Numbered from the whole stretch's first letter, positions 1 to 62,008 are shown. The stretch: DNA of 62,008 bases, filler included, from Sandaracinaceae bacterium (GCA_947483975.1; 4 parts of 4 records of this genome joined end to end with filler, not necessarily neighbours in it), one strand, 5' to 3'. The notes: generated from the letters alone by a model not told the origin. Program-made: numbers and translations.

Positions 1-1
1 C

Positions 2-892
2 GCGCCTGCGCCGCTCGAGCGCCTCAACACCGCGGACTTCCTGCTCGGCGGGGACGGCGGCGCGTTCGACCTCGAGTTCGACGACGCGTGCAACGCGTAC
101 GCGGTGACGATGATCAGCGGGCAGGACTATCTGCGGCAGCTTGCGCCCGACGGGACGCTGACGGTCACGGGCGGCGTGACGAACCTGAACATGGGCGAGG
201 TCGCCGTGCTGCGCGCGCCGGGCGGCGAATTCGGCATGGGCGACGGCGTCGGGAAGGTCGCGCTCACGTACATCTGCTGCGCGGCTTGCGGCTGCGTCAG
301 CGCCGATCCGCAGGGCGTCGCGCGCCTCGACCGCACGGGCGCGACGAGCCTGCCGATGGTCGTGACGGCGCTCCCGAGCACGGGGCTCGGACCGTGGGGC
401 AGCGCGTCGCTCGACACGGGCCCGTACGGGCTCACCTGGGGGCGCGACAACCGCCTCTACATCGGCAACGTGACCACCGTCGGCGACCTCGTGCGCGCCG
501 ACCTCGACACGGGCGAGACGGTCGAGATTCACCGCTTCGACGCGCGCATCCTCGCGACGGCGACCTTCGACGCGTCGTCCCTGCTCGTCGCGCTCGAGGG
601 CGGGCGCATCGTGCAGGCCTCGGTCGACCTCAGCGCCCGCGCGAACTTCGCGGACGTCGGCGGCGAGGTGACGAGCCTCGTGCGCGATCCGTTCACGGGG
701 CGCGTCTACGTCGCGCTCGGCACGGGCGCGATCCTCGAGCTCGACGCGAACGGGGTGCTGCTCGGCACGTTCGCCGACGCTGGCGGGGCGGTGCGCATCG
801 CGTACGCGGCAGACGGCTACCTCTACGCGCTCGACCCCGGCTTCCCGCGCCCCGGCGCGATCACGCGCTACGCGCTGCCGCTCACCCGCTGA
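2..892 (+). CDS. beta-propeller protein (SMP-30/NHL/Vgb-like), 5' partial
   Basis: Frame is open from base 2 (APAPLERLNTADF...). It has repeated blade-like motifs: FDLEFDDACNAYAV, PYGLTWGRDNRLYIG, SLVRDPFTGRVYVA, RIAYAADGYLYAL. Confidence 0.6.
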   Translation, partial: APAPLERLNTADFLLGGDGGAFDLEFDDACNAYAVTMISGQDYLRQLAPDGTLTVTGGVTNLNMGEVAVLRAPGGEFGMGDGVGKVALTYICCAACGCVSADPQGVARLDRTGATSLPMVVTALPSTGLGPWGSASLDTGPYGLTWGRDNRLYIGNVTTVGDLVRADLDTGETVEIHRFDARILATATFDASSLLVALEGGRIVQASVDLSARANFADVGGEVTSLVRDPFTGRVYVALGTGAILELDANGVLLGTFADAGGAVRIAYAADGYLYALDPGFPRPGAITRYALPLTR

Positions 893-943
893 CGCCTCGG
901 CCGTCCGCTCACCCGCCGTCGCCTCTGCTATAGGCACGCCGTC

Positions 944-1534
944 ATGAGCGACCTCTCCTCAAAGGACCTCTCCGCGGCCTCGGGCCCCGCGCCGGCAGCG
1001 ACCCCGCCGACGGGCGCTGACCGCGCGTTTCTCGCGTTCGCGCTCGTGTTCTCCGCCATCGCCGTCGCGCTGATCGCGTGGCTGCTGCTCGTGCGCGACA
1101 CCGCGGGCGGCTCGGCGCAACTCAGCTTCTTGCCGGCCGTCAACGCGAGCCTCAACGCGACCTCGGCGGCGCTGCTCGCCGGGGGCTGGCTCGCGATCCG
1201 CCGGCAGAACCGCGCGCTCCATCAGCGCCTGATGATGGCCGCGTTCGCCGTCTCGGGGCTCTTTCTCGTCTCTTATCTGACCTACCACTACGTGCACGGC
1301 GACACGCGCTATCCCGCCGACGGCGCGCTGCGGATCCCCTATCTGCTCCTGCTCGCGAGCCATGTGCTGCTGTCGCTCCCCGTCGTGCCGCTCGCGCTCC
1401 TCGCGTTCTGGTTCGCGTTTCGCAAGGACTTCGCGCGACACCGCAAGATCACGCGCGTCCTCGCGCCGATCTGGCTCTATGTGTCGGTGACGGGAGTGCT
1501 CGTCTTCGTGATGCTGCGGAGCGCGCTCGGGTGA
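944..1534 (+). CDS. DUF420 family membrane protein
   Basis: Motifs LPAVNASLNATSA..., H..LM..AF..S.LFLVSYLTYH, HRKI.R...PIWLYVSVTGV; about 5 hydrophobic helices. Confidence 0.85.
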   Translation: MSDLSSKDLSAASGPAPAATPPTGADRAFLAFALVFSAIAVALIAWLLLVRDTAGGSAQLSFLPAVNASLNATSAALLAGGWLAIRRQNRALHQRLMMAAFAVSGLFLVSYLTYHYVHGDTRYPADGALRIPYLLLLASHVLLSLPVVPLALLAFWFAFRKDFARHRKITRVLAPIWLYVSVTGVLVFVMLRSALG

Positions 1535-3003
1535 GGCGCCTCGCCGCGCGACTCTGCTTCTTCGCGCTCTGTGCGGCGGCGTGTGACTCGCGGGCGTGTG
1601 ACGCGCCGCCCATCGGCGCGAGAACTGTGTCGCCGCTCGCGCAGGGTATGGAGCCAGCGCTCGCGCCGCCGACCGCGCTGCCGCCGGAGCCTGCGGCGCC
1701 TCCCGCCGCGCCGCGTCCCCGCGCAGATGCCAGCGACGTGCTCGTCGTCACGATCGACACCGCGCGGGCCGATCACTTCGGCGCCTACGGGAGCACGACT
1801 GCGCACACTCCCGCGTTCGACGCGCTCGCCGCTGCCGGCGTGCGCTACGAGCGCGCGACGACGCCGACGCCGCTCACCGGCCCCGCGCACACGACGCTCT
1901 TCACCGGGCGACACCCGGCGGTGCACGGCACGGAGATCAACTCTGGCCCGGCGCCGCTGCTCGCTGGGCGCGAGCGTCCGACCCTCCTCGCGCAGTCGTT
2001 CGTCGCGGCGGGCTATCGCACGGCGGCGTTCGTCGCTTCGGTCATCCTCGCGCCGCGCGTCGGGCTCAGCGCAGGCTTCGAGACGTATGACGCGCCGACG
2101 CCGGCGGTGCGCGAGGTCGCCGCGCAGGACCGCGTCGAGAAGGCGCTCGCGTGGGTGGATACCGCGCACGATGCGCCCTTCTTTCTCTGGGTTCACTTCA
2201 TGGAGCCGCACGCGCCGCACGTCGCGCCGCCGGGCTCGGCCGCGGATGTCGAGCCGTATGACGCAGAGCTGACGGCGGCGGACGCGGCGCTCGGCGCGCT
2301 GCTCGCGGGGCTCGAGGCGCGCGGGCGAGGACGGCCGCTGATCGTCGTCGTCGCGGGAGATCACGGCGAGGGGCTCGGGGACCACGTCGAGACCGAGCAC
2401 GGCGTGTTCGTCTACGACGACACGTTGCACGTCCCGCTCGTGCTCCGCGCATCGGGGCGCTTCGACGGCGGGCGCGTCGTCGCGACGCCGGTGACGCTCG
2501 CCGACCTCGCGCCGACCTTGCGAGCGCTGTGTGGCTTGCCCTCGATCGAGTCGGACGGCGTGTCGCTGCTCGCGCTGCCCGCGGAGCGCGACCTCTTCGC
2601 GCAGTCGCTCTATCCGAAGGTCGCGTTCGGCTGGGCGCCGCTCTTCGCGCTGCAGCGCGGGTCGTTCGTCTACATCGACGCGCCCCGCCCCGAGCTATAC
2701 GACCTCGCCTCCGACCCGCGCGAGCGCCGCAACGTGCTCGCCGCACAGCCGACGACCGCGCGTACGCTCGCCGCCGCGCTCTCTGCGCGCCGCGACGAGC
2801 TCGCCTCGGGGCGCCTCACGGGGCTGCAACCGGCCGCGCACGACGTCGAGCGCGCGCAGCTTGCCGCGCTCGGCTACGCGTCGGCGACTGGAAGCGTGCC
2901 GACGGTCGGCCCCGATCCGAAGGCGATGATTCGGGACTACGAGGCTCGGCGCGCCGCGCACCGCGTCGACGGACTCCCGCCCTCGGTCTTGCCGCAGCAG
3001 TGA
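1531..3003 (+). CDS. sulfatase-like hydrolase (alkaline phosphatase superfamily), probably exported/lipoprotein
   Basis: GTG start overlaps the previous TGA (GTGA). Motifs VVTIDTARADH, PLTGPAHTTLFTG, FLWVHFMEPHAP, GDHGEGLGDH, LHVPL, ELYDL..DP.E..N; signal-like LCFFALCAAAC. Confidence 0.85.
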   Translation: MRRLAARLCFFALCAAACDSRACDAPPIGARTVSPLAQGMEPALAPPTALPPEPAAPPAAPRPRADASDVLVVTIDTARADHFGAYGSTTAHTPAFDALAAAGVRYERATTPTPLTGPAHTTLFTGRHPAVHGTEINSGPAPLLAGRERPTLLAQSFVAAGYRTAAFVASVILAPRVGLSAGFETYDAPTPAVREVAAQDRVEKALAWVDTAHDAPFFLWVHFMEPHAPHVAPPGSAADVEPYDAELTAADAALGALLAGLEARGRGRPLIVVVAGDHGEGLGDHVETEHGVFVYDDTLHVPLVLRASGRFDGGRVVATPVTLADLAPTLRALCGLPSIESDGVSLLALPAERDLFAQSLYPKVAFGWAPLFALQRGSFVYIDAPRPELYDLASDPRERRNVLAAQPTTARTLAAALSARRDELASGRLTGLQPAAHDVERAQLAALGYASATGSVPTVGPDPKAMIRDYEARRAAHRVDGLPPSVLPQQ

Positions 3004-3082
3004 GCCGCGCCGCGCCGCGGGCGGACCCACAGGCCACTGCGCGTCCTTGCGTGAGCGACGCTCCGCGGGTTAACTCCTGCGG

Positions 3083-3661
3083 ATGACTCCTCACGCGCTT
3101 CGCCTCGGCTGCTTCTCGCTCCTCTTGGTGGTCGCCGTCGGCTGCGGCGACGACGACGTCTCCGCGACGGACGGCGGGCGTGCTGACGCTGGCTCCGTCG
3201 ACGCCGGGCACGACGCGGCGACTCCCGACGACGCGACGGTGGTCGAGGATGCAGCCACTCCCGAGGACGCGGCGACTCCCGACGACGCGGCGACTCCCGA
3301 CGACGCGGGCACGTCGAACACCTGCGTCAGCGCGGGCGGAAGCTGCGTCGCGCTCGTCCCGGGCGCCTGTGCGGCGGGCGTCGTCGGCAGCGCCGACACC
3401 TACTCGTGCGGCGGCGCGGACGGCGTCGAGTGCTGCCTGCCGCCCGACACCGCGCCGTACTGCGGCGCGATTGGCTCGTTCAGCGAGGGCTGGTATCAGC
3501 CCGATGGCACGCTGATCTGCTACGCGATGTGCGCGGGCGCGGTGCTCGCCTGCGAGAACGTCGGCACGCGCAGCGAGGGTTGGTACACCGTGCTCCCGGG
3601 CGCGGCGTGCACGACGCCGATGGCTCCGAACCTCGTGCAGTGGGCCAACTGCGCGCCCTGA
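3083..3661 (+). CDS. Cys-rich lipoprotein with DAATP-repeat linker
   Basis: Lipobox-like VAVGC, acidic repeat linker, and a C-terminal Cys-rich region with two SEGWY motifs. Confidence 0.7.
   Translation: MTPHALRLGCFSLLLVVAVGCGDDDVSATDGGRADAGSVDAGHDAATPDDATVVEDAATPEDAATPDDAATPDDAGTSNTCVSAGGSCVALVPGACAAGVVGSADTYSCGGADGVECCLPPDTAPYCGAIGSFSEGWYQPDGTLICYAMCAGAVLACENVGTRSEGWYTVLPGAACTTPMAPNLVQWANCAP
3212..3310 (+). repeat. in-frame 18-bp tandem repeat (DAATP[D/E]), about 5.5 copies
   Basis: GACGCGGCGACTCCCGAC occurs exactly at 3212, 3266 and 3284, with variants at 3230 and 3248. Confidence 0.9.
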
Positions 3662-3665
3662 GCCG

Positions 3666-4493
3666 TTGACGCGCGCCTTCGATCGCAAGCTCGGCGAGGA
3701 CTTCCTCGCCACCGTCCCGCGCGCGCCGGGCGTCTATCGCGTGCTCGATGGCGCAGGGGTCGTCGTCTACGTCGGCAAGGCGGTCAATCTGCGCCGGCGA
3801 CTCTCGCAATATCGCAACGCGAGTCGCCGCAAGAAACACCGCAAGATGCGCGAGATCGTGCAGAGCGCGAGCAGCGTGGAGTTCGAGGCGTGCGCGACGG
3901 AGCTCGAGGCCGAGCTCCTCGAGACTGCGCTGATTCAAGCGCTCAAGCCGCGCTGGAACATCGTCGGCGCGTTCTCGTTTCTCTATCCATCGATCGGCCT
4001 CGGCAGGGGCGAGCGTGGGAGTCTGCGACTCGCGTTCTCGACGCAGCCCGCCGAGCGCGCGGACCTCGACTGGCACGGTGCCTATCGCTCGCGCGAGATC
4101 ACAGGAGAGGCGTTCTTCGCGCTGGTGCGCCTCGCCGGGATGGTCGGACACCGCGAGAAGGCCGCGCAGCGCCCGCGCGGCGCGCGCACCTGGGGCTTCG
4201 AGGTGCGGAAGCTTCCCCCCGACTGGCACGCTGCGTGGAGCGCGTTCCTGCGAGGCGAGTCCCGCGCTGCGCTCTCGTCGCTCGTCGTCGCGCTCCTCGA
4301 CAAGCCGCGCGCCCGCCGCGACCCCGCCGCCGTGCAGGCAGATCTCGACGCGCTCGAGCGCTTCTATCGACACGAGGCGCTGCGCCTCGCCGACGCGCGG
4401 CGCCTGACCGGCGAGACCCGCTGGCCCGTCCCGCAAGCTGACCGTGACGCGCTCTTCATCCGCGCTCGAGGCGCCCGCTCGAACGCCGCCTGA
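3666..4493 (+). CDS. GIY-YIG nuclease, UvrC N-terminal/Cho-like
   Basis: PRAPGVYRVLD...VVYVGKAVNLRRRLSQY, ELEAELLE..LI...KPRWN. No UvrC C-terminal RNase H-like or HhH region. Confidence 0.85.
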   Translation: MTRAFDRKLGEDFLATVPRAPGVYRVLDGAGVVVYVGKAVNLRRRLSQYRNASRRKKHRKMREIVQSASSVEFEACATELEAELLETALIQALKPRWNIVGAFSFLYPSIGLGRGERGSLRLAFSTQPAERADLDWHGAYRSREITGEAFFALVRLAGMVGHREKAAQRPRGARTWGFEVRKLPPDWHAAWSAFLRGESRAALSSLVVALLDKPRARRDPAAVQADLDALERFYRHEALRLADARRLTGETRWPVPQADRDALFIRARGARSNAA

Positions 4494-4563
4494 GCGCGGA
4501 TTCCCTCCCGGCGGCCCCGCGCTGCCCCTTGCGCCGCGGGCGACGGGCGGAGTATCAGGGCGC

Positions 4564-5118
4564 ATGAACCTCGCCTTCTTCCGGTCCGCCGCGCTCCTCG
4601 CCCTGTTCGTCGCCGGCTGTGCCGACAACACCGCAGTCACTCCCCCAGGCCGGACCGACGCTGGGTTCGACGCCGCGGCGCCCGTCGATGCCAGCACGCC
4701 CGACGACTCCGCCACGCCGGAAGATGCGGCGACTCCCGTCGATGCGGCGACTCCTGAAGACGCCGCGACTCCCGTCGATGCCGGGACGCCCGAGGACGCC
4801 GCGACGCCTATCGACGCGGGCACCGCCGACGCGGGTGCGGTCGACGCTGGCCCGAGCGACGCCGGTCCGGTCGACGCCGGTCCGCCCGATGCGGGCCCGA
4901 TCGACGCGGGCGTCGCCGTGTGTCCCTTCGGCGATGTGCCCGTCTGCTCGGCGAACGTCGCGGGCGGCACGCAGCCGGAGTGCACGGCGAACCTCACGCG
5001 CCTGGTCAACATCTGCCGCGCCGCCGGCTGGCTCTGGACGGGCGACACCGTGTGCATCGTCGGCGGTAGCCCGAGCAGCGCCACCGCGTTCGGCGGCGAC
5101 GGCACGTGCTCGCACTGA
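4564..5118 (+). CDS. Cys-rich lipoprotein with DAATP/DAGP-repeat linker
   Basis: MNLAFFRSAALLALFVAGC lipobox, long Asp-Ala repeat linker, small 6-Cys C-terminal domain. Confidence 0.7.
   Translation: MNLAFFRSAALLALFVAGCADNTAVTPPGRTDAGFDAAAPVDASTPDDSATPEDAATPVDAATPEDAATPVDAGTPEDAATPIDAGTADAGAVDAGPSDAGPVDAGPPDAGPIDAGVAVCPFGDVPVCSANVAGGTQPECTANLTRLVNICRAAGWLWTGDTVCIVGGSPSSATAFGGDGTCSH
4669..4911 (+). repeat. in-frame repeat array: 8 x 18 bp (DAATPx), then 6.6 x 15 bp (DAGxx)
   Basis: Units read directly, e.g. GATGCGGCGACTCCCGTC, GACGCCGGTCCGGTC. Confidence 0.85.
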
Positions 5119-5135
5119 CGGACGGCGCGCGCTGA

Positions 5136-8100
5136 CTACGCCTCGTCCTTGAGCGTCGACGCGAGCACGCGGAGCACATCGCTCGCGTGCTCGATCGCGT
5201 CGCCGGACTCTTGCGACGAGAAGCGGCGCGTCAGCTTCATGTCGGGGGTCAGCTTCCAAGGGCTGTGCGGCTGCGCGACGAGGCGCATCACCTTCGCGGG
5301 ATCGAGCGGCGTGTCCTCGCGCAGGTGCAGCGTGACGCGCTCGCCGTTCGCCTCGCAGCCGAGCACCTTGTACGCGCGCAGGCGCGGGCGGAGCGTCATC
5401 GCGCGGATGAACGCCATCGCGGGCGGCGGCGGCGGACCAAAGCGATCCTCCAGCTCTTGCGCGAGCTCCTGCACATCCTGCTCGTCCTCGGCGCTCGAGA
5501 GGCGTTTGTAGAGCGAGAGTCGGAGTCCGACGTCCTCTACGTAGTCGTCCGGTAGATACTGCTCGACGTCGAGCGTGAGCTCGGTGTCGACCTCGTGAAT
5601 GACCGGCTCGCCCTTGAGCTCGGCGACGGCGTCCTCGAGCAGGTGCACGAACATATCGAAGCCGACGGCGGCGACGCTGCCGCTCTGCTCTGCGCCGAGC
5701 AGATCGCCCGCGCCGCGCAGCTCCATGTCGAGCGACGCGACCTGGAAGCCCGAGCCGAGCTCGGTGAAGCGCTGCAAGGCCTCGAGCCGCGCGCGCGCCT
5801 CCTCGGTCATCGTCGAGGGCGGCGGCGAGACGAGGTAGCAATACGCGCGCTCCTTCGAGCGGCCGACGCGCCCGCGCAGCTGATACAGCTGCGAGAGGCC
5901 GAACATATCGGCGCGATCGATGATCATCGTGTTCGCGCGCGGGATGTCGAGGCCGCTCTCGATGATCGCCGTCGCGCAGAGCACGTCGAAGCGCCCATCG
6001 ACGAAGTCCGTCATCACCTTCTCGAGCGCGCCCTCGGCCATCTGCCCGTGCCCGACGGCGATGCGCACGCTCGGCACGAGCTGCTGGAGCTTCGCCGCGC
6101 GCTCGTAGAGCCCCTCGATGCGGTTGTAGACGAAGAACACCTGCCCGCCGCGCTTGACCTCGCGCTCGATCGCCTCTGCCAACAGATGATCATCCCAGCG
6201 CATCACATAGGTGCGGATGGCGCGGCGATCGACGGGCGGAGTCGTGATCAGCGAGAGATCCCGCAGCCCGCCGACGGCCATCTGCAGCGTGCGCGGGATC
6301 GGCGTCGCCGAGAGCGTCAGCACGTCGACGTCCGTCTTGAGCTTCTTCAGGCGCTCTTTGTGCGTGACGCCGAAGCGCTGCTCCTCGTCGACGACGACGA
6401 GCCCGAGCTGCTTGAAGTGCACGTCCTTCGACAGGAGTCGATGCGTGCCAATCACGATGTCGACCTTGCCCTCTTTGACCGCTTGGAGAGTGGCAGTCTG
6501 ATCGGCCTTCTCGACGAAGCGAGACAGCACCTCGACGCGCACTGGCCACTCGCTCATGCGCTCTTGGAAGGTGCGGAAGTGCTGCTGCGCGAGCACGGTC
6601 GTTGGGCAGAGCACGGCGACCTGACGCCCCGACATCGCGACTCGGAACGCCGCGCGCACCGCGACCTCGGTCTTGCCGAAGCCGACGTCGCCGCAGACGA
6701 TGCGGTCCATGGGCTGTCCGTGCTCGAGGTCCTCGAGCACCTCGCCGATCGCGCGCGCTTGGTCCGCCGTCTCGTCGAAGGGGAACGTCGCCTCGAATTC
6801 CGCGAAGCCGCGCTCTGCGGGCGGCAGGGCAGGGCGCTTGCTCGCGGCGCGCGCGGCGTAGAGGCGCAGGAGCTCGTCGGCGAGCTGCTGCACTGCCCTC
6901 TTCACGCGCTGCTTCGTCTTGGTGAAGGTCTGCCCGCCGAGCCGGTCGAGCTTCGGCGCGGTGCCCTCGCCGCCGCGGAACTTCTGGATCTGATGCAGGC
7001 GCGTGATCGGCAGGAAGAGCTTGTCGCCGCCGAAGTACTCGACGATCAGGACCTCTACGACGACCGCGGGCACGCCGCGAAGCTCGTCGAAGCGCGAGCG
7101 CCCCGTGGTCTTGCGCTCGACGCCGAGGTAGCGCCCGATGCCGTGATCGGCGTGCACGACGAAGTCGCCCGGCAGGAGCTGCCGCAGGTCCTCGAGGAAG
7201 GGCTCTGCGTTCTTCTTCTTGCGCTTCTTCGTCGTGCGCTCGGTGCGCTGCGCGGCGCGCGTGCCGAAGATCTCCTCCTCGGTGACGATGGCGAGCGCCT
7301 CGCGGGCGAGCACGAAGCCGCCGCCGAGCGCGCCGATGACGACCTCCGCGCGACCCGGCGGGCGCGTCAGGAGCGAGCGCGGCTCGAAGGTCGCCGGCTT
7401 CGGCGCGATGGGCACGTCGTAGCCGCGCAGGAGCGTCACGAGGCGGTCTGCTTGGGTCGTCGTGCGGGCGACGAAGAGCACGCGCAGGCCATCGTCGAGC
7501 CATGCCCGCGTGCGGGTCGCGAGCGGCGCGAGGTGGTCTTCGCGTCCGCCGCGGGAGCGCGCCAGCTTCAGCTCGAGCGCGAGCCCCATCACGTCCTCGC
7601 CGCCGATCGGCACGACCTCGTCGGGGTGCACCGTCTCGAGGCGCGCGAGCGGCGAGGTCTCCTCTGCGCCGAGCGCCCCGCCGACCGCGACGCGATGCAC
7701 GACGACGAGCGAGCCGCGCTCGAGGCGCTCGGCGAGCTCCTCCTCATCGACGAAGTGCGCCTCCATCGGGAACGTCGGCGCGCGCTCGGTGCGCTTCGCG
7801 AGGAGGTCGCCCTCGGCCTGCGCGCGCTCGTCGGCCAAGGCGCGGACGATCGCCGTCGGGTCGAGCACGACGGTGCGCACGGGCGCCTTCTCGGTCGAGG
7901 TCGGCAGGTAGTCGAAGAGGGTGTCGAGCGTCCGATAGAACGCGGGCATGAAGCCCTCGAGCCCGAAGAACGCGCGCCCGCTCTCGATGTCCTCGACGAG
8001 CTGCCGGGTGCGCGACGAGGGCAGATCGACCTGCTCGCAGAGCGCGCGCACCTTCTCGCGGGCGAGCTCGAGCTCGCCTGCGCCGAGCAGCGCCTCACGC

Positions 8101-8858
8101 ACCGGATGCACGAAGAGCTCGCGCACCTCGCGCACGGTGCGCTGATCTTCGGGCTCGAAGAGCTTGATCGACATGACCAAGTAGTCGTCGAGCTCGATGC
8201 GCGCGGGCTTCTGCGCGTGGGGTGGAAACACATCGAGCAGCGCGCCGCGCACGGCGAAGGTGCCGGGGTCCTCGACGACGGGCACGCGCAGATAGCCGCC
8301 CTCCGTCAGGAGGCGCATGAACGCGGCGCGATCGAGCCCCTCTTCGACGCGCACCACCTGCGAGCGCTCCGAGATGGCCTGGCGCGGCGGGACGCGGCGC
8401 GCGAGGGCGGGCGCGGAGACGACGAGGAAGCGCCAGGGGAGCTTCTCTGCGAGGTGAAAGAGCGTCGAGAGGCGGTCCATCGCCGCGCGCCGATCGGGCG
8501 CGACGTCGACGAACGGCGAGGTGTCCGACGCGGGGTAGAGGAGCACCTCGGAGGGGCCGTCTTCGGTCGGCGCGTCGCTCGCGTCGAGGCCAGTTTTCCC
8601 GAGGAAAAAGCGTAGATCGCCCGCGAGGCGGCGGGCCGAGTCGTTGTCGCCCGTCAGCACGACGGTCTTCTCCGCGGGGCGCGCGGTCGACAGGCGGGCG
8701 AGCAAGAGCGCGCAGGCGCTCGGCGGCAGTCCGCTGAGGTCGATGCGGCCCCCCGCGGCGATCTGGCGGGCGGCGACGTCGAGGCTCGTGCCGGCGCGCT
8801 CGAGCGCGCTCTCGAGCGTCGACGGAGCCTCGATGGGAGCGTCGGAGGGGGGCGTCAC
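5136..8858 (-). CDS. mfd: transcription-repair coupling factor
   Basis: UvrB-like VEDPGTFAVRGALLDVFP, RID domain GDFVVHADHGIGRY, GDVGFGKT, DEEQRFG, LSATPIPR, QLRGRVGR, TRG motif DMELRGAGDLLG, C-terminal TRCF domain. GTG start at 8858 is my choice; the upstream ORF extension looks non-coding. Confidence 0.95.
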   Translation of the reverse strand: MTPPSDAPIEAPSTLESALERAGTSLDVAARQIAAGGRIDLSGLPPSACALLLARLSTARPAEKTVVLTGDNDSARRLAGDLRFFLGKTGLDASDAPTEDGPSEVLLYPASDTSPFVDVAPDRRAAMDRLSTLFHLAEKLPWRFLVVSAPALARRVPPRQAISERSQVVRVEEGLDRAAFMRLLTEGGYLRVPVVEDPGTFAVRGALLDVFPPHAQKPARIELDDYLVMSIKLFEPEDQRTVREVRELFVHPVREALLGAGELELAREKVRALCEQVDLPSSRTRQLVEDIESGRAFFGLEGFMPAFYRTLDTLFDYLPTSTEKAPVRTVVLDPTAIVRALADERAQAEGDLLAKRTERAPTFPMEAHFVDEEELAERLERGSLVVVHRVAVGGALGAEETSPLARLETVHPDEVVPIGGEDVMGLALELKLARSRGGREDHLAPLATRTRAWLDDGLRVLFVARTTTQADRLVTLLRGYDVPIAPKPATFEPRSLLTRPPGRAEVVIGALGGGFVLAREALAIVTEEEIFGTRAAQRTERTTKKRKKKNAEPFLEDLRQLLPGDFVVHADHGIGRYLGVERKTTGRSRFDELRGVPAVVVEVLIVEYFGGDKLFLPITRLHQIQKFRGGEGTAPKLDRLGGQTFTKTKQRVKRAVQQLADELLRLYAARAASKRPALPPAERGFAEFEATFPFDETADQARAIGEVLEDLEHGQPMDRIVCGDVGFGKTEVAVRAAFRVAMSGRQVAVLCPTTVLAQQHFRTFQERMSEWPVRVEVLSRFVEKADQTATLQAVKEGKVDIVIGTHRLLSKDVHFKQLGLVVVDEEQRFGVTHKERLKKLKTDVDVLTLSATPIPRTLQMAVGGLRDLSLITTPPVDRRAIRTYVMRWDDHLLAEAIEREVKRGGQVFFVYNRIEGLYERAAKLQQLVPSVRIAVGHGQMAEGALEKVMTDFVDGRFDVLCATAIIESGLDIPRANTMIIDRADMFGLSQLYQLRGRVGRSKERAYCYLVSPPPSTMTEEARARLEALQRFTELGSGFQVASLDMELRGAGDLLGAEQSGSVAAVGFDMFVHLLEDAVAELKGEPVIHEVDTELTLDVEQYLPDDYVEDVGLRLSLYKRLSSAEDEQDVQELAQELEDRFGPPPPPAMAFIRAMTLRPRLRAYKVLGCEANGERVTLHLREDTPLDPAKVMRLVAQPHSPWKLTPDMKLTRRFSSQESGDAIEHASDVLRVLASTLKDEA

Positions 8859-8982
8859 GGGGGCGGCGGATCTAGAGCAACCGCGCGCGGAGGGCAATCC
8901 GAGCGAGGGTGAAGGGCGCCTCGCGACGCGACGGGCAGCGACGCTGGCGCCGAGCCGACGCCGCGCTAACACGGGGGGCGTG

Positions 8983-9585
8983 ATGGCTCCTCTGCGAACC
9001 GAGAACGCCAGACCACGCTGCACCGCGACGCCCGCGCTGACGCGCCTCGTCGCCATCGTCGCCGCCGCGTGCGCGCTGCTCGCGCTCGCCAGCTGCACGG
9101 ACAGCACGACCGCCTACGTCCCGGTCGGCGCGCGCGGGAAGCTCTCGACGACGATGGGCCCGTGCTCACCGACGGGGGCCGCGGGGCCGCTCCGCTTCAC
9201 CGACTCGAGCAACTTCGAGGCGCTGCGGACGGGCACCGCGCGCGTCACCTGCCGCGACGGGGAGGCGGTGGTCGAGGTCCGCACTCCGACGCGCCTCGCG
9301 ATCGACCGCGTGGCGGAGGCGTCGACCGGGCAGCCCGTCTTCTATCGCGCGGTCGCGTATGACGCGGACGGTCACCCGCTCGACCTCGGGCCAGACACCC
9401 CGCTGCGCTGGACCTTCAGCGGGTCGCTCGGCGCGCGCCCCGTCCCCGGCTGCGGTGACATCCTCCCGCTCTGCGCAGCGCCCAACGGAGGCTACGCGCT
9501 CGCGGGCGCGGCCGGCGTCGGCACGGCCGCCGTCGCGTTCGGCCACCTGCGCGCCACGACCACGACGACGGTGACCGGCCGCTGA
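8983..9585 (+). CDS. hypothetical lipoprotein, Ig-like beta-sandwich
   Basis: Hydrophobic segment ending LALASC; beta-rich mature part (V.YRAVAYDADG...RW...G...V..G). Start could be GTG 8980. Confidence 0.6.
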   Translation: MAPLRTENARPRCTATPALTRLVAIVAAACALLALASCTDSTTAYVPVGARGKLSTTMGPCSPTGAAGPLRFTDSSNFEALRTGTARVTCRDGEAVVEVRTPTRLAIDRVAEASTGQPVFYRAVAYDADGHPLDLGPDTPLRWTFSGSLGARPVPGCGDILPLCAAPNGGYALAGAAGVGTAAVAFGHLRATTTTTVTGR

Positions 9586-9766
9586 GCCCGGCGCAGCCCG
9601 CGGTGGAGGGCGTGTTCGACTCGACGTTTCGAGCGTGCGCCGCCGCGTTGGATCTCCGACTCACCCAGGTGCGCCACCGTCGTGCGCCTGCGAGTGCGAG
9701 TCTGCGAAGAGGGCGTCAGCCGCCGACTCCTGCCTGTCGCTCGAAGCGCCCTCGTGGGCGCCGAGC

Positions 9767-12700
9767 TTACGCCGCCTCGTCGATCGCGACCGCGCGCCCT
9801 AGCGCGACGAAGAGCAGCCGCGCCCGCACGCGCGCCTCGGGGAGCGCGAAGAGCCGCGCGACGGCGGCGCGGTAGGCGAGGAGCTGTGGGCGGTAGTGCG
9901 CGACGCGCTGCGCGAGCCCTTCGTCGCCGTCGACGCGGTCCGTCTTGAAGTCGAGCACCTCGGCGTCGACGACTTGCCCGGCCGCGTCGCGCCGCACGAC
10001 GAGCCGATCGATGGAGCCCGCGACCACCGCGTCGCCGCGACGAAGCGCGAACGGCAGCTCGCGGTGCGCCTCCGCGACGAGCCCGCCGCGCTCGAAGGCG
10101 TCGCGCCGCAGCGCGATCGACACCTCGCCCTGCGCGAGCATCGCGCGGAACTCTGCGAGATACGCGTCGAGCTCGAGCTCCGTGGCGCCCGCTGTCCGCG
10201 CGGCGTCGCGGAGCGCAGCGTCGCTCGGCACGCCGCCGTCGGCCGCGCGCTCATCGAGCCAGAGCACCTGCTCGAAGAGCGCGTGCAGCACCGAGCCGCG
10301 CACGAGCGCCTGCGACGCGTCGAGCCGCAGCAGGTCCCGCACGTCCACGGTGCCGCCGCCCTCGAGCCCCGACGGGCTCTCCCGCGACAGCGTGCGCGTG
10401 CGCGTCCGACGCTCCGCGAGCCGCACCGTCGGCGCGAGCCCAGGCTCGGCCGCGACGGCCGCGTGCGGGCTCGGTGGCAGCTTCGCCGCCCAGCTCGCGT
10501 CGCCGCGCTCGTAGAGCACGTCGTCGGGTCCCGCCGATACTCCCGGCGCGAGCGCGCCGCGCAGGACAGTCGTCCACTTCGCTGGCGGCACCTTCGGCTC
10601 GGCGCGGTCCGGGCTGTCGGGCGCGACGAGCAGCACGAGCTCGTGCGCGGCGCGCGTGAGCGCGACGTAGAGCAGGCTCAGCGACTCCTGCACGGACGCG
10701 CGCACCTGGTCGTCGTGCAGGTCCTCGAGGGGCAGCGCGCGCGTCGAGAGCAGCGCCCGCTCGCTCGCGCTCGTGCTCGCGATCACGCGCGCTGGGCGAC
10801 CCGTCGCGCCTCGCCGCTCGAGGAGCGCGCGCGGCTTGTTGTCGACGAGATCGACGTCGAGATCGGGGAGCACGACCACGTCGAATTCGAGCCCTTTCGC
10901 CTGATGAATCGTCATCACGCGCACCTGCGCGCGGCTCGGATCAGCGACCTTGGTCGCGCGCACGAGCGCGACGAAGTCCGCGGGGCGCAGCGTCGCCTCC
11001 GCGTCGTAGCGCGCGGCGAAGGCGATCAGCTGCGCGAGCCGGCGGGACTCCCGCCCATCGCAGCTCGGCGCGAGCAGCTCCGCCCACTCGCGCACCTTGC
11101 GCGCGTAGCCGTACGCCGCGAGATCTCTGCGCACCTCGCGCGCGACGCGCTGCGCTTGCCCGTCGTCGTCGGCGCTCCGCAAGCCGAGCGGTCCGCCGAG
11201 CGGCGACGACGCGACGTGAAAGCGCGCCACGGTGTCGCCCGGATGATCGGCGAGCGTCAGCAGCGACGTGATCAGCGTCACGGCGGGCGCGTCGACGAGC
11301 GGGCTGCCGCCTTCCTCGCTCGCGCTGACGCCGAGCTGACCAAGCTCGTAGATGACGCGCGCGACGTTCGTGTTCGTGCGCACGAGCACGGCGAGGCTGC
11401 GCCCCGGCAGGGCGCGCGCGCGCTCGGCGGTCAGCGCCGCCGCCGCTCGTAGCGCGACGTGCCGGGGTCTCTCGCCGTCGCCCGCCGCGGGCGCCACGAC
11501 GAGCCGCGCCCAGCCGGCGAGCTCCGTGCGCGCGGTGCTGTGCGTCGAGAAGCCACGCAGCCAGCGCTGGGCGCCGTCCTTCGCGGCGTCGGTCCTCCAC
11601 GCGGCGCTCTGCTCGAGGTCGCGGAAGACGTCGTTGACGAGCGTGATCACCTCGGGCGCCGAGCGATAGCTGCGGTCGAGGTGCGCCTCACCGAGCCCGG
11701 GCAGCTCGTCGCCGAGGTTCCGGAAGATCTCCGCCTGCCCGCCGCGCCAGCCGTAGATCGCCTGCTTCACGTCGCCGACGACGAAGAGCGAGCGCGAGCC
11801 ATCGCCGTGCGCGACGATCTCCTCGGCGAACGGGCGCAGCACGAGCCACTGCGCGAGCGAAGTGTCCTGGAACTCGTCGAGCAGGAGGTGCGCGACGCGC
11901 CCGTCGAGCCGGTAGTAGACCTCGTCGAGGTTCCCGAGCCGCGAGGCCGAGACGAGCGCGCGCGTCACGTCTTCGAACAGCAGCGCGCCGTCGCGCGTCT
12001 TGAGCCCGCGGTAGTGCGCGTCGAACGCCGCGAGGAGCTCGTGCGTCGCCTCCGTGCGCTCGGCGAGGCGCGTCGACAGGACCGCGCGCGCGTGCGTCAG
12101 CAGCCGCTCGAGCGCCGCGCAGACCTCGTCCGGGAGCGGGCTGCGCGAGTAGGTGTTCTTGCCCGCCGCGACGCTCGCGACGACCGTCTGCGCGCCGAAC
12201 TCCGCCCAGGCGCCGCGCCCCGCGAGCGCAGCCGCGCCGACGAGCGCCTTGTCGAGCCCGCGCTTGCCCGTGTTGGCGACCGCCTCGAGCACCTCGATCG
12301 CGCGCCGCAGCTCGTCGTCGCCGAGCCCGCGCGCGTGCGGGATCGACCGCCACGCGGCGGCGTCGCTCTCGCGGAAGGTGTCGTAGAGCGCGCTCACCGT
12401 CTCGCCGAGGCGCTCCGCGACGGAGCGCGCGCTGTCGCCCTTCGCGAGCCAGCGCATCAGCTGGATCGTGCGCTCCGGGTCGTCGCCGAGCGTCGCGTCG
12501 ATCGCCTCGGCGCGCAGGCGCGCGTCCGCCGTCAGGTCGACGATCTTCCACGCGGGCGGCAGCCCGAGCTCGAGCGCGAAGCTCTTGGCGAGGCTCGCGA
12601 AGAAGCTGTCGATCGTGAAGACGCGCAGCCGATGCAGGCGCCGCACGAGCGACCCTTGCAGCGCCGCCGCGCGCTCGCGTCCACGCAGCGCGTCGGCGAG

Positions 12701-12961
12701 CTCCGGCGCGTCGACCTCACGCGCGAGCCGCATTCGCGCCTCGTCGTCGCGCACCGCGTCCGCGAGGCGCATGAGCACGCGGCCGAGGATCTCCCCCGCG
12801 GCCTTGCGCGTGAACGTGGTCGCGAGGACGCGGTCCGGCTGCTCGCCGCGCAGCATCAGGCGCAGAAAGCGGTTCGTCAGCTGGAACGTCTTGCCGGAGC
12901 CAGCCGACGCGCGGATCGCGAGGTGCACGGGGGGCGTCGTCGCCGGGTCATCGAGCGTCAT
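9767..12961 (-). CDS. addA: AddA/RecB-like UvrD-family helicase-nuclease
   Basis: RASAGSGKT, TFTRKAA, LLDEFQD, VGDVKQAIYGWRG, MTIHQAKGLEF, LLYVALTRA; C-terminal nuclease GSIDRL...LDFKT...QL..Y. ATG overlaps the addB-like stop (ATGA). Confidence 0.88.
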   Translation of the reverse strand: MTLDDPATTPPVHLAIRASAGSGKTFQLTNRFLRLMLRGEQPDRVLATTFTRKAAGEILGRVLMRLADAVRDDEARMRLAREVDAPELADALRGRERAAALQGSLVRRLHRLRVFTIDSFFASLAKSFALELGLPPAWKIVDLTADARLRAEAIDATLGDDPERTIQLMRWLAKGDSARSVAERLGETVSALYDTFRESDAAAWRSIPHARGLGDDELRRAIEVLEAVANTGKRGLDKALVGAAALAGRGAWAEFGAQTVVASVAAGKNTYSRSPLPDEVCAALERLLTHARAVLSTRLAERTEATHELLAAFDAHYRGLKTRDGALLFEDVTRALVSASRLGNLDEVYYRLDGRVAHLLLDEFQDTSLAQWLVLRPFAEEIVAHGDGSRSLFVVGDVKQAIYGWRGGQAEIFRNLGDELPGLGEAHLDRSYRSAPEVITLVNDVFRDLEQSAAWRTDAAKDGAQRWLRGFSTHSTARTELAGWARLVVAPAAGDGERPRHVALRAAAALTAERARALPGRSLAVLVRTNTNVARVIYELGQLGVSASEEGGSPLVDAPAVTLITSLLTLADHPGDTVARFHVASSPLGGPLGLRSADDDGQAQRVAREVRRDLAAYGYARKVREWAELLAPSCDGRESRRLAQLIAFAARYDAEATLRPADFVALVRATKVADPSRAQVRVMTIHQAKGLEFDVVVLPDLDVDLVDNKPRALLERRGATGRPARVIASTSASERALLSTRALPLEDLHDDQVRASVQESLSLLYVALTRAAHELVLLVAPDSPDRAEPKVPPAKWTTVLRGALAPGVSAGPDDVLYERGDASWAAKLPPSPHAAVAAEPGLAPTVRLAERRTRTRTLSRESPSGLEGGGTVDVRDLLRLDASQALVRGSVLHALFEQVLWLDERAADGGVPSDAALRDAARTAGATELELDAYLAEFRAMLAQGEVSIALRRDAFERGGLVAEAHRELPFALRRGDAVVAGSIDRLVVRRDAAGQVVDAEVLDFKTDRVDGDEGLAQRVAHYRPQLLAYRAAVARLFALPEARVRARLLFVALGRAVAIDEAA

Positions 12962-15493
12962 GAGCTGCCTGCCTCGCCGCCGCTGCCCGCGTCGCTCGCG
13001 CTCGGCGCGTCGTCCTCGGCGGGCGGCGCGGCGCCGAGCTTCGTGTCCTGACAGAGGTCCGCGTACGCGTCCGAGAACTTCGGCGGCGGCGACGTCGGCG
13101 GCCAGAACTGACCGCGCCGCACGCTGCGCACGACGTCGGCCGCGACCTCGTCGGCCACTGCCAGCTCCGCGCTCGACCAGCGCGCGAGCACGAACTGCGT
13201 CGCGCGCACCTCGCGCGGCAGCGAGACGTAGCCGAGGTGCACCTCCGCGCCGTCGAGCGCCTCGCCGCGCGCCCGCAGGATGTGCACGTAGAGCGGCAGC
13301 TGCAGGTCGATCCACGCGCCCGCCTTGCGGTGCGCTTGCTCGGGCGTGCGCGCGGTCTCCGAGAGCTTGTAGTCGAGGACGTAGAGCGCGCCCGTGTGCT
13401 CGTCGCGGTCGATGCGGTCGATGCGCCCGCTCAGCAAGAACGGCTCGCCGTCGACGACGAGCGACGCCGCCGCGGACTTCGAGTCGCCCGCGCCGACCTC
13501 CACCGCGATGATGCGCTTGCCGCTCGCGGCCCAGCTCGCTTGCTCTCGGGCGAACGCGCGCAGCCGCTCGCGGAGCTGCGCGACCTGCACGCGCACCGCA
13601 GGAAACGCGCTCTCGCCGAAGTGCTCCGCGACGCGCGCGTCGAGCGCCGCGTCGAGAAACTGCGCGATCTCGCCCGCCGTCGTCGACCCAGCGCAGCTCG
13701 AGGTCCCGAAGTCGCTCAGCACCTCGTGCGCGAGCGACCCGAAGAGCCGCGCGTCGAGCTCGACGGCGCCATCCGTCAGCGGTCGCAGCCCGAGCACGTG
13801 CTGTAGCCAGAAGCGATACGGGCACGCGAGGTAGTCGCCGAACGCCGTCACGCGCAGCTTCGTCAGCGGGGTCGGCGCGCCCTCGGGCGGGCGCGGGACG
13901 CAGATGGCCGAGTCCTTGCGCCCCGGCACGAGCCGACGCGAGAGCGGCACGGGCTGCGGCGCGCCGTCGCCGCGATAGAAGGCGAGCAGGCGCCGCGCGA
14001 TGGTGTCCGCGTCGCCCGCGAGCGCGAGCCGACTCGGCGCGAGCGGGGTGCCGCTCGCGTCACGGCGGCCCGCGAGCAGGCGCACATACGGACGCGAGGC
14101 GAGCACCGCCTGCAGCGCGTAGGCGTCGCGCGCGTGTCGGAGCGTGTTGTCGTCGAGCCCGAGGTGCCGACGCAGCGTGTCCGGCAAGAACGGGTCGGCG
14201 TTGACCGAGCCGGGCAGGCGCCCCTCGACGAAGCCGGTGACGATGAGCGCGGGCGCGTCATCGAGCGGTAGCTCGAGCCAGCCGAGCACCTCGATGGCGG
14301 CGTCCTCCGCGGTCGGCGGGACCTTCGAATCGGCGATGGCGTCGAGCACGATGCGCGTCGCCGACTCCGCCTCGACGTGCTCCGCCAGGCGCAGCCCCGC
14401 GCCGTCTGTGCCCGCCGCGCCGAGCGCGTGAAGCTCCCGCAGCACCGTGCGGAGCGCGCCGAGGCCCTCGCTGATCAGGCGCTCGTCGTCCTCGCCGGGG
14501 TGCAGCTTCCGGCCGCCGTAGAGCCCGATCAGCGCAGCGGCGAGCGGCTCCGCCCACGCCGCGAGCGGCCGCGGACCACCACGCAGCGGGGCGACCAGCA
14601 CGCCGACGGCGTCGAGGATCGCGCCGACGCGCGCGACCTCGCGCCCCTCGCCGCGCAGGGCTGCGCGCGCACCGTCCTGCGTCAGCCCGCGCTGCACGTG
14701 CCGCGCGTTGTACTCGTCGAGCGGCGAGATCACGTCGCGCTCGAGCCCGAGGCGCGGCTCGACGTCCGGGTGTCGCACGAGCGCCGCGAGCGACGTGAAC
14801 TCCCCGCGCGTGACCCACTCGGCCGCCTCCCGCAGAAAGCGCGCAGGCCCGGTGTTGCCCGCGGGAACGCCCGCCGCGTCGCGCCCAGGCAGCCCGGCGT
14901 CCTCGAGGCGCTCGATCAGAAACGGCACGACCTCCGCGTCGGGCGCGCCGATGACGACGTCCTCCGCGGCGAAGGTCTGGCCGACGTCCGACTCCCCGAG
15001 CGCGGCGAGCAGCGCGACGACCCGCGCGGCCTGATCGTCGGGCCCCTCGGCGAAGATCAGCGACTCGTCCGCGATCGGCAGAGCCGCGTCAGTCCACGCC
15101 GACGCGATGAGCCCTCCGTGCGCGTCGAAGCGGTCCGCGAGGCGCTCCGGCGCGAAGACGAGCACGGTGACCTGCGCCGAATCGTTGGCGCACAAACGAT
15201 CGAGCAGGCTGCGCGTCGCCGGCGTCAGGTCCGGCACGCAGGCGAGCACCAGCTCTGGTGCGCGGGCGTCTTCTGCCGACGTCGCGGCGCGGGCCAGCGT
15301 CAGCGGGCCGCCGAGCGCGTCTGCGCGCGCCTGCTGCGGGTCGGCGAGGCCGAGCGTCGCGAGCAGCGCGAGGTAGCGCTCCTTGACGCGCTCCATGCCG
15401 AGCCAGCGCTCCTCGTCCGGGAAGTCGTCGAGCGTCGCGCCGAGCGCGGCGACGCCCGCGAAGCTCAGCTCGGCCTTCGCGAGCTCCGCGTGC
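12958..15493 (-). CDS. addB: AddB-like PD-(D/E)XK nuclease subunit, 5' partial at contig end
   Basis: Inactive helicase-like body, DYLACPYRF, FGSLAHEVL, GRIDRID, VLDYK, LQLPLY; directly upstream of and coupled to addA. Confidence 0.8.
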
Positions 15494-15593
15494 NNNNNNN
15501 NNNNNNNNNNNNNNNNNNNNNNNNNNNNNNNNNNNNNTTAATTAATTAANNNNNNNNNNNNNNNNNNNNNNNNNNNNNNNNNNNNNNNNNNNN
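15494..15593. other. artificial contig linker
   Basis: N44-TTAATTAATTAA-N44, which gives stops in all six frames. Confidence 0.98.
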
Positions 15594-15672
15594 CGACCTT
15601 GTCCGCGACGCGCCCGAGCTTCTCTACGTCCGCGACGGAGCTGCCACCGTACTTCTGCACGACGATCGCCAT
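15594..15672 (-). CDS. lysC: aspartate kinase, N-terminal fragment truncated by the contig end
   Basis: Reverse strand reads [26 protein letters not shown], the characteristic aspartokinase N-terminus. Not called in the ORF track. Confidence 0.85.
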
Positions 15673-15729
15673 GCGGGCGAATCTGCCACGAAGTCAGAAG
15701 AATGCAGCGTTCGGAGTACGCTGCGGGCC

Positions 15730-16557
15730 GTGAAGCGAGCGACCGACGACATCGACGAACAGCAAGCGCGCGCCGTCGCGGTGCTCGAGGCTGCCTACGC
15801 GGGCTCCGTGCCGTTCGTCGAGGACCGAGCCTGCGCGCCGGAACTCGCCCGCGAAGCCGCGCCCGTGCTCCACGCACTCCTCGGCTCGCGCGCCCTCGGT
15901 GCCCCGGAGGACGCGCGCGCCCTCGAGCACCACGAGGCGCTCGCGCTCGTGCTCTTGCTCGGTCGGCGGGCGGGGGCGCTCGGCGTCACGCCGACCGCGG
16001 CGCTCGCGCTCGTGCGTGCCATGAGCGCGGCGCTCGAGTCGGTCGGCGCGCCCCTCGGCGCGGAGTTCACCTCCGTGCTCTGCGCGCTCGTGATGGAGGG
16101 CTACGTCGCGTCGCGCGAGGAGCGCCTCTCCAACCTCAGCGCAGCGCGGGCCGCCGAGGCGCTGCCGACGCTGCGCCTCGCGCCGAAGTGCCTCGCGCTC
16201 GTCCTCAGCGGAGAGCACGAGCCGGAGCGCGTGCGCGACGTCGTCGACCGCTTCGGCCGAGCGCTCTTCGCGGCCGACGCGCGGGCGTGCGTCGTCGACC
16301 TCAGCGGGCTCCTCCACCCCTCGGCGCCCCTCGCCGCGGAGGCCTTCGCCGCGGACGTCGCGGCGCGCATGCTCGGCGTCACGTGCATCTTCTGCGGCGT
16401 GTCACCCGCGTGGCTCGACGCCGCGAAGGCCGCCCGGGTCCCGCTCGAGGTGCTTGCGCTCGAGCCGACGTTCGAGGTCGCGCTCGTGCGCGCGCTCGAG
16501 CTCGCGGGTTACGCCCTCAAGCCCGAGGGACGGCTGCGCGCGCTGTTCAAGCGCTGA
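15730..16557 (+). CDS. RsbR-like protein with helical N-domain and C-terminal STAS domain
   Basis: LPTLRLAPKCLALVLSG...ACVVDLSGL...RMLGVTCIFCGVSP follows the RsbR/STAS pattern (P...ILVLPL.G...ILDITGV...LLG...IL.GI.P). Confidence 0.65.
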   Translation: MKRATDDIDEQQARAVAVLEAAYAGSVPFVEDRACAPELAREAAPVLHALLGSRALGAPEDARALEHHEALALVLLLGRRAGALGVTPTAALALVRAMSAALESVGAPLGAEFTSVLCALVMEGYVASREERLSNLSAARAAEALPTLRLAPKCLALVLSGEHEPERVRDVVDRFGRALFAADARACVVDLSGLLHPSAPLAAEAFAADVAARMLGVTCIFCGVSPAWLDAAKAARVPLEVLALEPTFEVALVRALELAGYALKPEGRLRALFKR

Positions 16558-16590
16558 CGGCGGCCACGCCGGCAGGCAACGCGAGGGCGC

Positions 16591-18051
16591 TCAGTTCCCG
16601 GTGCCAGCCGAGGCGGGCACCGCGCTGCGTGCGCGGTCCATCTCGTCGAGGCGGAAGCGCTGCTGCCTCGCGCGGGCCTCGTACGCCGGGACCCGCTCAG
16701 CCCGCGCCAGCCACGAGCGCGCGTGTCCGAGGTCGCCTACGCGGCGGTACAGCTCCGCCAGCTCGAGCATGGCCTCCGCAGCGCGGTCGTAGCTCGGGTA
16801 GCGCGTCAGCAGCGACTCGTAGCTCCCGATCGCGTCCCGCAGCGCGTTGGCGCGCGCCTGGTTGCGGGCCGCCCCGTGAAGACCCGCGGCGGCGAGCAGC
16901 GGGGACTGCGCCTGTGCTTGCGGGGTCGCGCCTGCGCTCACGCCGCTGCCCGCGCTGCCCGTAGCGACTCCGCCATACGCGCCCCCCGACGGCGCCGACG
17001 GCGCGTTGCGCGCGGCCATCACTGGCTGCGCGGGGGCGCGCACCATCGGGGCGGGCATCGGCATCGGCATCGGCGCGGCCGGTGCGACCGCGGCGGGCGG
17101 CATCATCGGCGCCATCGCGACGGTCGCTGCGGGCGAAGGAGCGGGCGAGGGCGCGCCTCGAAATTGCGGGGTGGTCGGGCGCTCCGTGTCCACCGCCGCC
17201 TGCAGCTCACGGCGCGGGTTCGTCGGCGCATCGGCGACCGCAACCTCCTCGATCGCATCGTCCGCTGCGGGGGCGTCTTCGGCGAGCCCCTGCTCGAGGC
17301 CAGCGGCCACGACGCGCGGGCGCGGCGCCTCGTCCCGCGCCAAGCGCGCCTCCGTCGGAGGCGGCACCCCGTCGAGCGTCGTCGTACGATCTTCGGGCAG
17401 CGGCGTCGCGACGACCGTGCCCTGCGCCTCGGCGAGGCGCCGCGGACCAGCCGCAGCCCCCTCGGGCGCAGCTTCGGTGGCGGCGTGCACTGCCCCCCGC
17501 TCGAGCACTGCGCCCGGGCCGGCGTGGAGGCGATTCGTCCGCGTGTCGAGCCGTAGTTCGAGCGGCGCAGCAGGCTCGATCGCTGCCGACGGGCCGACCT
17601 CATCGCCCGGGTCGGCGTTGACGATCGCCCCGCCCGGCACATTCCGGGACGTCCGCAGCCCCGGCAGATAGTAGAGGCCGACGCCCACGACCAGCATCAG
17701 CACCATCGCCATCGCGACCTGCGGCCCGAGCACGAAGCCCCCCAGCCACGACATGAAGCGCTGCAGCGAGCCGCCCTCGGGCTCGCGCTCCGCGCTCCGC
17801 TTGGGCATCGCCACGAGCACCTCGCCGCGGGCGTGCGCCTGCGCGCGGGCCATCAGCGCGGCGTGTACGTCCGTCGGCGGGGTCGCCATCGGCAGCTGCC
17901 GCACGATCCGGCGCGCGCTCTCGAGCTTCTCGCTCGCAGCGCGACACGACGCGCAGCCGACGAGGTGCTCCCGCGCTCGGGCGCTCGTGGTGGTGTCGAG
18001 CTCGCCGTAGACGAGGTCGAGCAGCAGGCTCTCGCAGGATTCGCAGTTCAT
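16591..18051 (-). CDS. zinc-binding (ZAS/zf-HC2) anti-sigma factor with TM helix and C-terminal TPR-like domain
   Basis: N-terminal C...GEL...HLVGCASC; TM segment VAMAMVLMLVVGVGLYYL; Pro/Ala-rich linker; TPR-like AIGSYESLLTRYP...AEAMLELAELY. Lies downstream of the ECF sigma gene. Confidence 0.85.
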   Translation of the reverse strand: MNCESCESLLLDLVYGELDTTTSARAREHLVGCASCRAASEKLESARRIVRQLPMATPPTDVHAALMARAQAHARGEVLVAMPKRSAEREPEGGSLQRFMSWLGGFVLGPQVAMAMVLMLVVGVGLYYLPGLRTSRNVPGGAIVNADPGDEVGPSAAIEPAAPLELRLDTRTNRLHAGPGAVLERGAVHAATEAAPEGAAAGPRRLAEAQGTVVATPLPEDRTTTLDGVPPPTEARLARDEAPRPRVVAAGLEQGLAEDAPAADDAIEEVAVADAPTNPRRELQAAVDTERPTTPQFRGAPSPAPSPAATVAMAPMMPPAAVAPAAPMPMPMPAPMVRAPAQPVMAARNAPSAPSGGAYGGVATGSAGSGVSAGATPQAQAQSPLLAAAGLHGAARNQARANALRDAIGSYESLLTRYPSYDRAAEAMLELAELYRRVGDLGHARSWLARAERVPAYEARARQQRFRLDEMDRARSAVPASAGTGN

Positions 18052-18124
18052 GACGACTTCTCACGCTGCACGGCCATCGGCTGGCGGTGATGCCCTCGAC
18101 TCCGCGTCCGCCCCGGGCCCGCCA

Positions 18125-18742
18125 TCATTCCTCTAGCTCCGCGACGTAGTCGGCGTACTCCGCGAGCGCCTCCTGCAGCCGCTCGAGCGCGTAGCGCATC
18201 CGGCTCTTCACCGTGTTCTCGGGGACGCCCACGATCGAGGCGATGTCCTTGAACGGCAAGTTCTGGATCTCGCGCATCAAGAACACCTCGCGCTGCTCCT
18301 CCGGGAGCGCCGCGATCGCCTCGGCGATCTGGGGCTTCAGCTCGCGCGCGATCGCCGCACGGTCCACCGCGGCGCCCGAGCCTGCCGTCCGCTCGACGAG
18401 CGCCGGCCCGTCGCCGTCCTCCCCGCTCAGCTGCGCGTCCAGCGACTTGTGGCGGCGAAACACCATCTTGCGGCTCTCGTCGATGCAGAGGTTCCGGGCG
18501 ATCGTGTAGAGCCAGGTCGAGAACTTCGACTCGCCTTTGAACTCCTTCGACCGCTCGATGACGCGCAGGAAGGAATCCTGAAGCAGCTCCTCCGCCCGCG
18601 TCCGTTCGGACACATGTCGCAGGATGAAGTTGAACAGCGGCCGCTCGTACCGGCTGAGCAGAAGCTCGAACGCCTCCGGTCGCCCGCCATTGAACCGGCG
18701 GAGCAGCTCCTCGTCGGCCACCTCCGGGGTGGGCTTCACCAT
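18125..18742 (-). CDS. ECF (sigma-70 group 4) RNA polymerase sigma factor
   Basis: DEEL...G...AFE.L..RY, AEELLQDSFLRV, KFSTWLYTIARNLCID, LPEEQREVF.MR, IASIVGVPENTVKSRMRYA. Alternative start at 18817. Confidence 0.95.
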   Translation of the reverse strand: MVKPTPEVADEELLRRFNGGRPEAFELLLSRYERPLFNFILRHVSERTRAEELLQDSFLRVIERSKEFKGESKFSTWLYTIARNLCIDESRKMVFRRHKSLDAQLSGEDGDGPALVERTAGSGAAVDRAAIARELKPQIAEAIAALPEEQREVFLMREIQNLPFKDIASIVGVPENTVKSRMRYALERLQEALAEYADYVAELEE

Positions 18743-18768
18743 ACGCGCCCCCCGCTTGGAGGCGCGCC

Positions 18769-18795
18769 GACGGCGTGGACGACGTGGACGGCGTG
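18769..18795. repeat. 3 x 9-bp direct repeat GAC(G/A)-type upstream of the ECF gene
   Basis: GACGGCGTG GACGACGTG GACGGCGTG read directly. Confidence 0.75.
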
Positions 18796-18933
18796 GAGAC
18801 TGCGGGCACGAGGACACAGACGCGCGAGCGTCCCGTCGGATCTACCGCTGTGTCCTCCGGACCCCATGAGCGCCGCGATTGTAGCGGAAGCCCGCGCGGT
18901 TGCCCGCATAACTGGGCCCATGCGCAGCGTCCG

Positions 18934-18962
18934 TTGACCGTGGAACGGCGCCTTGCTATACC
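18934..18962 (+). promoter_or_regulatory. putative sigma70-type promoter for the Glt-like operon
   Basis: TTGACC-N17-TATACC with an extended -10 TG at 18954-18955. A purine-rich RBS (GGAAGGGGAG, 19001-19010) precedes ATG 19016. Confidence 0.6.
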
Positions 18963-19015
18963 CGGCGTCGATCTTGATCCGATTAGTCAGCCAATAGTTC
19001 GGAAGGGGAGACTCC

Positions 19016-19819
19016 ATGCGCAGGGTGATGGCGCTGTCGTTGACGGTCGCTCTCGTGACGTTTGTCGTAGCAACTGCTGCGGCTCAGGATGCGGGGACCA
19101 GCACGACGGCGGTGACGGCGGGGGGCTCGGGAGTCACGGCGGGTACGCCTCCGGGCGATGCGGCAGCTGTGGGCGACACGGCGGGGCCGGTCGACGCGGC
19201 GACGCCCGTGGACGCCGGCACCTATGCCGTGCGCCTGCGCGACCTGGAGCAGCGGATCAACGAGCTGAAGGAGCAGATCTTCCGCTCCAAGGCGCGGCTC
19301 TCGCTCCTCGCGGAGACCGTTCTCAGCGGCACGATCGCGGGCGCGCAAGCGACCCTCGTGCACGAGAATCGGATGTCCTCGTCGTACAAGCTCGTGAAGG
19401 CCGTGTACGCGCTCGATGGCGCGCCGATCTTCAACAAGGCGGACGAGAACGGCGAGCTCGGCGACCGTGAGACCTTCGACATCTACAACGGTGCGATCGT
19501 CCCCGGCGAGCACACGCTGACCGTCAACCTCGAGTACCGCGGCCACGGCTACGGCATCTTCTCGTACCTTCAGGGCTACCGCTTCAAGGTGCGCTCGAAC
19601 TACAACTTCACGGCCCCCGAAGGCCGCGGAGTCACCATCCGCGTGGTCGGCTACGAGAAGGGCGGCCCCACTGCCCCCCTCGAGGAGCGCCCCGCGATCC
19701 GCTACATCGAGCGCGTCGCGAACCGCGGCGAGGCCACGGCGGCAGAGGCGGCCGAAGGCGGCGCATCGGCCCCAACTCCCTCGGCAACTCCAGCGGCAGG
19801 CGGCGGGGGCACCCCGTGA
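19016..19819 (+). CDS. exported protein, coiled coil plus beta-sandwich; first gene of the Glt-like operon
   Basis: Signal peptide (…ATAAA/QDAG), heptads LRDLEQRINELKEQI, beta-rich C-domain, strong RBS, GTGA overlap with the next gene. Confidence 0.7.
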   Translation: MRRVMALSLTVALVTFVVATAAAQDAGTSTTAVTAGGSGVTAGTPPGDAAAVGDTAGPVDAATPVDAGTYAVRLRDLEQRINELKEQIFRSKARLSLLAETVLSGTIAGAQATLVHENRMSSSYKLVKAVYALDGAPIFNKADENGELGDRETFDIYNGAIVPGEHTLTVNLEYRGHGYGIFSYLQGYRFKVRSNYNFTAPEGRGVTIRVVGYEKGGPTAPLEERPAIRYIERVANRGEATAAEAAEGGASAPTPSATPAAGGGGTP

Positions 19820-22266
19820 TGCAGCAGCGGCAGCCCCATGGGCGGCTGCTCTCGGCTGGGCTCGCCACGCTCATCGCGACGACCGGCGCCGTCCTCGGCA
19901 CCGCTCTCCCCGTGAGTTCAGCGCGAGCGCAGGACCTCGCCGCGATTGGGCGGCAGGTCACCCAGCTCGAGGCAGACGCCCGAAACCTCTCGAACATGCC
20001 CGTTCGCCGCGCCAGCCTGCGTGGAGCGAACTACGTCGAAGAGCGCCTCACCGACGGCGAGCTGTTCTATCGGCTACACGACTACACGCGCTCGTCGATC
20101 ATCTTCACGGACATCGTCGACAGCCACCCGACGCACGCCGCGTTCCCGGACGCGCTGTTCTTGCTCGCTGACTCGCTCTATCGGGCCGGGGACGTCCTCG
20201 GCTCGCGCACGCGTTTCCGTCAGATCATCGACCGCGCCGACGAGACCCCGTTTCGCCCCTACGTGCAGCGCGCGCTCGGTCGGCTGATCGAGATCGCCAT
20301 TCAGACGCGCGACTTCGACGGCGTCGAGGGGCTCTTCCAGCGCCTGAGCCGCTTGCCGCCCTCCGAGATCGAGGCGGCGACCCAGTATTTCAGGGCGAAG
20401 TACCTCTACAACCGCGCGGTGCCCACCGACGAGTTGATGCGCGACTCCGTCGGCACGACCACCGTCCCGCAGGTCGATCAGGCGGCGCTCGACGAAGCGC
20501 GCCAGGCGTTCGAGTCCGTCCAGGAGCGCAGCCCGTACTACCTGCAGGCTCGCTACTTCGTGGGCGTGATCTTCACGCTGAAGGCCCAGTATCCGCAGGC
20601 GATCGACGCCTTCCGGCGCGTGCTGCGCGGCGCCGCGACGACTCCCGAGCAAGAGGAGATCGTCGTCCTGACGCAGATCGCGCTCGGCCGTCTCTACTAC
20701 GAGACGGACCAGCTCGACCAGGCGGTAGAGGCCTACCAGCGCGTGCCCCGGACCTCGCCGCACTTCGACGTCGCGCTCTACGAGATCGCCTGGGTTCACA
20801 TCCGGCAGGGCGACTCCACGCAGGCCGAACGCGCGCTCGAGGTGCTCACCGTCGCGGCGCCCGAGAGCCCCTTCATCCCGGACGGCAAGATCCTCCGCGG
20901 CAACCTGCTCCTGCGCAACGGTCGCTTCGAGGACGCGAACACCGTCTTCCGCGAGGTGTCGCAGCAGTTCGGCCCCGTCCGGCGCGAGCTCGACGCGATG
21001 ATCGCGTCGCACGACGACCCGCGCGCGTATTTCCGCGACCTCGTGCGCAACAACATGGAGAACTTCGACGCGACCGCCTTCCTGCCGCCGCTCGCGACGC
21101 GCTGGGCGCGGACCGAGGGCGATATGGATCGCGCGCTCGCCGTCCTCTCCGACCTGAGCGAGTGCCGCTCGCTCGTGCGGGACACGACGAACCTCATCGA
21201 CCGGCTCAACGCAGTGCTCGGCTCACCGAACCGCATCAGCGCCTTCGCGGACCTCCGCGAGCAGCGTCAGATGACCATCTCGCAGCGGAACCGCCTCGCG
21301 CGCGCACGCCGCCAGTTGATGGCGATCGAGTCGTCGGGCGCGGCGACCGGCGAGCTTGCGCAGGTCCGCTCGGAGCGCCGCCGCGTCGAGGAGCTCCTCG
21401 GGACCCTTCCGACCTCCGACGAGGACTTCTCCGCCCGCAGCGACCGTCTGCTCAACCGCTACCGCGACCTCGATCGCGACGCGCGTAACCTCGAGGTCGA
21501 GCTGATGGGCATGGAGGCGCGCATCACCGCCACCAACCGCTACATGGCGGACACCGCCTCCACCCGCACGGATCCCGCCGGGGCCGAGGCGTTGGCGAAC
21601 GAGCTTCGCGTGCAGGAAGAGGCCGTCGTCGCGTATCGCGCGCAGATCGCCGACCTCCACTTGATGATCGAGCGCGCGCGCCTTCAGGTCGGCGTCGGGG
21701 ACGAGCGCTACGTGCGCGACGACCGCACGCGCGAAGAGTACAGCCGCCTCGTCGAGCGCGAGCGGACCCTCATTCGGCAGTCGGGCGCGGGCGCACAGCT
21801 CGCGGCGGCTGACGCGATCTTCGCCAAGATTCAGGCGATCGAGGGGCTCCTCGACGCGAAGGATCACCTCGTCGACGAGGTCGTCGGCGAGCGCACGGCC
21901 GAAATCCAGCGAGTCATCGACGAAGAGACGCTCAAAGTGGGCGGCTACCGCACCCAGCTTGCGGCGCTCGAGGGCGAAACCGTCGACGTCGTGGGCGAGA
22001 TCACCTATGCGAACTTCAGCCAAGTGCGGCAGCGCTTCTACGACCTCGTGCTTCGTGCGGATGTCGGTCGCATCGACATCGCGTGGGCTGAGCGTGAGGA
22101 GCACCGTATGCGCATCGAGATGTTGACGCGGGAGCGCACGCGAGAGCTGCAGGCGCTCGACGACGAGTTCCGCGAGATCATGGACGATGGCTCAGGGACC
22201 GACGCGCCGGCCGGGAACGCTCCCGCCGGAAGCGCGCCGGCCGCGGCGCAGGGAGGCGGCGAGTGA
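19816..22266 (+). CDS. periplasmic TPR protein, GltC/NfsC-like
   Basis: Signal peptide; multiple TPRs (ALFLLADSLY, ARYFVGVIF, IALGRLYY, YQRVPRTSPHFDVALYEIAW); C-terminal coiled coils. Confidence 0.7.
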   Translation: MMQQRQPHGRLLSAGLATLIATTGAVLGTALPVSSARAQDLAAIGRQVTQLEADARNLSNMPVRRASLRGANYVEERLTDGELFYRLHDYTRSSIIFTDIVDSHPTHAAFPDALFLLADSLYRAGDVLGSRTRFRQIIDRADETPFRPYVQRALGRLIEIAIQTRDFDGVEGLFQRLSRLPPSEIEAATQYFRAKYLYNRAVPTDELMRDSVGTTTVPQVDQAALDEARQAFESVQERSPYYLQARYFVGVIFTLKAQYPQAIDAFRRVLRGAATTPEQEEIVVLTQIALGRLYYETDQLDQAVEAYQRVPRTSPHFDVALYEIAWVHIRQGDSTQAERALEVLTVAAPESPFIPDGKILRGNLLLRNGRFEDANTVFREVSQQFGPVRRELDAMIASHDDPRAYFRDLVRNNMENFDATAFLPPLATRWARTEGDMDRALAVLSDLSECRSLVRDTTNLIDRLNAVLGSPNRISAFADLREQRQMTISQRNRLARARRQLMAIESSGAATGELAQVRSERRRVEELLGTLPTSDEDFSARSDRLLNRYRDLDRDARNLEVELMGMEARITATNRYMADTASTRTDPAGAEALANELRVQEEAVVAYRAQIADLHLMIERARLQVGVGDERYVRDDRTREEYSRLVERERTLIRQSGAGAQLAAADAIFAKIQAIEGLLDAKDHLVDEVVGERTAEIQRVIDEETLKVGGYRTQLAALEGETVDVVGEITYANFSQVRQRFYDLVLRADVGRIDIAWAEREEHRMRIEMLTRERTRELQALDDEFREIMDDGSGTDAPAGNAPAGSAPAAAQGGGE

Positions 22267-25200
22267 CCGGCTCCAGGCACAGAGTCCTCGTACGCGCAGC
22301 CACGCTCCTCGCGTTGTTGGGTGTCCCCGGGATGGTCTCCGCACAGGATGCGGGGGCGACGGTTGCCCCGGCGGGCGACGGCGGCGACACGATCCTCGCG
22401 ACGCCCGCGGACGCCTCGGTCGAGGCTGCCTCGTCGGCAGACGCAGGCGCAGCCGTGCCCTGGGCAGGCGCGTCCGATGTGTCGGGGGGTGCGGCGTTGC
22501 CGGACTTCCTCAACACCACGGACCGGCGCATCCAGGATGACCGGCCTGGCCCGAGCGAGGCGCAGATCGTCGCGCTCCGTGAGATGGAGGCCGAGGTCGG
22601 GCGCTTCGACTTGGCGGGGACGGCGTATCGCGATGCGGTCACCTCCATCGTCCGGCGCGAGTACCTCCGGCAGCGTCGCGCGCGGGACGAGGGCTACGGC
22701 CGTCAGATCCGCGAAGAAGAGCGCCTGCAGAACGAGGCGCGCGACCGCGCGATCCGCCTCTTCGAGCGCTTCGTCGAGAGCTACCCGAACGACCCGACCT
22801 ACACGCCGGACGCCATGTTCCGGCTGGGCGAGCTGTACTACGAGCGCAGCGCGATTCAGTTCCAGGCGGATGTGGATGCCGCCAACGCGCAGCGCGACGC
22901 CGCAGTGGCAGCCGGCGGGACGGGCGAAGACATCGCTGACCCGGTCAAGAACTTCAACCCGACGATCGACCTCTATCGTCGGCTCGCCGCGGCGTTCCCG
23001 AACTACCGGCGCATCGACGGCGTGTACTACCTCGTCGGCTACTGCCTGAACGAGATGAATCAGATCGAGGAGGCGCGGCGCGCCTTCCTCGCGCTCGCGT
23101 GCGCGAATCACTTCACCTACGATCCGACGCCCCCGGTGGCGGTGATCCCGGAGGTCGAGGTCGACGGTGGCCCGGCGCTGCATCCGGCCCAGACGCTCGA
23201 CCCGGTCCCCGCGGAGCCGGTCGTCGACGGCCCCTACACGGATCCGTACGCCGGCTGCACCCCGATCTCGGCGCAGACCGACTTTCTCGGCGAAGTGTGG
23301 CTCCGCATCGGTGAGTACCACTTCGACAACGACTTCACCGCGCACGGGCTCGACCGCGCCATCAGCGCCTACGCGTACGTTCTGCGACTCCCCGAGGACC
23401 GCAACTACAACCTCGCCCTCTACAAGACGGCCTGGTCGTACTATCGCGCGAGCCGCTATCCGGAGGCGCTGAAGTACTTCGCGGACCTCGTGCAGTGGTC
23501 GGATGACGAGCAGGCCCGCACGGGCCGCGCAGGTACGGAGCTTCGCCCTGAGGCCATCCAGTACCTCGCCATCACCTTCGCCTACGACGACTGGAACGAG
23601 AACCAGGCGCCTGATCCGACCGAGGGGCAGCCCACGGGCTTCCTTCGCGTCCAGGATCCGCAGCTTCTCCCGCAGGACCGCCCCTGGACGGAAGAGGTCT
23701 ACTTCCAGCTGGGCCAGGTCTACTTCGATGAGGCCAAGTACGCTCAGGCCATCGAGGTCTGGAAGTTCCTGCTCGGCAAGTGGCCGCGCAGCGCGCGCAT
23801 TCCCGAGGTGACCAACCTCATCGCCCGCGCCTACGCCCGCAACAACGATCAAGAGCACGAGCGCGACACGCTTCGACAGCTCGTCAACTTCGGCGTCGGT
23901 ACGGACTGGTACAACTCGAACACCGAGCACCCCGCTGAGCAGCGTCAGGCGGAGCAGCTCGCGGAGTTCGCGGTCATCCGCGCGGCGCTTCAGGACCACG
24001 CTGACGCGCAGAACCTCCGCTCGCGCTGCGTCGCGAACCGAGAGCCCGCGCTCTGCATCGCAGCGCAGGAGAAGTACCGTCTCGCGGCGGCCGGCTATCG
24101 CGCGTACATCCAGCGCTACCCCAACAATCCGCAGGCCTACGAGCTCAACTACAACCTCGCCGACACGCTCTACTGGTCGGAAGACTACGAGGGCGCGGCG
24201 CGCGAGTACGCGGCCGTCCGAGACTCGAACCTCGACGATGCCCACCTTTCGGAGTCTGCGCGCCGCGTCGTGGAGTCGCTGAAGCGCCTCCTCGATGGCG
24301 CAGAGGCGAACCATCAGATCGAGATCCGCACGACGCCGCCCGATCCGGCGGGGACGCCGCCCACGGTGACGCCGACCCCGATGCCGGAGCTCGTGCAGCG
24401 CCTCGCGCAGGCGCGTGAGATCTACCTCGCGCGCGTCGATGCCGCGGCGGACCGCGAGCAGGTCCGCGAGTCCTACGACTACAACAACACGCTGCTGCTC
24501 TACGCGTATGGCTATTGGCCTCAGGCGAAGGAGCGCTTCACGCGCATCTTCGAGGAGCGCTGCTCCGGGCCCAACGCGAACGAGAGCGGCCGCGTCGCGT
24601 GGATCAACCTGCGCAACATCGCCGTCGCGCTGCAGCAACCGGAAGAAGCGGAGCGGCTCTCTGCGCTCCTCCTCGAGCGGCGTTGCACGTTCGCGTCGGA
24701 CGGCACGGCGCCCGCGGCCCACCCGAACCTCGACTGCGCTCGCCCCGAGAACGTGGACGATCCGGTCTGCATCGCGACCTCCACCCTGCAAGCCGGCCAG
24801 TATCGCATCGCGGTGGCGACGTTCGGGCAGGCGCAGTCGGCGACGGGTACCGACCAGACGCGGCTCTACGAGCGGGCGGCCTCGCTCTTCGTGCGCGCCG
24901 TGAACAACGCGCCGAACGACGCGCAGGCGCCGATCGCTCTCGAGCAGGCGGCCTTGGCGCTGCAGAGGACCAACCGCTTCGAGAGCGCGGGACGCATCTA
25001 CCAGCGCATCATCGATGAGGTCGCGCCGAAGCGCGGTGAGACTCCCGAGGCGCAGGGACGCCTCGATCGCATCGTGTCGAACGCGTACTTCCAGCTGGCC
25101 TACAGCGCGAGTCATAACTTCGACTACGACCGCGCCATCACGAACTATCGAGTTCTCGCCGACTCGCCGCGCTTCGCGACGAACACCGAGGCGAGCATGG

Positions 25201-26234
25201 TCGAGCGCCGTGAGAACGCGCTGATCAACGTCGCGAACATCCTCGAGTTCCAGCAGCAGTACACGCAGGCGGCGACGTACTGGGCCCGCGTGGCGGCTAC
25301 CTCGCACGACGCTTCCACGCAGCTCAACGCTGCGTATCGCGTCGCCGAGATGAGCTACAAGCAGCGTAACTGGGGGAACACCGTCCGCGACATGGGCGCG
25401 TTCATGGACCGCTATCGCACGACGCCAGCGGCGGGCGAGCTCAGCGTCCAGGCGTCGTGGCGCATCGTCGAGGCACGCCGCGCTCAGAACAACGAGCGCG
25501 CGGTCCGGGCCGCCCTTCAGGTCGTCGTGGACACCTTCGCTCGGTCGGGTCAGCCCGCGGGCTCGCTCGCCGCGGAGTACGCCGCGCAAGCGAAGTTCGA
25601 GCTGGTCGATGCGGGCATGGCCGCGTTCGAGAGCTTTGCGATCGTACCCGGGCGTCCTGCGACGCTCGCCGCATACGTCACGAAGATCTCGGAGCAGATC
25701 ACCGCGGGCGCCATCCAGTCCAAGCAGCTTGCGGCGAGCTACGAGCCGGTCCCGGCGTATCGTCGCCCCTCCTGGACGATCGCGGCGTTCATTCGCCAGG
25801 GACGCATCTACGAGGTGCTCGCGCGCGCCGTGCTCGACACCCCGTTCGTCATCCCGGACGACATGCAGCGCCAGATGCGCAACCTGCCGCCCGACGGCCG
25901 AGACACCGTTCGCGCCACGGTCGAAGACCGCGTCCATCAGGTGCTCGACGAGCGCACGCGCCCGATCGAGTGCCTGGCGGTGCAGCGATACGCGCTCGCG
26001 GCGCGTGCCGCGCGCGCAGCCAACATCGACAACGAGTACACGCGCCTCGCCATCGACCGCCTCAACGCTTACGGCGAAGAGCGCATCGTCGAGTGCGTGA
26101 CGCAGGCCAACGCGGCTGACGCGACGGCGTACACGCCCGCTGTCCCGGGCGAGTTCGCTCGCGCGCCACGCGGACAGAACATGGACATTCGGCCCGACAT
26201 CGCGCCGCCCTCGCTTGCTCCGGAGGACCAGTGA
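22263..26234 (+). CDS. large periplasmic TPR protein, GltD(AgmU)/NfsD-like
   Basis: Signal peptide; PDAMFRLGELYYE, FPNYRRIDGVYYLVGY, EVWLRIGEYHF, ALYKTAWSYY, ELRPEAIQY; 1323 aa; coupled on both sides. Confidence 0.75.
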   Translation: MTGSRHRVLVRAATLLALLGVPGMVSAQDAGATVAPAGDGGDTILATPADASVEAASSADAGAAVPWAGASDVSGGAALPDFLNTTDRRIQDDRPGPSEAQIVALREMEAEVGRFDLAGTAYRDAVTSIVRREYLRQRRARDEGYGRQIREEERLQNEARDRAIRLFERFVESYPNDPTYTPDAMFRLGELYYERSAIQFQADVDAANAQRDAAVAAGGTGEDIADPVKNFNPTIDLYRRLAAAFPNYRRIDGVYYLVGYCLNEMNQIEEARRAFLALACANHFTYDPTPPVAVIPEVEVDGGPALHPAQTLDPVPAEPVVDGPYTDPYAGCTPISAQTDFLGEVWLRIGEYHFDNDFTAHGLDRAISAYAYVLRLPEDRNYNLALYKTAWSYYRASRYPEALKYFADLVQWSDDEQARTGRAGTELRPEAIQYLAITFAYDDWNENQAPDPTEGQPTGFLRVQDPQLLPQDRPWTEEVYFQLGQVYFDEAKYAQAIEVWKFLLGKWPRSARIPEVTNLIARAYARNNDQEHERDTLRQLVNFGVGTDWYNSNTEHPAEQRQAEQLAEFAVIRAALQDHADAQNLRSRCVANREPALCIAAQEKYRLAAAGYRAYIQRYPNNPQAYELNYNLADTLYWSEDYEGAAREYAAVRDSNLDDAHLSESARRVVESLKRLLDGAEANHQIEIRTTPPDPAGTPPTVTPTPMPELVQRLAQAREIYLARVDAAADREQVRESYDYNNTLLLYAYGYWPQAKERFTRIFEERCSGPNANESGRVAWINLRNIAVALQQPEEAERLSALLLERRCTFASDGTAPAAHPNLDCARPENVDDPVCIATSTLQAGQYRIAVATFGQAQSATGTDQTRLYERAASLFVRAVNNAPNDAQAPIALEQAALALQRTNRFESAGRIYQRIIDEVAPKRGETPEAQGRLDRIVSNAYFQLAYSASHNFDYDRAITNYRVLADSPRFATNTEASMVERRENALINVANILEFQQQYTQAATYWARVAATSHDASTQLNAAYRVAEMSYKQRNWGNTVRDMGAFMDRYRTTPAAGELSVQASWRIVEARRAQNNERAVRAALQVVVDTFARSGQPAGSLAAEYAAQAKFELVDAGMAAFESFAIVPGRPATLAAYVTKISEQITAGAIQSKQLAASYEPVPAYRRPSWTIAAFIRQGRIYEVLARAVLDTPFVIPDDMQRQMRNLPPDGRDTVRATVEDRVHQVLDERTRPIECLAVQRYALAARAARAANIDNEYTRLAIDRLNAYGEERIVECVTQANAADATAYTPAVPGEFARAPRGQNMDIRPDIAPPSLAPEDQ

Positions 26235-27802
26235 ACCAGCCAAGCGAAAGCGGGACCTCGATCATGCGCTCGCGCTTGTTTGGACTGTGCTGCTGCGTGC
26301 TCGCTCTAGTCGGCGTGCCGATGCTGGGCGGCGCGAGCCTCTCAGCCTGCGGTGGGGATACCCCCACGGCTGACGGCACGACGGGTGGCGGCGGCGATCA
26401 CACCGCGGGCGGTGAAGGACAAGGCGGTGGAGGTGGCGGCGGTGGTGGCGCTGGCCCGACCGGGCCCGTCGCACCTCCTCCGGGCGACCTCGAGGATGGG
26501 CTCGACACGCCGGACGCCGGCACGGCAGCGCCCCCGCAGGCCGCTCCGGACGCGGGCGGGGCTGCGGCCGAGACCGACACCGGCTGGGGTTCCGCGGAGA
26601 CGGACACCGGCACGCCGCTTCCCCCGCGTCGGCCGATGAATTCCTCCGCGCGTAGCTCCTATCGCGACGGGCTCGCCGCTTCGCGGGCGGGGAACGACGC
26701 GGCCGCGCGACAGGCGTTCGAGGCGACGCTGTCGGCGGATCCGTCGGCGTTCAAGGCTGCGTATGCGCTCGGCGTCATCTCCGACCGCGCGGGCAACGAG
26801 ACGCGCGCCCTCGAGTACTACCGGCAGTCGCTCCGCTTGCAGGCCGACTACGAGCGCGCCGCCGAGGGCGTGATCGCGGTCTACATTCGCCGCGCCGCCG
26901 TCCCGGACGCGCTCGCGTTCATCGAACCGCTCGCGCGGCAATGGGTGCGCAACCTCGCGCTGCAGGCGCTCTATGCGGAGGTGCTCGTCGCGGCCGATCG
27001 CCCCGACGACGCCATCACCGCTGCGCGCGCCGCGCTTCGACGGGACGAGCGGTTCGTCCCCGCGATGATCGCGCTCGTCAAGGCCAGCCTCAAGCGCCAG
27101 CCGCCGCGCACCGAGCTTGCGGAGAGCGTGCTCGATCAGGCGCTCGCCATCGACGAGAACAACGCGGAGGCCCACTTCATCAAGGGGCGCATGCAGCAGA
27201 CGGCCAACCGCCTCGGCGAGGCGCTCGCGGAGTACCGCAAGGCAGTCGACCTGCGTCCGGACTACGTCGAGGCGCGGGTCGCGCTCGGCTTGCAGTTCAT
27301 CGCATCCGGCAACTACGACGAGGCGCAGCAGTCGTTCGAGACCGCGGCGCGCTTGCTTCCGGGCAGCGTCGAGATCGCGCTGAACCTCGCGGACGCCTAC
27401 CGCTCCAGCAAGCAGTGGACGAAGGCGAAGGCGACGTTCGACCGGGCGCTTCAGATGCGCGAGCGGCTGCCGCAGGCGCACTTCAACCTCGGCCTGATGT
27501 ACATGGCCGCGGGCGATCAGTTCCCCGGGCTCGACAAGATGACCTCCCTCCAGCGGGCGACGCAGGAGATCAACCTCTACCGGGATCAGATGGGCCCGGC
27601 GCTGCCGCGCACCGACACCTCGACCGACCTCCTCGCGGACATCGCGAAGCAGATCGAGCGCGAGCAGAAGCGCCTCGACCGCGAGAAGGTGCGTCTCGAG
27701 CGCGAGGCGGCCAAGAAGGTTCGCGACGCTGCGCGCGCCGCGGCAGCCCCCCCCGCTGAGGAGGGTGCAGATGCCGGGGCCGCTGCACCTGCTACACCAT
27801 GA
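26231..27802 (+). CDS. TPR lipoprotein, GltE(AglT)/NfsE-like
   Basis: Lipobox LSAC (alternative start 26264), Gly/Pro linker, TPR run (AYALGV, AHFIKG, ARVALG, ALNLADAYR, AHFNLGLMY), C-terminal coiled coil. Confidence 0.72.
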   Translation: MNQPSESGTSIMRSRLFGLCCCVLALVGVPMLGGASLSACGGDTPTADGTTGGGGDHTAGGEGQGGGGGGGGGAGPTGPVAPPPGDLEDGLDTPDAGTAAPPQAAPDAGGAAAETDTGWGSAETDTGTPLPPRRPMNSSARSSYRDGLAASRAGNDAAARQAFEATLSADPSAFKAAYALGVISDRAGNETRALEYYRQSLRLQADYERAAEGVIAVYIRRAAVPDALAFIEPLARQWVRNLALQALYAEVLVAADRPDDAITAARAALRRDERFVPAMIALVKASLKRQPPRTELAESVLDQALAIDENNAEAHFIKGRMQQTANRLGEALAEYRKAVDLRPDYVEARVALGLQFIASGNYDEAQQSFETAARLLPGSVEIALNLADAYRSSKQWTKAKATFDRALQMRERLPQAHFNLGLMYMAAGDQFPGLDKMTSLQRATQEINLYRDQMGPALPRTDTSTDLLADIAKQIEREQKRLDREKVRLEREAAKKVRDAARAAAAPPAEEGADAGAAAPATP

Positions 27803-27834
27803 TGTCGCCGACTGCCGCTCGAGGGAGACCCGCC

Positions 27835-28104
27835 ATGAAGAAGCTCCTGACCAGCCTCGCGCTCTTCGCCGTCCCGGCGGTCCTGGCGCTCTGCGCGTTC
27901 ACCACGTCCGCCGAGGCGCAAGCCCGCCCGGCGCGACGCGGACCGCGCGTCATCCAGCTCGAAGAGATTCGCATCGAGGGGCGCGTGCAGAAGCCGAACG
28001 CGTTCTACATCCTGAACCGTTCGAACCTCGGCTACGAAGTCCTCGACCTGCGCACGAGCTTCATCCGCGAGGTCATTCGCACCGTTCAGCGCGACCCGTT
28101 CTGA
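27835..28104 (+). CDS. small exported protein, GltF/NfsF-like
   Basis: RBS GAGGGAG at 27821-27827, signal peptide, motif EEIRIEGRVQKPNAFYIL.R...SF...V......PF, and position after the GltE-like gene. Confidence 0.65.
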   Translation: MKKLLTSLALFAVPAVLALCAFTTSAEAQARPARRGPRVIQLEEIRIEGRVQKPNAFYILNRSNLGYEVLDLRTSFIREVIRTVQRDPF

Positions 28105-28171
28105 GCGTGCTCCGGGCTCGGGGAGAGTCGCTCTGAGCGCGCTGAGCATCGTTCAGATCGCCTTCGCCGTC

Positions 28172-28750
28172 GTGGCGCTGGGCGTGGTTGGGGTGCGGTT
28201 GCGGGTGGTGCTGTTCACGGCGCCCCTCGACGCGCGGACCTTCGCGCGGGCGCTCGACCGCGCGCTGGATGCGGGCGACCTCGCTCAGGCGCGTGCCCTC
28301 GCTCGCGCGGCTGACGCTGCTTGGCTCGCGCGGATCGCGCGGGCGGCGTTGGACGTCTGGGGCGAGCAGCGCGCGGTCGTCGCCGCGCTCGACGAGGCGC
28401 TCGCCGACCTGCGCGGGGAGGCCGACTCCGGACTGCTGCCGCTGCGGATGGTGGCGAGCCTCGCCTCTACGCTCGGGATGCTCGCGGCGATCCTCGCGCT
28501 CAACGGCGTCGGGGTTCCGCACGGCGGACTCGTCGCGCTCCAAGCGGGGCTCGCGCAGAGGCTCGCGGTCGCGCAGGCGGTCGCGTCGGTCGCCGTCGGT
28601 GGGTCCACCGCGATACTCGTGCTCCTCGCGCGCGGCGTCGTCAGGCGACACACGAAGCGCCTCTACGACGAGGCGGTTCGGCTGATCGCCAGCCTGACGA
28701 CGCACGCGGGCGACCCTGACGAGGGCAGCGGTCGGCCTCCTCGGGGATGA
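28172..28750 (+). CDS. divergent MotA/TolQ/ExbB-like membrane protein
   Basis: Three hydrophobic segments with ExbB-like spacing: VALGVVGVRL, then a cytoplasmic helical region (LDAGDLAQARAL...LDEAL), LRMVASLASTLGMLAAIL and AVASVAVG.STAIL. The true start may be upstream (CTG 28133 after GGAGAG). Confidence 0.55.
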   Translation: MALGVVGVRLRVVLFTAPLDARTFARALDRALDAGDLAQARALARAADAAWLARIARAALDVWGEQRAVVAALDEALADLRGEADSGLLPLRMVASLASTLGMLAAILALNGVGVPHGGLVALQAGLAQRLAVAQAVASVAVGGSTAILVLLARGVVRRHTKRLYDEAVRLIASLTTHAGDPDEGSGRPPRG

Positions 28751-28788
28751 CGGCGAACCCCTGAAGATCAGGGGGACGGCCGCGTTCT

Positions 28789-30531
<1,743 letters not shown>

Positions 30532-30561
30532 GGTCGTTCGTTCCTCGCGAGAGGGCGGTCG

Positions 30562-31066
30562 ATGAGGGGGCATGTGACGACCATCGAGACGCGGAGATAC
30601 CTGGCGGTCGGCGCGCTCCTGCTCGCCGTCTTCGGCGCGACGGCGACCGCTCGGGCGGACGTCCGCACGGAGGCGCGGCAGCACTTCCGCGCGGGTATGC
30701 GCGCGGTCGCGGCGGGCGAGGTCGAGCGCGGCATCGCGGAGCTGCAGCAAGCCTACGAGCTGCTGCCGCACCCGAACGTCCTCTACAACATCGCGCAGGC
30801 CTACCAAACCGCGGGCACGCTCGACAAGTCGATCGAGTACTTCGAGCGCTACCTCGAGAGCGACCCGCCGGACCGCGCCGAGGTCGAGGGCTTCCTCGTC
30901 GCGCTGCGCGCGCGCGTCGCTGAGCGACAGGCGGCGGCGCACCCGACCCAGCCCGCGACGAACCCGGAGTCCGCGCCCGCGGAGGGCGGCGCGGCGGTCG
31001 CGACAGAGGCGGAAATTCAGGCGATCGAGGCGTCCGCGACGCAGCTGAACGCGCTCGCAGACGCGA
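30562..31066 (+). CDS. exported TPR protein (possibly the N-terminus of a TonB-dependent receptor or PEGA protein), 3' partial
   Basis: Signal peptide …ATARA/D; EARQHF..GM...AY.L.PHPNVLYNIA.AY...Y. Confidence 0.6.
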
Positions 31067-31166
31067 NNNNNNNNNNNNNNNNNNNNNNNNNNNNNNNNNN
31101 NNNNNNNNNNTTAATTAATTAANNNNNNNNNNNNNNNNNNNNNNNNNNNNNNNNNNNNNNNNNNNN
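31067..31166. other. artificial contig linker
   Basis: N44-TTAATTAATTAA-N44. Confidence 0.98.
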
Positions 31167-32291
31167 CGGCGCGCCGCAGTGCGGGCAGTTGAGCAGCTCC
31201 ATCGCGAACGGGCCGTTGCAGTACTTGCAGAAGAGGCGCCCCGCGATGCTCGCCGGATCGATCAGGCGCAGCTCGGGGTAGTTCTGCTCGAGCTCCGCGG
31301 TGCTCATGCGGTCGTTCTCGACGGCGGGGGACCACACGACCTCGAGCGCGACGAGCGACTCGGCGTCGAGGGAGCCGCGCTCCTGGAGCGCTCCACGGAT
31401 CTGGTTCGCGTCGTTGAGGTTGGTGACCGCGGTGAGCCCGCGGCGCGCCACGATGATGAGCGAGACGACGACGGTGCCCTGCCCCTCGGTCGCCTTCGCG
31501 CGCATCTCGGGCGTCGGGTTCTGCACGACGCTGCCGTCCGCTGCCCGGACGATCTCCTGCCGGAAGCGGGCGCGGGCCTCGCTCGCCGCCCCCTGGAACG
31601 CGGCCTGCGCCTGCGGTCCGCCGAGCGGCGGTCCGGAGTCCTTGTACGCCGCGTAGAGCCACGCGATCTCGGCACGTCGCAGCGCGAGCACGGTCTCGCG
31701 CAGCAGCATCGCGCGCCCTTCCTTGGTGCCCGTCGCGCCGCTCGCCGCGAGCCTCGAGAGCTGCTCCTGCAGCTCCTTGCGCGCGCGCCAGTCGATGCCG
31801 AGCGTCAGCTGGCTGAGGAACATGCCGCCCGTCGCGCCGACGTAGCTCTGACCACCCGTGACGGCCGCCGCGCCGCCCTTCTTCTTGCTGACGATCGCGT
31901 AGACGACGAGCGCGAGGCAGATCATCACGCACATGCAGAACGAGCCCGCGCCGCCCGCCGCGCCCTTGCCGCTGCTGTCGCCCGAGTAGCTGCTCCCCGA
32001 GGACGACGACGACGAGCTCCAGTCGCTGCCGCCCGAGCCGCCCCAGCTGCCGCCGGAGCTACCCGAGCTTCCGCTCGAGCCGGAGTTGGAGAAGTCGCCT
32101 CCGCCGAAGCTCCCGCCCGTCGCCTGGGCGTGCGCCGTGGCGACGACGCCGAGCGGCGCGAGCGCGGAGAGGATGAGCGAGAGCAGGAGCGCGGCGAGCG
32201 CGGTGCGGGTCGGCCGGATGAAGGGCATTGCGGCGGCGACTATCTCACGAGCGCGCGCCGCTGGGGAGACGTGTCGAGCGACCGCGCTCAC
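31167..32291 (-). CDS. DUF1517 (FLAP1-like) protein with C-terminal Zn ribbon, 3' end at contig edge
   Basis: Signal/TM, GGSFGGGDF plus Gly/Ser tract, TM, then ELQ.QL.RLA...T...LLRETVLAL.R and LVALEVVWSP....D.MS..ELE.NYPEL, ending CKYC..CPHCGAP. GTGA overlap at 32288-32291; alternative ATG 32228. Confidence 0.8.
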
Positions 32292-33793
32292 GGGTCACGC
32301 CCGAGCAGCCGCAGGCTGTGCGGCGAGAGCGACGGGTCGACGTAGACGTGCGCGCCGGCGCGGAGCGCGCGCCGCAGCTCGCCCGGCGGCACGGGGCGCT
32401 CCATCAGGTCGAAGAGGCGAAAGCACGCGACCTCCGCGCCGTCGTCGCGGACGAGGTAGATGGTCCGCCCCGGCACCTGCTTCGTGAGGTCCGCGAGCAG
32501 GAGCCGGTCGATCCAGAACGGCAGCACGATGGGCTCGCTGTGCTGCTCGCGCACCTCCGCCGCGACGGCGCGAAGCTGCACGAACGCGGGGTCAGCCCAC
32601 GCGCCGCCGTAGTGGTGCACGACCGTGACGACGGTGCCGACGCCCTGCAGCGCGACGAGCGTCGCGATGAGCCCGACGACGAACGCGCTCGGCTTCGAGC
32701 GCAGCAACAGCACGAGCGCGAAGAGCGCGCCCACCCAGAAGATGTCCCAGCGCTCGATCAGCGCGGGCTCGTAGAGATACGGGAACACGAGCGCCACGCC
32801 GAAGAGCGCAAACAAGTCGAGGCGCGTCGAGAGCGCCGCCCGCAGCGCGCCGCCACGAAAGAGCAGCACCCAGCCGACGAGGCACGCCGCGAGCGCGGCG
32901 AGCAGGTGCGGCAGAGAGCCAGTCAGCACCGCGTAGAGGCCCGGCGTCAGGCGCATCAGGTGCACGCTCGGCGTGAGCGCCGTCGCGCGCAGCCCGCCGA
33001 GGTATTGGTCGAGGCGAGCGAGCGAGAAGAGCGGCGTGCTCGACTGTTGAAAGTCGGTGAGCCGCAGCGCCTGGGGCAGGAATTCGTTGACCGCAGGCAT
33101 CGCGCCCGTGAACGGGACGACGTGCGCGACGTAGTAGACGACGAGCGCCGTGCCGGCGGCGACGGCGAGCCCCGACGCGCGGAGCGGCTCGCGCTTCACG
33201 AGCAGCGGCGTGACCGCGAGCGCGAAGAGCAGCACGAGCAGGGACACATTGATCAGCATCCCGACGGCGAACAGCGCGCCGAGGACCACGCCGCGGCGCA
33301 GCACCGCGCGGCGCTCGCCGCCGCTCTGCGACGCGACGTAGAAGATGCCGAGCACGACGGGCAGATAGAGGACGTTGTCCTCGGCGAGCAGGAACAGCGA
33401 CACCAAGCCCGGGCTGCCGAGCGTCGCCGCCGTGAGCACGAGCGCAGTGGCGGGCAGCGAGAGCCCCTCGCGGCGGCAGATCCACGCGAGCAGCCAGAGA
33501 AACGCCGCGGCGCCGAGCGCCGTCATCACGACGACGGACGTCGCGTCGCGCAGCCCGAGGACCATCAGCGCGCGCATCAGGTAGTGATAGAGGACGTGCC
33601 CGTCGAGGAAGCGCTCGGGCTGATAGTGATGGATGAACTTGAGCCGCCCGTAGGTGTCCCAGTCCCAGAGTCCGACCTCCCCGCGCCGCACGAACACGAG
33701 CGCGGCCGTGAGCGCGGCGAACGCTGCGGCGCCGAGCGACCACGCGCGCGCGCGCTGCCAATTGGTCTGCGGGGGAGCGTCCTCTTGCGTCAT
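32288..33793 (-). CDS. polytopic membrane protein, GT-C fold (ArnT/PMT-like) glycosyltransferase candidate
   Basis: About 11 hydrophobic segments; acidic first-loop motif WDWDTY...GHVLY; AEDN; soluble C-terminal tail; ATGA overlap with the GT2 gene. Confidence 0.5.
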   Translation of the reverse strand: MTQEDAPPQTNWQRARAWSLGAAAFAALTAALVFVRRGEVGLWDWDTYGRLKFIHHYQPERFLDGHVLYHYLMRALMVLGLRDATSVVVMTALGAAAFLWLLAWICRREGLSLPATALVLTAATLGSPGLVSLFLLAEDNVLYLPVVLGIFYVASQSGGERRAVLRRGVVLGALFAVGMLINVSLLVLLFALAVTPLLVKREPLRASGLAVAAGTALVVYYVAHVVPFTGAMPAVNEFLPQALRLTDFQQSSTPLFSLARLDQYLGGLRATALTPSVHLMRLTPGLYAVLTGSLPHLLAALAACLVGWVLLFRGGALRAALSTRLDLFALFGVALVFPYLYEPALIERWDIFWVGALFALVLLLRSKPSAFVVGLIATLVALQGVGTVVTVVHHYGGAWADPAFVQLRAVAAEVREQHSEPIVLPFWIDRLLLADLTKQVPGRTIYLVRDDGAEVACFRLFDLMERPVPPGELRRALRAGAHVYVDPSLSPHSLRLLGRDP

Positions 33794-36700
33794 GATCCGC
33801 GCCTCACGTCGAGCTGCGTTGGGCTGAAGACGACGGGCTCGCTCAGCCGGATGTGGATGGCCTGGCCCGTCGGGGAGAGGTCGCGGCGCAAGTACTCGAG
33901 CGCGCGCCGCTGCATTCGCACGGTCACCTCGCCCGTGCGCGCGCCGAGGTCGATCAGCGTCTCGCGGTACGGATGCGCCGGATAAGCCTGCGTCGCGCCG
34001 TCGTTCCAGCGGACGAAGACCTGCGTCGCGCCGAGCCCTTGCAGCAGGAGCAGCGCGTCCGAACGATGGGTCTCCGGCAGGCGAAAGCGCAGAAACACGA
34101 GCCCCTCGTGGTCGCGCGCGGCCTGCGTGTAGGGCGCGTAGCTCTGCCCGTCGAACGACACCTCGAGCTCCGACACCGCGCGCATCGGCGCGGGCAGCGG
34201 CACCGAGAGACGCTCTCCGCGGCTCGCATAGGACACGCCGTTGACGCGCACGCTCGCCCACGACGCGGGCGCGATCAGCTCGAGCGACTCGCCGCTCGGC
34301 GCGTCGCCGAGGAAGCCGGTCGCCGAGCGCGCGCGGACGTGCACCTGCGGGCTGAGCGGCACCGGCCCAGCGCTCGCGTCCGGCACGCTCAGGCGCGTCC
34401 GGCCGCCCCCGCGCAGCCCCGCGTGCGAGGTGAACGCGAGCTCCACCTCGAGCAGCGGATAGCCGGGCACGCTGCGCAGCAGCTCGAGCGGCAAGTCGAC
34501 GACGCGCGCCTCCTCGGGCGCGAGCTCGCCGACGTCCCACGGGCGCCCAGCCAGGGTGAGCACGACGCCCCGCAGCGCATAGCGGCGCCGGTTCTGCACG
34601 CGCACGGGCACCGTCTCCTGCGCCGGGTCGACGCGCGCGCCGAGCGCCTCGAGATCCACGTCCGCGAGCAGCCAAGCGAGCGTGTCGAGCTCGGGCTTCG
34701 GCTGGTTTCGCTCGTCCCAGAAGCCGCGCCGATCGTCCGGCATCTCGGGCGTCCACGGGTCGTTGAAGCTCCCCGGCGGGACCGCCTGCGCCCAGTTGTC
34801 GTTCGACGAGTAGAACACCGCGCCCGACGCGTGCAGCTCACCGAGCGCGGCCCACTGCTGCGTCAACCGCCACTGCCGCAGCGCCGTGGGCGGTCGCTCG
34901 TAGAACGCGACGAAGCCCCCGAGCTCGCTCGCGTAGAACGGGCGCCCGGAGCTCGGCAGCGCGCGCAGCGCCTCGCGCCAGTAAGTGTCGCCGGAGTCGA
35001 GCATGTTGATCCCGAGGACCTCCACCGGATAGTCGAGGAACGTCGCGAACGTCGAGTAAGTCGTGGGCACTTGGTGCGGAGCGCGGCGCGCGGTGCGGAT
35101 CATCCGCGTGATCGCGTCGACGGTGGGCGCGCGACGGTCATCGATCTCGAGCTCGTTGCCGACGTTGAGCATCAGCGCGAAGGGGAAGCCATCGAGGGAC
35201 TCGCCGAGCTCCTGCCAGCGACGCTCGTAGGCGCGGCGGTCGCGCGCGCTGGTCGGGTCGAGGGCGTCCCAGCTCGATTGCTCAGGCTGCGCGATGATGA
35301 GCAGCTGACTCAGTCGCGCGGCCGCGAGGAGCGCGTCAGTCGGCGGGTGATAGAGGCGAATCGCGTTCACGCCGACGCGCCGAAGCTGCCGATAGCCGTC
35401 CGCCGCCGAGAGCCCGAGCGCGGGCGCCGAGAACGTCGGCACCATGCCCTTGACGAGGAAGGGCTCACCGTTGACGCGCAGCTCGCGCCCGCTCGCGTCG
35501 ACGACGCTCGTCGCGATCTCTTGGTCCATCACGCACTGCACGCCCGTCCCCGACAAGACCATGCGGACGAGGTGCGACTCCCAGCCGACGGGGCGCGAGA
35601 AGCGCAGATGGTGCACGCTCGGTCGCGCCGACGCGGGCAGGCTCACGGTGTCGATCAGGGCTCCATCGAGGAAGGTGCGCAGCGCCCGCGGCTGCGCGCC
35701 CGCGGGCACTTTGCCGACGACGTCCACCTCGACCGTGCCGTCCGCGAGCGCCTTGTGCACCTCGAGCAGCAGCAGCGGCGCGTACTGTCGCGCGGCGAAG
35801 AGCGGCTCCCAAAGCAGCGCGCGCTCCTCGTCGCACGGGCCGACGGAGAACACCTCGTTCGCGACGGCGACCCCGAGCGCGAAGAGCGCGACCCACAGCA
35901 CGTACGTGATGCCGCGCTTGCGCTCGCGCGTGACGGCGAACTGCGCGTGCAGCGCCGGCTCCACGGCGCCGCGCGCGTACTCGTTGGTGCGGTCGATGCG
36001 CGACCACTCGCTGTGCCCGAGCGCGTAGTCCGAGAGCCCGAGCAGCGCGCTCAGGAGCTCGAAGAACACGACGAGCGGCGAGGTCACGACGAACACGAGC
36101 AGGTCCCGGAGCGGCGTCGGGCGCAGGAGCAGCCACGCGGTCACCACCGTGGCGAGCCCGAGCACGAAGAGCCCGCCCTGCGCCGCCCAGAGGCTCCCCT
36201 GGTAGGGGAACGACGTGAGGAAGTAGTACGTCTCGCGCTCGAAGAGCCGATAGAAGAACGCGCCCGCCATGCTCAGGTGCGGCGCGACGGCGAGCCAGCA
36301 GACGAGCGCGTCGCGCGCCTTCGTGCGCCGCCGCCACGACAGGTAGAGCGTCAGCGCGAGCGCGACGAGCGCCGAGAGCAGCAGCAGGAGCGCCCGCACC
36401 CAGGCCGTGAACTGAAAAAAGTAATAGAGGCCCTGCGCGAAGAAGAAGGCATTGACGGAAAGCGGGACGAGATAGAATTGCCCGAGCAGACCTGCTTGTA
36501 GGCGCTGCGGCCACGGCAGCCGACTGCGCGCGAGCGAGCGCAGGTGCGCGAAGAACGCGTGCGTGTGCCCGGCCGCCCAGCGCCGACGCCGGAGGACGAA
36601 GCTCGGGACGTTCGGCGTCGTCTCCTCCAGCGAGCCGACCCGCGGGTCGTACGCGATGCGATGGCCAGCCAGCGTCAGCGCGACGGTGAGCCAGGTGTCC

Positions 36701-37422
36701 TCGGTGATGCACTCGGCGAACGGCACGCGCGCGAGCACCTCACGACGAAAGACGGCGGTGCTCCCGGTGAAGCTCACCTGGCCGAACGTCGCCCACGCCG
36801 CCTGGTTGAAGAGCTCGAACACCGTGTGCGAGAGCAGCGCGTCCCACGCCTGCGCGAGCCGGTCGGCGCCGAGCGGGAGCTTGCGACACTGCACGCCGGC
36901 GGCCCCATGGCGCTCGAGCGTCGTGAGCGCAGAGCTGAGCCAGCCGCTCACGGCCCGGTGGTCGGCGTCGAGCATCGCGACGAAGTCGCCCTCGAAGCGC
37001 TCGACCGCGAAGTTGAGCTTCTGGTGCTTGGCGCGGTGCCCCGTCGCGACGACGCGCACCTGCCGCTCGGGCGTGTCGAGCAGCCACTGCACGCGCCCGT
37101 CGGCCTCCTCGCGCCGGCCCTCGAGCACCGTGCGCAGGGCGGCGACCGACACATCCTCGAAGTCCTCGACGAGCACGCAGATCGAGACGCGGCCCGCGTA
37201 GTCCTGCGCGAGCAGCGTGCGCACGGTGTCGATGAGCGCCGCGCCCTCGTGATGCGATGGGACGAGCGCGAGCACGCTGCCCCGCGCGCGCGTCTCAGGC
37301 TCGACGGGCTGCCTGCGACGCCAGCCCTGCGTCAGCGCGAGGCCGTTCAGACCGACCCAATACACGCTGAAATACGCGAGCAGCGCGAGGCTCAGCGAGA
37401 GCAGCGAGGCGGAGAGCGTCAT
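33790..37422 (-). CDS. processive GT2 glycosyltransferase fused to a GH2-like (clan GH-A) TIM-barrel glycoside hydrolase
   Basis: GT2 part: LVPSHHE, K..KLN, MLDADH, FTGSTAVFRR, ITEDT, RRRRWAAG, then 6-7 TM helices. GH part: NGEPFLVKG, GVNAIRLYHP, NVGNEL, PFYASELGG, GFWDERNQPKP. Confidence 0.85.
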   Translation of the reverse strand: MTLSASLLSLSLALLAYFSVYWVGLNGLALTQGWRRRQPVEPETRARGSVLALVPSHHEGAALIDTVRTLLAQDYAGRVSICVLVEDFEDVSVAALRTVLEGRREEADGRVQWLLDTPERQVRVVATGHRAKHQKLNFAVERFEGDFVAMLDADHRAVSGWLSSALTTLERHGAAGVQCRKLPLGADRLAQAWDALLSHTVFELFNQAAWATFGQVSFTGSTAVFRREVLARVPFAECITEDTWLTVALTLAGHRIAYDPRVGSLEETTPNVPSFVLRRRRWAAGHTHAFFAHLRSLARSRLPWPQRLQAGLLGQFYLVPLSVNAFFFAQGLYYFFQFTAWVRALLLLLSALVALALTLYLSWRRRTKARDALVCWLAVAPHLSMAGAFFYRLFERETYYFLTSFPYQGSLWAAQGGLFVLGLATVVTAWLLLRPTPLRDLLVFVVTSPLVVFFELLSALLGLSDYALGHSEWSRIDRTNEYARGAVEPALHAQFAVTRERKRGITYVLWVALFALGVAVANEVFSVGPCDEERALLWEPLFAARQYAPLLLLEVHKALADGTVEVDVVGKVPAGAQPRALRTFLDGALIDTVSLPASARPSVHHLRFSRPVGWESHLVRMVLSGTGVQCVMDQEIATSVVDASGRELRVNGEPFLVKGMVPTFSAPALGLSAADGYRQLRRVGVNAIRLYHPPTDALLAAARLSQLLIIAQPEQSSWDALDPTSARDRRAYERRWQELGESLDGFPFALMLNVGNELEIDDRRAPTVDAITRMIRTARRAPHQVPTTYSTFATFLDYPVEVLGINMLDSGDTYWREALRALPSSGRPFYASELGGFVAFYERPPTALRQWRLTQQWAALGELHASGAVFYSSNDNWAQAVPPGSFNDPWTPEMPDDRRGFWDERNQPKPELDTLAWLLADVDLEALGARVDPAQETVPVRVQNRRRYALRGVVLTLAGRPWDVGELAPEEARVVDLPLELLRSVPGYPLLEVELAFTSHAGLRGGGRTRLSVPDASAGPVPLSPQVHVRARSATGFLGDAPSGESLELIAPASWASVRVNGVSYASRGERLSVPLPAPMRAVSELEVSFDGQSYAPYTQAARDHEGLVFLRFRLPETHRSDALLLLQGLGATQVFVRWNDGATQAYPAHPYRETLIDLGARTGEVTVRMQRRALEYLRRDLSPTGQAIHIRLSEPVVFSPTQLDVRRGS

Positions 37423-37469
37423 CAGGGAGTGGCTACGGCGGTGCTACGGCGGCGCGCCGCCCGGGTCGC

Positions 37470-38216
37470 TCAGGGCACGACGAGGCAGGAGTCGAGCCCG
37501 TGGCAGCTCGAGGTCGGAGCGACGCAGTCCTCGGGGTCTGCGCTGCCCTCGCGCAGCGGATCCCCGCAAGAGCCCGAGGTGCCGTAGCCGCAGAGGCACT
37601 CCGCCGGCGCGCACGCGCGAACGCGGCAGTCGAAGTCCACGCACTCGCAGTGGCTCGACTCGCACGCAGCGTCGCTGGTGCACGCGGCACCCACCGTGAG
37701 CAGCGGCCCGGCGTCCACGCCCCCGTCGTGCGCGAGCGGCACGTCGATGAACGGCGGCAGCGTGATCGGATCGACCTCGGCGGGCACGCACGCGCCGCTC
37801 GGCGAGCAGGTCTCTCCCTCGGCGCAGACGACGCCGACGCACGCCGACGCGAGCACGATGCGCACGACGAGGCGACGCCCCTCGATGAAGCTCGTGCGCA
37901 CCTCGGCGAAGACCCGGCGCGTGCCCGAGAGCAGCCCCGCCGCACGGATCGTGACGGCGGAATTCCCCGGCGTGTTCGGTCGGAGCCCGAGCGTCACGGG
38001 GAGGTACACGGAGTTCGGCCCAGTGAGCATGGCGCTCGAACTGGTGGGAATTCCGGCCGGCCCCTCGATCTGGAGCGAGATCTCGTCGATGGCGGCCGGC
38101 ACCGGCAGGTCGCTCTCGACGACGACCACGATCTCGGTCAGCTCGTTCTTGGCGCAGGAGCCGAGCAGGAGCCAGAAAGCCAAGCCGAAGAAGACGAGGC
38201 GGCGCGGCGCGGACAT
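37470..38216 (-). CDS. lipoprotein with beta-sandwich and Cys-rich C-terminus
   Basis: Lipobox LLGSC; TEIVVVVESDL.VP...; many C-terminal Cys. Confidence 0.7.
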   Translation of the reverse strand: MSAPRRLVFFGLAFWLLLGSCAKNELTEIVVVVESDLPVPAAIDEISLQIEGPAGIPTSSSAMLTGPNSVYLPVTLGLRPNTPGNSAVTIRAAGLLSGTRRVFAEVRTSFIEGRRLVVRIVLASACVGVVCAEGETCSPSGACVPAEVDPITLPPFIDVPLAHDGGVDAGPLLTVGAACTSDAACESSHCECVDFDCRVRACAPAECLCGYGTSGSCGDPLREGSADPEDCVAPTSSCHGLDSCLVVP

Positions 38217-38289
38217 GCGCGCGACATTATCACGCCGCTCCCGCTCGAACCAGCGCGTCGTCGAGGTGTGTTCCGTAGGCTGCACCGCG

Positions 38290-39009
38290 TCAGACCATCG
38301 TCAGCAGCGCGTCGTCGTCGAGGTGCGGCGTGGCGTTGAAGACGCTGAGCGAAGCGCGCTCCCCCGAGAAGCGCAGCTCACAGGTGGACGCGTTTCGGAT
38401 CGCGAAGCTGAGGTCCATCGCGCGCGCATCGTCGAGCCCGAGCGCGTCGGAGACCGCCGCCGCCATCGTGCCGCCTGACGTGAACGCCGCGAGGCGCTGT
38501 CCGTGCTGCGCGCGCCCGAGCATCGTGCGCACGCCGCCGCGCACTCGCGCTCGAAACGCGTGAAACGCCTCCGGCCCGCCCGCGCGCTCGGGCACCTCGC
38601 CCTGCGCCCAGGCGTGCATCACGCGGCGGAACACGCGCAGAAACTCGTCGGTCGGCGCGTCCCCTCGCGCGATGCGCTCGACCATCGCCGCGAGCTCGAG
38701 GTCCTTCTGCGCGAGCGCCGGGATCGCCTCCGAGACGACCGTGATGCCGTGATGCTCGTCGAGCGCGTCGAGCGGCTGCGGCGCGGGCAGCGCGAGCTCG
38801 TGCGCGGCGTACGCGGCGACGACCTCCGCGTGCGTCTGCGCGTGCCGCTTCCTCGGGCCGACGTAGACGTGATCGAAGCGCCTCGCGCGCGCCGCCCAGT
38901 AGTCGCCGAGCAGGCGCGCTTGCCGCGTGCCGAGCGGCGAGAGCTGATCGTAGTCGCCCTTCGTCAGCGACGACGCCTGTCCGTGTCGAACGAGGACGAG
39001 CGTGCCCAT
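38290..39009 (-). CDS. histidine phosphatase / phosphoglycerate mutase family protein
   Basis: LVLVRHGQAS, YDQLS.LG..QA, R..QT, FTSGG, FN..PHL. Confidence 0.9.
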   Translation of the reverse strand: MGTLVLVRHGQASSLTKGDYDQLSPLGTRQARLLGDYWAARARRFDHVYVGPRKRHAQTHAEVVAAYAAHELALPAPQPLDALDEHHGITVVSEAIPALAQKDLELAAMVERIARGDAPTDEFLRVFRRVMHAWAQGEVPERAGGPEAFHAFRARVRGGVRTMLGRAQHGQRLAAFTSGGTMAAAVSDALGLDDARAMDLSFAIRNASTCELRFSGERASLSVFNATPHLDDDALLTMV

Positions 39010-39023
39010 GAGGCTCTCCGTGG

Positions 39024-41060
39024 TCAAAGCAGCCCCGAGCGCACGAGCATCGCGTCCGGATCGGGGTCGCGCCCCATGAACGCACGGTAGAGCACGAGCG
39101 GGTCTTCGCCGTCGCCGCGCGCGAGCAGCTCGCTGCGGAACGACGCGCCGACCTCGCGGCTGAAGATGCCCTCCGCGCGAAAGCGGGTGAAGGCGTCGGC
39201 GTCGAGCACCTCGGCCCACTTGTACGAGTAGTACGCGGCCGCATAGCCGACCGGGCTGCCGAAGAGATGCCCGAAGCTCGCGATCATCGCGTAGTCCTCG
39301 GGCAGCGCGGTCACGCTGTGCTGCGCGATGATGCTCCGCGCGTACGCGATGACGTCGCCGTCGCGCGCCGGGTCGTAGCGGCGGTGCAGCCCGAGGTCGA
39401 CGGCGCCGAAGCCGAGCTGCCGCATCTGATCGGTCGCGGCGCGGAAGTTCTTCGCGCGGAGCAGCTTGTCGAAGAGCGCGTCGGGCACGCGCTCGCCCGA
39501 GTCGAGGTGCCGCGCGACGAGGTCGAGGCCTTCGCGCTCCCAGCACCAATTCTCCATGATCTGCGAGGGAAGCTCGACGAAGTCCCACGCGACGCGCGTG
39601 CCCGCGAGCGAGCGCACCTCGACGCCCGAGAGCAAGTGGTGGAGCAGGTGCCCGAACTCGTGAAAGAGCGTCTCGAGCTCGCGGTGCGTGAGCAGCGAGA
39701 CGCCCGCCGCCGACGGCGGCGTGAGGTTCGCGCAGATCGTCGCGGCGTGCGGCGTGCCCGGGAGGCTCGTGACGAAGGGGCCCATCCAGGCGCCGTCGCG
39801 CTTGGTCTCGCGCGGAAAGAGGTCGAGGTAGAAGTAGCCGAGGAGCGCGCCGCCTTCGTCGCGCATCGCGTACGCGCGCACGCGCTCGTGCCAAACGGGC
39901 GCGTCCGAGAGCGACTCGACGCGCACGCCGTAGAGCCTGTGCGCGACCTCGAACACGCCCTCGATCGCCTGCTCGACAGGCAGGTACGGGCGCAGCACCT
40001 CCTCGTCGAAGTCGTAGAGCGCGCGGCGCTGCTTCTCGGCGTAGAACGCGACGTCCCAGGGCGCGAGCGCGGGCGCGTCGCTCCCCTCGAGCTGCCGGCG
40101 ATACTCGCCGAGTTCGCGCGTCTCGCGCTCGAACGCGGGGCGCGTCTTCTGCTCGAGCCGCGCGAGAAAGGCGTCCGCCGTCGCGCCGTTCTTCGCCATG
40201 CGGTCAGCGAGCACGTAGTCGGCGAAGTCGCGGAAGCCGAGCAGCAGCGCCTGCTCGTGCCGCAGCGCGACGACCTTTGCGACGAGCGCGCGGTTGTCGT
40301 GCGGGCCGCTCGTCGCCCGCGTCGCGAAGGCGTGCCAGAGCGCCTCGCGCAGCGTGCGGTCCTCGCAGTACGTCAGCACCGCGAGGTAGCTCGGCGCGTC
40401 GAGCCCGAAGCGCCAGCCTGCGCGCCCGCGCGCCTCTGCGCCCGCGAGCGCCGCCGCCCGGGCGCGGTCCGGTAGACCGTCGAGGCGGGACGCGTCCTCC
40501 ACGATCAGCTCGAACGCCGCGGTCGAGTCGACGACGTTCTGCGAGAACTTCGAGGTCACCTCGGCGAGCTGCACGCTGAGCGCGCGCAGGCGGTCCTTGC
40601 CCGCCGGGTCGAGGTCCGCGCCGCTCCGCCGGAACTCGTCGAGCGTCTTCTCGAGGAAGCGCTTGCGCGTGCCCGTCAGGTGCTTGGCGTCGGGCGTCTC
40701 GGCGTACGCCTTGAGCGCGGACCAGAGCTTCGGGTCGAGGGGGATTCCCGCGTAGAACTCGCTCACCGCGGGTCGCACCGCGTCGTAGGCCGCGCGAATC
40801 GCCGGGCCCGTGCAGGTCGCCTCGAGGTGCGAGACCAACGACATCACGACCTCGAGCCGCGCCGTCGCCTCGTCGAGCACGCCGAGCACCGCGGCGTAGT
40901 CGCGCGCGGCACCGTCGGCGCCGATCGAGCCGAGCGCAGCGCGCGCCTCGGCGAGCAGCGCGCCGACGGCGGGCTCGATCAGCTCGGGGTGCAGCTCGCC
41001 CCAACGCACGGGCATAGCGAGACTCAGGAAGGGATTCGTCGAGGCGTTCGCCGTGCTCAC
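39024..41060 (-). CDS. prlC: oligopeptidase A (peptidase M3)
   Basis: FYLDLFPRE.K..GAWM, TLFHEFGHLLH, WDFVELPSQIMENW, YAAAYYSYKWAEVLDADAF, F.GR.P. GTG start at 41060 is my choice. Confidence 0.92.
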   Translation of the reverse strand: MSTANASTNPFLSLAMPVRWGELHPELIEPAVGALLAEARAALGSIGADGAARDYAAVLGVLDEATARLEVVMSLVSHLEATCTGPAIRAAYDAVRPAVSEFYAGIPLDPKLWSALKAYAETPDAKHLTGTRKRFLEKTLDEFRRSGADLDPAGKDRLRALSVQLAEVTSKFSQNVVDSTAAFELIVEDASRLDGLPDRARAAALAGAEARGRAGWRFGLDAPSYLAVLTYCEDRTLREALWHAFATRATSGPHDNRALVAKVVALRHEQALLLGFRDFADYVLADRMAKNGATADAFLARLEQKTRPAFERETRELGEYRRQLEGSDAPALAPWDVAFYAEKQRRALYDFDEEVLRPYLPVEQAIEGVFEVAHRLYGVRVESLSDAPVWHERVRAYAMRDEGGALLGYFYLDLFPRETKRDGAWMGPFVTSLPGTPHAATICANLTPPSAAGVSLLTHRELETLFHEFGHLLHHLLSGVEVRSLAGTRVAWDFVELPSQIMENWCWEREGLDLVARHLDSGERVPDALFDKLLRAKNFRAATDQMRQLGFGAVDLGLHRRYDPARDGDVIAYARSIIAQHSVTALPEDYAMIASFGHLFGSPVGYAAAYYSYKWAEVLDADAFTRFRAEGIFSREVGASFRSELLARGDGEDPLVLYRAFMGRDPDPDAMLVRSGLL

Positions 41061-41170
41061 GAGCGGGTCATAGGGCACGGGCGGGGGCGACCGCAAGTGA
41101 GGCGCGTCGTGGGCGCCCGCCGCGGCGCGCCAGCCTTCCACCGGCGGCGGACGTATGGCACCGTGCGCGC

Positions 41171-42523
41171 GTGCAAATCACAGCCTCTGCCGCGACGGAT
41201 GTGGGCCGGTCGCGCAGCACGAACGAAGACAGCTACCTCGTCGACGCGGCGCTCGGGCTCTTCATGGTCTGCGACGGGATGGGCGGGCATGCGGCGGGCG
41301 AGATCGCGTCGCAGACGACCTGCGAGACGGTGCAGCGCGAGCTGACGAGTGCGCGCGCGAGCCTCGACGCCGTGCGCCGCGGCGAGGCGGCGATCGACCT
41401 CGCCTCGAGCCTGCTGCGCGACGCGGTGATGACCGCGTCGGCGACGGTGTACGACCTCGGCGCGCGCGACAAGAACAAGCGCGGCATGGGGACGACCTGC
41501 TGCGCCCTGCTCGTGCTCGGCAGCAAGGCGGTGATGGCGCACGTCGGGGACTCGCGGCTCTATTTGCTGCGCGAGCGGCAGCTCTATCAGATGAGCGACG
41601 ACCACTCGTTCCTCGCCGAGGCGATCAAGCACGGCGTGCTGTCCGAGGCGCAGGCGGCGGTGAGCACGCACCGCAACATGGTGACGCGCGCGGTCGGCCC
41701 GCAGCGGAGCGTGCAGGTCGATGTGTTGGTGTTCGACGTGCTGCCAGGCGACACGCTGCTGCTCTGCTCGGACGGCTTGCACCAGTACACGCCGAACGCG
41801 CTCGAGCTGGTGCAGCTGCTGTCGGCGGACGCGCCCGAGACGACGCCCGGCAAGCTCATCCAGCTCGCGAACGAGCGCGGCGGGCTCGACAACGTCACGG
41901 CCGTGCTCGTGCAAGCGTCGGCCGAGCTGGCGGAGGCCGTCGCCGACTCGAAGCGGGCGAGCGAGGTCCAAGCGCAATTCGAGGCAATGCGGAATATCGA
42001 GCTCTTCCGGGAGATGACGCTCCCGGAGCTCGCGCGCATCCTGCACGTCGCGCAGACCGTCGAGGTGCCGGCGGGACAGGTCGTGCTCCGCGAGGGCGAG
42101 ACGACCGAGACGCTGTACGTCATCGTCGAGGGCGGCGTGCGCGTGCAGCGCGATGGGCAGACGATCGCGGATCTCGCGGCGGGGAGCCACTTCGGAGAGA
42201 TGGCGCTGCTCAACCAGCGCCCGCGCACCGCGACGGTGATCGCGCGGCTCGAGAGCCGCCTGCTCGTGCTCGACCGGAGCGCGTTCTTCACCCTGGTGCA
42301 GCAGGAGCCGACCATCGCGTCGAAGTTCCTCTGGAAGCTCGCGCAGACGCTCTCGCTGCGGCTCGACGACGTCTACCTGGTGCCCGAGCGGCCCACGATG
42401 GTGGAGCTCCCGACGAGCCCGCCTGCGACCGAGGTCCCGCACGCCGTGGACGAGGCAGCGAGCGCCTCGCCGAAGCTGACGGCGCGCTTTGGCTCGTTCC
42501 CGTCGCCGTTCACGCGCGGCTGA
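41171..42523 (+). CDS. PP2C/PPM Ser/Thr phosphatase fused to a cNMP-binding domain
   Basis: TDVGR.R..NED, VCDGMGGHAAGE.AS, GMGTT, AHVGDSRLY, LLCSDGL, GG.DNVT; C-terminal LYVI..G.V and FGEMALL..RPRTATV. Confidence 0.92.
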   Translation: MQITASAATDVGRSRSTNEDSYLVDAALGLFMVCDGMGGHAAGEIASQTTCETVQRELTSARASLDAVRRGEAAIDLASSLLRDAVMTASATVYDLGARDKNKRGMGTTCCALLVLGSKAVMAHVGDSRLYLLRERQLYQMSDDHSFLAEAIKHGVLSEAQAAVSTHRNMVTRAVGPQRSVQVDVLVFDVLPGDTLLLCSDGLHQYTPNALELVQLLSADAPETTPGKLIQLANERGGLDNVTAVLVQASAELAEAVADSKRASEVQAQFEAMRNIELFREMTLPELARILHVAQTVEVPAGQVVLREGETTETLYVIVEGGVRVQRDGQTIADLAAGSHFGEMALLNQRPRTATVIARLESRLLVLDRSAFFTLVQQEPTIASKFLWKLAQTLSLRLDDVYLVPERPTMVELPTSPPATEVPHAVDEAASASPKLTARFGSFPSPFTRG

Positions 42524-42573
42524 GCGGGCGCGCCCCTTACGCATGGGGCCTCGACGCGCGTACCATCGAGGGA

Positions 42574-43764
42574 ATGCGCCCTCGCTCCGCCTCGCCCTTC
42601 GCCTCCAGTTTTTCGCTCGGTCTGGTCGGCTTGCTCGGTCTGCTCGGCAGCAGCGCGAGCGGCTGTGGCGATGACGACGCTCCTGCGGCGCACGACGGCG
42701 GGAGCGTCGATCTCGGCGCGCGCGACCTCGGCGCGTCGGACCTCGGCGGCGGAGACACCGACCTCGGCGCGGACGTCGACGGCGGCCCTCGCGTCGACGC
42801 CGGGCCGAGCGGGGGCGCCTGCGCGAGGCCGCTCTTCCCCGCCGACGCCCCCTGGAACCAAGACGTCTCGACGGCCGCGGTCGACGCGGAGTCCGCCTCG
42901 GTGATGGCGCACCTCGACTCGCTCGGCTGGGGCTTCGGTCATATGCAGATCGACTTCTCGCTCCACGTTCAGTGCGCGACCGGCGCGCCCATGCGCACGT
43001 TCACGCCGACGAGCGACTTCTTCGACGGGGACTGCGACGTCGCGCAGGTCCCCGTGCCCGTCGGCGGTCACGTCGAGGGCGAGACCGGCTACGCCTGCGC
43101 GGGCGACGGCGACTGCCATCTGCTGGTCGTCGATCCGAGCACGCAGCGCCTCTACGAGCAGTGGCGCGTGAACATCGTCGGCGACGTGTACGAGGGCGGC
43201 TGCCTCGCGGTCTGGGACCTCGCGCATACGCCGCCCGCGGCCGGGCGGGGCGAGCGCTGCACGAGCGCCGACGCGGCGGGGCTCCCGATGACGGCGCTCC
43301 TCTTCGACGCCGATGAGGTCGCGGCCGACGGCATCCACCACGCGATTCGCCTCATCCTGCCCAACGATCGAATCCGCGCGGGGATCTACGTGCACCCCGC
43401 GACGCACGGCACGGGCCCCGGCGGCGGCGCGTCGGGCGGGAGCGACTCGCCTCCCTACGGCGCGCGCCTGCGCCTGCGCAGCGACTTCCCGCTCGCGTCA
43501 CTGCCAAACGACTACGCCCGCGCCGTCGCGCACGCGATGATGCGCTACGGCCTCGTGCTCTCGGACGGCGGCAACGTCGCGCTGACCGCCGAGGACGACG
43601 AGAACACCACGGCCAAGTGGGACTTCACGACCGACGACCGCACGCTCGCGACGGGCCTCGGGCCGCGCGACCTCGACACCTTGCAGCCGGGAGACTTCGT
43701 GATGCTCGAGGGCGGCGCCCGCTACGACTGGCACGACGCGCCAGGCTGCCTCCGCACGCCCTGA
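42574..43764 (+). CDS. uncharacterised exported lipoprotein (TSADAAGLP-motif type)
   Basis: Lipobox SASGC, DLG-repeat linker; FP.D.PWNQDVS, GD.HLLVVD, LYE.W, TSADAAGLP, I.HA.R, PYGARLRL, YGLVL.D.G. Confidence 0.7.
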   Translation: MRPRSASPFASSFSLGLVGLLGLLGSSASGCGDDDAPAAHDGGSVDLGARDLGASDLGGGDTDLGADVDGGPRVDAGPSGGACARPLFPADAPWNQDVSTAAVDAESASVMAHLDSLGWGFGHMQIDFSLHVQCATGAPMRTFTPTSDFFDGDCDVAQVPVPVGGHVEGETGYACAGDGDCHLLVVDPSTQRLYEQWRVNIVGDVYEGGCLAVWDLAHTPPAAGRGERCTSADAAGLPMTALLFDADEVAADGIHHAIRLILPNDRIRAGIYVHPATHGTGPGGGASGGSDSPPYGARLRLRSDFPLASLPNDYARAVAHAMMRYGLVLSDGGNVALTAEDDENTTAKWDFTTDDRTLATGLGPRDLDTLQPGDFVMLEGGARYDWHDAPGCLRTP

Positions 43765-43781
43765 GCCGCACGCCCTGAGCC
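43754..43781. repeat. perfect 14-bp tandem duplication spanning a stop codon
   Basis: GCACGCCCTGAGCC x2; the first copy contains TGA 43762-43764. Confidence 0.85.
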
Positions 43782-43790
43782 AGACGCACG

Positions 43791-44657
43791 ATGCCCCACC
43801 GACTGCGCATCTCCGCCCTCTACGTCTTCCCCGTGAAGAGCTGCGCGGGGCTGCGCGTGGACGAGCTGACGCTCGACGCGATGGGCGCGGCGGGGGACCG
43901 GCGCTTCATGCTCATCGACGCGCACGGGCGCTTCGTCACGCAGCGCGAGCATCCCCGCCTCGCGCTCGTCGCGGTCACGCGCGCAGAGGCGGGCGGCGTC
44001 GTGCTGCACACGGCGGGGCGCACGGCGCTCTCGATCGAGCCGCCGCGCGCAGGCGTCGGTGAGCGCGAAGCGGTCGTGTGGGACGACAGCGTGCGCGTGC
44101 GCGACTGCGGCGACGGCGCCGCCGAGTGGTTCTCGGCGCTGCTCGGCGTCCCGGTGCGCCTCGTGTACTTGCCGGACGAGAGCGTGCGCGGCGTCGATCC
44201 GAGCTACGCCCCGAGCACCGCGCGCGTCAGCCTCGCCGACGGCTTCCCGCTGGTCGTCGCGACGGAAGCCTCGCTCGCGGACCTCTCCGAGAGAGCGGGC
44301 ACGACGCTCGAGATGGAGCGCTTTCGGCCGAACATCGTGGTCAGCGGCGGACGCGCCTGGGACGAGGACCGCTGGGAGACGCTGCGCGTCGGCGAGGTCA
44401 CGCTGCGCCTCGTCAAGCCGTGCGCGCGCTGCACGATGACGCTGGTCGACCCACGGAGCGGGGTGCCCGGCGCGGAGCCGCTGCGCGCGCTCGCGGGGTT
44501 TCGACGCGGGACGGATCTCGGCTTCCGCGGCGCCAACTCCGCGAGCACCTATTTTTCTTGGAACGCGCTCCACGAGGGCCTCGGTACGCTGCGCGTCGGG
44601 GACGTCGTCACCGTGAGCGCGCAGCGGCTCGCGCGTCATATCTCGCGTCGTAGCTGA
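43791..44657 (+). CDS. MOSC domain protein (YcbX/mARC-like)
   Basis: LYVFPVKSC.G, DRRFML, TQRE.P.LA, LADGFP, RFRPNIVV, KPCARC. Confidence 0.92.
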   Translation: MPHRLRISALYVFPVKSCAGLRVDELTLDAMGAAGDRRFMLIDAHGRFVTQREHPRLALVAVTRAEAGGVVLHTAGRTALSIEPPRAGVGEREAVVWDDSVRVRDCGDGAAEWFSALLGVPVRLVYLPDESVRGVDPSYAPSTARVSLADGFPLVVATEASLADLSERAGTTLEMERFRPNIVVSGGRAWDEDRWETLRVGEVTLRLVKPCARCTMTLVDPRSGVPGAEPLRALAGFRRGTDLGFRGANSASTYFSWNALHEGLGTLRVGDVVTVSAQRLARHISRRS

Positions 44658-44693
44658 CGCTCGAGCGCCCGACGGGGTATCCTCCGCCGGCTC

Positions 44694-45314
44694 ATGGAAC
44701 GCGACCTCACTGGCCGCTGCGGCACGTGCGCCTTCTTCGGACGTTATTACGTCGAGGGCGCCGAGGTGCAGTCGGGCGACTGCCGCATCTGGAAGGCGCG
44801 CAAGCTCGAGACGGGGATGTGCCCGAGCTACAAGGCGCTCGGCGCGAGCTGGGACGGTTGGACGAAGAAGAAACCTGCCGCTGCGGGCACGCCGCGCCGT
44901 ATGCGCGAGGAAGACGAGCCGCCGCCGAAGCGCCCGCTTCCTCAGGAGATCGACCTCGACATGGACCAAGCAGAATTCCGTAGAGTGCTCACCGAGGTTC
45001 TGCGCGAGGAGCTCGGCGTCGGGGATGCGACGCTCGGGGACCGCTGGCGCGGCGGCGAGGTCGTGCTCGTCCCCGGCAAGAAGGAGACGCAGGAGAAGCG
45101 CGTCCCCATCGACGCGCTCTTCAACAAGATCGTGATGATCCGCGACAAGCTCCGCGTGCTCGAGCAGAAGGTCAACGGCAGCGCCAGCCTGGCCGCCGAC
45201 GAGAAGCTGCAGCTGCAGCAGTACGTGACCGCCTGCTACGGCTCGCTCACGACCTTCAACGTGCTCTTCCGCGACGACGACGACCGCTTCCGCGGCCAAG
45301 GCGGCAAGGACTGA
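44694..45314 (+). CDS. hypothetical protein with N-terminal 4-Cys motif and helical C-domain
   Basis: CGTC…C…C, then KIVMIRDKLRVLEQKVN…LQQYVT.CYGSLTTFNVLF; GC-rich third codon positions typical of real genes here. Confidence 0.7.
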   Translation: MERDLTGRCGTCAFFGRYYVEGAEVQSGDCRIWKARKLETGMCPSYKALGASWDGWTKKKPAAAGTPRRMREEDEPPPKRPLPQEIDLDMDQAEFRRVLTEVLREELGVGDATLGDRWRGGEVVLVPGKKETQEKRVPIDALFNKIVMIRDKLRVLEQKVNGSASLAADEKLQLQQYVTACYGSLTTFNVLFRDDDDRFRGQGGKD

Positions 45315-45361
45315 GCGAGCGCGCTCCGCGGGGCGCGCTGTCCGCCGGGCGCGCAGTCCGC

Positions 45362-45952
45362 TCAGCTCTCGTCGGCGGCGTCGGGCCTCGGGGCGCCGAA
45401 CTGCAGGACGTCGTGCACGTCGCCGCGCAGCGTGTGGCGCTCGGCGCGTGGGTCGGCCGCCGCGAGCGCCTCGGTCCGCGCAAGGCCCTCGAGCTCCTTC
45501 GGTCGGGCGACGAGCACGGGCAGGTGCGCCTCGGCGACGAGCCTCGTCGCGATGGAGCCGAGCAAGAGCTTGTCGAGCCCGCGCCGACCGTGCGTGCCCA
45601 CGATGATCAGGTCCGCGTCGACGTCGACGGCGAGCTGATGGACCGCCTTGACCGGGTCCCCGAGCCGCACGTGGAAGCCGACGCCTTGGTCCCAGCGATG
45701 CCCGGTGACGCGCGCGCCGACGTCGAGCACGAGCTCACGCAGGCGTCGGTACGTCGCGTCGATCGCGTGGCTCTCGCGCTCGATTCCGTCGCGCTTGATC
45801 CACGGGTCGATGGGCAGCACGTGCACGACGTGCAGCGCAGTGCCCGAGATGCGCCGAGCGAGCTGAATCCCGGCGACGATCGCGTGCTCGGAGGCGGGCG
45901 TGAAGTCCACCGCGATGACGACTCGCTGCACGACGTGAGTGCTCTCAGACAT
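45362..45952 (-). CDS. universal stress protein (UspA family)
   Basis: VVIAVDF...S..A, GDP...., ADLIIVGTHGRRGL..LLLGS.A..LV......VLV. Confidence 0.92.
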   Translation of the reverse strand: MSESTHVVQRVVIAVDFTPASEHAIVAGIQLARRISGTALHVVHVLPIDPWIKRDGIERESHAIDATYRRLRELVLDVGARVTGHRWDQGVGFHVRLGDPVKAVHQLAVDVDADLIIVGTHGRRGLDKLLLGSIATRLVAEAHLPVLVARPKELEGLARTEALAAADPRAERHTLRGDVHDVLQFGAPRPDAADES

Positions 45953-46018
45953 GGCCCTCCGCTTGGCTGCCGTCCAGATACGCCCACGCGGACGCGGTGC
46001 CAACGCGCCTCGCTCGGT

Positions 46019-46584
46019 TCACGCAGAGCCGAGCAACGCGCGCGCCTTGGCGACCCACTCCTCGCGCTCGAGGCGATCGACCCGCGCGCCGATCTTCTGC
46101 GCGATGTCCGCGAGGTCCGCGCTCGTCCAAGCCGCGATCTGCGCGTAGGTGCTGACGCCGACGGCGCGCAGCGCTTGCTCGAACTTGGGCCCGATGCCCT
46201 TGATGCGACGGAGATCGTCCGGCGGCTTGGAGACTGAGAGCTCGACGACGCGCGCCTCGAGCTCAGCGATCCGCAGGCGCGCCGCGTCGAGCTCGAGCAT
46301 CGCGGGGCGCAGGCTCGAGAGCTCGCCGAGCAGCATCGTCGCGCGCGCCTGCGTCTCGAGCAGCTCACGCTGCAGCTGAGCGATCTTGGTGGCGTCGAAG
46401 ACTGCCGCGACCGGAGGTGGATCCGACGGGCGGCGTGCGTTGTACGCGCCAGGCTCGCGGAGCGGCGCCGGCGCTGCCGGGAGGCGCGACAAGGACGGGA
46501 TGGGCGTCGACGGACGCAGCGGGGGCAGCGACGACGGCCGCGAGGGCAGCGGCTCGCGGGGCGGCGGGAGCGGACGCGCCGGGA
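46019..46584 (-). CDS. protein with Pro-rich region, coiled coil and C-terminal helix-hairpin-helix domain, 5' partial
   Basis: DDLRRIKGIGPKFEQAL...GV.TYAQIAAWT…EEWV..A..L. Confidence 0.7.
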
Positions 46585-46684
46585 NNNNNNNNNNNNNNNN
46601 NNNNNNNNNNNNNNNNNNNNNNNNNNNNTTAATTAATTAANNNNNNNNNNNNNNNNNNNNNNNNNNNNNNNNNNNNNNNNNNNN
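46585..46684. other. artificial contig linker
   Basis: N44-TTAATTAATTAA-N44. Confidence 0.98.
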
Positions 46685-46685
46685 C

Positions 46686-47078
46686 GGCGGCACGGTGGGG
46701 ACCGGCGGCGGCCACGGCGGGACGGCGGGCGGCGGCGACGCTCAGCCCGCTGGGGGCGGCTCCGTGCTGCCGACGGTGTTGCTGATCACCGGTGGCGGAG
46801 TGGCCGCGCTCGGCCTCACCGTGGGGATCCTAGCCTATGTGAAGGCGGGCAACGCGACCTCGAGCGAGGGCACGCAGGCGGACGGCGCGCGCAGGTTCGC
46901 GCTGATCGCCGACATCGGCATGGGAGTCGGGGTGATCACCGCCGCGATCGGGCTCGTGCTGATGCTCACCGGCGGCAGCGACGACGAGGCCCCGCCTCCG
47001 AGCACGACCGCGCGCCTGCGCTTCACTCCGCTCCTCGCGCCGACGGTCGCGGGCGCGAGCGCCACGCTCACCTTCTGA
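46686..47078 (+). CDS. C-terminal part of an exported protein (TPR/PEGA type), 5' partial
   Basis: Gly linker, two Gly-rich hydrophobic helices, terminal beta-hairpin-like RFTPLLAP…ASATLTF. Confidence 0.55.
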   Translation, partial: GGTVGTGGGHGGTAGGGDAQPAGGGSVLPTVLLITGGGVAALGLTVGILAYVKAGNATSSEGTQADGARRFALIADIGMGVGVITAAIGLVLMLTGGSDDEAPPPSTTARLRFTPLLAPTVAGASATLTF

Positions 47079-47087
47079 GGCACGACG

Positions 47088-47687
47088 ATGTACCGACTTC
47101 GGCTCTCTTCTCGCGGTAGCGCAACGCTCATGCTCGCCACCCTCACGCTCGTGGCGCTCGCGCTCACGAGCAGCGCCTGCAGTGCGGTCGTCGCCAGCAG
47201 GCTCGCCGACAAGCCGGCGTCCGACGACGCCGCGACCATGGGGTGTACCCCCGGCGCGATGTGCCTCGATGGCACGCCCTGTAAGGGCCCGGATGTGTGC
47301 AGCCCCGACGGGACCTGCGTGAGCGGCACCGCGGCCGCGCCCGACGGCACCCCCTGCAACTCGGACAGCGACCCCGCCAACGGAGAGATCTGTGGGATGG
47401 GCGCCTGTCATCTTCCCTTCTGCGGGGATGGCATCGTGTCCGCACCCGAGCTCTGCGACGACGGCAACCCCGATCCGAATGACGGCTGCCGCCCCAACTG
47501 CACGTTCACCTGTCAGAACGACATGGACTGCCAGGACGGCAACGAGTGCGACGGGGCCGAGGTCTGCACCGTGGGGCGGGTCGGCGAGCGCAAGTGCCGC
47601 GAGGCTGCCCTGCTGCCGCCGGATGGCACGCCCTGCACGAAGCCGGATATGAACATGGGCGCATGTGGAATGGGAATCTGCCTCTGA
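47088..47687 (+). CDS. Cys-rich lipoprotein with myxobacterial cysteine-rich repeat (DUF4215-like)
   Basis: Lipobox SSAC; CGDGIV…E.CDDGN…DGC…C. Confidence 0.8.
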   Translation: MYRLRLSSRGSATLMLATLTLVALALTSSACSAVVASRLADKPASDDAATMGCTPGAMCLDGTPCKGPDVCSPDGTCVSGTAAAPDGTPCNSDSDPANGEICGMGACHLPFCGDGIVSAPELCDDGNPDPNDGCRPNCTFTCQNDMDCQDGNECDGAEVCTVGRVGERKCREAALLPPDGTPCTKPDMNMGACGMGICL

Positions 47688-47727
47688 TTCACAGGCGCCC
47701 TGCGGGGCGCCGCGGAGATGTACGACG

Positions 47728-49110
47728 ATGCGCGCGTCCTTGGCCTTGTCTGGTCTCGTGGCTCTGGTGATGTTTGGCTCGGCAGGCTGTGGCGACGATG
47801 ACGCCCCGGCGGTGGATGGCGGCCCGCTCGACGGCGATCTCGCCCGCGATCTCGGGGGCGGAGACGGGGGCGCAGGCTGTGTCGGGGCCGGCGACGGCGC
47901 GGCCTGTGAGTTGCCGTCCGGCGTCGCGGCGGTGTGCGTGAGCGGCTCCTGCGCCGCGAGCGCCTGCGGGGACTCGGTCGTCGACGCGCGCACGGAGACC
48001 TGCGACGACGGGAACTCCGAGCCGGGCGACGGCTGCGAGCCGGACACCTGCAGGTTCACCTGCGCGACGGACGCCGAGTGCACGAACGGCAACGAGTGCG
48101 ACGGCACGGAGACCTGCGCCCTCGCGCTGCACCGCTGTCAGGGCGGCACGAGGCCGGCCGTCGGCGCCGCGTGCACGACCGCGGCCGGCATCGCTGGTCA
48201 GTGCAACGCGGCGGTCGTCTGCGGGCCCGCCGGCTGCGGCAACGCGATCGTCGGCGCTGGCGAGGACTGCGACGACGGCAACACGCTCGACGGAGACGGC
48301 TGCGACAACGACTGCACGTTCTCCTGCGCGCTCGACGCGGACTGCGACGACGGCAACGTCTGCAACGGCACCGAGACGTGCGACGCCAGCGCGCATCAGT
48401 GCTCCCCCGGCTCAGCGCTCGACTGCGCCGACACCAGCGCCTGCACGGCCGACGAGTGCGACCCGTCCGCGGGCTGCGTGCACCCGCTGATCGACGGCGA
48501 CGGCGACGGGCAGGCGGCGACCTCGCTCGGCGCGTGTGGCACCGACTGTGACGACGCCAACGCCGCCCGATACTCCGGCGCGGAAGAGATCTGCGACGGT
48601 GTCGACAACAACTGCAACGGCGCCGTCGACGAGATCGCGCCCACTTGGTACGTCGACTGCGACGGCGACACCTACGCGTCCTCGCTCGTCGGGGCGACGA
48701 TGGGCTGCGCGATGCCGTCGGCGGCCGCGACGGGCTGCCCGGTGTCCTCTGCGCGCTCGTGGACGAACCGCCGCCCGATCGATCTCACCACGACCGACTG
48801 CTACGACGCGAACGCCGACGTCAAACCCCTGCAAACCAGCTACTTCACGACGGCGGCCGCGGGGCGCTCGGCGTCGGTCGACTTCGACTACAACTGCAGC
48901 AGCGTCGAAGACAAGCAGTACACGCACCTCGCGGGGAGCACCAGCTCAGCGTGTGGGATCTATCGCGGCGCGTGCGCCGGGTACCCCTACTGGCTCGGAA
49001 CGACCGTGCCGGTATGCGGCGCCCTCGCGCCGATCAGCGAATGCCTCATGGACCGCTCGGGTGTCTGCGTCCGAACGACCCACTCGACGGGCCGCCAGGG
49101 GTGCCGCTGA
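47728..49110 (+). CDS. Cys-rich lipoprotein with DUF4215-like repeats and putative metal-binding (MopE-like) motifs
   Basis: Lipobox SAGC; two CG.....E.CDDGN…DGC units; DCDD.N…GAEE.CDGVDNNCNG.VDE; WY.D.DGD.Y. Confidence 0.82.
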   Translation: MRASLALSGLVALVMFGSAGCGDDDAPAVDGGPLDGDLARDLGGGDGGAGCVGAGDGAACELPSGVAAVCVSGSCAASACGDSVVDARTETCDDGNSEPGDGCEPDTCRFTCATDAECTNGNECDGTETCALALHRCQGGTRPAVGAACTTAAGIAGQCNAAVVCGPAGCGNAIVGAGEDCDDGNTLDGDGCDNDCTFSCALDADCDDGNVCNGTETCDASAHQCSPGSALDCADTSACTADECDPSAGCVHPLIDGDGDGQAATSLGACGTDCDDANAARYSGAEEICDGVDNNCNGAVDEIAPTWYVDCDGDTYASSLVGATMGCAMPSAAATGCPVSSARSWTNRRPIDLTTTDCYDANADVKPLQTSYFTTAAAGRSASVDFDYNCSSVEDKQYTHLAGSTSSACGIYRGACAGYPYWLGTTVPVCGALAPISECLMDRSGVCVRTTHSTGRQGCR

Positions 49111-49178
49111 CGCCGGTGCGCCGACGCTGACGGGTGACGGTGGTGGCTCTGCGCCACCGCCGCCCGTACACTGACCGG

Positions 49179-50288
49179 GTGTCTCTGCGCATCGATCAGG
49201 ACCACGGGCGCTTTCGATCGATCGTCCGCGGGCGGATCCGCCAGAACCTGCGCAAGTACATCTCGCAGGGCGAGTTGCTCGGCCGCCAGGGCAAGGACGT
49301 CGTCTCGATTCCGATTCCGCAGATCGACATCCCGCGCTTTCGCTACGGCGACAAGCAGCAAGGCGGCGTCGGTCAGGGCGACGGGGACTCGGGCGATCCG
49401 CTCTCGGGCGAGGAGCAAGAGGGCGAGGGCGGCAAGAAGGCAGGCCAGGGCGAGGGGCAGCACGCGCTCGAGGTCGAGGTCACGCTCGACGAGCTCGCGG
49501 CGATCCTCGGTGAGGAGCTCGCGCTCCCGAACATCGAGAACAAGGGCAAGGCGAAGCTCGTCAACAAGAAGGACCGCTACGTCGGCATCCGGCGCGTGGG
49601 GCCCAATTCGCTGCGGCACTTCAAGCGCACGTTTCGGCACGCGCTGCGGCGGCAGATCGGGATGGGCACGTACGACCCGAAGCGCCCGATCATCATCCCG
49701 ACCCGCGACGATATGCGCTATCGGTCGTGGAAGACCGACGAGGAGCCGATCGCCAACGCAGTCATCCTCTACATGATGGACGTCTCCGGCTCGATGGGAG
49801 ACGAGCAGAAGGAGATCGTGCGCATCGAGTCCTTCTGGATCGATGCCTGGCTGAGGAGCCAATACAAGGGGCTCGAGACGCGCTTCATCATCCACGACGC
49901 CGCCGCGCGCGAGGTCGACCGCGACACCTTCTTCCGAACGCGCGAGTCCGGGGGCACGATGATCTCGAGCGCCTACAAGCTCGCCGCGCAGATGATCGAG
50001 AACGACTACCCGTCGGGCGAGTGGAACATCTATCCATTCCACTTCTCCGACGGCGACAACTGGTCAGTCGACGACACGCTCGCGTGCATCGACATCCTCA
50101 AGCAGAAGCTGCTCCCGGCGAGCAACATGTTCTGTTATGGGCAGGTCGAGTCGCCCTATGGCTCGGGGCAGTTCATCAAAGATCTGCGCGAGCACCTGAA
50201 GGGCGACGACCGCGTCATCACGAGCGAGATCCGCGACCGCGACGCCATCGTCGGCTCGATCCGCGAGTTCCTCGGAAAGGGGCGCTGA
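49179..50288 (+). CDS. YeaH/YhbH family protein (DUF444, vWA-like)
   Basis: [64 protein letters not shown]. Confidence 0.93.
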
Positions 50289-50292
50289 GCGC

Positions 50293-51843
50293 ATGAGTAG
50301 CTTTGCCCTGAAGACCGCCCTCCCAGCGTATCTGCACGACGAGCAGCTGAAGATGGAGGCGTATGCGCGGGGCTTCGGCCTCGACTTCTTCCCGACCGTC
50401 TTCGAGGTGCTCTCCTACGATCAGATGAACGAGGTCGCGTCGTACGGCGGCTTCCCGGTGCGCTATCCGCACTGGCGCTTCGGCATGGAGTACGAGCAGC
50501 TCAGCAAGAGCTACGAATACGGCCTCTCGAAGATCTACGAGATGGTCATCAACAACACTCCTTCGATCGCCTATCTGCTCGAGGGCAATTCGATGGTCGA
50601 GCAGAAGCTCGTGATGGCGCACGTGCTCGCGCACGTGGACTTCTTCAAGAACAACTTCGCGTTCGCGGTGACGGATCAGGGCAAGAACCCCGAGACGGGC
50701 GCGCCGCTGCGCAAGTGGATCGACACGATGGCGAACGACGGCGCGGTGGTGCGCCGCTGGGCGAACCGCGTCGGCATCGAGAAGGTCGAGGAGTTCGTCG
50801 ATCAGTGTCTCTCGCTCGAGAACCTGATCGATCCGCACAAGCCCTTCTCGCCCGCGACGGCGACGCGCAAGGGGATGGTCGAGTTCGAGGGCGAGGACAA
50901 GACCCCGACACCGGAGACGCCGCGCCTGCGCGTCGACCACGACTACATGGAGGGCTTCATCAACCCGCCCGCGTTCATGGACGCGCAGCGCAAGAAGACC
51001 GCCGACGACCTCGAGAAGGCCAAGAAGTTCCCCGAGCGCCGCGACCGCGACGTGCTCGGCTTCTTGCTCGATCACGCGCCCCTCGAGGCGTGGGAGCGCG
51101 ACGTGCTCGCGGTGATCCGACGCGAGGCCTACTACTTCGCGCCGCAGATGCAGACGAAGATCATGAACGAGGGGTGGGCCACGTACTGGCACTCCAAGAT
51201 CATGACGGAGAAGGCCTGCGACGCGTCCGAGATCATCGACTACGCGGACCGCACCGCGGGAGTGCTCGCGACGGCCAAGGGGCAGATCAATCCGTACAAG
51301 CTCGGCGTGGAGCTCTATCGCTCGATCGAGGAGCGCTGGAACAAGGGGCAGTTCGGCAAGGAGTGGGAGGACTGCGACGACCTCGACGCCCGCCGCAACT
51401 GGGACCGTCGGCTCGGACAGGGGCGCAAGAAGCTCTTCGAGGCGCGCTCGCTCTATACCGACGTGACGTTCGTCGACGAGTTCCTGACTCCCGACTTCGT
51501 CGCGGAGCAGAAGATGTACACGTTCGGCTACAGCCAGCGGAACAACCGCTGGGAGATCGAGACGCGCAAGTTCCAAGAGGTGAAGCAGAAGCTCCTCGAG
51601 CGCCTGACGAACGGCGGCAATCCGTTCATCTACGTCGAGGACGCGAATCAGGGCAATCGCGGGGAGCTGCTGCTGACCCACGAGCACATGGGCTCGGATC
51701 TGCGCGTCGACTACGCGAAGGAAGTCCTACGCTCGCTCGTCCGCGTCTGGAAGCGCCCCGTCGAGGTGCAGACTGTCGTCGACGGAAAGAAAACGCTCCT
51801 GCGCTTTGACGGGCAGGAGCATCTTCAGCGAGCGTTGACGTAG
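50293..51843 (+). CDS. spoVR: SpoVR/YcgB family protein
   Basis: [63 protein letters not shown]. Confidence 0.93.
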
Positions 51844-51876
51844 CGCGGCGGGGCAGTGCCCAGCGGGGCGAGGCGT

Positions 51877-52500
51877 TCAGCCGGGGACCGGCAGGCCCTC
51901 GCAGAGCACGATCCGGAAGTGAGCCGCCGTCGTGCCAGCGCCCGGCGTGTGCACGTCGCGGACGACGGTCATCACGCCACTCTGCTGCACGCCGATCGAG
52001 AGGTCGCTCTGCCCGCCGCAGAGGATGTCGCCCTCGATCTGCGGATTGCCGACGTCATCCGAGGTCTTGGCGATGCCGGTGACCTGACAGGGCGCGGCGA
52101 GCGAGGGAGTGTTCGCGCTCGCGATGCCGCTGTAGGTGTTGCTGCCCTCGGTGATCGTCACGCGCCCGGAGGTGCCGACGGGCGTGCCCGTCGCCGCGTC
52201 GTAGACGAGCCCCGTCAAGCTGATGCCGAAGCGGGTGCGCACGTCGATCGGGTCGAGCGCGCTCAGCCGGAAGGTGAGCGTCGAGCCCGCCGCGCCGCTG
52301 CCTGAGGTGCAGCTGACGACCGCGCCGTTCTCCGCGTTGAAGGCGTTGATGTCGCGGTCCTTCGAGAGACAGCCGGAGCGGGACGCGCAGCCGAGCGTGT
52401 AGCGGACGTCCGCGAGCGGCTCGATGGGATCCGTCCCACCGCAGCTGGCCGTTCCGACGAGTGAGAGCAGAGCGAGCGAAGCGAGCGAGAGGCGGCGCAT
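51877..52500 (-). CDS. hypothetical lipoprotein
   Basis: GGAG RBS; MRRLSLASLALLSLVGTASC lipobox; beta-rich with 6 further Cys. Confidence 0.7.
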   Translation of the reverse strand: MRRLSLASLALLSLVGTASCGGTDPIEPLADVRYTLGCASRSGCLSKDRDINAFNAENGAVVSCTSGSGAAGSTLTFRLSALDPIDVRTRFGISLTGLVYDAATGTPVGTSGRVTITEGSNTYSGIASANTPSLAAPCQVTGIAKTSDDVGNPQIEGDILCGGQSDLSIGVQQSGVMTVVRDVHTPGAGTTAAHFRIVLCEGLPVPG

Positions 52501-52576
52501 GGGGTAGTTCTCCAGGAAGCTCCAGGAAGTACAGGCAGCCGGGGTCAGGCTAACGCCCGCGCCCCGGCGAGGCAAA

Positions 52577-53761
52577 TCACTGCGCCTTGGCAGCGGCGAG
52601 CCCGCGCTCGAGATCGTCCCGCAGATCTTCGAAGGCCTCGAGGCCGACGGAGATGCGGATGAGGCCATCGGAGATGCCGAGCTTGGCGCGCGTCTCTGCC
52701 GGGACCGAGCCGTGCGTCATCACCGCGGGGAGCTCGATCAGCGACTCGACGCCGCCGAGGCTCTCTGCGCAGACGAACACCGAGACCATGCGCAGGAGCG
52801 CGCGCGAGGCGGCCGCGCCGCCGCGGACGACGAAGGAGATCATGCCGCCGGGGCCGCGCATCTGCGTGCGCGCGAGCGCGTGCTGCGGGTGCGAGGCGAG
52901 CCCGGGGTAGTAGACGCGCTCGACCTGCGGGTGCTGCTCGAGCCAAGCCGCGAGGCGCTCGGCGCTCTTGCAGTGCCGCTCCATGCGGACGGGCAGCGTC
53001 TTGACGCCGCGCAGCACGAGGAAGCAGTCGAACGGCGAGGGCACGCCGCCCATCGCGTTCTGCAAGAAGCGCAGGCGCTCGGCGAGGGCCTCGTCGCTCG
53101 TCAGGATCACGCCGCCGACGACGTCGCTGTGCCCGTTGAGGTACTTGGTCGTCGAGTGCAGCACGAGGTCCGCGCCGAGCTCGAGCGGGCGCTGCAGCAT
53201 CGGCGTCGCGAAGGTGTTGTCGACGCCGACCTTCACGCCGCGCGCGTGCGCGACGTCGGAGATCGCGCGGATGTCGACGAGCTTGAGCATCGGGTTCGTC
53301 GGCGTCTCGAGCCAGACGAGCTTCGTCTCGGGGCGGATCGCCTCGGCGACGTTCGCGGGGTCGGTCATGTCGACCCAGCTCGTCGTGATGCCGAGCGGCG
53401 CCATCACCTTGTCGAGGATGCGGAAGGTGCCGCCGTAGACGTCGTCGCACGCGACCACGTGATCGCCCGAGCGGAGCGTGTGAAAGAGCGTCGTCATCGC
53501 CGCGCAGCCCGACGCGAACGCGAGCCCGTGCGTCGCGCCCTCGAGCGCCGCGAGGCACGCCTCGAGCGTCTGCCGCGTCGGGTTGCCGGTGCGCGCGTAC
53601 TCGAAGCCCTTGTGCACGCCCGGGCCGTCCTGCGCGAAGGTGCTGGCGAGCACGATGGGCGGCATCACGGCGCCGGAGGTCGGGTCGGGCTTCTGACCGG
53701 CGTGGATCGCGAGCGTGTCGAGGTGCCAGTGCGGTGCGAGATCGGGCGAGTCTTTGGACAT
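52577..53761 (-). CDS. cystathionine gamma-lyase/gamma-synthase (Cys/Met PLP-dependent family)
   Basis: TLAIHAGQ.PDP.SGAV.PPI, EYARTGNPTR, FASG.AA, DDVYGGT, WLETPTNP, VDNTFATP, HSTTKYLNGHSD (PLP Lys), ESLGGVESL, RISVGLE. Confidence 0.93.
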   Translation of the reverse strand: MSKDSPDLAPHWHLDTLAIHAGQKPDPTSGAVMPPIVLASTFAQDGPGVHKGFEYARTGNPTRQTLEACLAALEGATHGLAFASGCAAMTTLFHTLRSGDHVVACDDVYGGTFRILDKVMAPLGITTSWVDMTDPANVAEAIRPETKLVWLETPTNPMLKLVDIRAISDVAHARGVKVGVDNTFATPMLQRPLELGADLVLHSTTKYLNGHSDVVGGVILTSDEALAERLRFLQNAMGGVPSPFDCFLVLRGVKTLPVRMERHCKSAERLAAWLEQHPQVERVYYPGLASHPQHALARTQMRGPGGMISFVVRGGAAASRALLRMVSVFVCAESLGGVESLIELPAVMTHGSVPAETRAKLGISDGLIRISVGLEAFEDLRDDLERGLAAAKAQ

Positions 53762-53875
53762 AGGGAGGCCGAGCGTGGCGCGCGACGCGGGCGCGGGCAA
53801 ATGGGGCCGCGGGCGCGCCGCAGATCGTGCGCGGCGTGTCGGATCGACCGTGCGCGCGGGGGATCTTCGTTCACA

Positions 53876-53885
53876 TTGCGCGCAA
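53876..53885. promoter_or_regulatory. perfect palindrome, candidate MarR operator
   Basis: TTGCGCGCAA, 6 nt before the MarR ATG, in the divergent intergenic region. Confidence 0.3.
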
Positions 53886-53891
53886 CCGACG

Positions 53892-54386
53892 ATGCCTACC
53901 TCGAAGCGCAAGCCCCCGACCGAACCCGCGCACACGGAGGACAAGTCGCTCGGCAAGACGCTGCTCTTCATGCAGCAGCTCTGGGAGCTCACGCACTCGC
54001 TGCACGCGATGTCGAAGCGCATGGACGACGTTCACGGCGTGACGGGTCCGCAGCGCCTCGCGCTCCGCATCATCGGGCGCTCGCCGGGCATCTCCGCGGG
54101 GGCGCTCGCCGAGACGCTCCGCCTGCACCCGAGCACGCTCACGGGCATCGTGCGGCGCCTCTGCGAGCGCGCGCTCGTCGACCGCGTCCCTGATCCGGCG
54201 GACGCGCGCCGCGCGCTGCTCGAGCTCCTGCCCGCCGGGCGAAAGCTCAACGAGCAGCGCACGCACACCGTCGAAGCCGCCGTGCGCCGCGCGATGCAGC
54301 GCGTGACCCCCGCGCAGCTGAGCGGCGCGGCGGCGGTGATCACGGTGCTGATCAGCGAGCTGGAGCGCGAGAACCAAGCGAGCTGA
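53892..54386 (+). CDS. MarR family transcriptional regulator
   Basis: GVTGPQ..ALR.I…PG.S…LA..L.LH.STLTGIV.RL….LV.R..DP.D.RR..L.L…G. Confidence 0.92.
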   Translation: MPTSKRKPPTEPAHTEDKSLGKTLLFMQQLWELTHSLHAMSKRMDDVHGVTGPQRLALRIIGRSPGISAGALAETLRLHPSTLTGIVRRLCERALVDRVPDPADARRALLELLPAGRKLNEQRTHTVEAAVRRAMQRVTPAQLSGAAAVITVLISELERENQAS

Positions 54387-54432
54387 GCGCCCCGCATCGC
54401 TCGCACCGCTGGACAGGCGCGCTGCGAGTCGC

Positions 54433-55704
54433 TCAGGCGCGCACGCCGTAGAGGCGGTACTTGCGATCGAGCTTGCCGCCCATCGCCTTGATCGGGCTGT
54501 TGATCAGCTCGTTGTCCTCGAGCGTCCAGCCGATCTCGCCGCCGCTGAGGCCGACCTCTTTGCCACGGAGCGCCGTCTCGACGCAGAGCAGCGCCTCGAC
54601 GCCGCGCTTGCGGTAGGCGGGCACGACGCCGAGCGTGAAGAGGCGCCCGGTCTTCACGGACTTCATCCCCGTCGCGAGCTTCCACCAGCCGAACGGCAGC
54701 AGGCGGCCGTTCTTCGGCATCAGCGCGTTGACGTCGGGCAGCGTCACCGAGAAGCCCGCCGGCTTGCCGTCGCGGTCCTCGACGATCAGCACGAGGCTCG
54801 GGTTGATGATCTGCTTGAGGTCCTTCGCGATCATCTTGAACTCGGCCTCGTTGACCGGGACGAAGCCCCAGTTGCGCTGCCAAGCCTGGTTGTAGATCGT
54901 GAAGATCGTGCCGACCTCCTTCTCGAACTCCTTCATGTTCGCGCCGCGGATCGTGAGGCCCGAGCGCTTCTTCACCTTCTCGGCGATGTTGTAGAAGCGC
55001 TTGATGTTCGGGTCGTCGAGGCCCTTGGTGACGTCGATCCACCAAGCGTAGAGATCCTTCGCCTTCGCGAGGCCGTACGACTCGAGGAGGCGCCCGTAAT
55101 ACGCGGGGTTGTAGGTCATCTCGATCACGGGAGGACGATCGAAGTTCTCGACGAGCAGCCCACACTGGTGGTTCGTCGTGAAGTTCATCGGGCCGATGAT
55201 CTCGCCCGCGCCGCGCGACTTCACCCAGCGGAGCGCCTCGTCGAGGAGCGCGTGCGCGACCTGAGTGTCGTCGATGCACTCGAAGAAGCCGAACCAGCCG
55301 GCCTTCGTGTGGTGGTAGTCGTCGTACGCGCGATCGATGTGCCCGGTGATGCGCCCGACGCAGCGCCCCTCGCGATACGCGAGCACGGCGTGCACCTCGA
55401 GCTGCGAGAGCGAGACGTTCTTCCCCGTGTCGAGGAAGTGCATCTGCTGCATCCGGAGCGGCGCGATGAAGTGCGGATCGCCCGCATAGAGCGGGTGGAT
55501 CATGTCGATGAAGCGCACTCGATCGCTCTTCTTCGCGAGGTCGATCACCTCGAGCGTCACCGCCCCGGGAGAGCGCGAGCGCGTCGCCGGACCAGGCTCC
55601 CAGGCGGGCAGCTCCGTCGGCGGCTTGCCGAACGGGTGCTCCTCCGTGGGCTTCTCGACCGGATCGGCGGGCTGGCTCGGAGCGTTCGTCTCGGGGGTCG
55701 CCAT
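54433..55704 (-). CDS. GNAT-family N-acetyltransferase (YghO-like)
   Basis: LY..DP.F..PL, GRI, GWFGFFEC.DD, GPMNF.TN…GLLV..F, YNP.YY, N.AW..NWGFVP, LGV.P.YR.RG, WTLE.N. Confidence 0.85.
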   Translation of the reverse strand: MATPETNAPSQPADPVEKPTEEHPFGKPPTELPAWEPGPATRSRSPGAVTLEVIDLAKKSDRVRFIDMIHPLYAGDPHFIAPLRMQQMHFLDTGKNVSLSQLEVHAVLAYREGRCVGRITGHIDRAYDDYHHTKAGWFGFFECIDDTQVAHALLDEALRWVKSRGAGEIIGPMNFTTNHQCGLLVENFDRPPVIEMTYNPAYYGRLLESYGLAKAKDLYAWWIDVTKGLDDPNIKRFYNIAEKVKKRSGLTIRGANMKEFEKEVGTIFTIYNQAWQRNWGFVPVNEAEFKMIAKDLKQIINPSLVLIVEDRDGKPAGFSVTLPDVNALMPKNGRLLPFGWWKLATGMKSVKTGRLFTLGVVPAYRKRGVEALLCVETALRGKEVGLSGGEIGWTLEDNELINSPIKAMGGKLDRKYRLYGVRA

Positions 55705-55799
55705 AGGGCGGCGAGCATCCGACCGAACCCGCGCGGAGGCAAGCGCGTACGCGCGCGGCGCGGAGCTGGTCCGGCGATTCGCGCCCGGCGGGCTCCGCC

Positions 55800-57530
55800 T
55801 CAGCGGTCGGTTTCCAGCTCGACGAAGAGGTCGCCGAGCTCCCCGCGCGGGCGCAGCGGCGCCGCGAGCTGACCGCCGAGCGCCATCAGCTCCTGATCGA
55901 GCTTCTCGATCTGCTTGCCGTTCTCGATCAGGTTGACCTCGAGCTCGGCGTGGTCGGCCTCGAATTGCTGCTCGACGCGCTGACGCTGCGCGCGGAGCGC
56001 GTCGAACTGGAAGCCGAGATCCGTGACCTCGCGCTCCTTCGACGCCAGCCAGAGCTGCGCCTTCTCCGCCGCGCCGCGCGAGAGCAGCCAGCGGTCCATC
56101 GTCTCGGCGGTGTCGCGGAGCGTCTGCACGACCTCGGCGCTCGGCACCGACACGCCGAGGTGCCAGCCCGGCTCGATCAGGCGCTTGTGCGTCTGCACGT
56201 ACGCCTCTTGCGCGACGCGATCGGTGTCGAAGTACGGCTGCACCTCGAGGCGCGCGGCTCGCGACGCCTCGCGCGCGGACGAGAGATCGACGCCGAGAGT
56301 GTCGACCGCGTGACCGAGCCGCGTGCGCGCCTCCCGCGCGTTCGACTCGACGGCGTCGAGCTTGCGCTGCTCCTTCAAGCCGAGCGAGCGCAGCTCGTTG
56401 ATGCGCACGATGACGGTCTTCAGCTGCGCGAGCGCCTGCACGAGCTCCGGCGGCGGCACGCTGTTCGGGTAGGCGCGGCGGAGCATCTGCTCGAACACCG
56501 CGGCGCGGCGCGCCCAGCGCTCGAGCGTCGTCGGCGGCAGCGTCGGCGCGACGTTGCGCGGCGCTGCGACGGCGGGCGCCGGACCGAGCGCGTGGCTCGC
56601 GACGTCCGCGGGCACGAGCGGGAGCAGCTCCTTGATCACCTGATGCGCGTCGACGGGGCGGTCCTCGGGCTTCTTCGCGAGGAGCTTCATCACGAGCTCT
56701 TCGAGGCGCCGCGGCACGTCCGGAGCGAGCGAGGAGACCTTGGGCGGCACCTCCTGCATGTGCTTGATCAGGATGCCCGGCAGCGTGTCCGCGTGAAACG
56801 GCAGCTGCCCCGTCAGCATCTCGAAGAAGATGATCCCGACCGCGTAGAGGTCCGCGAGGGGCCCGGCGTCGATCGACATCACGCGCTCGGGCGCCATGTA
56901 CTGCGGCGTCCCGAAGATCTCGCCGGCGCTCGTCAGGCGGCTGTCGTGCAGCGAGCGCGCGATGCCGAAGTCGAGCAGCTTCACGACCGTGCGACCGTCG
57001 CGCCCGCGGTGCAGGAAGATGTTGTCGGGCTTCAGGTCGCGGTGAACGACCTGAAAATCGTGGGCGCGCGCGAGCCCGCGAGCGATCTGCAGCCCGAGCT
57101 CGGCGACCTTCGCCGCGGGCATCGCGCCGTGCTGCTCGATCACGGTGCCGAGGGACGCGCCGTCGAGCAGCTCCATCACCATGAAGGCGGTGCCGTCGTC
57201 GGTCTCGCCGGTGTCGAGGATCTCGATGATGTTCGGGTGCGCGAGGGACGCGGAGTTCTTCGCCTCGCGGCGGAAGCGCTCGCGGAGGGAGGCGTCCTTG
57301 GTCAGGTGCTTCGCCATCACCTTGATCGCGACGGGCCGGTCGACGAGCGTGTGCCGCGCGCGGTAGACCGTCGCCATGCCGCCCTCGCCGATCGCGGACT
57401 CGATCAGGTAGCGGCCGGCGAGCGTGGTGCCGATCCGCTCGTCCGGCATCGGCTCGAGCGCCGCTCCGTCGACGAAGCAGCGGGCGTTGTCGTCCGGGTA
57501 CTTGAGCTGGCAGCGAGGGCAGATCCGCAT
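55800..57530 (-). CDS. cytoplasmic Ser/Thr protein kinase with N-terminal Zn-ribbon-like motif and C-terminal coiled coil
   Basis: CPRC…CFVDG; IGEGGMATVY, VAIK, HRDLKPDN, DFG, GTPQYMAPE, DLYAVG; no TM; heptad-rich tail. Confidence 0.93.
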   Translation of the reverse strand: MRICPRCQLKYPDDNARCFVDGAALEPMPDERIGTTLAGRYLIESAIGEGGMATVYRARHTLVDRPVAIKVMAKHLTKDASLRERFRREAKNSASLAHPNIIEILDTGETDDGTAFMVMELLDGASLGTVIEQHGAMPAAKVAELGLQIARGLARAHDFQVVHRDLKPDNIFLHRGRDGRTVVKLLDFGIARSLHDSRLTSAGEIFGTPQYMAPERVMSIDAGPLADLYAVGIIFFEMLTGQLPFHADTLPGILIKHMQEVPPKVSSLAPDVPRRLEELVMKLLAKKPEDRPVDAHQVIKELLPLVPADVASHALGPAPAVAAPRNVAPTLPPTTLERWARRAAVFEQMLRRAYPNSVPPPELVQALAQLKTVIVRINELRSLGLKEQRKLDAVESNAREARTRLGHAVDTLGVDLSSAREASRAARLEVQPYFDTDRVAQEAYVQTHKRLIEPGWHLGVSVPSAEVVQTLRDTAETMDRWLLSRGAAEKAQLWLASKEREVTDLGFQFDALRAQRQRVEQQFEADHAELEVNLIENGKQIEKLDQELMALGGQLAAPLRPRGELGDLFVELETDR

Positions 57531-57587
57531 CGGCGGTTTCCCGGAGAGTGAAGAGCTTCGAAGGGTATCAGGCGAAACGCCGCGAGC

Positions 57588-58424
57588 CTACCGCCCGGTG
57601 AGCTGGCGTACGACGACGCTCGCGCAGGCGAGCCCGAACGCGCCCGTCACGAACGCCGTACTCCCCTCGATGCGCGAGCGCTTGTCGCAGGAGTGCAGGC
57701 CGTTCGAGCCGTTCGGACAGACGCAGACGAAGCCCGCCGCCGAGTCGTACGAGAGCGCGTCGGGCGCGATCGGGAGCTCGTTGCTGTAGACCGCCGTCAC
57801 GCCCGTCAGCGCGCCCTTGCGCGCGTCGATCGCGTGCTTCTCGCGCAGCAGCTTGCGCACCGAGCGCGCGAACGGGTCGTACTCGGTGTCGGCGAGGTCT
57901 GCGGTGCGCACCTGCGTCGGATCGAGGCGCGCCGCCGCGCCCATCGACGACACGATCGGGATGCCGCGCGCGAGGCAGGTCGCGATCAGGTGCGCCTTGG
58001 CCGCGAGGTTGTCGATCGCGTCGACGACGAAGTCGACCTGCCCGCCGAGCAGCTCCTCGCTCGTGTCGGGCCCGTAGAATTTCGCGATGGGCTCGAGCAC
58101 CGCGACCGGGTTCACGAGGCGCAGGCGCTCGGCCATCACCTCGACCTTGTGCAGCCCGATCGTGCCCTTGAGCGTGTGCAGCTGGCGGTTCGCGTTGGTC
58201 ACGCAGATGTGATCGAAGTCGATCAGCCCGAGCGTGCCGACGCCGGTGCGCATCAGCGCCTCGGACGCGAACGAGCCGACGCCGCCGACGCCGAAGACGA
58301 GCACGCGCGCGCGGTGCAGCGAGCGCAGCCCCGCCTCGCCGACGAGGCGCGCCGCGCGGTCGAAGCGGCGGTGCGTGCGCTCGACGGGCTCGATTTGACC
58401 GATCACGGGGAGAGTCGAAGCCAT
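57588..58424 (-). CDS. tcdA: tRNA threonylcarbamoyladenosine dehydratase (ThiF family)
   Basis: FGVGGVGSFA.EAL.R.GVG, DFD.IC.TN.NRQL, VVDAID…AK..LI, SSMGAA..LDPT, DP.A..VRK.LR, VYS.E, FV…FG. Confidence 0.9.
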   Translation of the reverse strand: MASTLPVIGQIEPVERTHRRFDRAARLVGEAGLRSLHRARVLVFGVGGVGSFASEALMRTGVGTLGLIDFDHICVTNANRQLHTLKGTIGLHKVEVMAERLRLVNPVAVLEPIAKFYGPDTSEELLGGQVDFVVDAIDNLAAKAHLIATCLARGIPIVSSMGAAARLDPTQVRTADLADTEYDPFARSVRKLLREKHAIDARKGALTGVTAVYSNELPIAPDALSYDSAAGFVCVCPNGSNGLHSCDKRSRIEGSTAFVTGAFGLACASVVVRQLTGR

Positions 58425-58535
58425 GGGGCGCGCAACATAGCAGACGCCCTTTTGCAGAGGCCGCGTCGGCCCCGGCGAGCGCTTTTCAGCGGGCGACGCT
58501 CGCCTTTTGTGCGGATCCCGTTTACGAATCCCGCC

Positions 58536-59096
58536 ATGCGCCTCTGCACCTCGAGCACCCTGTTCGCGTCTCCCGTCGTCCTGCTCGGCCTCGCGCTCCT
58601 CGGCGGGTGCGGCGGGGGCCAGTACGGCTTCTCGCAGACCTACACGACGCTCTCCGACGAGGACGACTTCGCGGAAGGGGCGCAGGAGGCCGGCTACGAG
58701 GACGTGAAGCGCGATCCCGCGGGCTTTCGCTCGCAGAACCTCGGCTGGTTCGGCGTCGTGACGTCGGTCGAGAGCGCCCCCGGCGGCGCCTCGCTCGTGC
58801 ACCTGACGCACCGGGTCCATCAGGAGCGGCACCTCTGCGCGGACGAGACGAGCGACTCGTGTCGAGTGACGGTCGCCGAGCGCACGGGCGGACCTTGGTC
58901 GGCGGTGCTGACGATCCGCGAGGAGGACCGCGAGGGGCGCGACAAGCTCGCCGCGGGCTCGCTGCTGAAGGTCTATGGCTCGCCGACGGGCGACTTCGAC
59001 GCGGACGGCGGGCCGGTGCTCGCGGCGCGCTACTATCGTCACTGGCCGCGCGGTGCGTATGTGACGACCGCAGACCGCAATCGAATGCGGCGCTGA
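58536..59096 (+). CDS. lipoprotein, possibly Slp-like OB fold
   Basis: Lipobox LGGC; YEDV.RDP..F….WFGVV..V; G.LL.VYG; P.L.A…RHWP. Confidence 0.6.
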   Translation: MRLCTSSTLFASPVVLLGLALLGGCGGGQYGFSQTYTTLSDEDDFAEGAQEAGYEDVKRDPAGFRSQNLGWFGVVTSVESAPGGASLVHLTHRVHQERHLCADETSDSCRVTVAERTGGPWSAVLTIREEDREGRDKLAAGSLLKVYGSPTGDFDADGGPVLAARYYRHWPRGAYVTTADRNRMRR

Positions 59097-59150
59097 GTTG
59101 CCTCGTCCAAGCGCGCGGTCACAGAACGAACGCCGCAAAGGGGATCTTCC

Positions 59151-59564
59151 ATGCTGAATTTCAGTGCAGGTCGCGCGCTCATTGCCATCGGCGCGCTCAT
59201 GTTCGCTTCGCTCGGCTCGGCGTGCGTCGTCGACGTCACCGTCCCCACCTACGACGAGTGCGTCGACTCGACAGATTGCGGCAGCGCGGACGTCTGCGTC
59301 CGCGTGATCACCACGGACTCGCTCGGGCACACGCGCGACGGCAAGCAGTGCTCGCGCTTCTGCGACATCGACGCGAACTGCCCGTCGATGAACGGCTACA
59401 CGGGCGCCTGCTACATGATCTCGACCGACCCGGACTTCTCGAACTTCACCTGCTTCGCGCGCTGCGACCTCGCGTACGGCGACAGGGACTGCGACCTCAA
59501 CCAGAACTGCGTCGGCACGACGGGCTCCGCGGGCCCCGACGCGATCTGCCTGCCGGCGTTCTGA
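59151..59564 (+). CDS. small Cys-rich lipoprotein
   Basis: Lipobox GSAC; 12 further Cys in about 110 aa. Confidence 0.75.
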   Translation: MLNFSAGRALIAIGALMFASLGSACVVDVTVPTYDECVDSTDCGSADVCVRVITTDSLGHTRDGKQCSRFCDIDANCPSMNGYTGACYMISTDPDFSNFTCFARCDLAYGDRDCDLNQNCVGTTGSAGPDAICLPAF

Positions 59565-59576
59565 GCGCGCTGAGCG

Positions 59577-60500
59577 TCAGCCGAACGCCGCCGCGAGCGC
59601 CTCGACGGCGCTCCGGCGGAACTCGGGCACGAACAGATACGGCAGTTCGACGCGGGGCACGGGGAGCTCCGCGGCGAGGCGCGCGAGGCTGACGGCTTGC
59701 ACAGCCTCGCGCAGCACGCGCGCGCGCGATGACGCGGCGAGCGAGGTCAGCTCCGAGCCGGCGGGCAGCGCCGCGGGGAGCGCCTCGTAGACCTCGCGAT
59801 CCGCGGCGGGAAAGAGCCGCGGGAACACGCCGTTGATGACGACCTGCGCGACCGGGAGCTTCATGTCGCGGGTGATCGCGGCGTGTAGCTCGATCGTCTC
59901 GTTGGTCGGCATATCCTCGGGGAGCGTCACGAGCACGAGCGCGGCGTGCACCTCGTCACCGAAGAGCGTCCACGCCTTCTCGGCCTCGCGGCGCAAGAGG
60001 CCGGGGGGCGCGACGTCCATGATCACCTTCGGCACGCGCAGCATATCGAGGCCATGCCCCGTCGCCGGCGCGTCGAGGATGACGAGGTCGTACTGCGGGC
60101 GGCCGTCGTCGCGCGCCGAGGTCGCGTGATAGTAGGCCTTGCCGAGCATCGACCAGGCCTCGAGCCCGGGCACGCCGCGCAGGAACGACGAGACGATGCG
60201 GTTCTCGAAGATCGCCTTGTAGAGCGTGCGGACCTTGAGCACGAGCATCCCGTACTCCTCGAGGGCGGAGGCGGGCGTCATGTTCACCGCGTCGATGCGG
60301 GGCAGCACGTTGACGACGCGCTCGCCGATCGCGGGCACCTCGAGCATGTGCGAAAGGCGCTCGTTGGCGTTGCACATGGCGACCAGGACGCGCTTGCCGC
60401 GCTTGGCCGCGGCGAGCGCGAGCGCCGCGCTGACGCTGGTCTTGCCGACGCCGCCCTTGCCGATGACGACGATGAAGCGACGATCGAGGAGGTCGGACAT
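59577..60500 (-). CDS. ArsA/GET3-like (anion-transporting family) ATPase
   Basis: GKGGVGKT, VPGL, DLVILDAPATGH, LVTLPE.MP.NET.EL, VVIN. Confidence 0.88.
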   Translation of the reverse strand: MSDLLDRRFIVVIGKGGVGKTSVSAALALAAAKRGKRVLVAMCNANERLSHMLEVPAIGERVVNVLPRIDAVNMTPASALEEYGMLVLKVRTLYKAIFENRIVSSFLRGVPGLEAWSMLGKAYYHATSARDDGRPQYDLVILDAPATGHGLDMLRVPKVIMDVAPPGLLRREAEKAWTLFGDEVHAALVLVTLPEDMPTNETIELHAAITRDMKLPVAQVVINGVFPRLFPAADREVYEALPAALPAGSELTSLAASSRARVLREAVQAVSLARLAAELPVPRVELPYLFVPEFRRSAVEALAAAFG

Positions 60501-60564
60501 CCGTGCGGGCGCGAAGGTAGCACCGTTCCCGGCGCGGTCGGCACCAGAACCGCGGAGCGCCGGC

Positions 60565-61374
60565 TCAGCGCACGCCGACGCGGTGGTAGTACGCGCGCCC
60601 GCAGCCGAGGCAGAGCTGCGCGACCGCGGGCAGGAGCGAGAGGTCGCCCTCCGGCACGCCCAGCAGGCGCGCGACGGTGCGCGTCGGCTTGCCGCAGGGG
60701 CAGGCGAACGAGTGGTCGCGCGAGCCGAGGGTCGCGCCGCCGAGAAAGCCTCGCATCCGGCCCGCGTGCAGGCCGACCCCGAGCCCCGCGAGCGGGGGGA
60801 GCGTGGTGCGCGCGCTGCCGGGCGCGCCGTCGTCGAAGGGCACGAGCAGCCCGCCGAACATCGACGGGAGGGTCGTCGGGGGCGTCTCGCGCAGGACGAT
60901 CTGCGCGCCGGCGTCCTCGAGGACGCGCAGCGTCTGCTCGGCGATCGTCGCTGGAATCGCGCGCGCGACGGCCTGACCGAGGATGAGGCGCGCCGGTGCC
61001 TCGCTGCCGAGGCGACCGAGGAGCTCGGCCAAGTGAGCGGGATCGGGGCCAGCATCCTCGAGCAGCACATCGAACGCGAGCGCCGCCGGCGGCTGTCGCG
61101 GCGTGCAGTGTCCCGACGCGAGGACGGCGAGCGCCCCGGCGCACGGCTCGCCCTCGGGCGCCGCGTGACACTCGAAGAGCAGCAGGGTGCGCTCGTCGAG
61201 CGGACCGACGAGGGACGTCAGCGCGAGCGGGATCTGCGCGCGAAAGAGCAGCGGCGCCTCGCAGCACGGGCAGGTCGGCCACGGGGCGTCGTCGGGCAGC
61301 AGCGGGAGCCCGCCCGAGCGTAGCTCGAGCGCCTCCATCTCCACCGCGCTACCGTCGAACCACGCAATGCCCAT
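60565..61374 (-). CDS. YwqG/DUF1963-like Cys-containing protein with an inserted L7/L12-CTD-like segment
   Basis: GGLP.LP….WP.C.CC..PL.F.AQI; second module FLGG…CPCG…CLGC; middle FDVLLEDAG…AEQ..R.LEDAGA.I.L. Alternative start 61434. Confidence 0.5.
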   Translation of the reverse strand: MGIAWFDGSAVEMEALELRSGGLPLLPDDAPWPTCPCCEAPLLFRAQIPLALTSLVGPLDERTLLLFECHAAPEGEPCAGALAVLASGHCTPRQPPAALAFDVLLEDAGPDPAHLAELLGRLGSEAPARLILGQAVARAIPATIAEQTLRVLEDAGAQIVLRETPPTTLPSMFGGLLVPFDDGAPGSARTTLPPLAGLGVGLHAGRMRGFLGGATLGSRDHSFACPCGKPTRTVARLLGVPEGDLSLLPAVAQLCLGCGRAYYHRVGVR

Positions 61375-61466
61375 CGTCGCCCCTCGTGCGTGGGACCGAT
61401 AGAACGGCAGACGCGAGAACCCCTTGAGCACCAAATTGAGACGGGGGCATATCCCGCAGGAGCCAG

Positions 61467-61539
61467 GCTAGCCGCGCACGACGCGGCAACGACGCTAGCC
61501 GCGCACGACGCGGCAACGACGCTAGCCGCGCACGACGCG
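61467..61539. repeat. 27-bp tandem repeat, 2.7 copies, including the stop codon of the adjacent gene
   Basis: GCTAGCCGCGCACGACGCGGCAACGAC at 61467 and 61494 (identical); first 19 nt again at 61521. Confidence 0.92.
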
Positions 61540-62007
61540 CGTCTCGGCCGTCAGGCGGGCGCGCGCGACGCCGGTCTTGTCCTCCGGGGTCAGCGGTCGA
61601 AGCTCGAGCGGGTCGACGCAGAGCAGGTGGCCGCGCGCGGGTTCGTCGAAGCCAGCGTTCTCGTCGCTCGCCTCGCGCTCGAGGCGCATCAGGCGCACCA
61701 GACCCGGCTCACCGCACGCGAAGACCTCGACCTTGCCCTTCGACGGCAGCGCATCACCGACGATACGCAGCGCCACGCTGCTCACCGAACCGCTCGCCGC
61801 GCTCAGCCGCGCGCTCATCGTCCCCGGCGCGAGGCGCAGCACGAGGTACGCATAGCGCAGCCCCTCGAAGCGCAGCCCTGCCCCGCGCGCGACCTCCGCG
61901 ACGGGCCCCGGCAGCGCGAGCGGCAGCGAGGCGTGGCACCAGTCGCGCTCGGCGACGAGCATCGGACACGCGCCGGCGCGCAGGCAGGGCGCCGCGACGA
62001 ACGGCGA
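61522..62007 (-). CDS. Rsm22/METTL17-family small-subunit methyltransferase-like protein, 5' partial
   Basis: VAAPC…..CPM….DWCH, L.YAYLVLR, RIV…L.SKGK….AC. Confidence 0.8.
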   Translation of the reverse strand, partial: SPFVAAPCLRAGACPMLVAERDWCHASLPLALPGPVAEVARGAGLRFEGLRYAYLVLRLAPGTMSARLSAASGSVSSVALRIVGDALPSKGKVEVFACGEPGLVRLMRLEREASDENAGFDEPARGHLLCVDPLELRPLTPEDKTGVARARLTAETRVVRG

Positions 62008-62008
62008 G

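Follow-up and report, generated by a model that had tools for sequence, protein, structure and literature searches.

A BcsA-like synthase fused to a GH2-like glycosidase fold is encoded with an orphan GT-C-fold protein and a Cys-rich lipoprotein in a lake-water myxobacterium

In a myxobacterial genome from lake water, adjoining minus-strand genes encode a Cys-rich lipoprotein, a 1210-aa BcsA-like GT2 synthase with a fused GH2-like glycosidase fold, and an orphan membrane protein of the GT-C fold. This small, conserved gene set probably builds an undescribed envelope glycan. In our best reading, these three proteins form the functional unit, and the synthase would be an NdvB-like "make and process" enzyme with reversed domain order, in which a GH2-like domain replaces GH17 and which is coupled to the orphan GT-C; we assign a joint probability of roughly 0.55 to the unit and this mechanism together.

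Gene arrangement in the window

The window (the whole stretch of DNA that was analysed, 62,008 nucleotides) consists of four MAG contigs linked by N...TTAATTAATTAA...N linkers, with N runs at 15494-15593, 31067-31166, and 46585-46684. The gene block occupies the left end of contig C91, which spans window positions 31167-46584, and has the following features:

37470..38216, minus strand, Cys-rich lipoprotein gene (248 aa; translation)
33790..37422, minus strand, GT2-GH2-like fusion gene (1210 aa)
36373..37275, minus strand, GT2 catalytic domain (aa ~50-350; Pfam, BcsA profile match, and invariant columns)
34666..35769, minus strand, predicted GH2-like beta-sandwich and (beta/alpha)8 barrel (aa ~552-919; AF2 model, Foldseek, VIA, profile, and invariant columns)
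33790..33793, minus strand, ATGA stop/start overlap of the synthase and GT-C genes (sequence)
32288..33793, minus strand, gene for the predicted orphan GT-C-fold membrane protein (501 aa; AF2 model, Foldseek, and VIA)
32288..32291, minus strand, GTGA at the end of the GT-C gene, probably unused as a start (codon statistics)
31167..32228, minus strand, DUF1517 (FLAP1-family) gene (Pfam PF07466; last few codons beyond the contig end)

The initial annotation had described the synthase, GT-C, and DUF1517 genes as one coupled operon next to a contig end, with 4-nt overlaps at both junctions. Translation recovered all three minus-strand ORFs at the coordinates it had given, and C91 indeed begins at 31167, with the DUF1517 ORF (31167-32291, minus strand) continuing into the N linker. 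Both junctions are bridged by contigs from other public runs (X3 records 10 and 13, X6 records 28 and 32, and X4 record 17), and thus the gene order is not an assembly artefact.

Conservation of the lipoprotein, synthase, and GT-C genes

The gene upstream of the synthase, at a distance of 47 nt, had been left out of the initial three-gene set. It encodes a lipoprotein of 248 aa with the lipobox LLLGSC, a beta-sandwich-like N-terminal part, and a C-terminal domain of ~75 aa with 10 conserved Cys residues (CECVDFxC...CLCGYGTSGxC...DPEDCD). The protein matched neither Pfam nor NCBIfam, and a search of 5.8-billion clusters with the 10-Cys domain returned only four proteins; the domain is novel. 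It is encoded directly upstream of the synthase in 8/8 related loci holding upstream sequence, and each of the 8 orthologue ORFs, full or partial, that extend to the N terminus has a lipobox. The lipoprotein gene comes first in the unit and is conserved.

On the other side of the synthase, the GT-C gene was found in 10/10 related loci with a synthase identity of at least 40%, and the GT-C tree has synthase-linked rows in each of its two major clades. Among the distant synthase relatives (<40% identity), a GT-C gene was downstream in 0/13 loci with at least 1.5 kb of downstream sequence, and the neighbours were unrelated housekeeping genes; thus, the synthase can function on its own. Conserved export genes are lacking around the block, in keeping with the earlier remark that Wza, Wzx, and porin genes are not visible. 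No PilZ, BcsB-like, TPR/porin, or Wza-type partner is conserved with the synthase, and the block contains no GtrA-like flippase gene.

On the minus strand, the stop codon of the synthase gene and the start codon of the GT-C gene overlap in ATGA (33793-33790), and the ATG is preceded by GAGG at a distance of 10-13 nt. Since only 1.7% of 3017 codons from five local genes end in A, which gives the expected rate of A before TGA, this overlap is far from chance. The GT-C start at ATGA agrees with the N termini of the homologues, and a candidate start overlapping the synthase stop was present in 10/11 related loci. The overlap is meaningful, and the tight coupling proposed for these two genes stands.

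The DUF1517 gene

That the third protein belongs to DUF1517, as first proposed, was borne out by PF07466 (E = 1.3e-41; 143 bits, cut-off 23.3; positions 5-183 of the 184-position profile). The protein has a signal peptide, a Gly/Ser-rich stretch, a TM segment, the DUF1517 domain, and a CxxC...CxxC end, an architecture common to the four DUF1517 paralogues in the genome. The contig stops at the shared CPxCGAP motif, and since the paralogues end 2-11 aa later, only the last residues are missing from the gene.

It is very improbable, in contrast, that the GT2-GH, GT-C, and DUF1517 genes are one translationally coupled system with DUF1517 in the glycan pathway. The genes do lie on a common strand, with GTGA at 32288-32291 and the same gene order in the contigs from other runs, and no terminator-like site was found between them in a scan that is uninformative at this G+C content. 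However, GTGA needs just a last codon that ends in G, as 44% of the 3017 local codons do, and the junction is therefore at chance level. Between GTG 32291 and ATG 32228, 7/21 codons end in A or T, compared with a gene GC3 of 0.96 (binomial P = 1.1e-5), and these 21 codons look non-coding, whereas ATG 32228 yields a normal signal peptide like those of the three paralogues in the same genome. Most likely, DUF1517 starts at 32228, the very start that the initial annotation had named as telling against its operon, and the second "coupling" is probably a 59-nt intergenic gap after the GT-C gene. Moreover, DUF1517 adjoined the GT-C relatives in 0/16 genome loci, 14 of which include at least 2.6 kb downstream, and in 0/5 metagenome loci; it was also absent at L011, the window's nearest relative in the tree. 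The existence of four paralogues and the role of plant FLAP1, the only characterised DUF1517 member, which is linked to chloroplast pH/NPQ control and not to glycans (PMC9174948), also speak against a place in the pathway. DUF1517 looks like a lineage-specific downstream neighbour on the same strand and not like part of the unit.

The GT2 half of the synthase and its topology

The 1210-aa protein comprises, in this order, an N-terminal TM helix, a cytoplasmic GT2 domain, a multi-TM region with the last TM helix at aa 508-526, and predicted extracytoplasmic beta-sandwich, TIM barrel, and beta-sandwich domains. Its GT2 domain was recognized by PF13641 (1.2e-20), PF13632 (2.1e-11), and PF00535 (1.7e-8), and the family profile matched BcsA structures with an E value of 2.5e-15 (58 bits) in an alignment that covers the N-terminal TM, the GT domain, TED, and RRRRW and extends into the first post-catalytic TM helix. 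The DxD motif D152-A-D154, T240-E241-D242 (TED, aligned to the matching BcsA stretch), and R278-R279-R280-R281 are invariant in 19 sequences, in which W282 is at least 90% conserved; RRRRW aligns to BcsA Q(Q/R)xRW and is a version of QxxRW with R instead of Q in the first position. The top NCBIfam match was CelA (7.9e-16), yet with 57 bits versus a cut-off of 699 bits, and the models for PgaC (27 versus 422 bits) and for the OpgH/MdoH equivalog (NF003962, 15.4 versus 328 bits) also stayed below their cut-offs.

Lipid glycosyltransferase models score on the synthase as well (PF13506 [Glyco_transf_21], 5.4e-7; HpnI, 1e-9), so that the processivity of the GT2 is putative; (Q/R)xxRW with a leading R is also typical of ceramide glucosyltransferases. 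If the GT2 were a non-processive lipid glycosyltransferase of the GT21/HpnI type, the product would be a glycolipid and not a polymer; the GH2-like domain would trim it outside the membrane and the GT-C would extend it, which would suit the mostly exo-acting nature of GH2 enzymes. We consider this improbable, because the BcsA and CelA scores are higher, because the BcsA alignment continues past the catalytic domain into the membrane, and because hydropathy indicated 5-6 hydrophobic segments at aa 310-526, which is more than a monotopic lipid glycosyltransferase needs, although some of them may be interface helices and the true TM number is ambiguous.

Given this ambiguous count, the GH2-like domain was placed outside the membrane on the basis of the charge pattern around the last TM helix, which is preceded by RERKRG and followed by acidic residues (charge counts), and of the invariant Cys pair C530 and C630, which flanks the first sandwich. 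Both features suggest an extracytoplasmic domain.

The GH2-like half of the synthase

An AF2 model of aa 500-1210 has a pLDDT of 87 and a pTM of 0.86, with a low-confidence insert of ~23 residues in the barrel (model residues 375-397). Its best Foldseek matches were LacZ, beta-glucuronidases, and BgaA (E about 1e-23), and VIA aligned 358 residues with a Z score of 26.4 and an rmsd of 4.4; all 50 among the matches listed were GH2 enzymes. At the sequence level, only the family profile reached GH2 chains (7cwd, 8.1e-9): no Pfam family, GH2 models included, matched aa 520-1210 at E up to 10, and PF00332 (GH17) had no match on the synthase. Within the barrel, N756-E757 and E833, the candidate GH2 catalytic pair, are invariant in alignments of 24 and 19 sequences and stand in the expected order; Y789 is invariant as well. 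As modelled, the C-terminal half is a clan GH-A, GH2-like fold and a putative glycosidase. The GT2-GH fusion first proposed is therefore backed by Pfam for the GT2 and by the fold, not by Pfam, for the GH.

Like LacZ, beta-glucuronidases, and BgaA, the predicted domain has an Ig-like sandwich with a (beta/alpha)8 barrel and more sandwiches after it, an invariant NE and a second Glu, and a VIA Z score of about 26 over about 350 residues. Unlike these GH2 glycosidases, to which it is 12-16% identical, it is without a Pfam GH2 match, membrane-tethered to a synthase, and extended by the barrel insert.

The orphan GT-C

The middle gene encodes a protein of 501 aa with about 11 TM helices and a small C-terminal alpha/beta domain. 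Neither a PDB chain by sequence nor a Pfam family (PMT_2 PF13231 included) was found at E up to 10, and no NCBIfam family matched. The AF2 model (pLDDT 89.5, pTM 0.89) was matched by Foldseek to STT3, ArnT, AftA, and Pmt4 at a probability of 1.00 and by VIA to STT3 (Z 19.0 over 412 residues) and ArnT (Z 17.5 over 399 residues); 50/50 VIA matches listed have the GT-C fold, three of them being the non-catalytic PIG-U subunit of GPI transamidase. The modelled protein clearly has a GT-C fold, as the initial annotation had supposed, and its guess of an ArnT/PMT-type enzyme agrees with the nearest leads, which are of the ArnT/PMT_2/TMEM260 type. The family is rare, with only 51 matches among 1.84 billion representatives. 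Fringe relatives carry PMT_2 (1.4e-9) or GT87 (8e-7), but PMT_2 was present in only 2/20 scanned proteins (19 weak profile matches plus P0060).

Three acidic motifs are invariant: D44xD46, E138-D139-N140, and E342/E347/D350. Topology would place them in loops facing the periplasm. D44 and D46, invariant in 28 sequences, lie 8-10 residues past TM1 (helix 11-36) at the start of loop helices and are presumably equivalent to the acidic residues of ArnT or PglB. Like the ArnT/PMT_2/STT3 enzymes, the protein has the fold over its whole length (419/501 residues align to ArnT 5f15), a short cytoplasmic N terminus, a small C-terminal soluble domain, and an acidic motif right after TM1 followed by two loop helices. 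Unlike them, it has no sequence-level PDB, Pfam, or NCBIfam match and a motif set of its own (GLWDWDTYGR, EDN, and FPYxYEPxLIERWD), and its gene is coupled to the synthase and not to a GtrB/ArnC-type donor-making GT2. Its donor would be a polyprenyl-phosphate-linked sugar; no donor-making gene lies beside the GT-C within the block.

Since STT3, AglB, PglB, Pmt4, and DPY19 are among the best structural matches and the Atlas leads are PMT_2, TMEM260-like, and "protein O-mannosyl-transferase family" clusters, the GT-C might instead be a PMT/TMEM260-like protein O-glycosyltransferase that acts on the lipoprotein or other envelope proteins, with the glycan of the synthase and hydrolase a separate matter and the genes neighbours for regulation only. 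This would fit the long Asp/Ser/Thr/Gly-rich linkers before the Cys domain in several orthologous lipoproteins (L029, L030, and L016). It would also fit the genomes whose GT-C locus lacks a synthase: in 9/10 of them a query with the synthase C terminus found none, and there the GT-C gene lies beside genes for a Ser/Thr kinase and HYDIN/ASH Ig-like surface proteins, while the tenth has synthase and GT-C genes on separate contigs. Thus, the GT-C need not act on the synthase product. However, the overlap start available in 10/11 loci points to joint production with the synthase, and in the lipoprotein of the window the N-domain is folded and the linker is only short. Moreover, the lipid-acceptor GT-C ArnT matches the full length about equally well (Z 16.9-17.5), so that the fold does not tell which class of acceptor is used. 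On balance, we regard a protein glycosyltransferase unconnected to the glycan as unlikely.

Proposed mechanism and comparison with known systems

In the preferred reading of a make-and-process synthase coupled to the GT-C, the GT2 would polymerise a beta-linked glycan from a cytoplasmic nucleotide sugar and pass it through its own membrane domain. Outside, the GH2-like domain, as a retaining clan GH-A enzyme, would cut or transglycosylate the emerging chain, which is the mode of action proposed for NdvB-type cyclic glucan synthases (GH17-GT2), here in reversed domain order. The GT-C, at the periplasmic face, would use the polyprenyl-phosphate-linked sugar and add it either to the glycan as a decoration or to an acceptor, for example the lipoprotein. 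The initial annotation had suggested that the GT2-GH protein may make and trim a glycan and the GT-C-like protein may decorate or transfer it, with an OPG-like product. Since no exporter is conserved with the block, the product is probably periplasmic or bound to the membrane or a lipoprotein.

BcsA-type GT2 synthases work with a separate periplasmic hydrolase (BcsZ, PgaB, or PelA). The window synthase shares with them DxD, TED, Q/RxxRW, post-catalytic TM segments, and a predicted hydrolase for the exported polymer, but its hydrolase is fused to it, the typical partner proteins are not conserved with it, and the CelA and PgaC scores are far below the cut-offs.

Adjoining GT2 and GT-C genes for envelope glycan modification are also found in three-component extracytoplasmic glycosylation, which employs a GtrB/CsbB-type GT2, a GtrA flippase, and a GT-C (PMC13390465). 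The GT2 described here is, in contrast, a 1210-aa BcsA-like synthase instead of a small polyprenyl-phosphate glycosyltransferase, and the block lacks a GtrA-like gene.

A close parallel is provided by the "orphan" NdvB-type cyclic beta-(1,3)-glucan synthases of pseudomonads, in which a TM region joins a periplasmic GH17 to a cytoplasmic GT2 (PMC10237404). In both types, one polypeptide joins a BcsA-like GT2 through a TM region to a (here predicted) extracytoplasmic clan GH-A TIM barrel, and in both the glycan is proposed to be made and processed with no dedicated exporter. The window synthase differs from the NdvB type, with its N-terminal periplasmic GH17, in that the GT2 comes first and the outer domain is C-terminal, in that this domain is GH2-like (beta-sandwich, barrel, and further sandwiches, about 690 aa), and in its conserved association with a coupled GT-C and a Cys-rich lipoprotein.

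Gene order at the left end of contig C91

The window consists of four ~15.4-kb contigs from a MAG of 5.29 Mb (524 contigs, 81% complete), joined by linkers of the form N...TTAATTAATTAA...N at positions 15494-15593, 31067-31166, and 46585-46684, in which TTAATTAATTAA is a six-frame stop linker inside the N runs. Because the window is such a concatenation, features are not readable across these three stretches. Contig C91 (window positions 31167-46584) carries the genes of interest at its left end, and the G+C content is about 0.72.

Genes at the left end of contig C91
31167-32228, minus strand, DUF1517 gene, running into the contig end
32288-33793, minus strand, GT-C-fold membrane protein (501 aa)
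33790-37422, minus strand, GT2-GH2-like synthase (1210 aa)
37470-38216, minus strand, Cys-rich lipoprotein
38290-39009, minus strand, histidine phosphatase (239 aa), PF00300 (His_Phos_1), 1.6e-18, previously unlisted

Metagenome runs of lake water and fresh water, generated in several studies, contain the stretch; none of the 17 public runs listed as carrying it is an RNA run. Contigs of other public runs bridge both gene junctions, and thus the gene order is real, which bears on order only and not on cotranscription. One of them, an 11,220-nt contig (run X4, record 17), spans 31167-34578 and must extend ~7.8 kb past the end of the MAG contig, so the region downstream of the DUF1517 gene is recoverable. 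A scan of 31167-39100 gave no promoter-like and one terminator-like site (inside the GT-C gene), which is within shuffle expectation and is uninformative. The seeming 800-nt gap that separates the lipoprotein gene from the M3 peptidase gene (39024-41141) is largely filled by the histidine phosphatase gene, which lies upstream but is not conserved in related loci and was therefore left out of the unit. The same contig encodes a PP2C phosphatase fused to a cyclic-nucleotide-binding domain (41018-42523, plus strand) as well as MOSC and Usp genes, with no link to the glycan block seen.

Junctions and the DUF1517 gene

The initial annotation had described a coupled operon of GT2-GH, GT-C-like, and DUF1517 genes, and the three minus-strand ORFs are indeed present. 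The synthase and GT-C genes are joined by ATGA at 33793-33790, with GAGG 10 to 13 nt upstream, and since A is the last base in only 1.7% of 3017 local codons, this overlap is not a product of chance. The GTGA at 32291-32288 is also present, but G ends 44% of local codons. Between GTG 32291 and ATG 32228, 7 of 21 codons end in A or T, compared to a GC3 of 0.96 in the gene (P = 1.1e-5), and translation from ATG 32228 gives MPFIRPTR followed by a hydrophobic core ending in AHA-QATGGSFGGG, an N-terminal layout that matches three other DUF1517 paralogues of the genome. From these codons and the paralogue-like signal region, we conclude that DUF1517 starts at 32228, predicted to leave a gap of 59 nt after the GT-C gene. 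Moreover, none of 16 genome loci with the GT-C gene has a DUF1517 gene, 14 of them with at least 2.6 kb of downstream sequence, which speaks against DUF1517 in the glycan operon. DUF1517 is therefore treated as a neighbour of the unit, and an operon boundary drawn from sequence alone is corrected.

The three further paralogues (contigs C264, C97, and C38; loci L001, L003, and L004) are composed of a signal peptide, AQxTGGSFGGG, a Gly/Ser-rich stretch, a transmembrane segment, DUF1517, and a zinc-ribbon-like CxxC...CPxCGAP end, with a long charged insert in one of them. Since they stop 2 to 11 aa past the common CPxCGAP, the contig end cuts merely the last few DUF1517 codons. The family is FLAP1, which in plants has been tied to the regulation of chloroplast pH (PMC9174948); NCBIfam returned no match for the DUF1517 protein. 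Four copies in a nonphotosynthetic bacterium are unexpected for a family known from FLAP1.

A GT2 synthase fused to a GH2-like domain

Residues 50 to 350 of the synthase match GT2 families (PF13641, 1.2e-20), and the family profile aligned with BcsA structures from the N-terminal transmembrane part through the catalytic domain (E = 2.5e-15). Across 19 sequences, no variation was seen in D152xD154, T240-E241-D242, or R278-R281, and W282 is conserved in at least 90%; all named NCBIfam equivalogs stayed far under their own cutoffs (CelA, 57 versus 699 bits). Five to six hydrophobic segments lie between residues 310 and 526. Because the last of these (508-526) has RERKRG in front of it and acidic residues behind it, we read the topology as N-in/C-out, which would place the C-terminal 680 residues outside the membrane, and two invariant cysteines, C530 and C630, fit this placement.

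A single-sequence search of this half against Pfam gave no match at E values up to 10. The AF2 model of residues 500 to 1210 (pLDDT 87, pTM 0.86) comprises a transmembrane helix, a beta-sandwich, a (beta/alpha)8 barrel, and more sandwiches. Foldseek returned LacZ, beta-glucuronidases, and BgaA at the top (E about 1e-23), and in the VIA comparison (Z 26.4, rmsd 4.4, 358 residues aligned) all 50 matches listed were GH2 proteins. The family profile also matched GH2 chain 7cwd (8.1e-9), with GH158 and GH72 weaker. N756-E757, Y789, and E833 are invariant, a pattern expected for a putative retaining enzyme of clan GH-A.

Synthase-dependent glycan systems are known from few models, i.e., cellulose, PNAG, Pel, alginate, and the NdvB glucans; here, a hydrolase would be built into the synthase through a GH2-type domain. 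The portions of the literature retrieved by our searches describe neither a GT2-GH2 fusion nor such a trio. Relatives of the fusion are stand-alone genes in contigs with a G+C content of 0.29 to 0.67 (loci L033-L054 and protein P0058), one of them labelled candidate division SR1. Since these 1200-aa fusion genes stand beside housekeeping genes, the fusion itself is an unannotated, fairly widespread family.

The middle protein has a GT-C fold

As a single sequence, the middle protein had no match in Pfam (E up to 10) or NCBIfam, and its family profile had none among all PDB sequences (E up to 10). A word-indexed search of 5.8 billion clusters gave 31 relatives, and an exhaustive profile search of 1.84 billion representatives gave 51 at an E value of ≤1e-3 and 22 at ≤1e-30. 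Among 20 proteins, i.e., 19 weak hits of the GT-C profile plus P0060 from a synthase-less locus, PMT_2 was found in two, GT87 in one, and nothing in 17. The AF2 model (pLDDT 89.5, pTM 0.89) retrieved STT3, ArnT, AftA, and Pmt4 with Foldseek (probability 1.00, E from 3.7e-4). The GT-C-like fold ascribed earlier to 32288-33793 was borne out by VIA, with Z values of 19.0 for STT3 (412 residues aligned), 17.5 and 16.9 for ArnT (399 and 419), and 17.1 for Pmt4; all 50 matches listed have this fold. Atlas leads (RgtA/B/C/D-like, PMT_2, TMEM260-like, and Agl23) agree. D44 and D46, which follow TM1, are invariant, and E138-D139-N140 and E342/E347/D350 lie in loops predicted from helix order to be outside. 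Complex prediction for synthase residues 300 to 650 with GT-C (score 0.00, mark 0.32) argued neither for nor against binding.

Conservation of the trio

Relatives of the genes come from Myxococcota MAGs (Myxococcales, Polyangiales, Kofleriaceae, Haliangiales, and Sandaracinaceae); of 401 sampled genomes of the phylum, including the window's own, 3 gave a GT-C hit and 4 a synthase hit. Five of the 16 genome loci with GT-C have the synthase directly upstream, and four of these five also have a Cys-rich gene before the synthase. Of 31 metagenome loci with the outer (GH2-like) domain, the five closest (L028-L032, 40 to 46% identity) all run on into GT-C. Hence, the proposed co-occurrence stood for GT-C after the synthase (10/10 loci with at least 40% identity; L055 was too short for this count) but not for DUF1517 (0/16). 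Below 40% identity, GT-C was downstream in 0 of 13 loci with at least 1.5 kb of downstream sequence, and the neighbours were unrelated. A 498-aa ORF after the synthase in one locus (L027) was rejected as a GT-C relative (hhalign probability, 0.15). Ten of 11 loci offer a start codon that overlaps the synthase stop (by 4, 11, or 14 nt), and two of these starts agree with database N termini.

The Cys-rich C-terminal domain is found upstream of the synthase in all eight loci with upstream sequence. The lipoprotein has no Pfam (E up to 10) or NCBIfam match, and a search with the domain gave four proteins only; the orthologues have lipoboxes and variable N-terminal parts, several of them Asp/Ser/Thr rich. 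Two annotation-less families, GT-C and the 10-Cys lipoprotein domain, accompany the fusion in a small clade of myxobacteria.

Proposed function

By analogy, the closest described system is the NdvB-type cyclic glucan synthase, with the architecture GH17-TM-GT2 (PMC10237404). The logic is common to both, but in our synthase the domain order is reversed and a GH2-like domain takes the place of GH17. From this common logic, we propose that the GT2 part would synthesize and translocate a glycan, that the outer domain would cut or transglycosylate it, and that the coupled GT-C would decorate it or glycosylate an acceptor, perhaps the lipoprotein. A more specific reading, to which we give a probability of only about 1 in 10 as a whole, is that the trio forms a so far undescribed machinery that anchors an envelope glycan to a lipoprotein and yields a bacterial "proteoglycan" without a Wzx/Wzy, ABC, or Wza component. 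GT-C would prime the 10-Cys lipoprotein or its linker with a sugar from a polyprenyl-phosphate donor, the BcsA-like synthase would extrude a beta-glycan, and the synthase's retaining GH2-like domain would work by transglycosylation, not hydrolysis, to move the chain onto the primer. As a small set of genes open to experiment, the trio lends itself to the question of how a GT-C and a synthase work together.

GT-C loci without a synthase

In 9 of the 10 genomes that have a GT-C locus without a synthase, the synthase query came back empty, and in the tenth, the synthase is on another contig. A midpoint-rooted tree of 19 GT-C rows has linked ones in both major clades, with the unlinked rows forming derived groups, which fits an ancestral linkage of synthase and GT-C with later loss of the synthase. 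In six unlinked loci (L006, L008, L009, L012, L013, and L014), GT-C adjoins a Ser/Thr kinase, a ~650-aa HYDIN/ASH Ig-like protein, and a ~555-aa polytopic protein (P0060); in genomes without a found synthase, this neighbourhood may be a second system built on the same GT-C. P0060, which may resemble ArnT-type proteins, was rejected as a GT-C homologue, with no profile similarity (probability, 0.24) and no Pfam match.

L011 (6272-11390), the relative nearest to the window in the GT-C tree, has frame changes at about residue 435 of the synthase and about residue 116 of GT-C, which reflect either pseudogenes or indel errors in a long-read assembly. A Polyangiaceae locus (L019, 5719-8380) has a GH1 gene (1.3e-152) close to GT-C, along with a GH17-like ORF whose weak score (2e-6) falls just short of the family cutoff.
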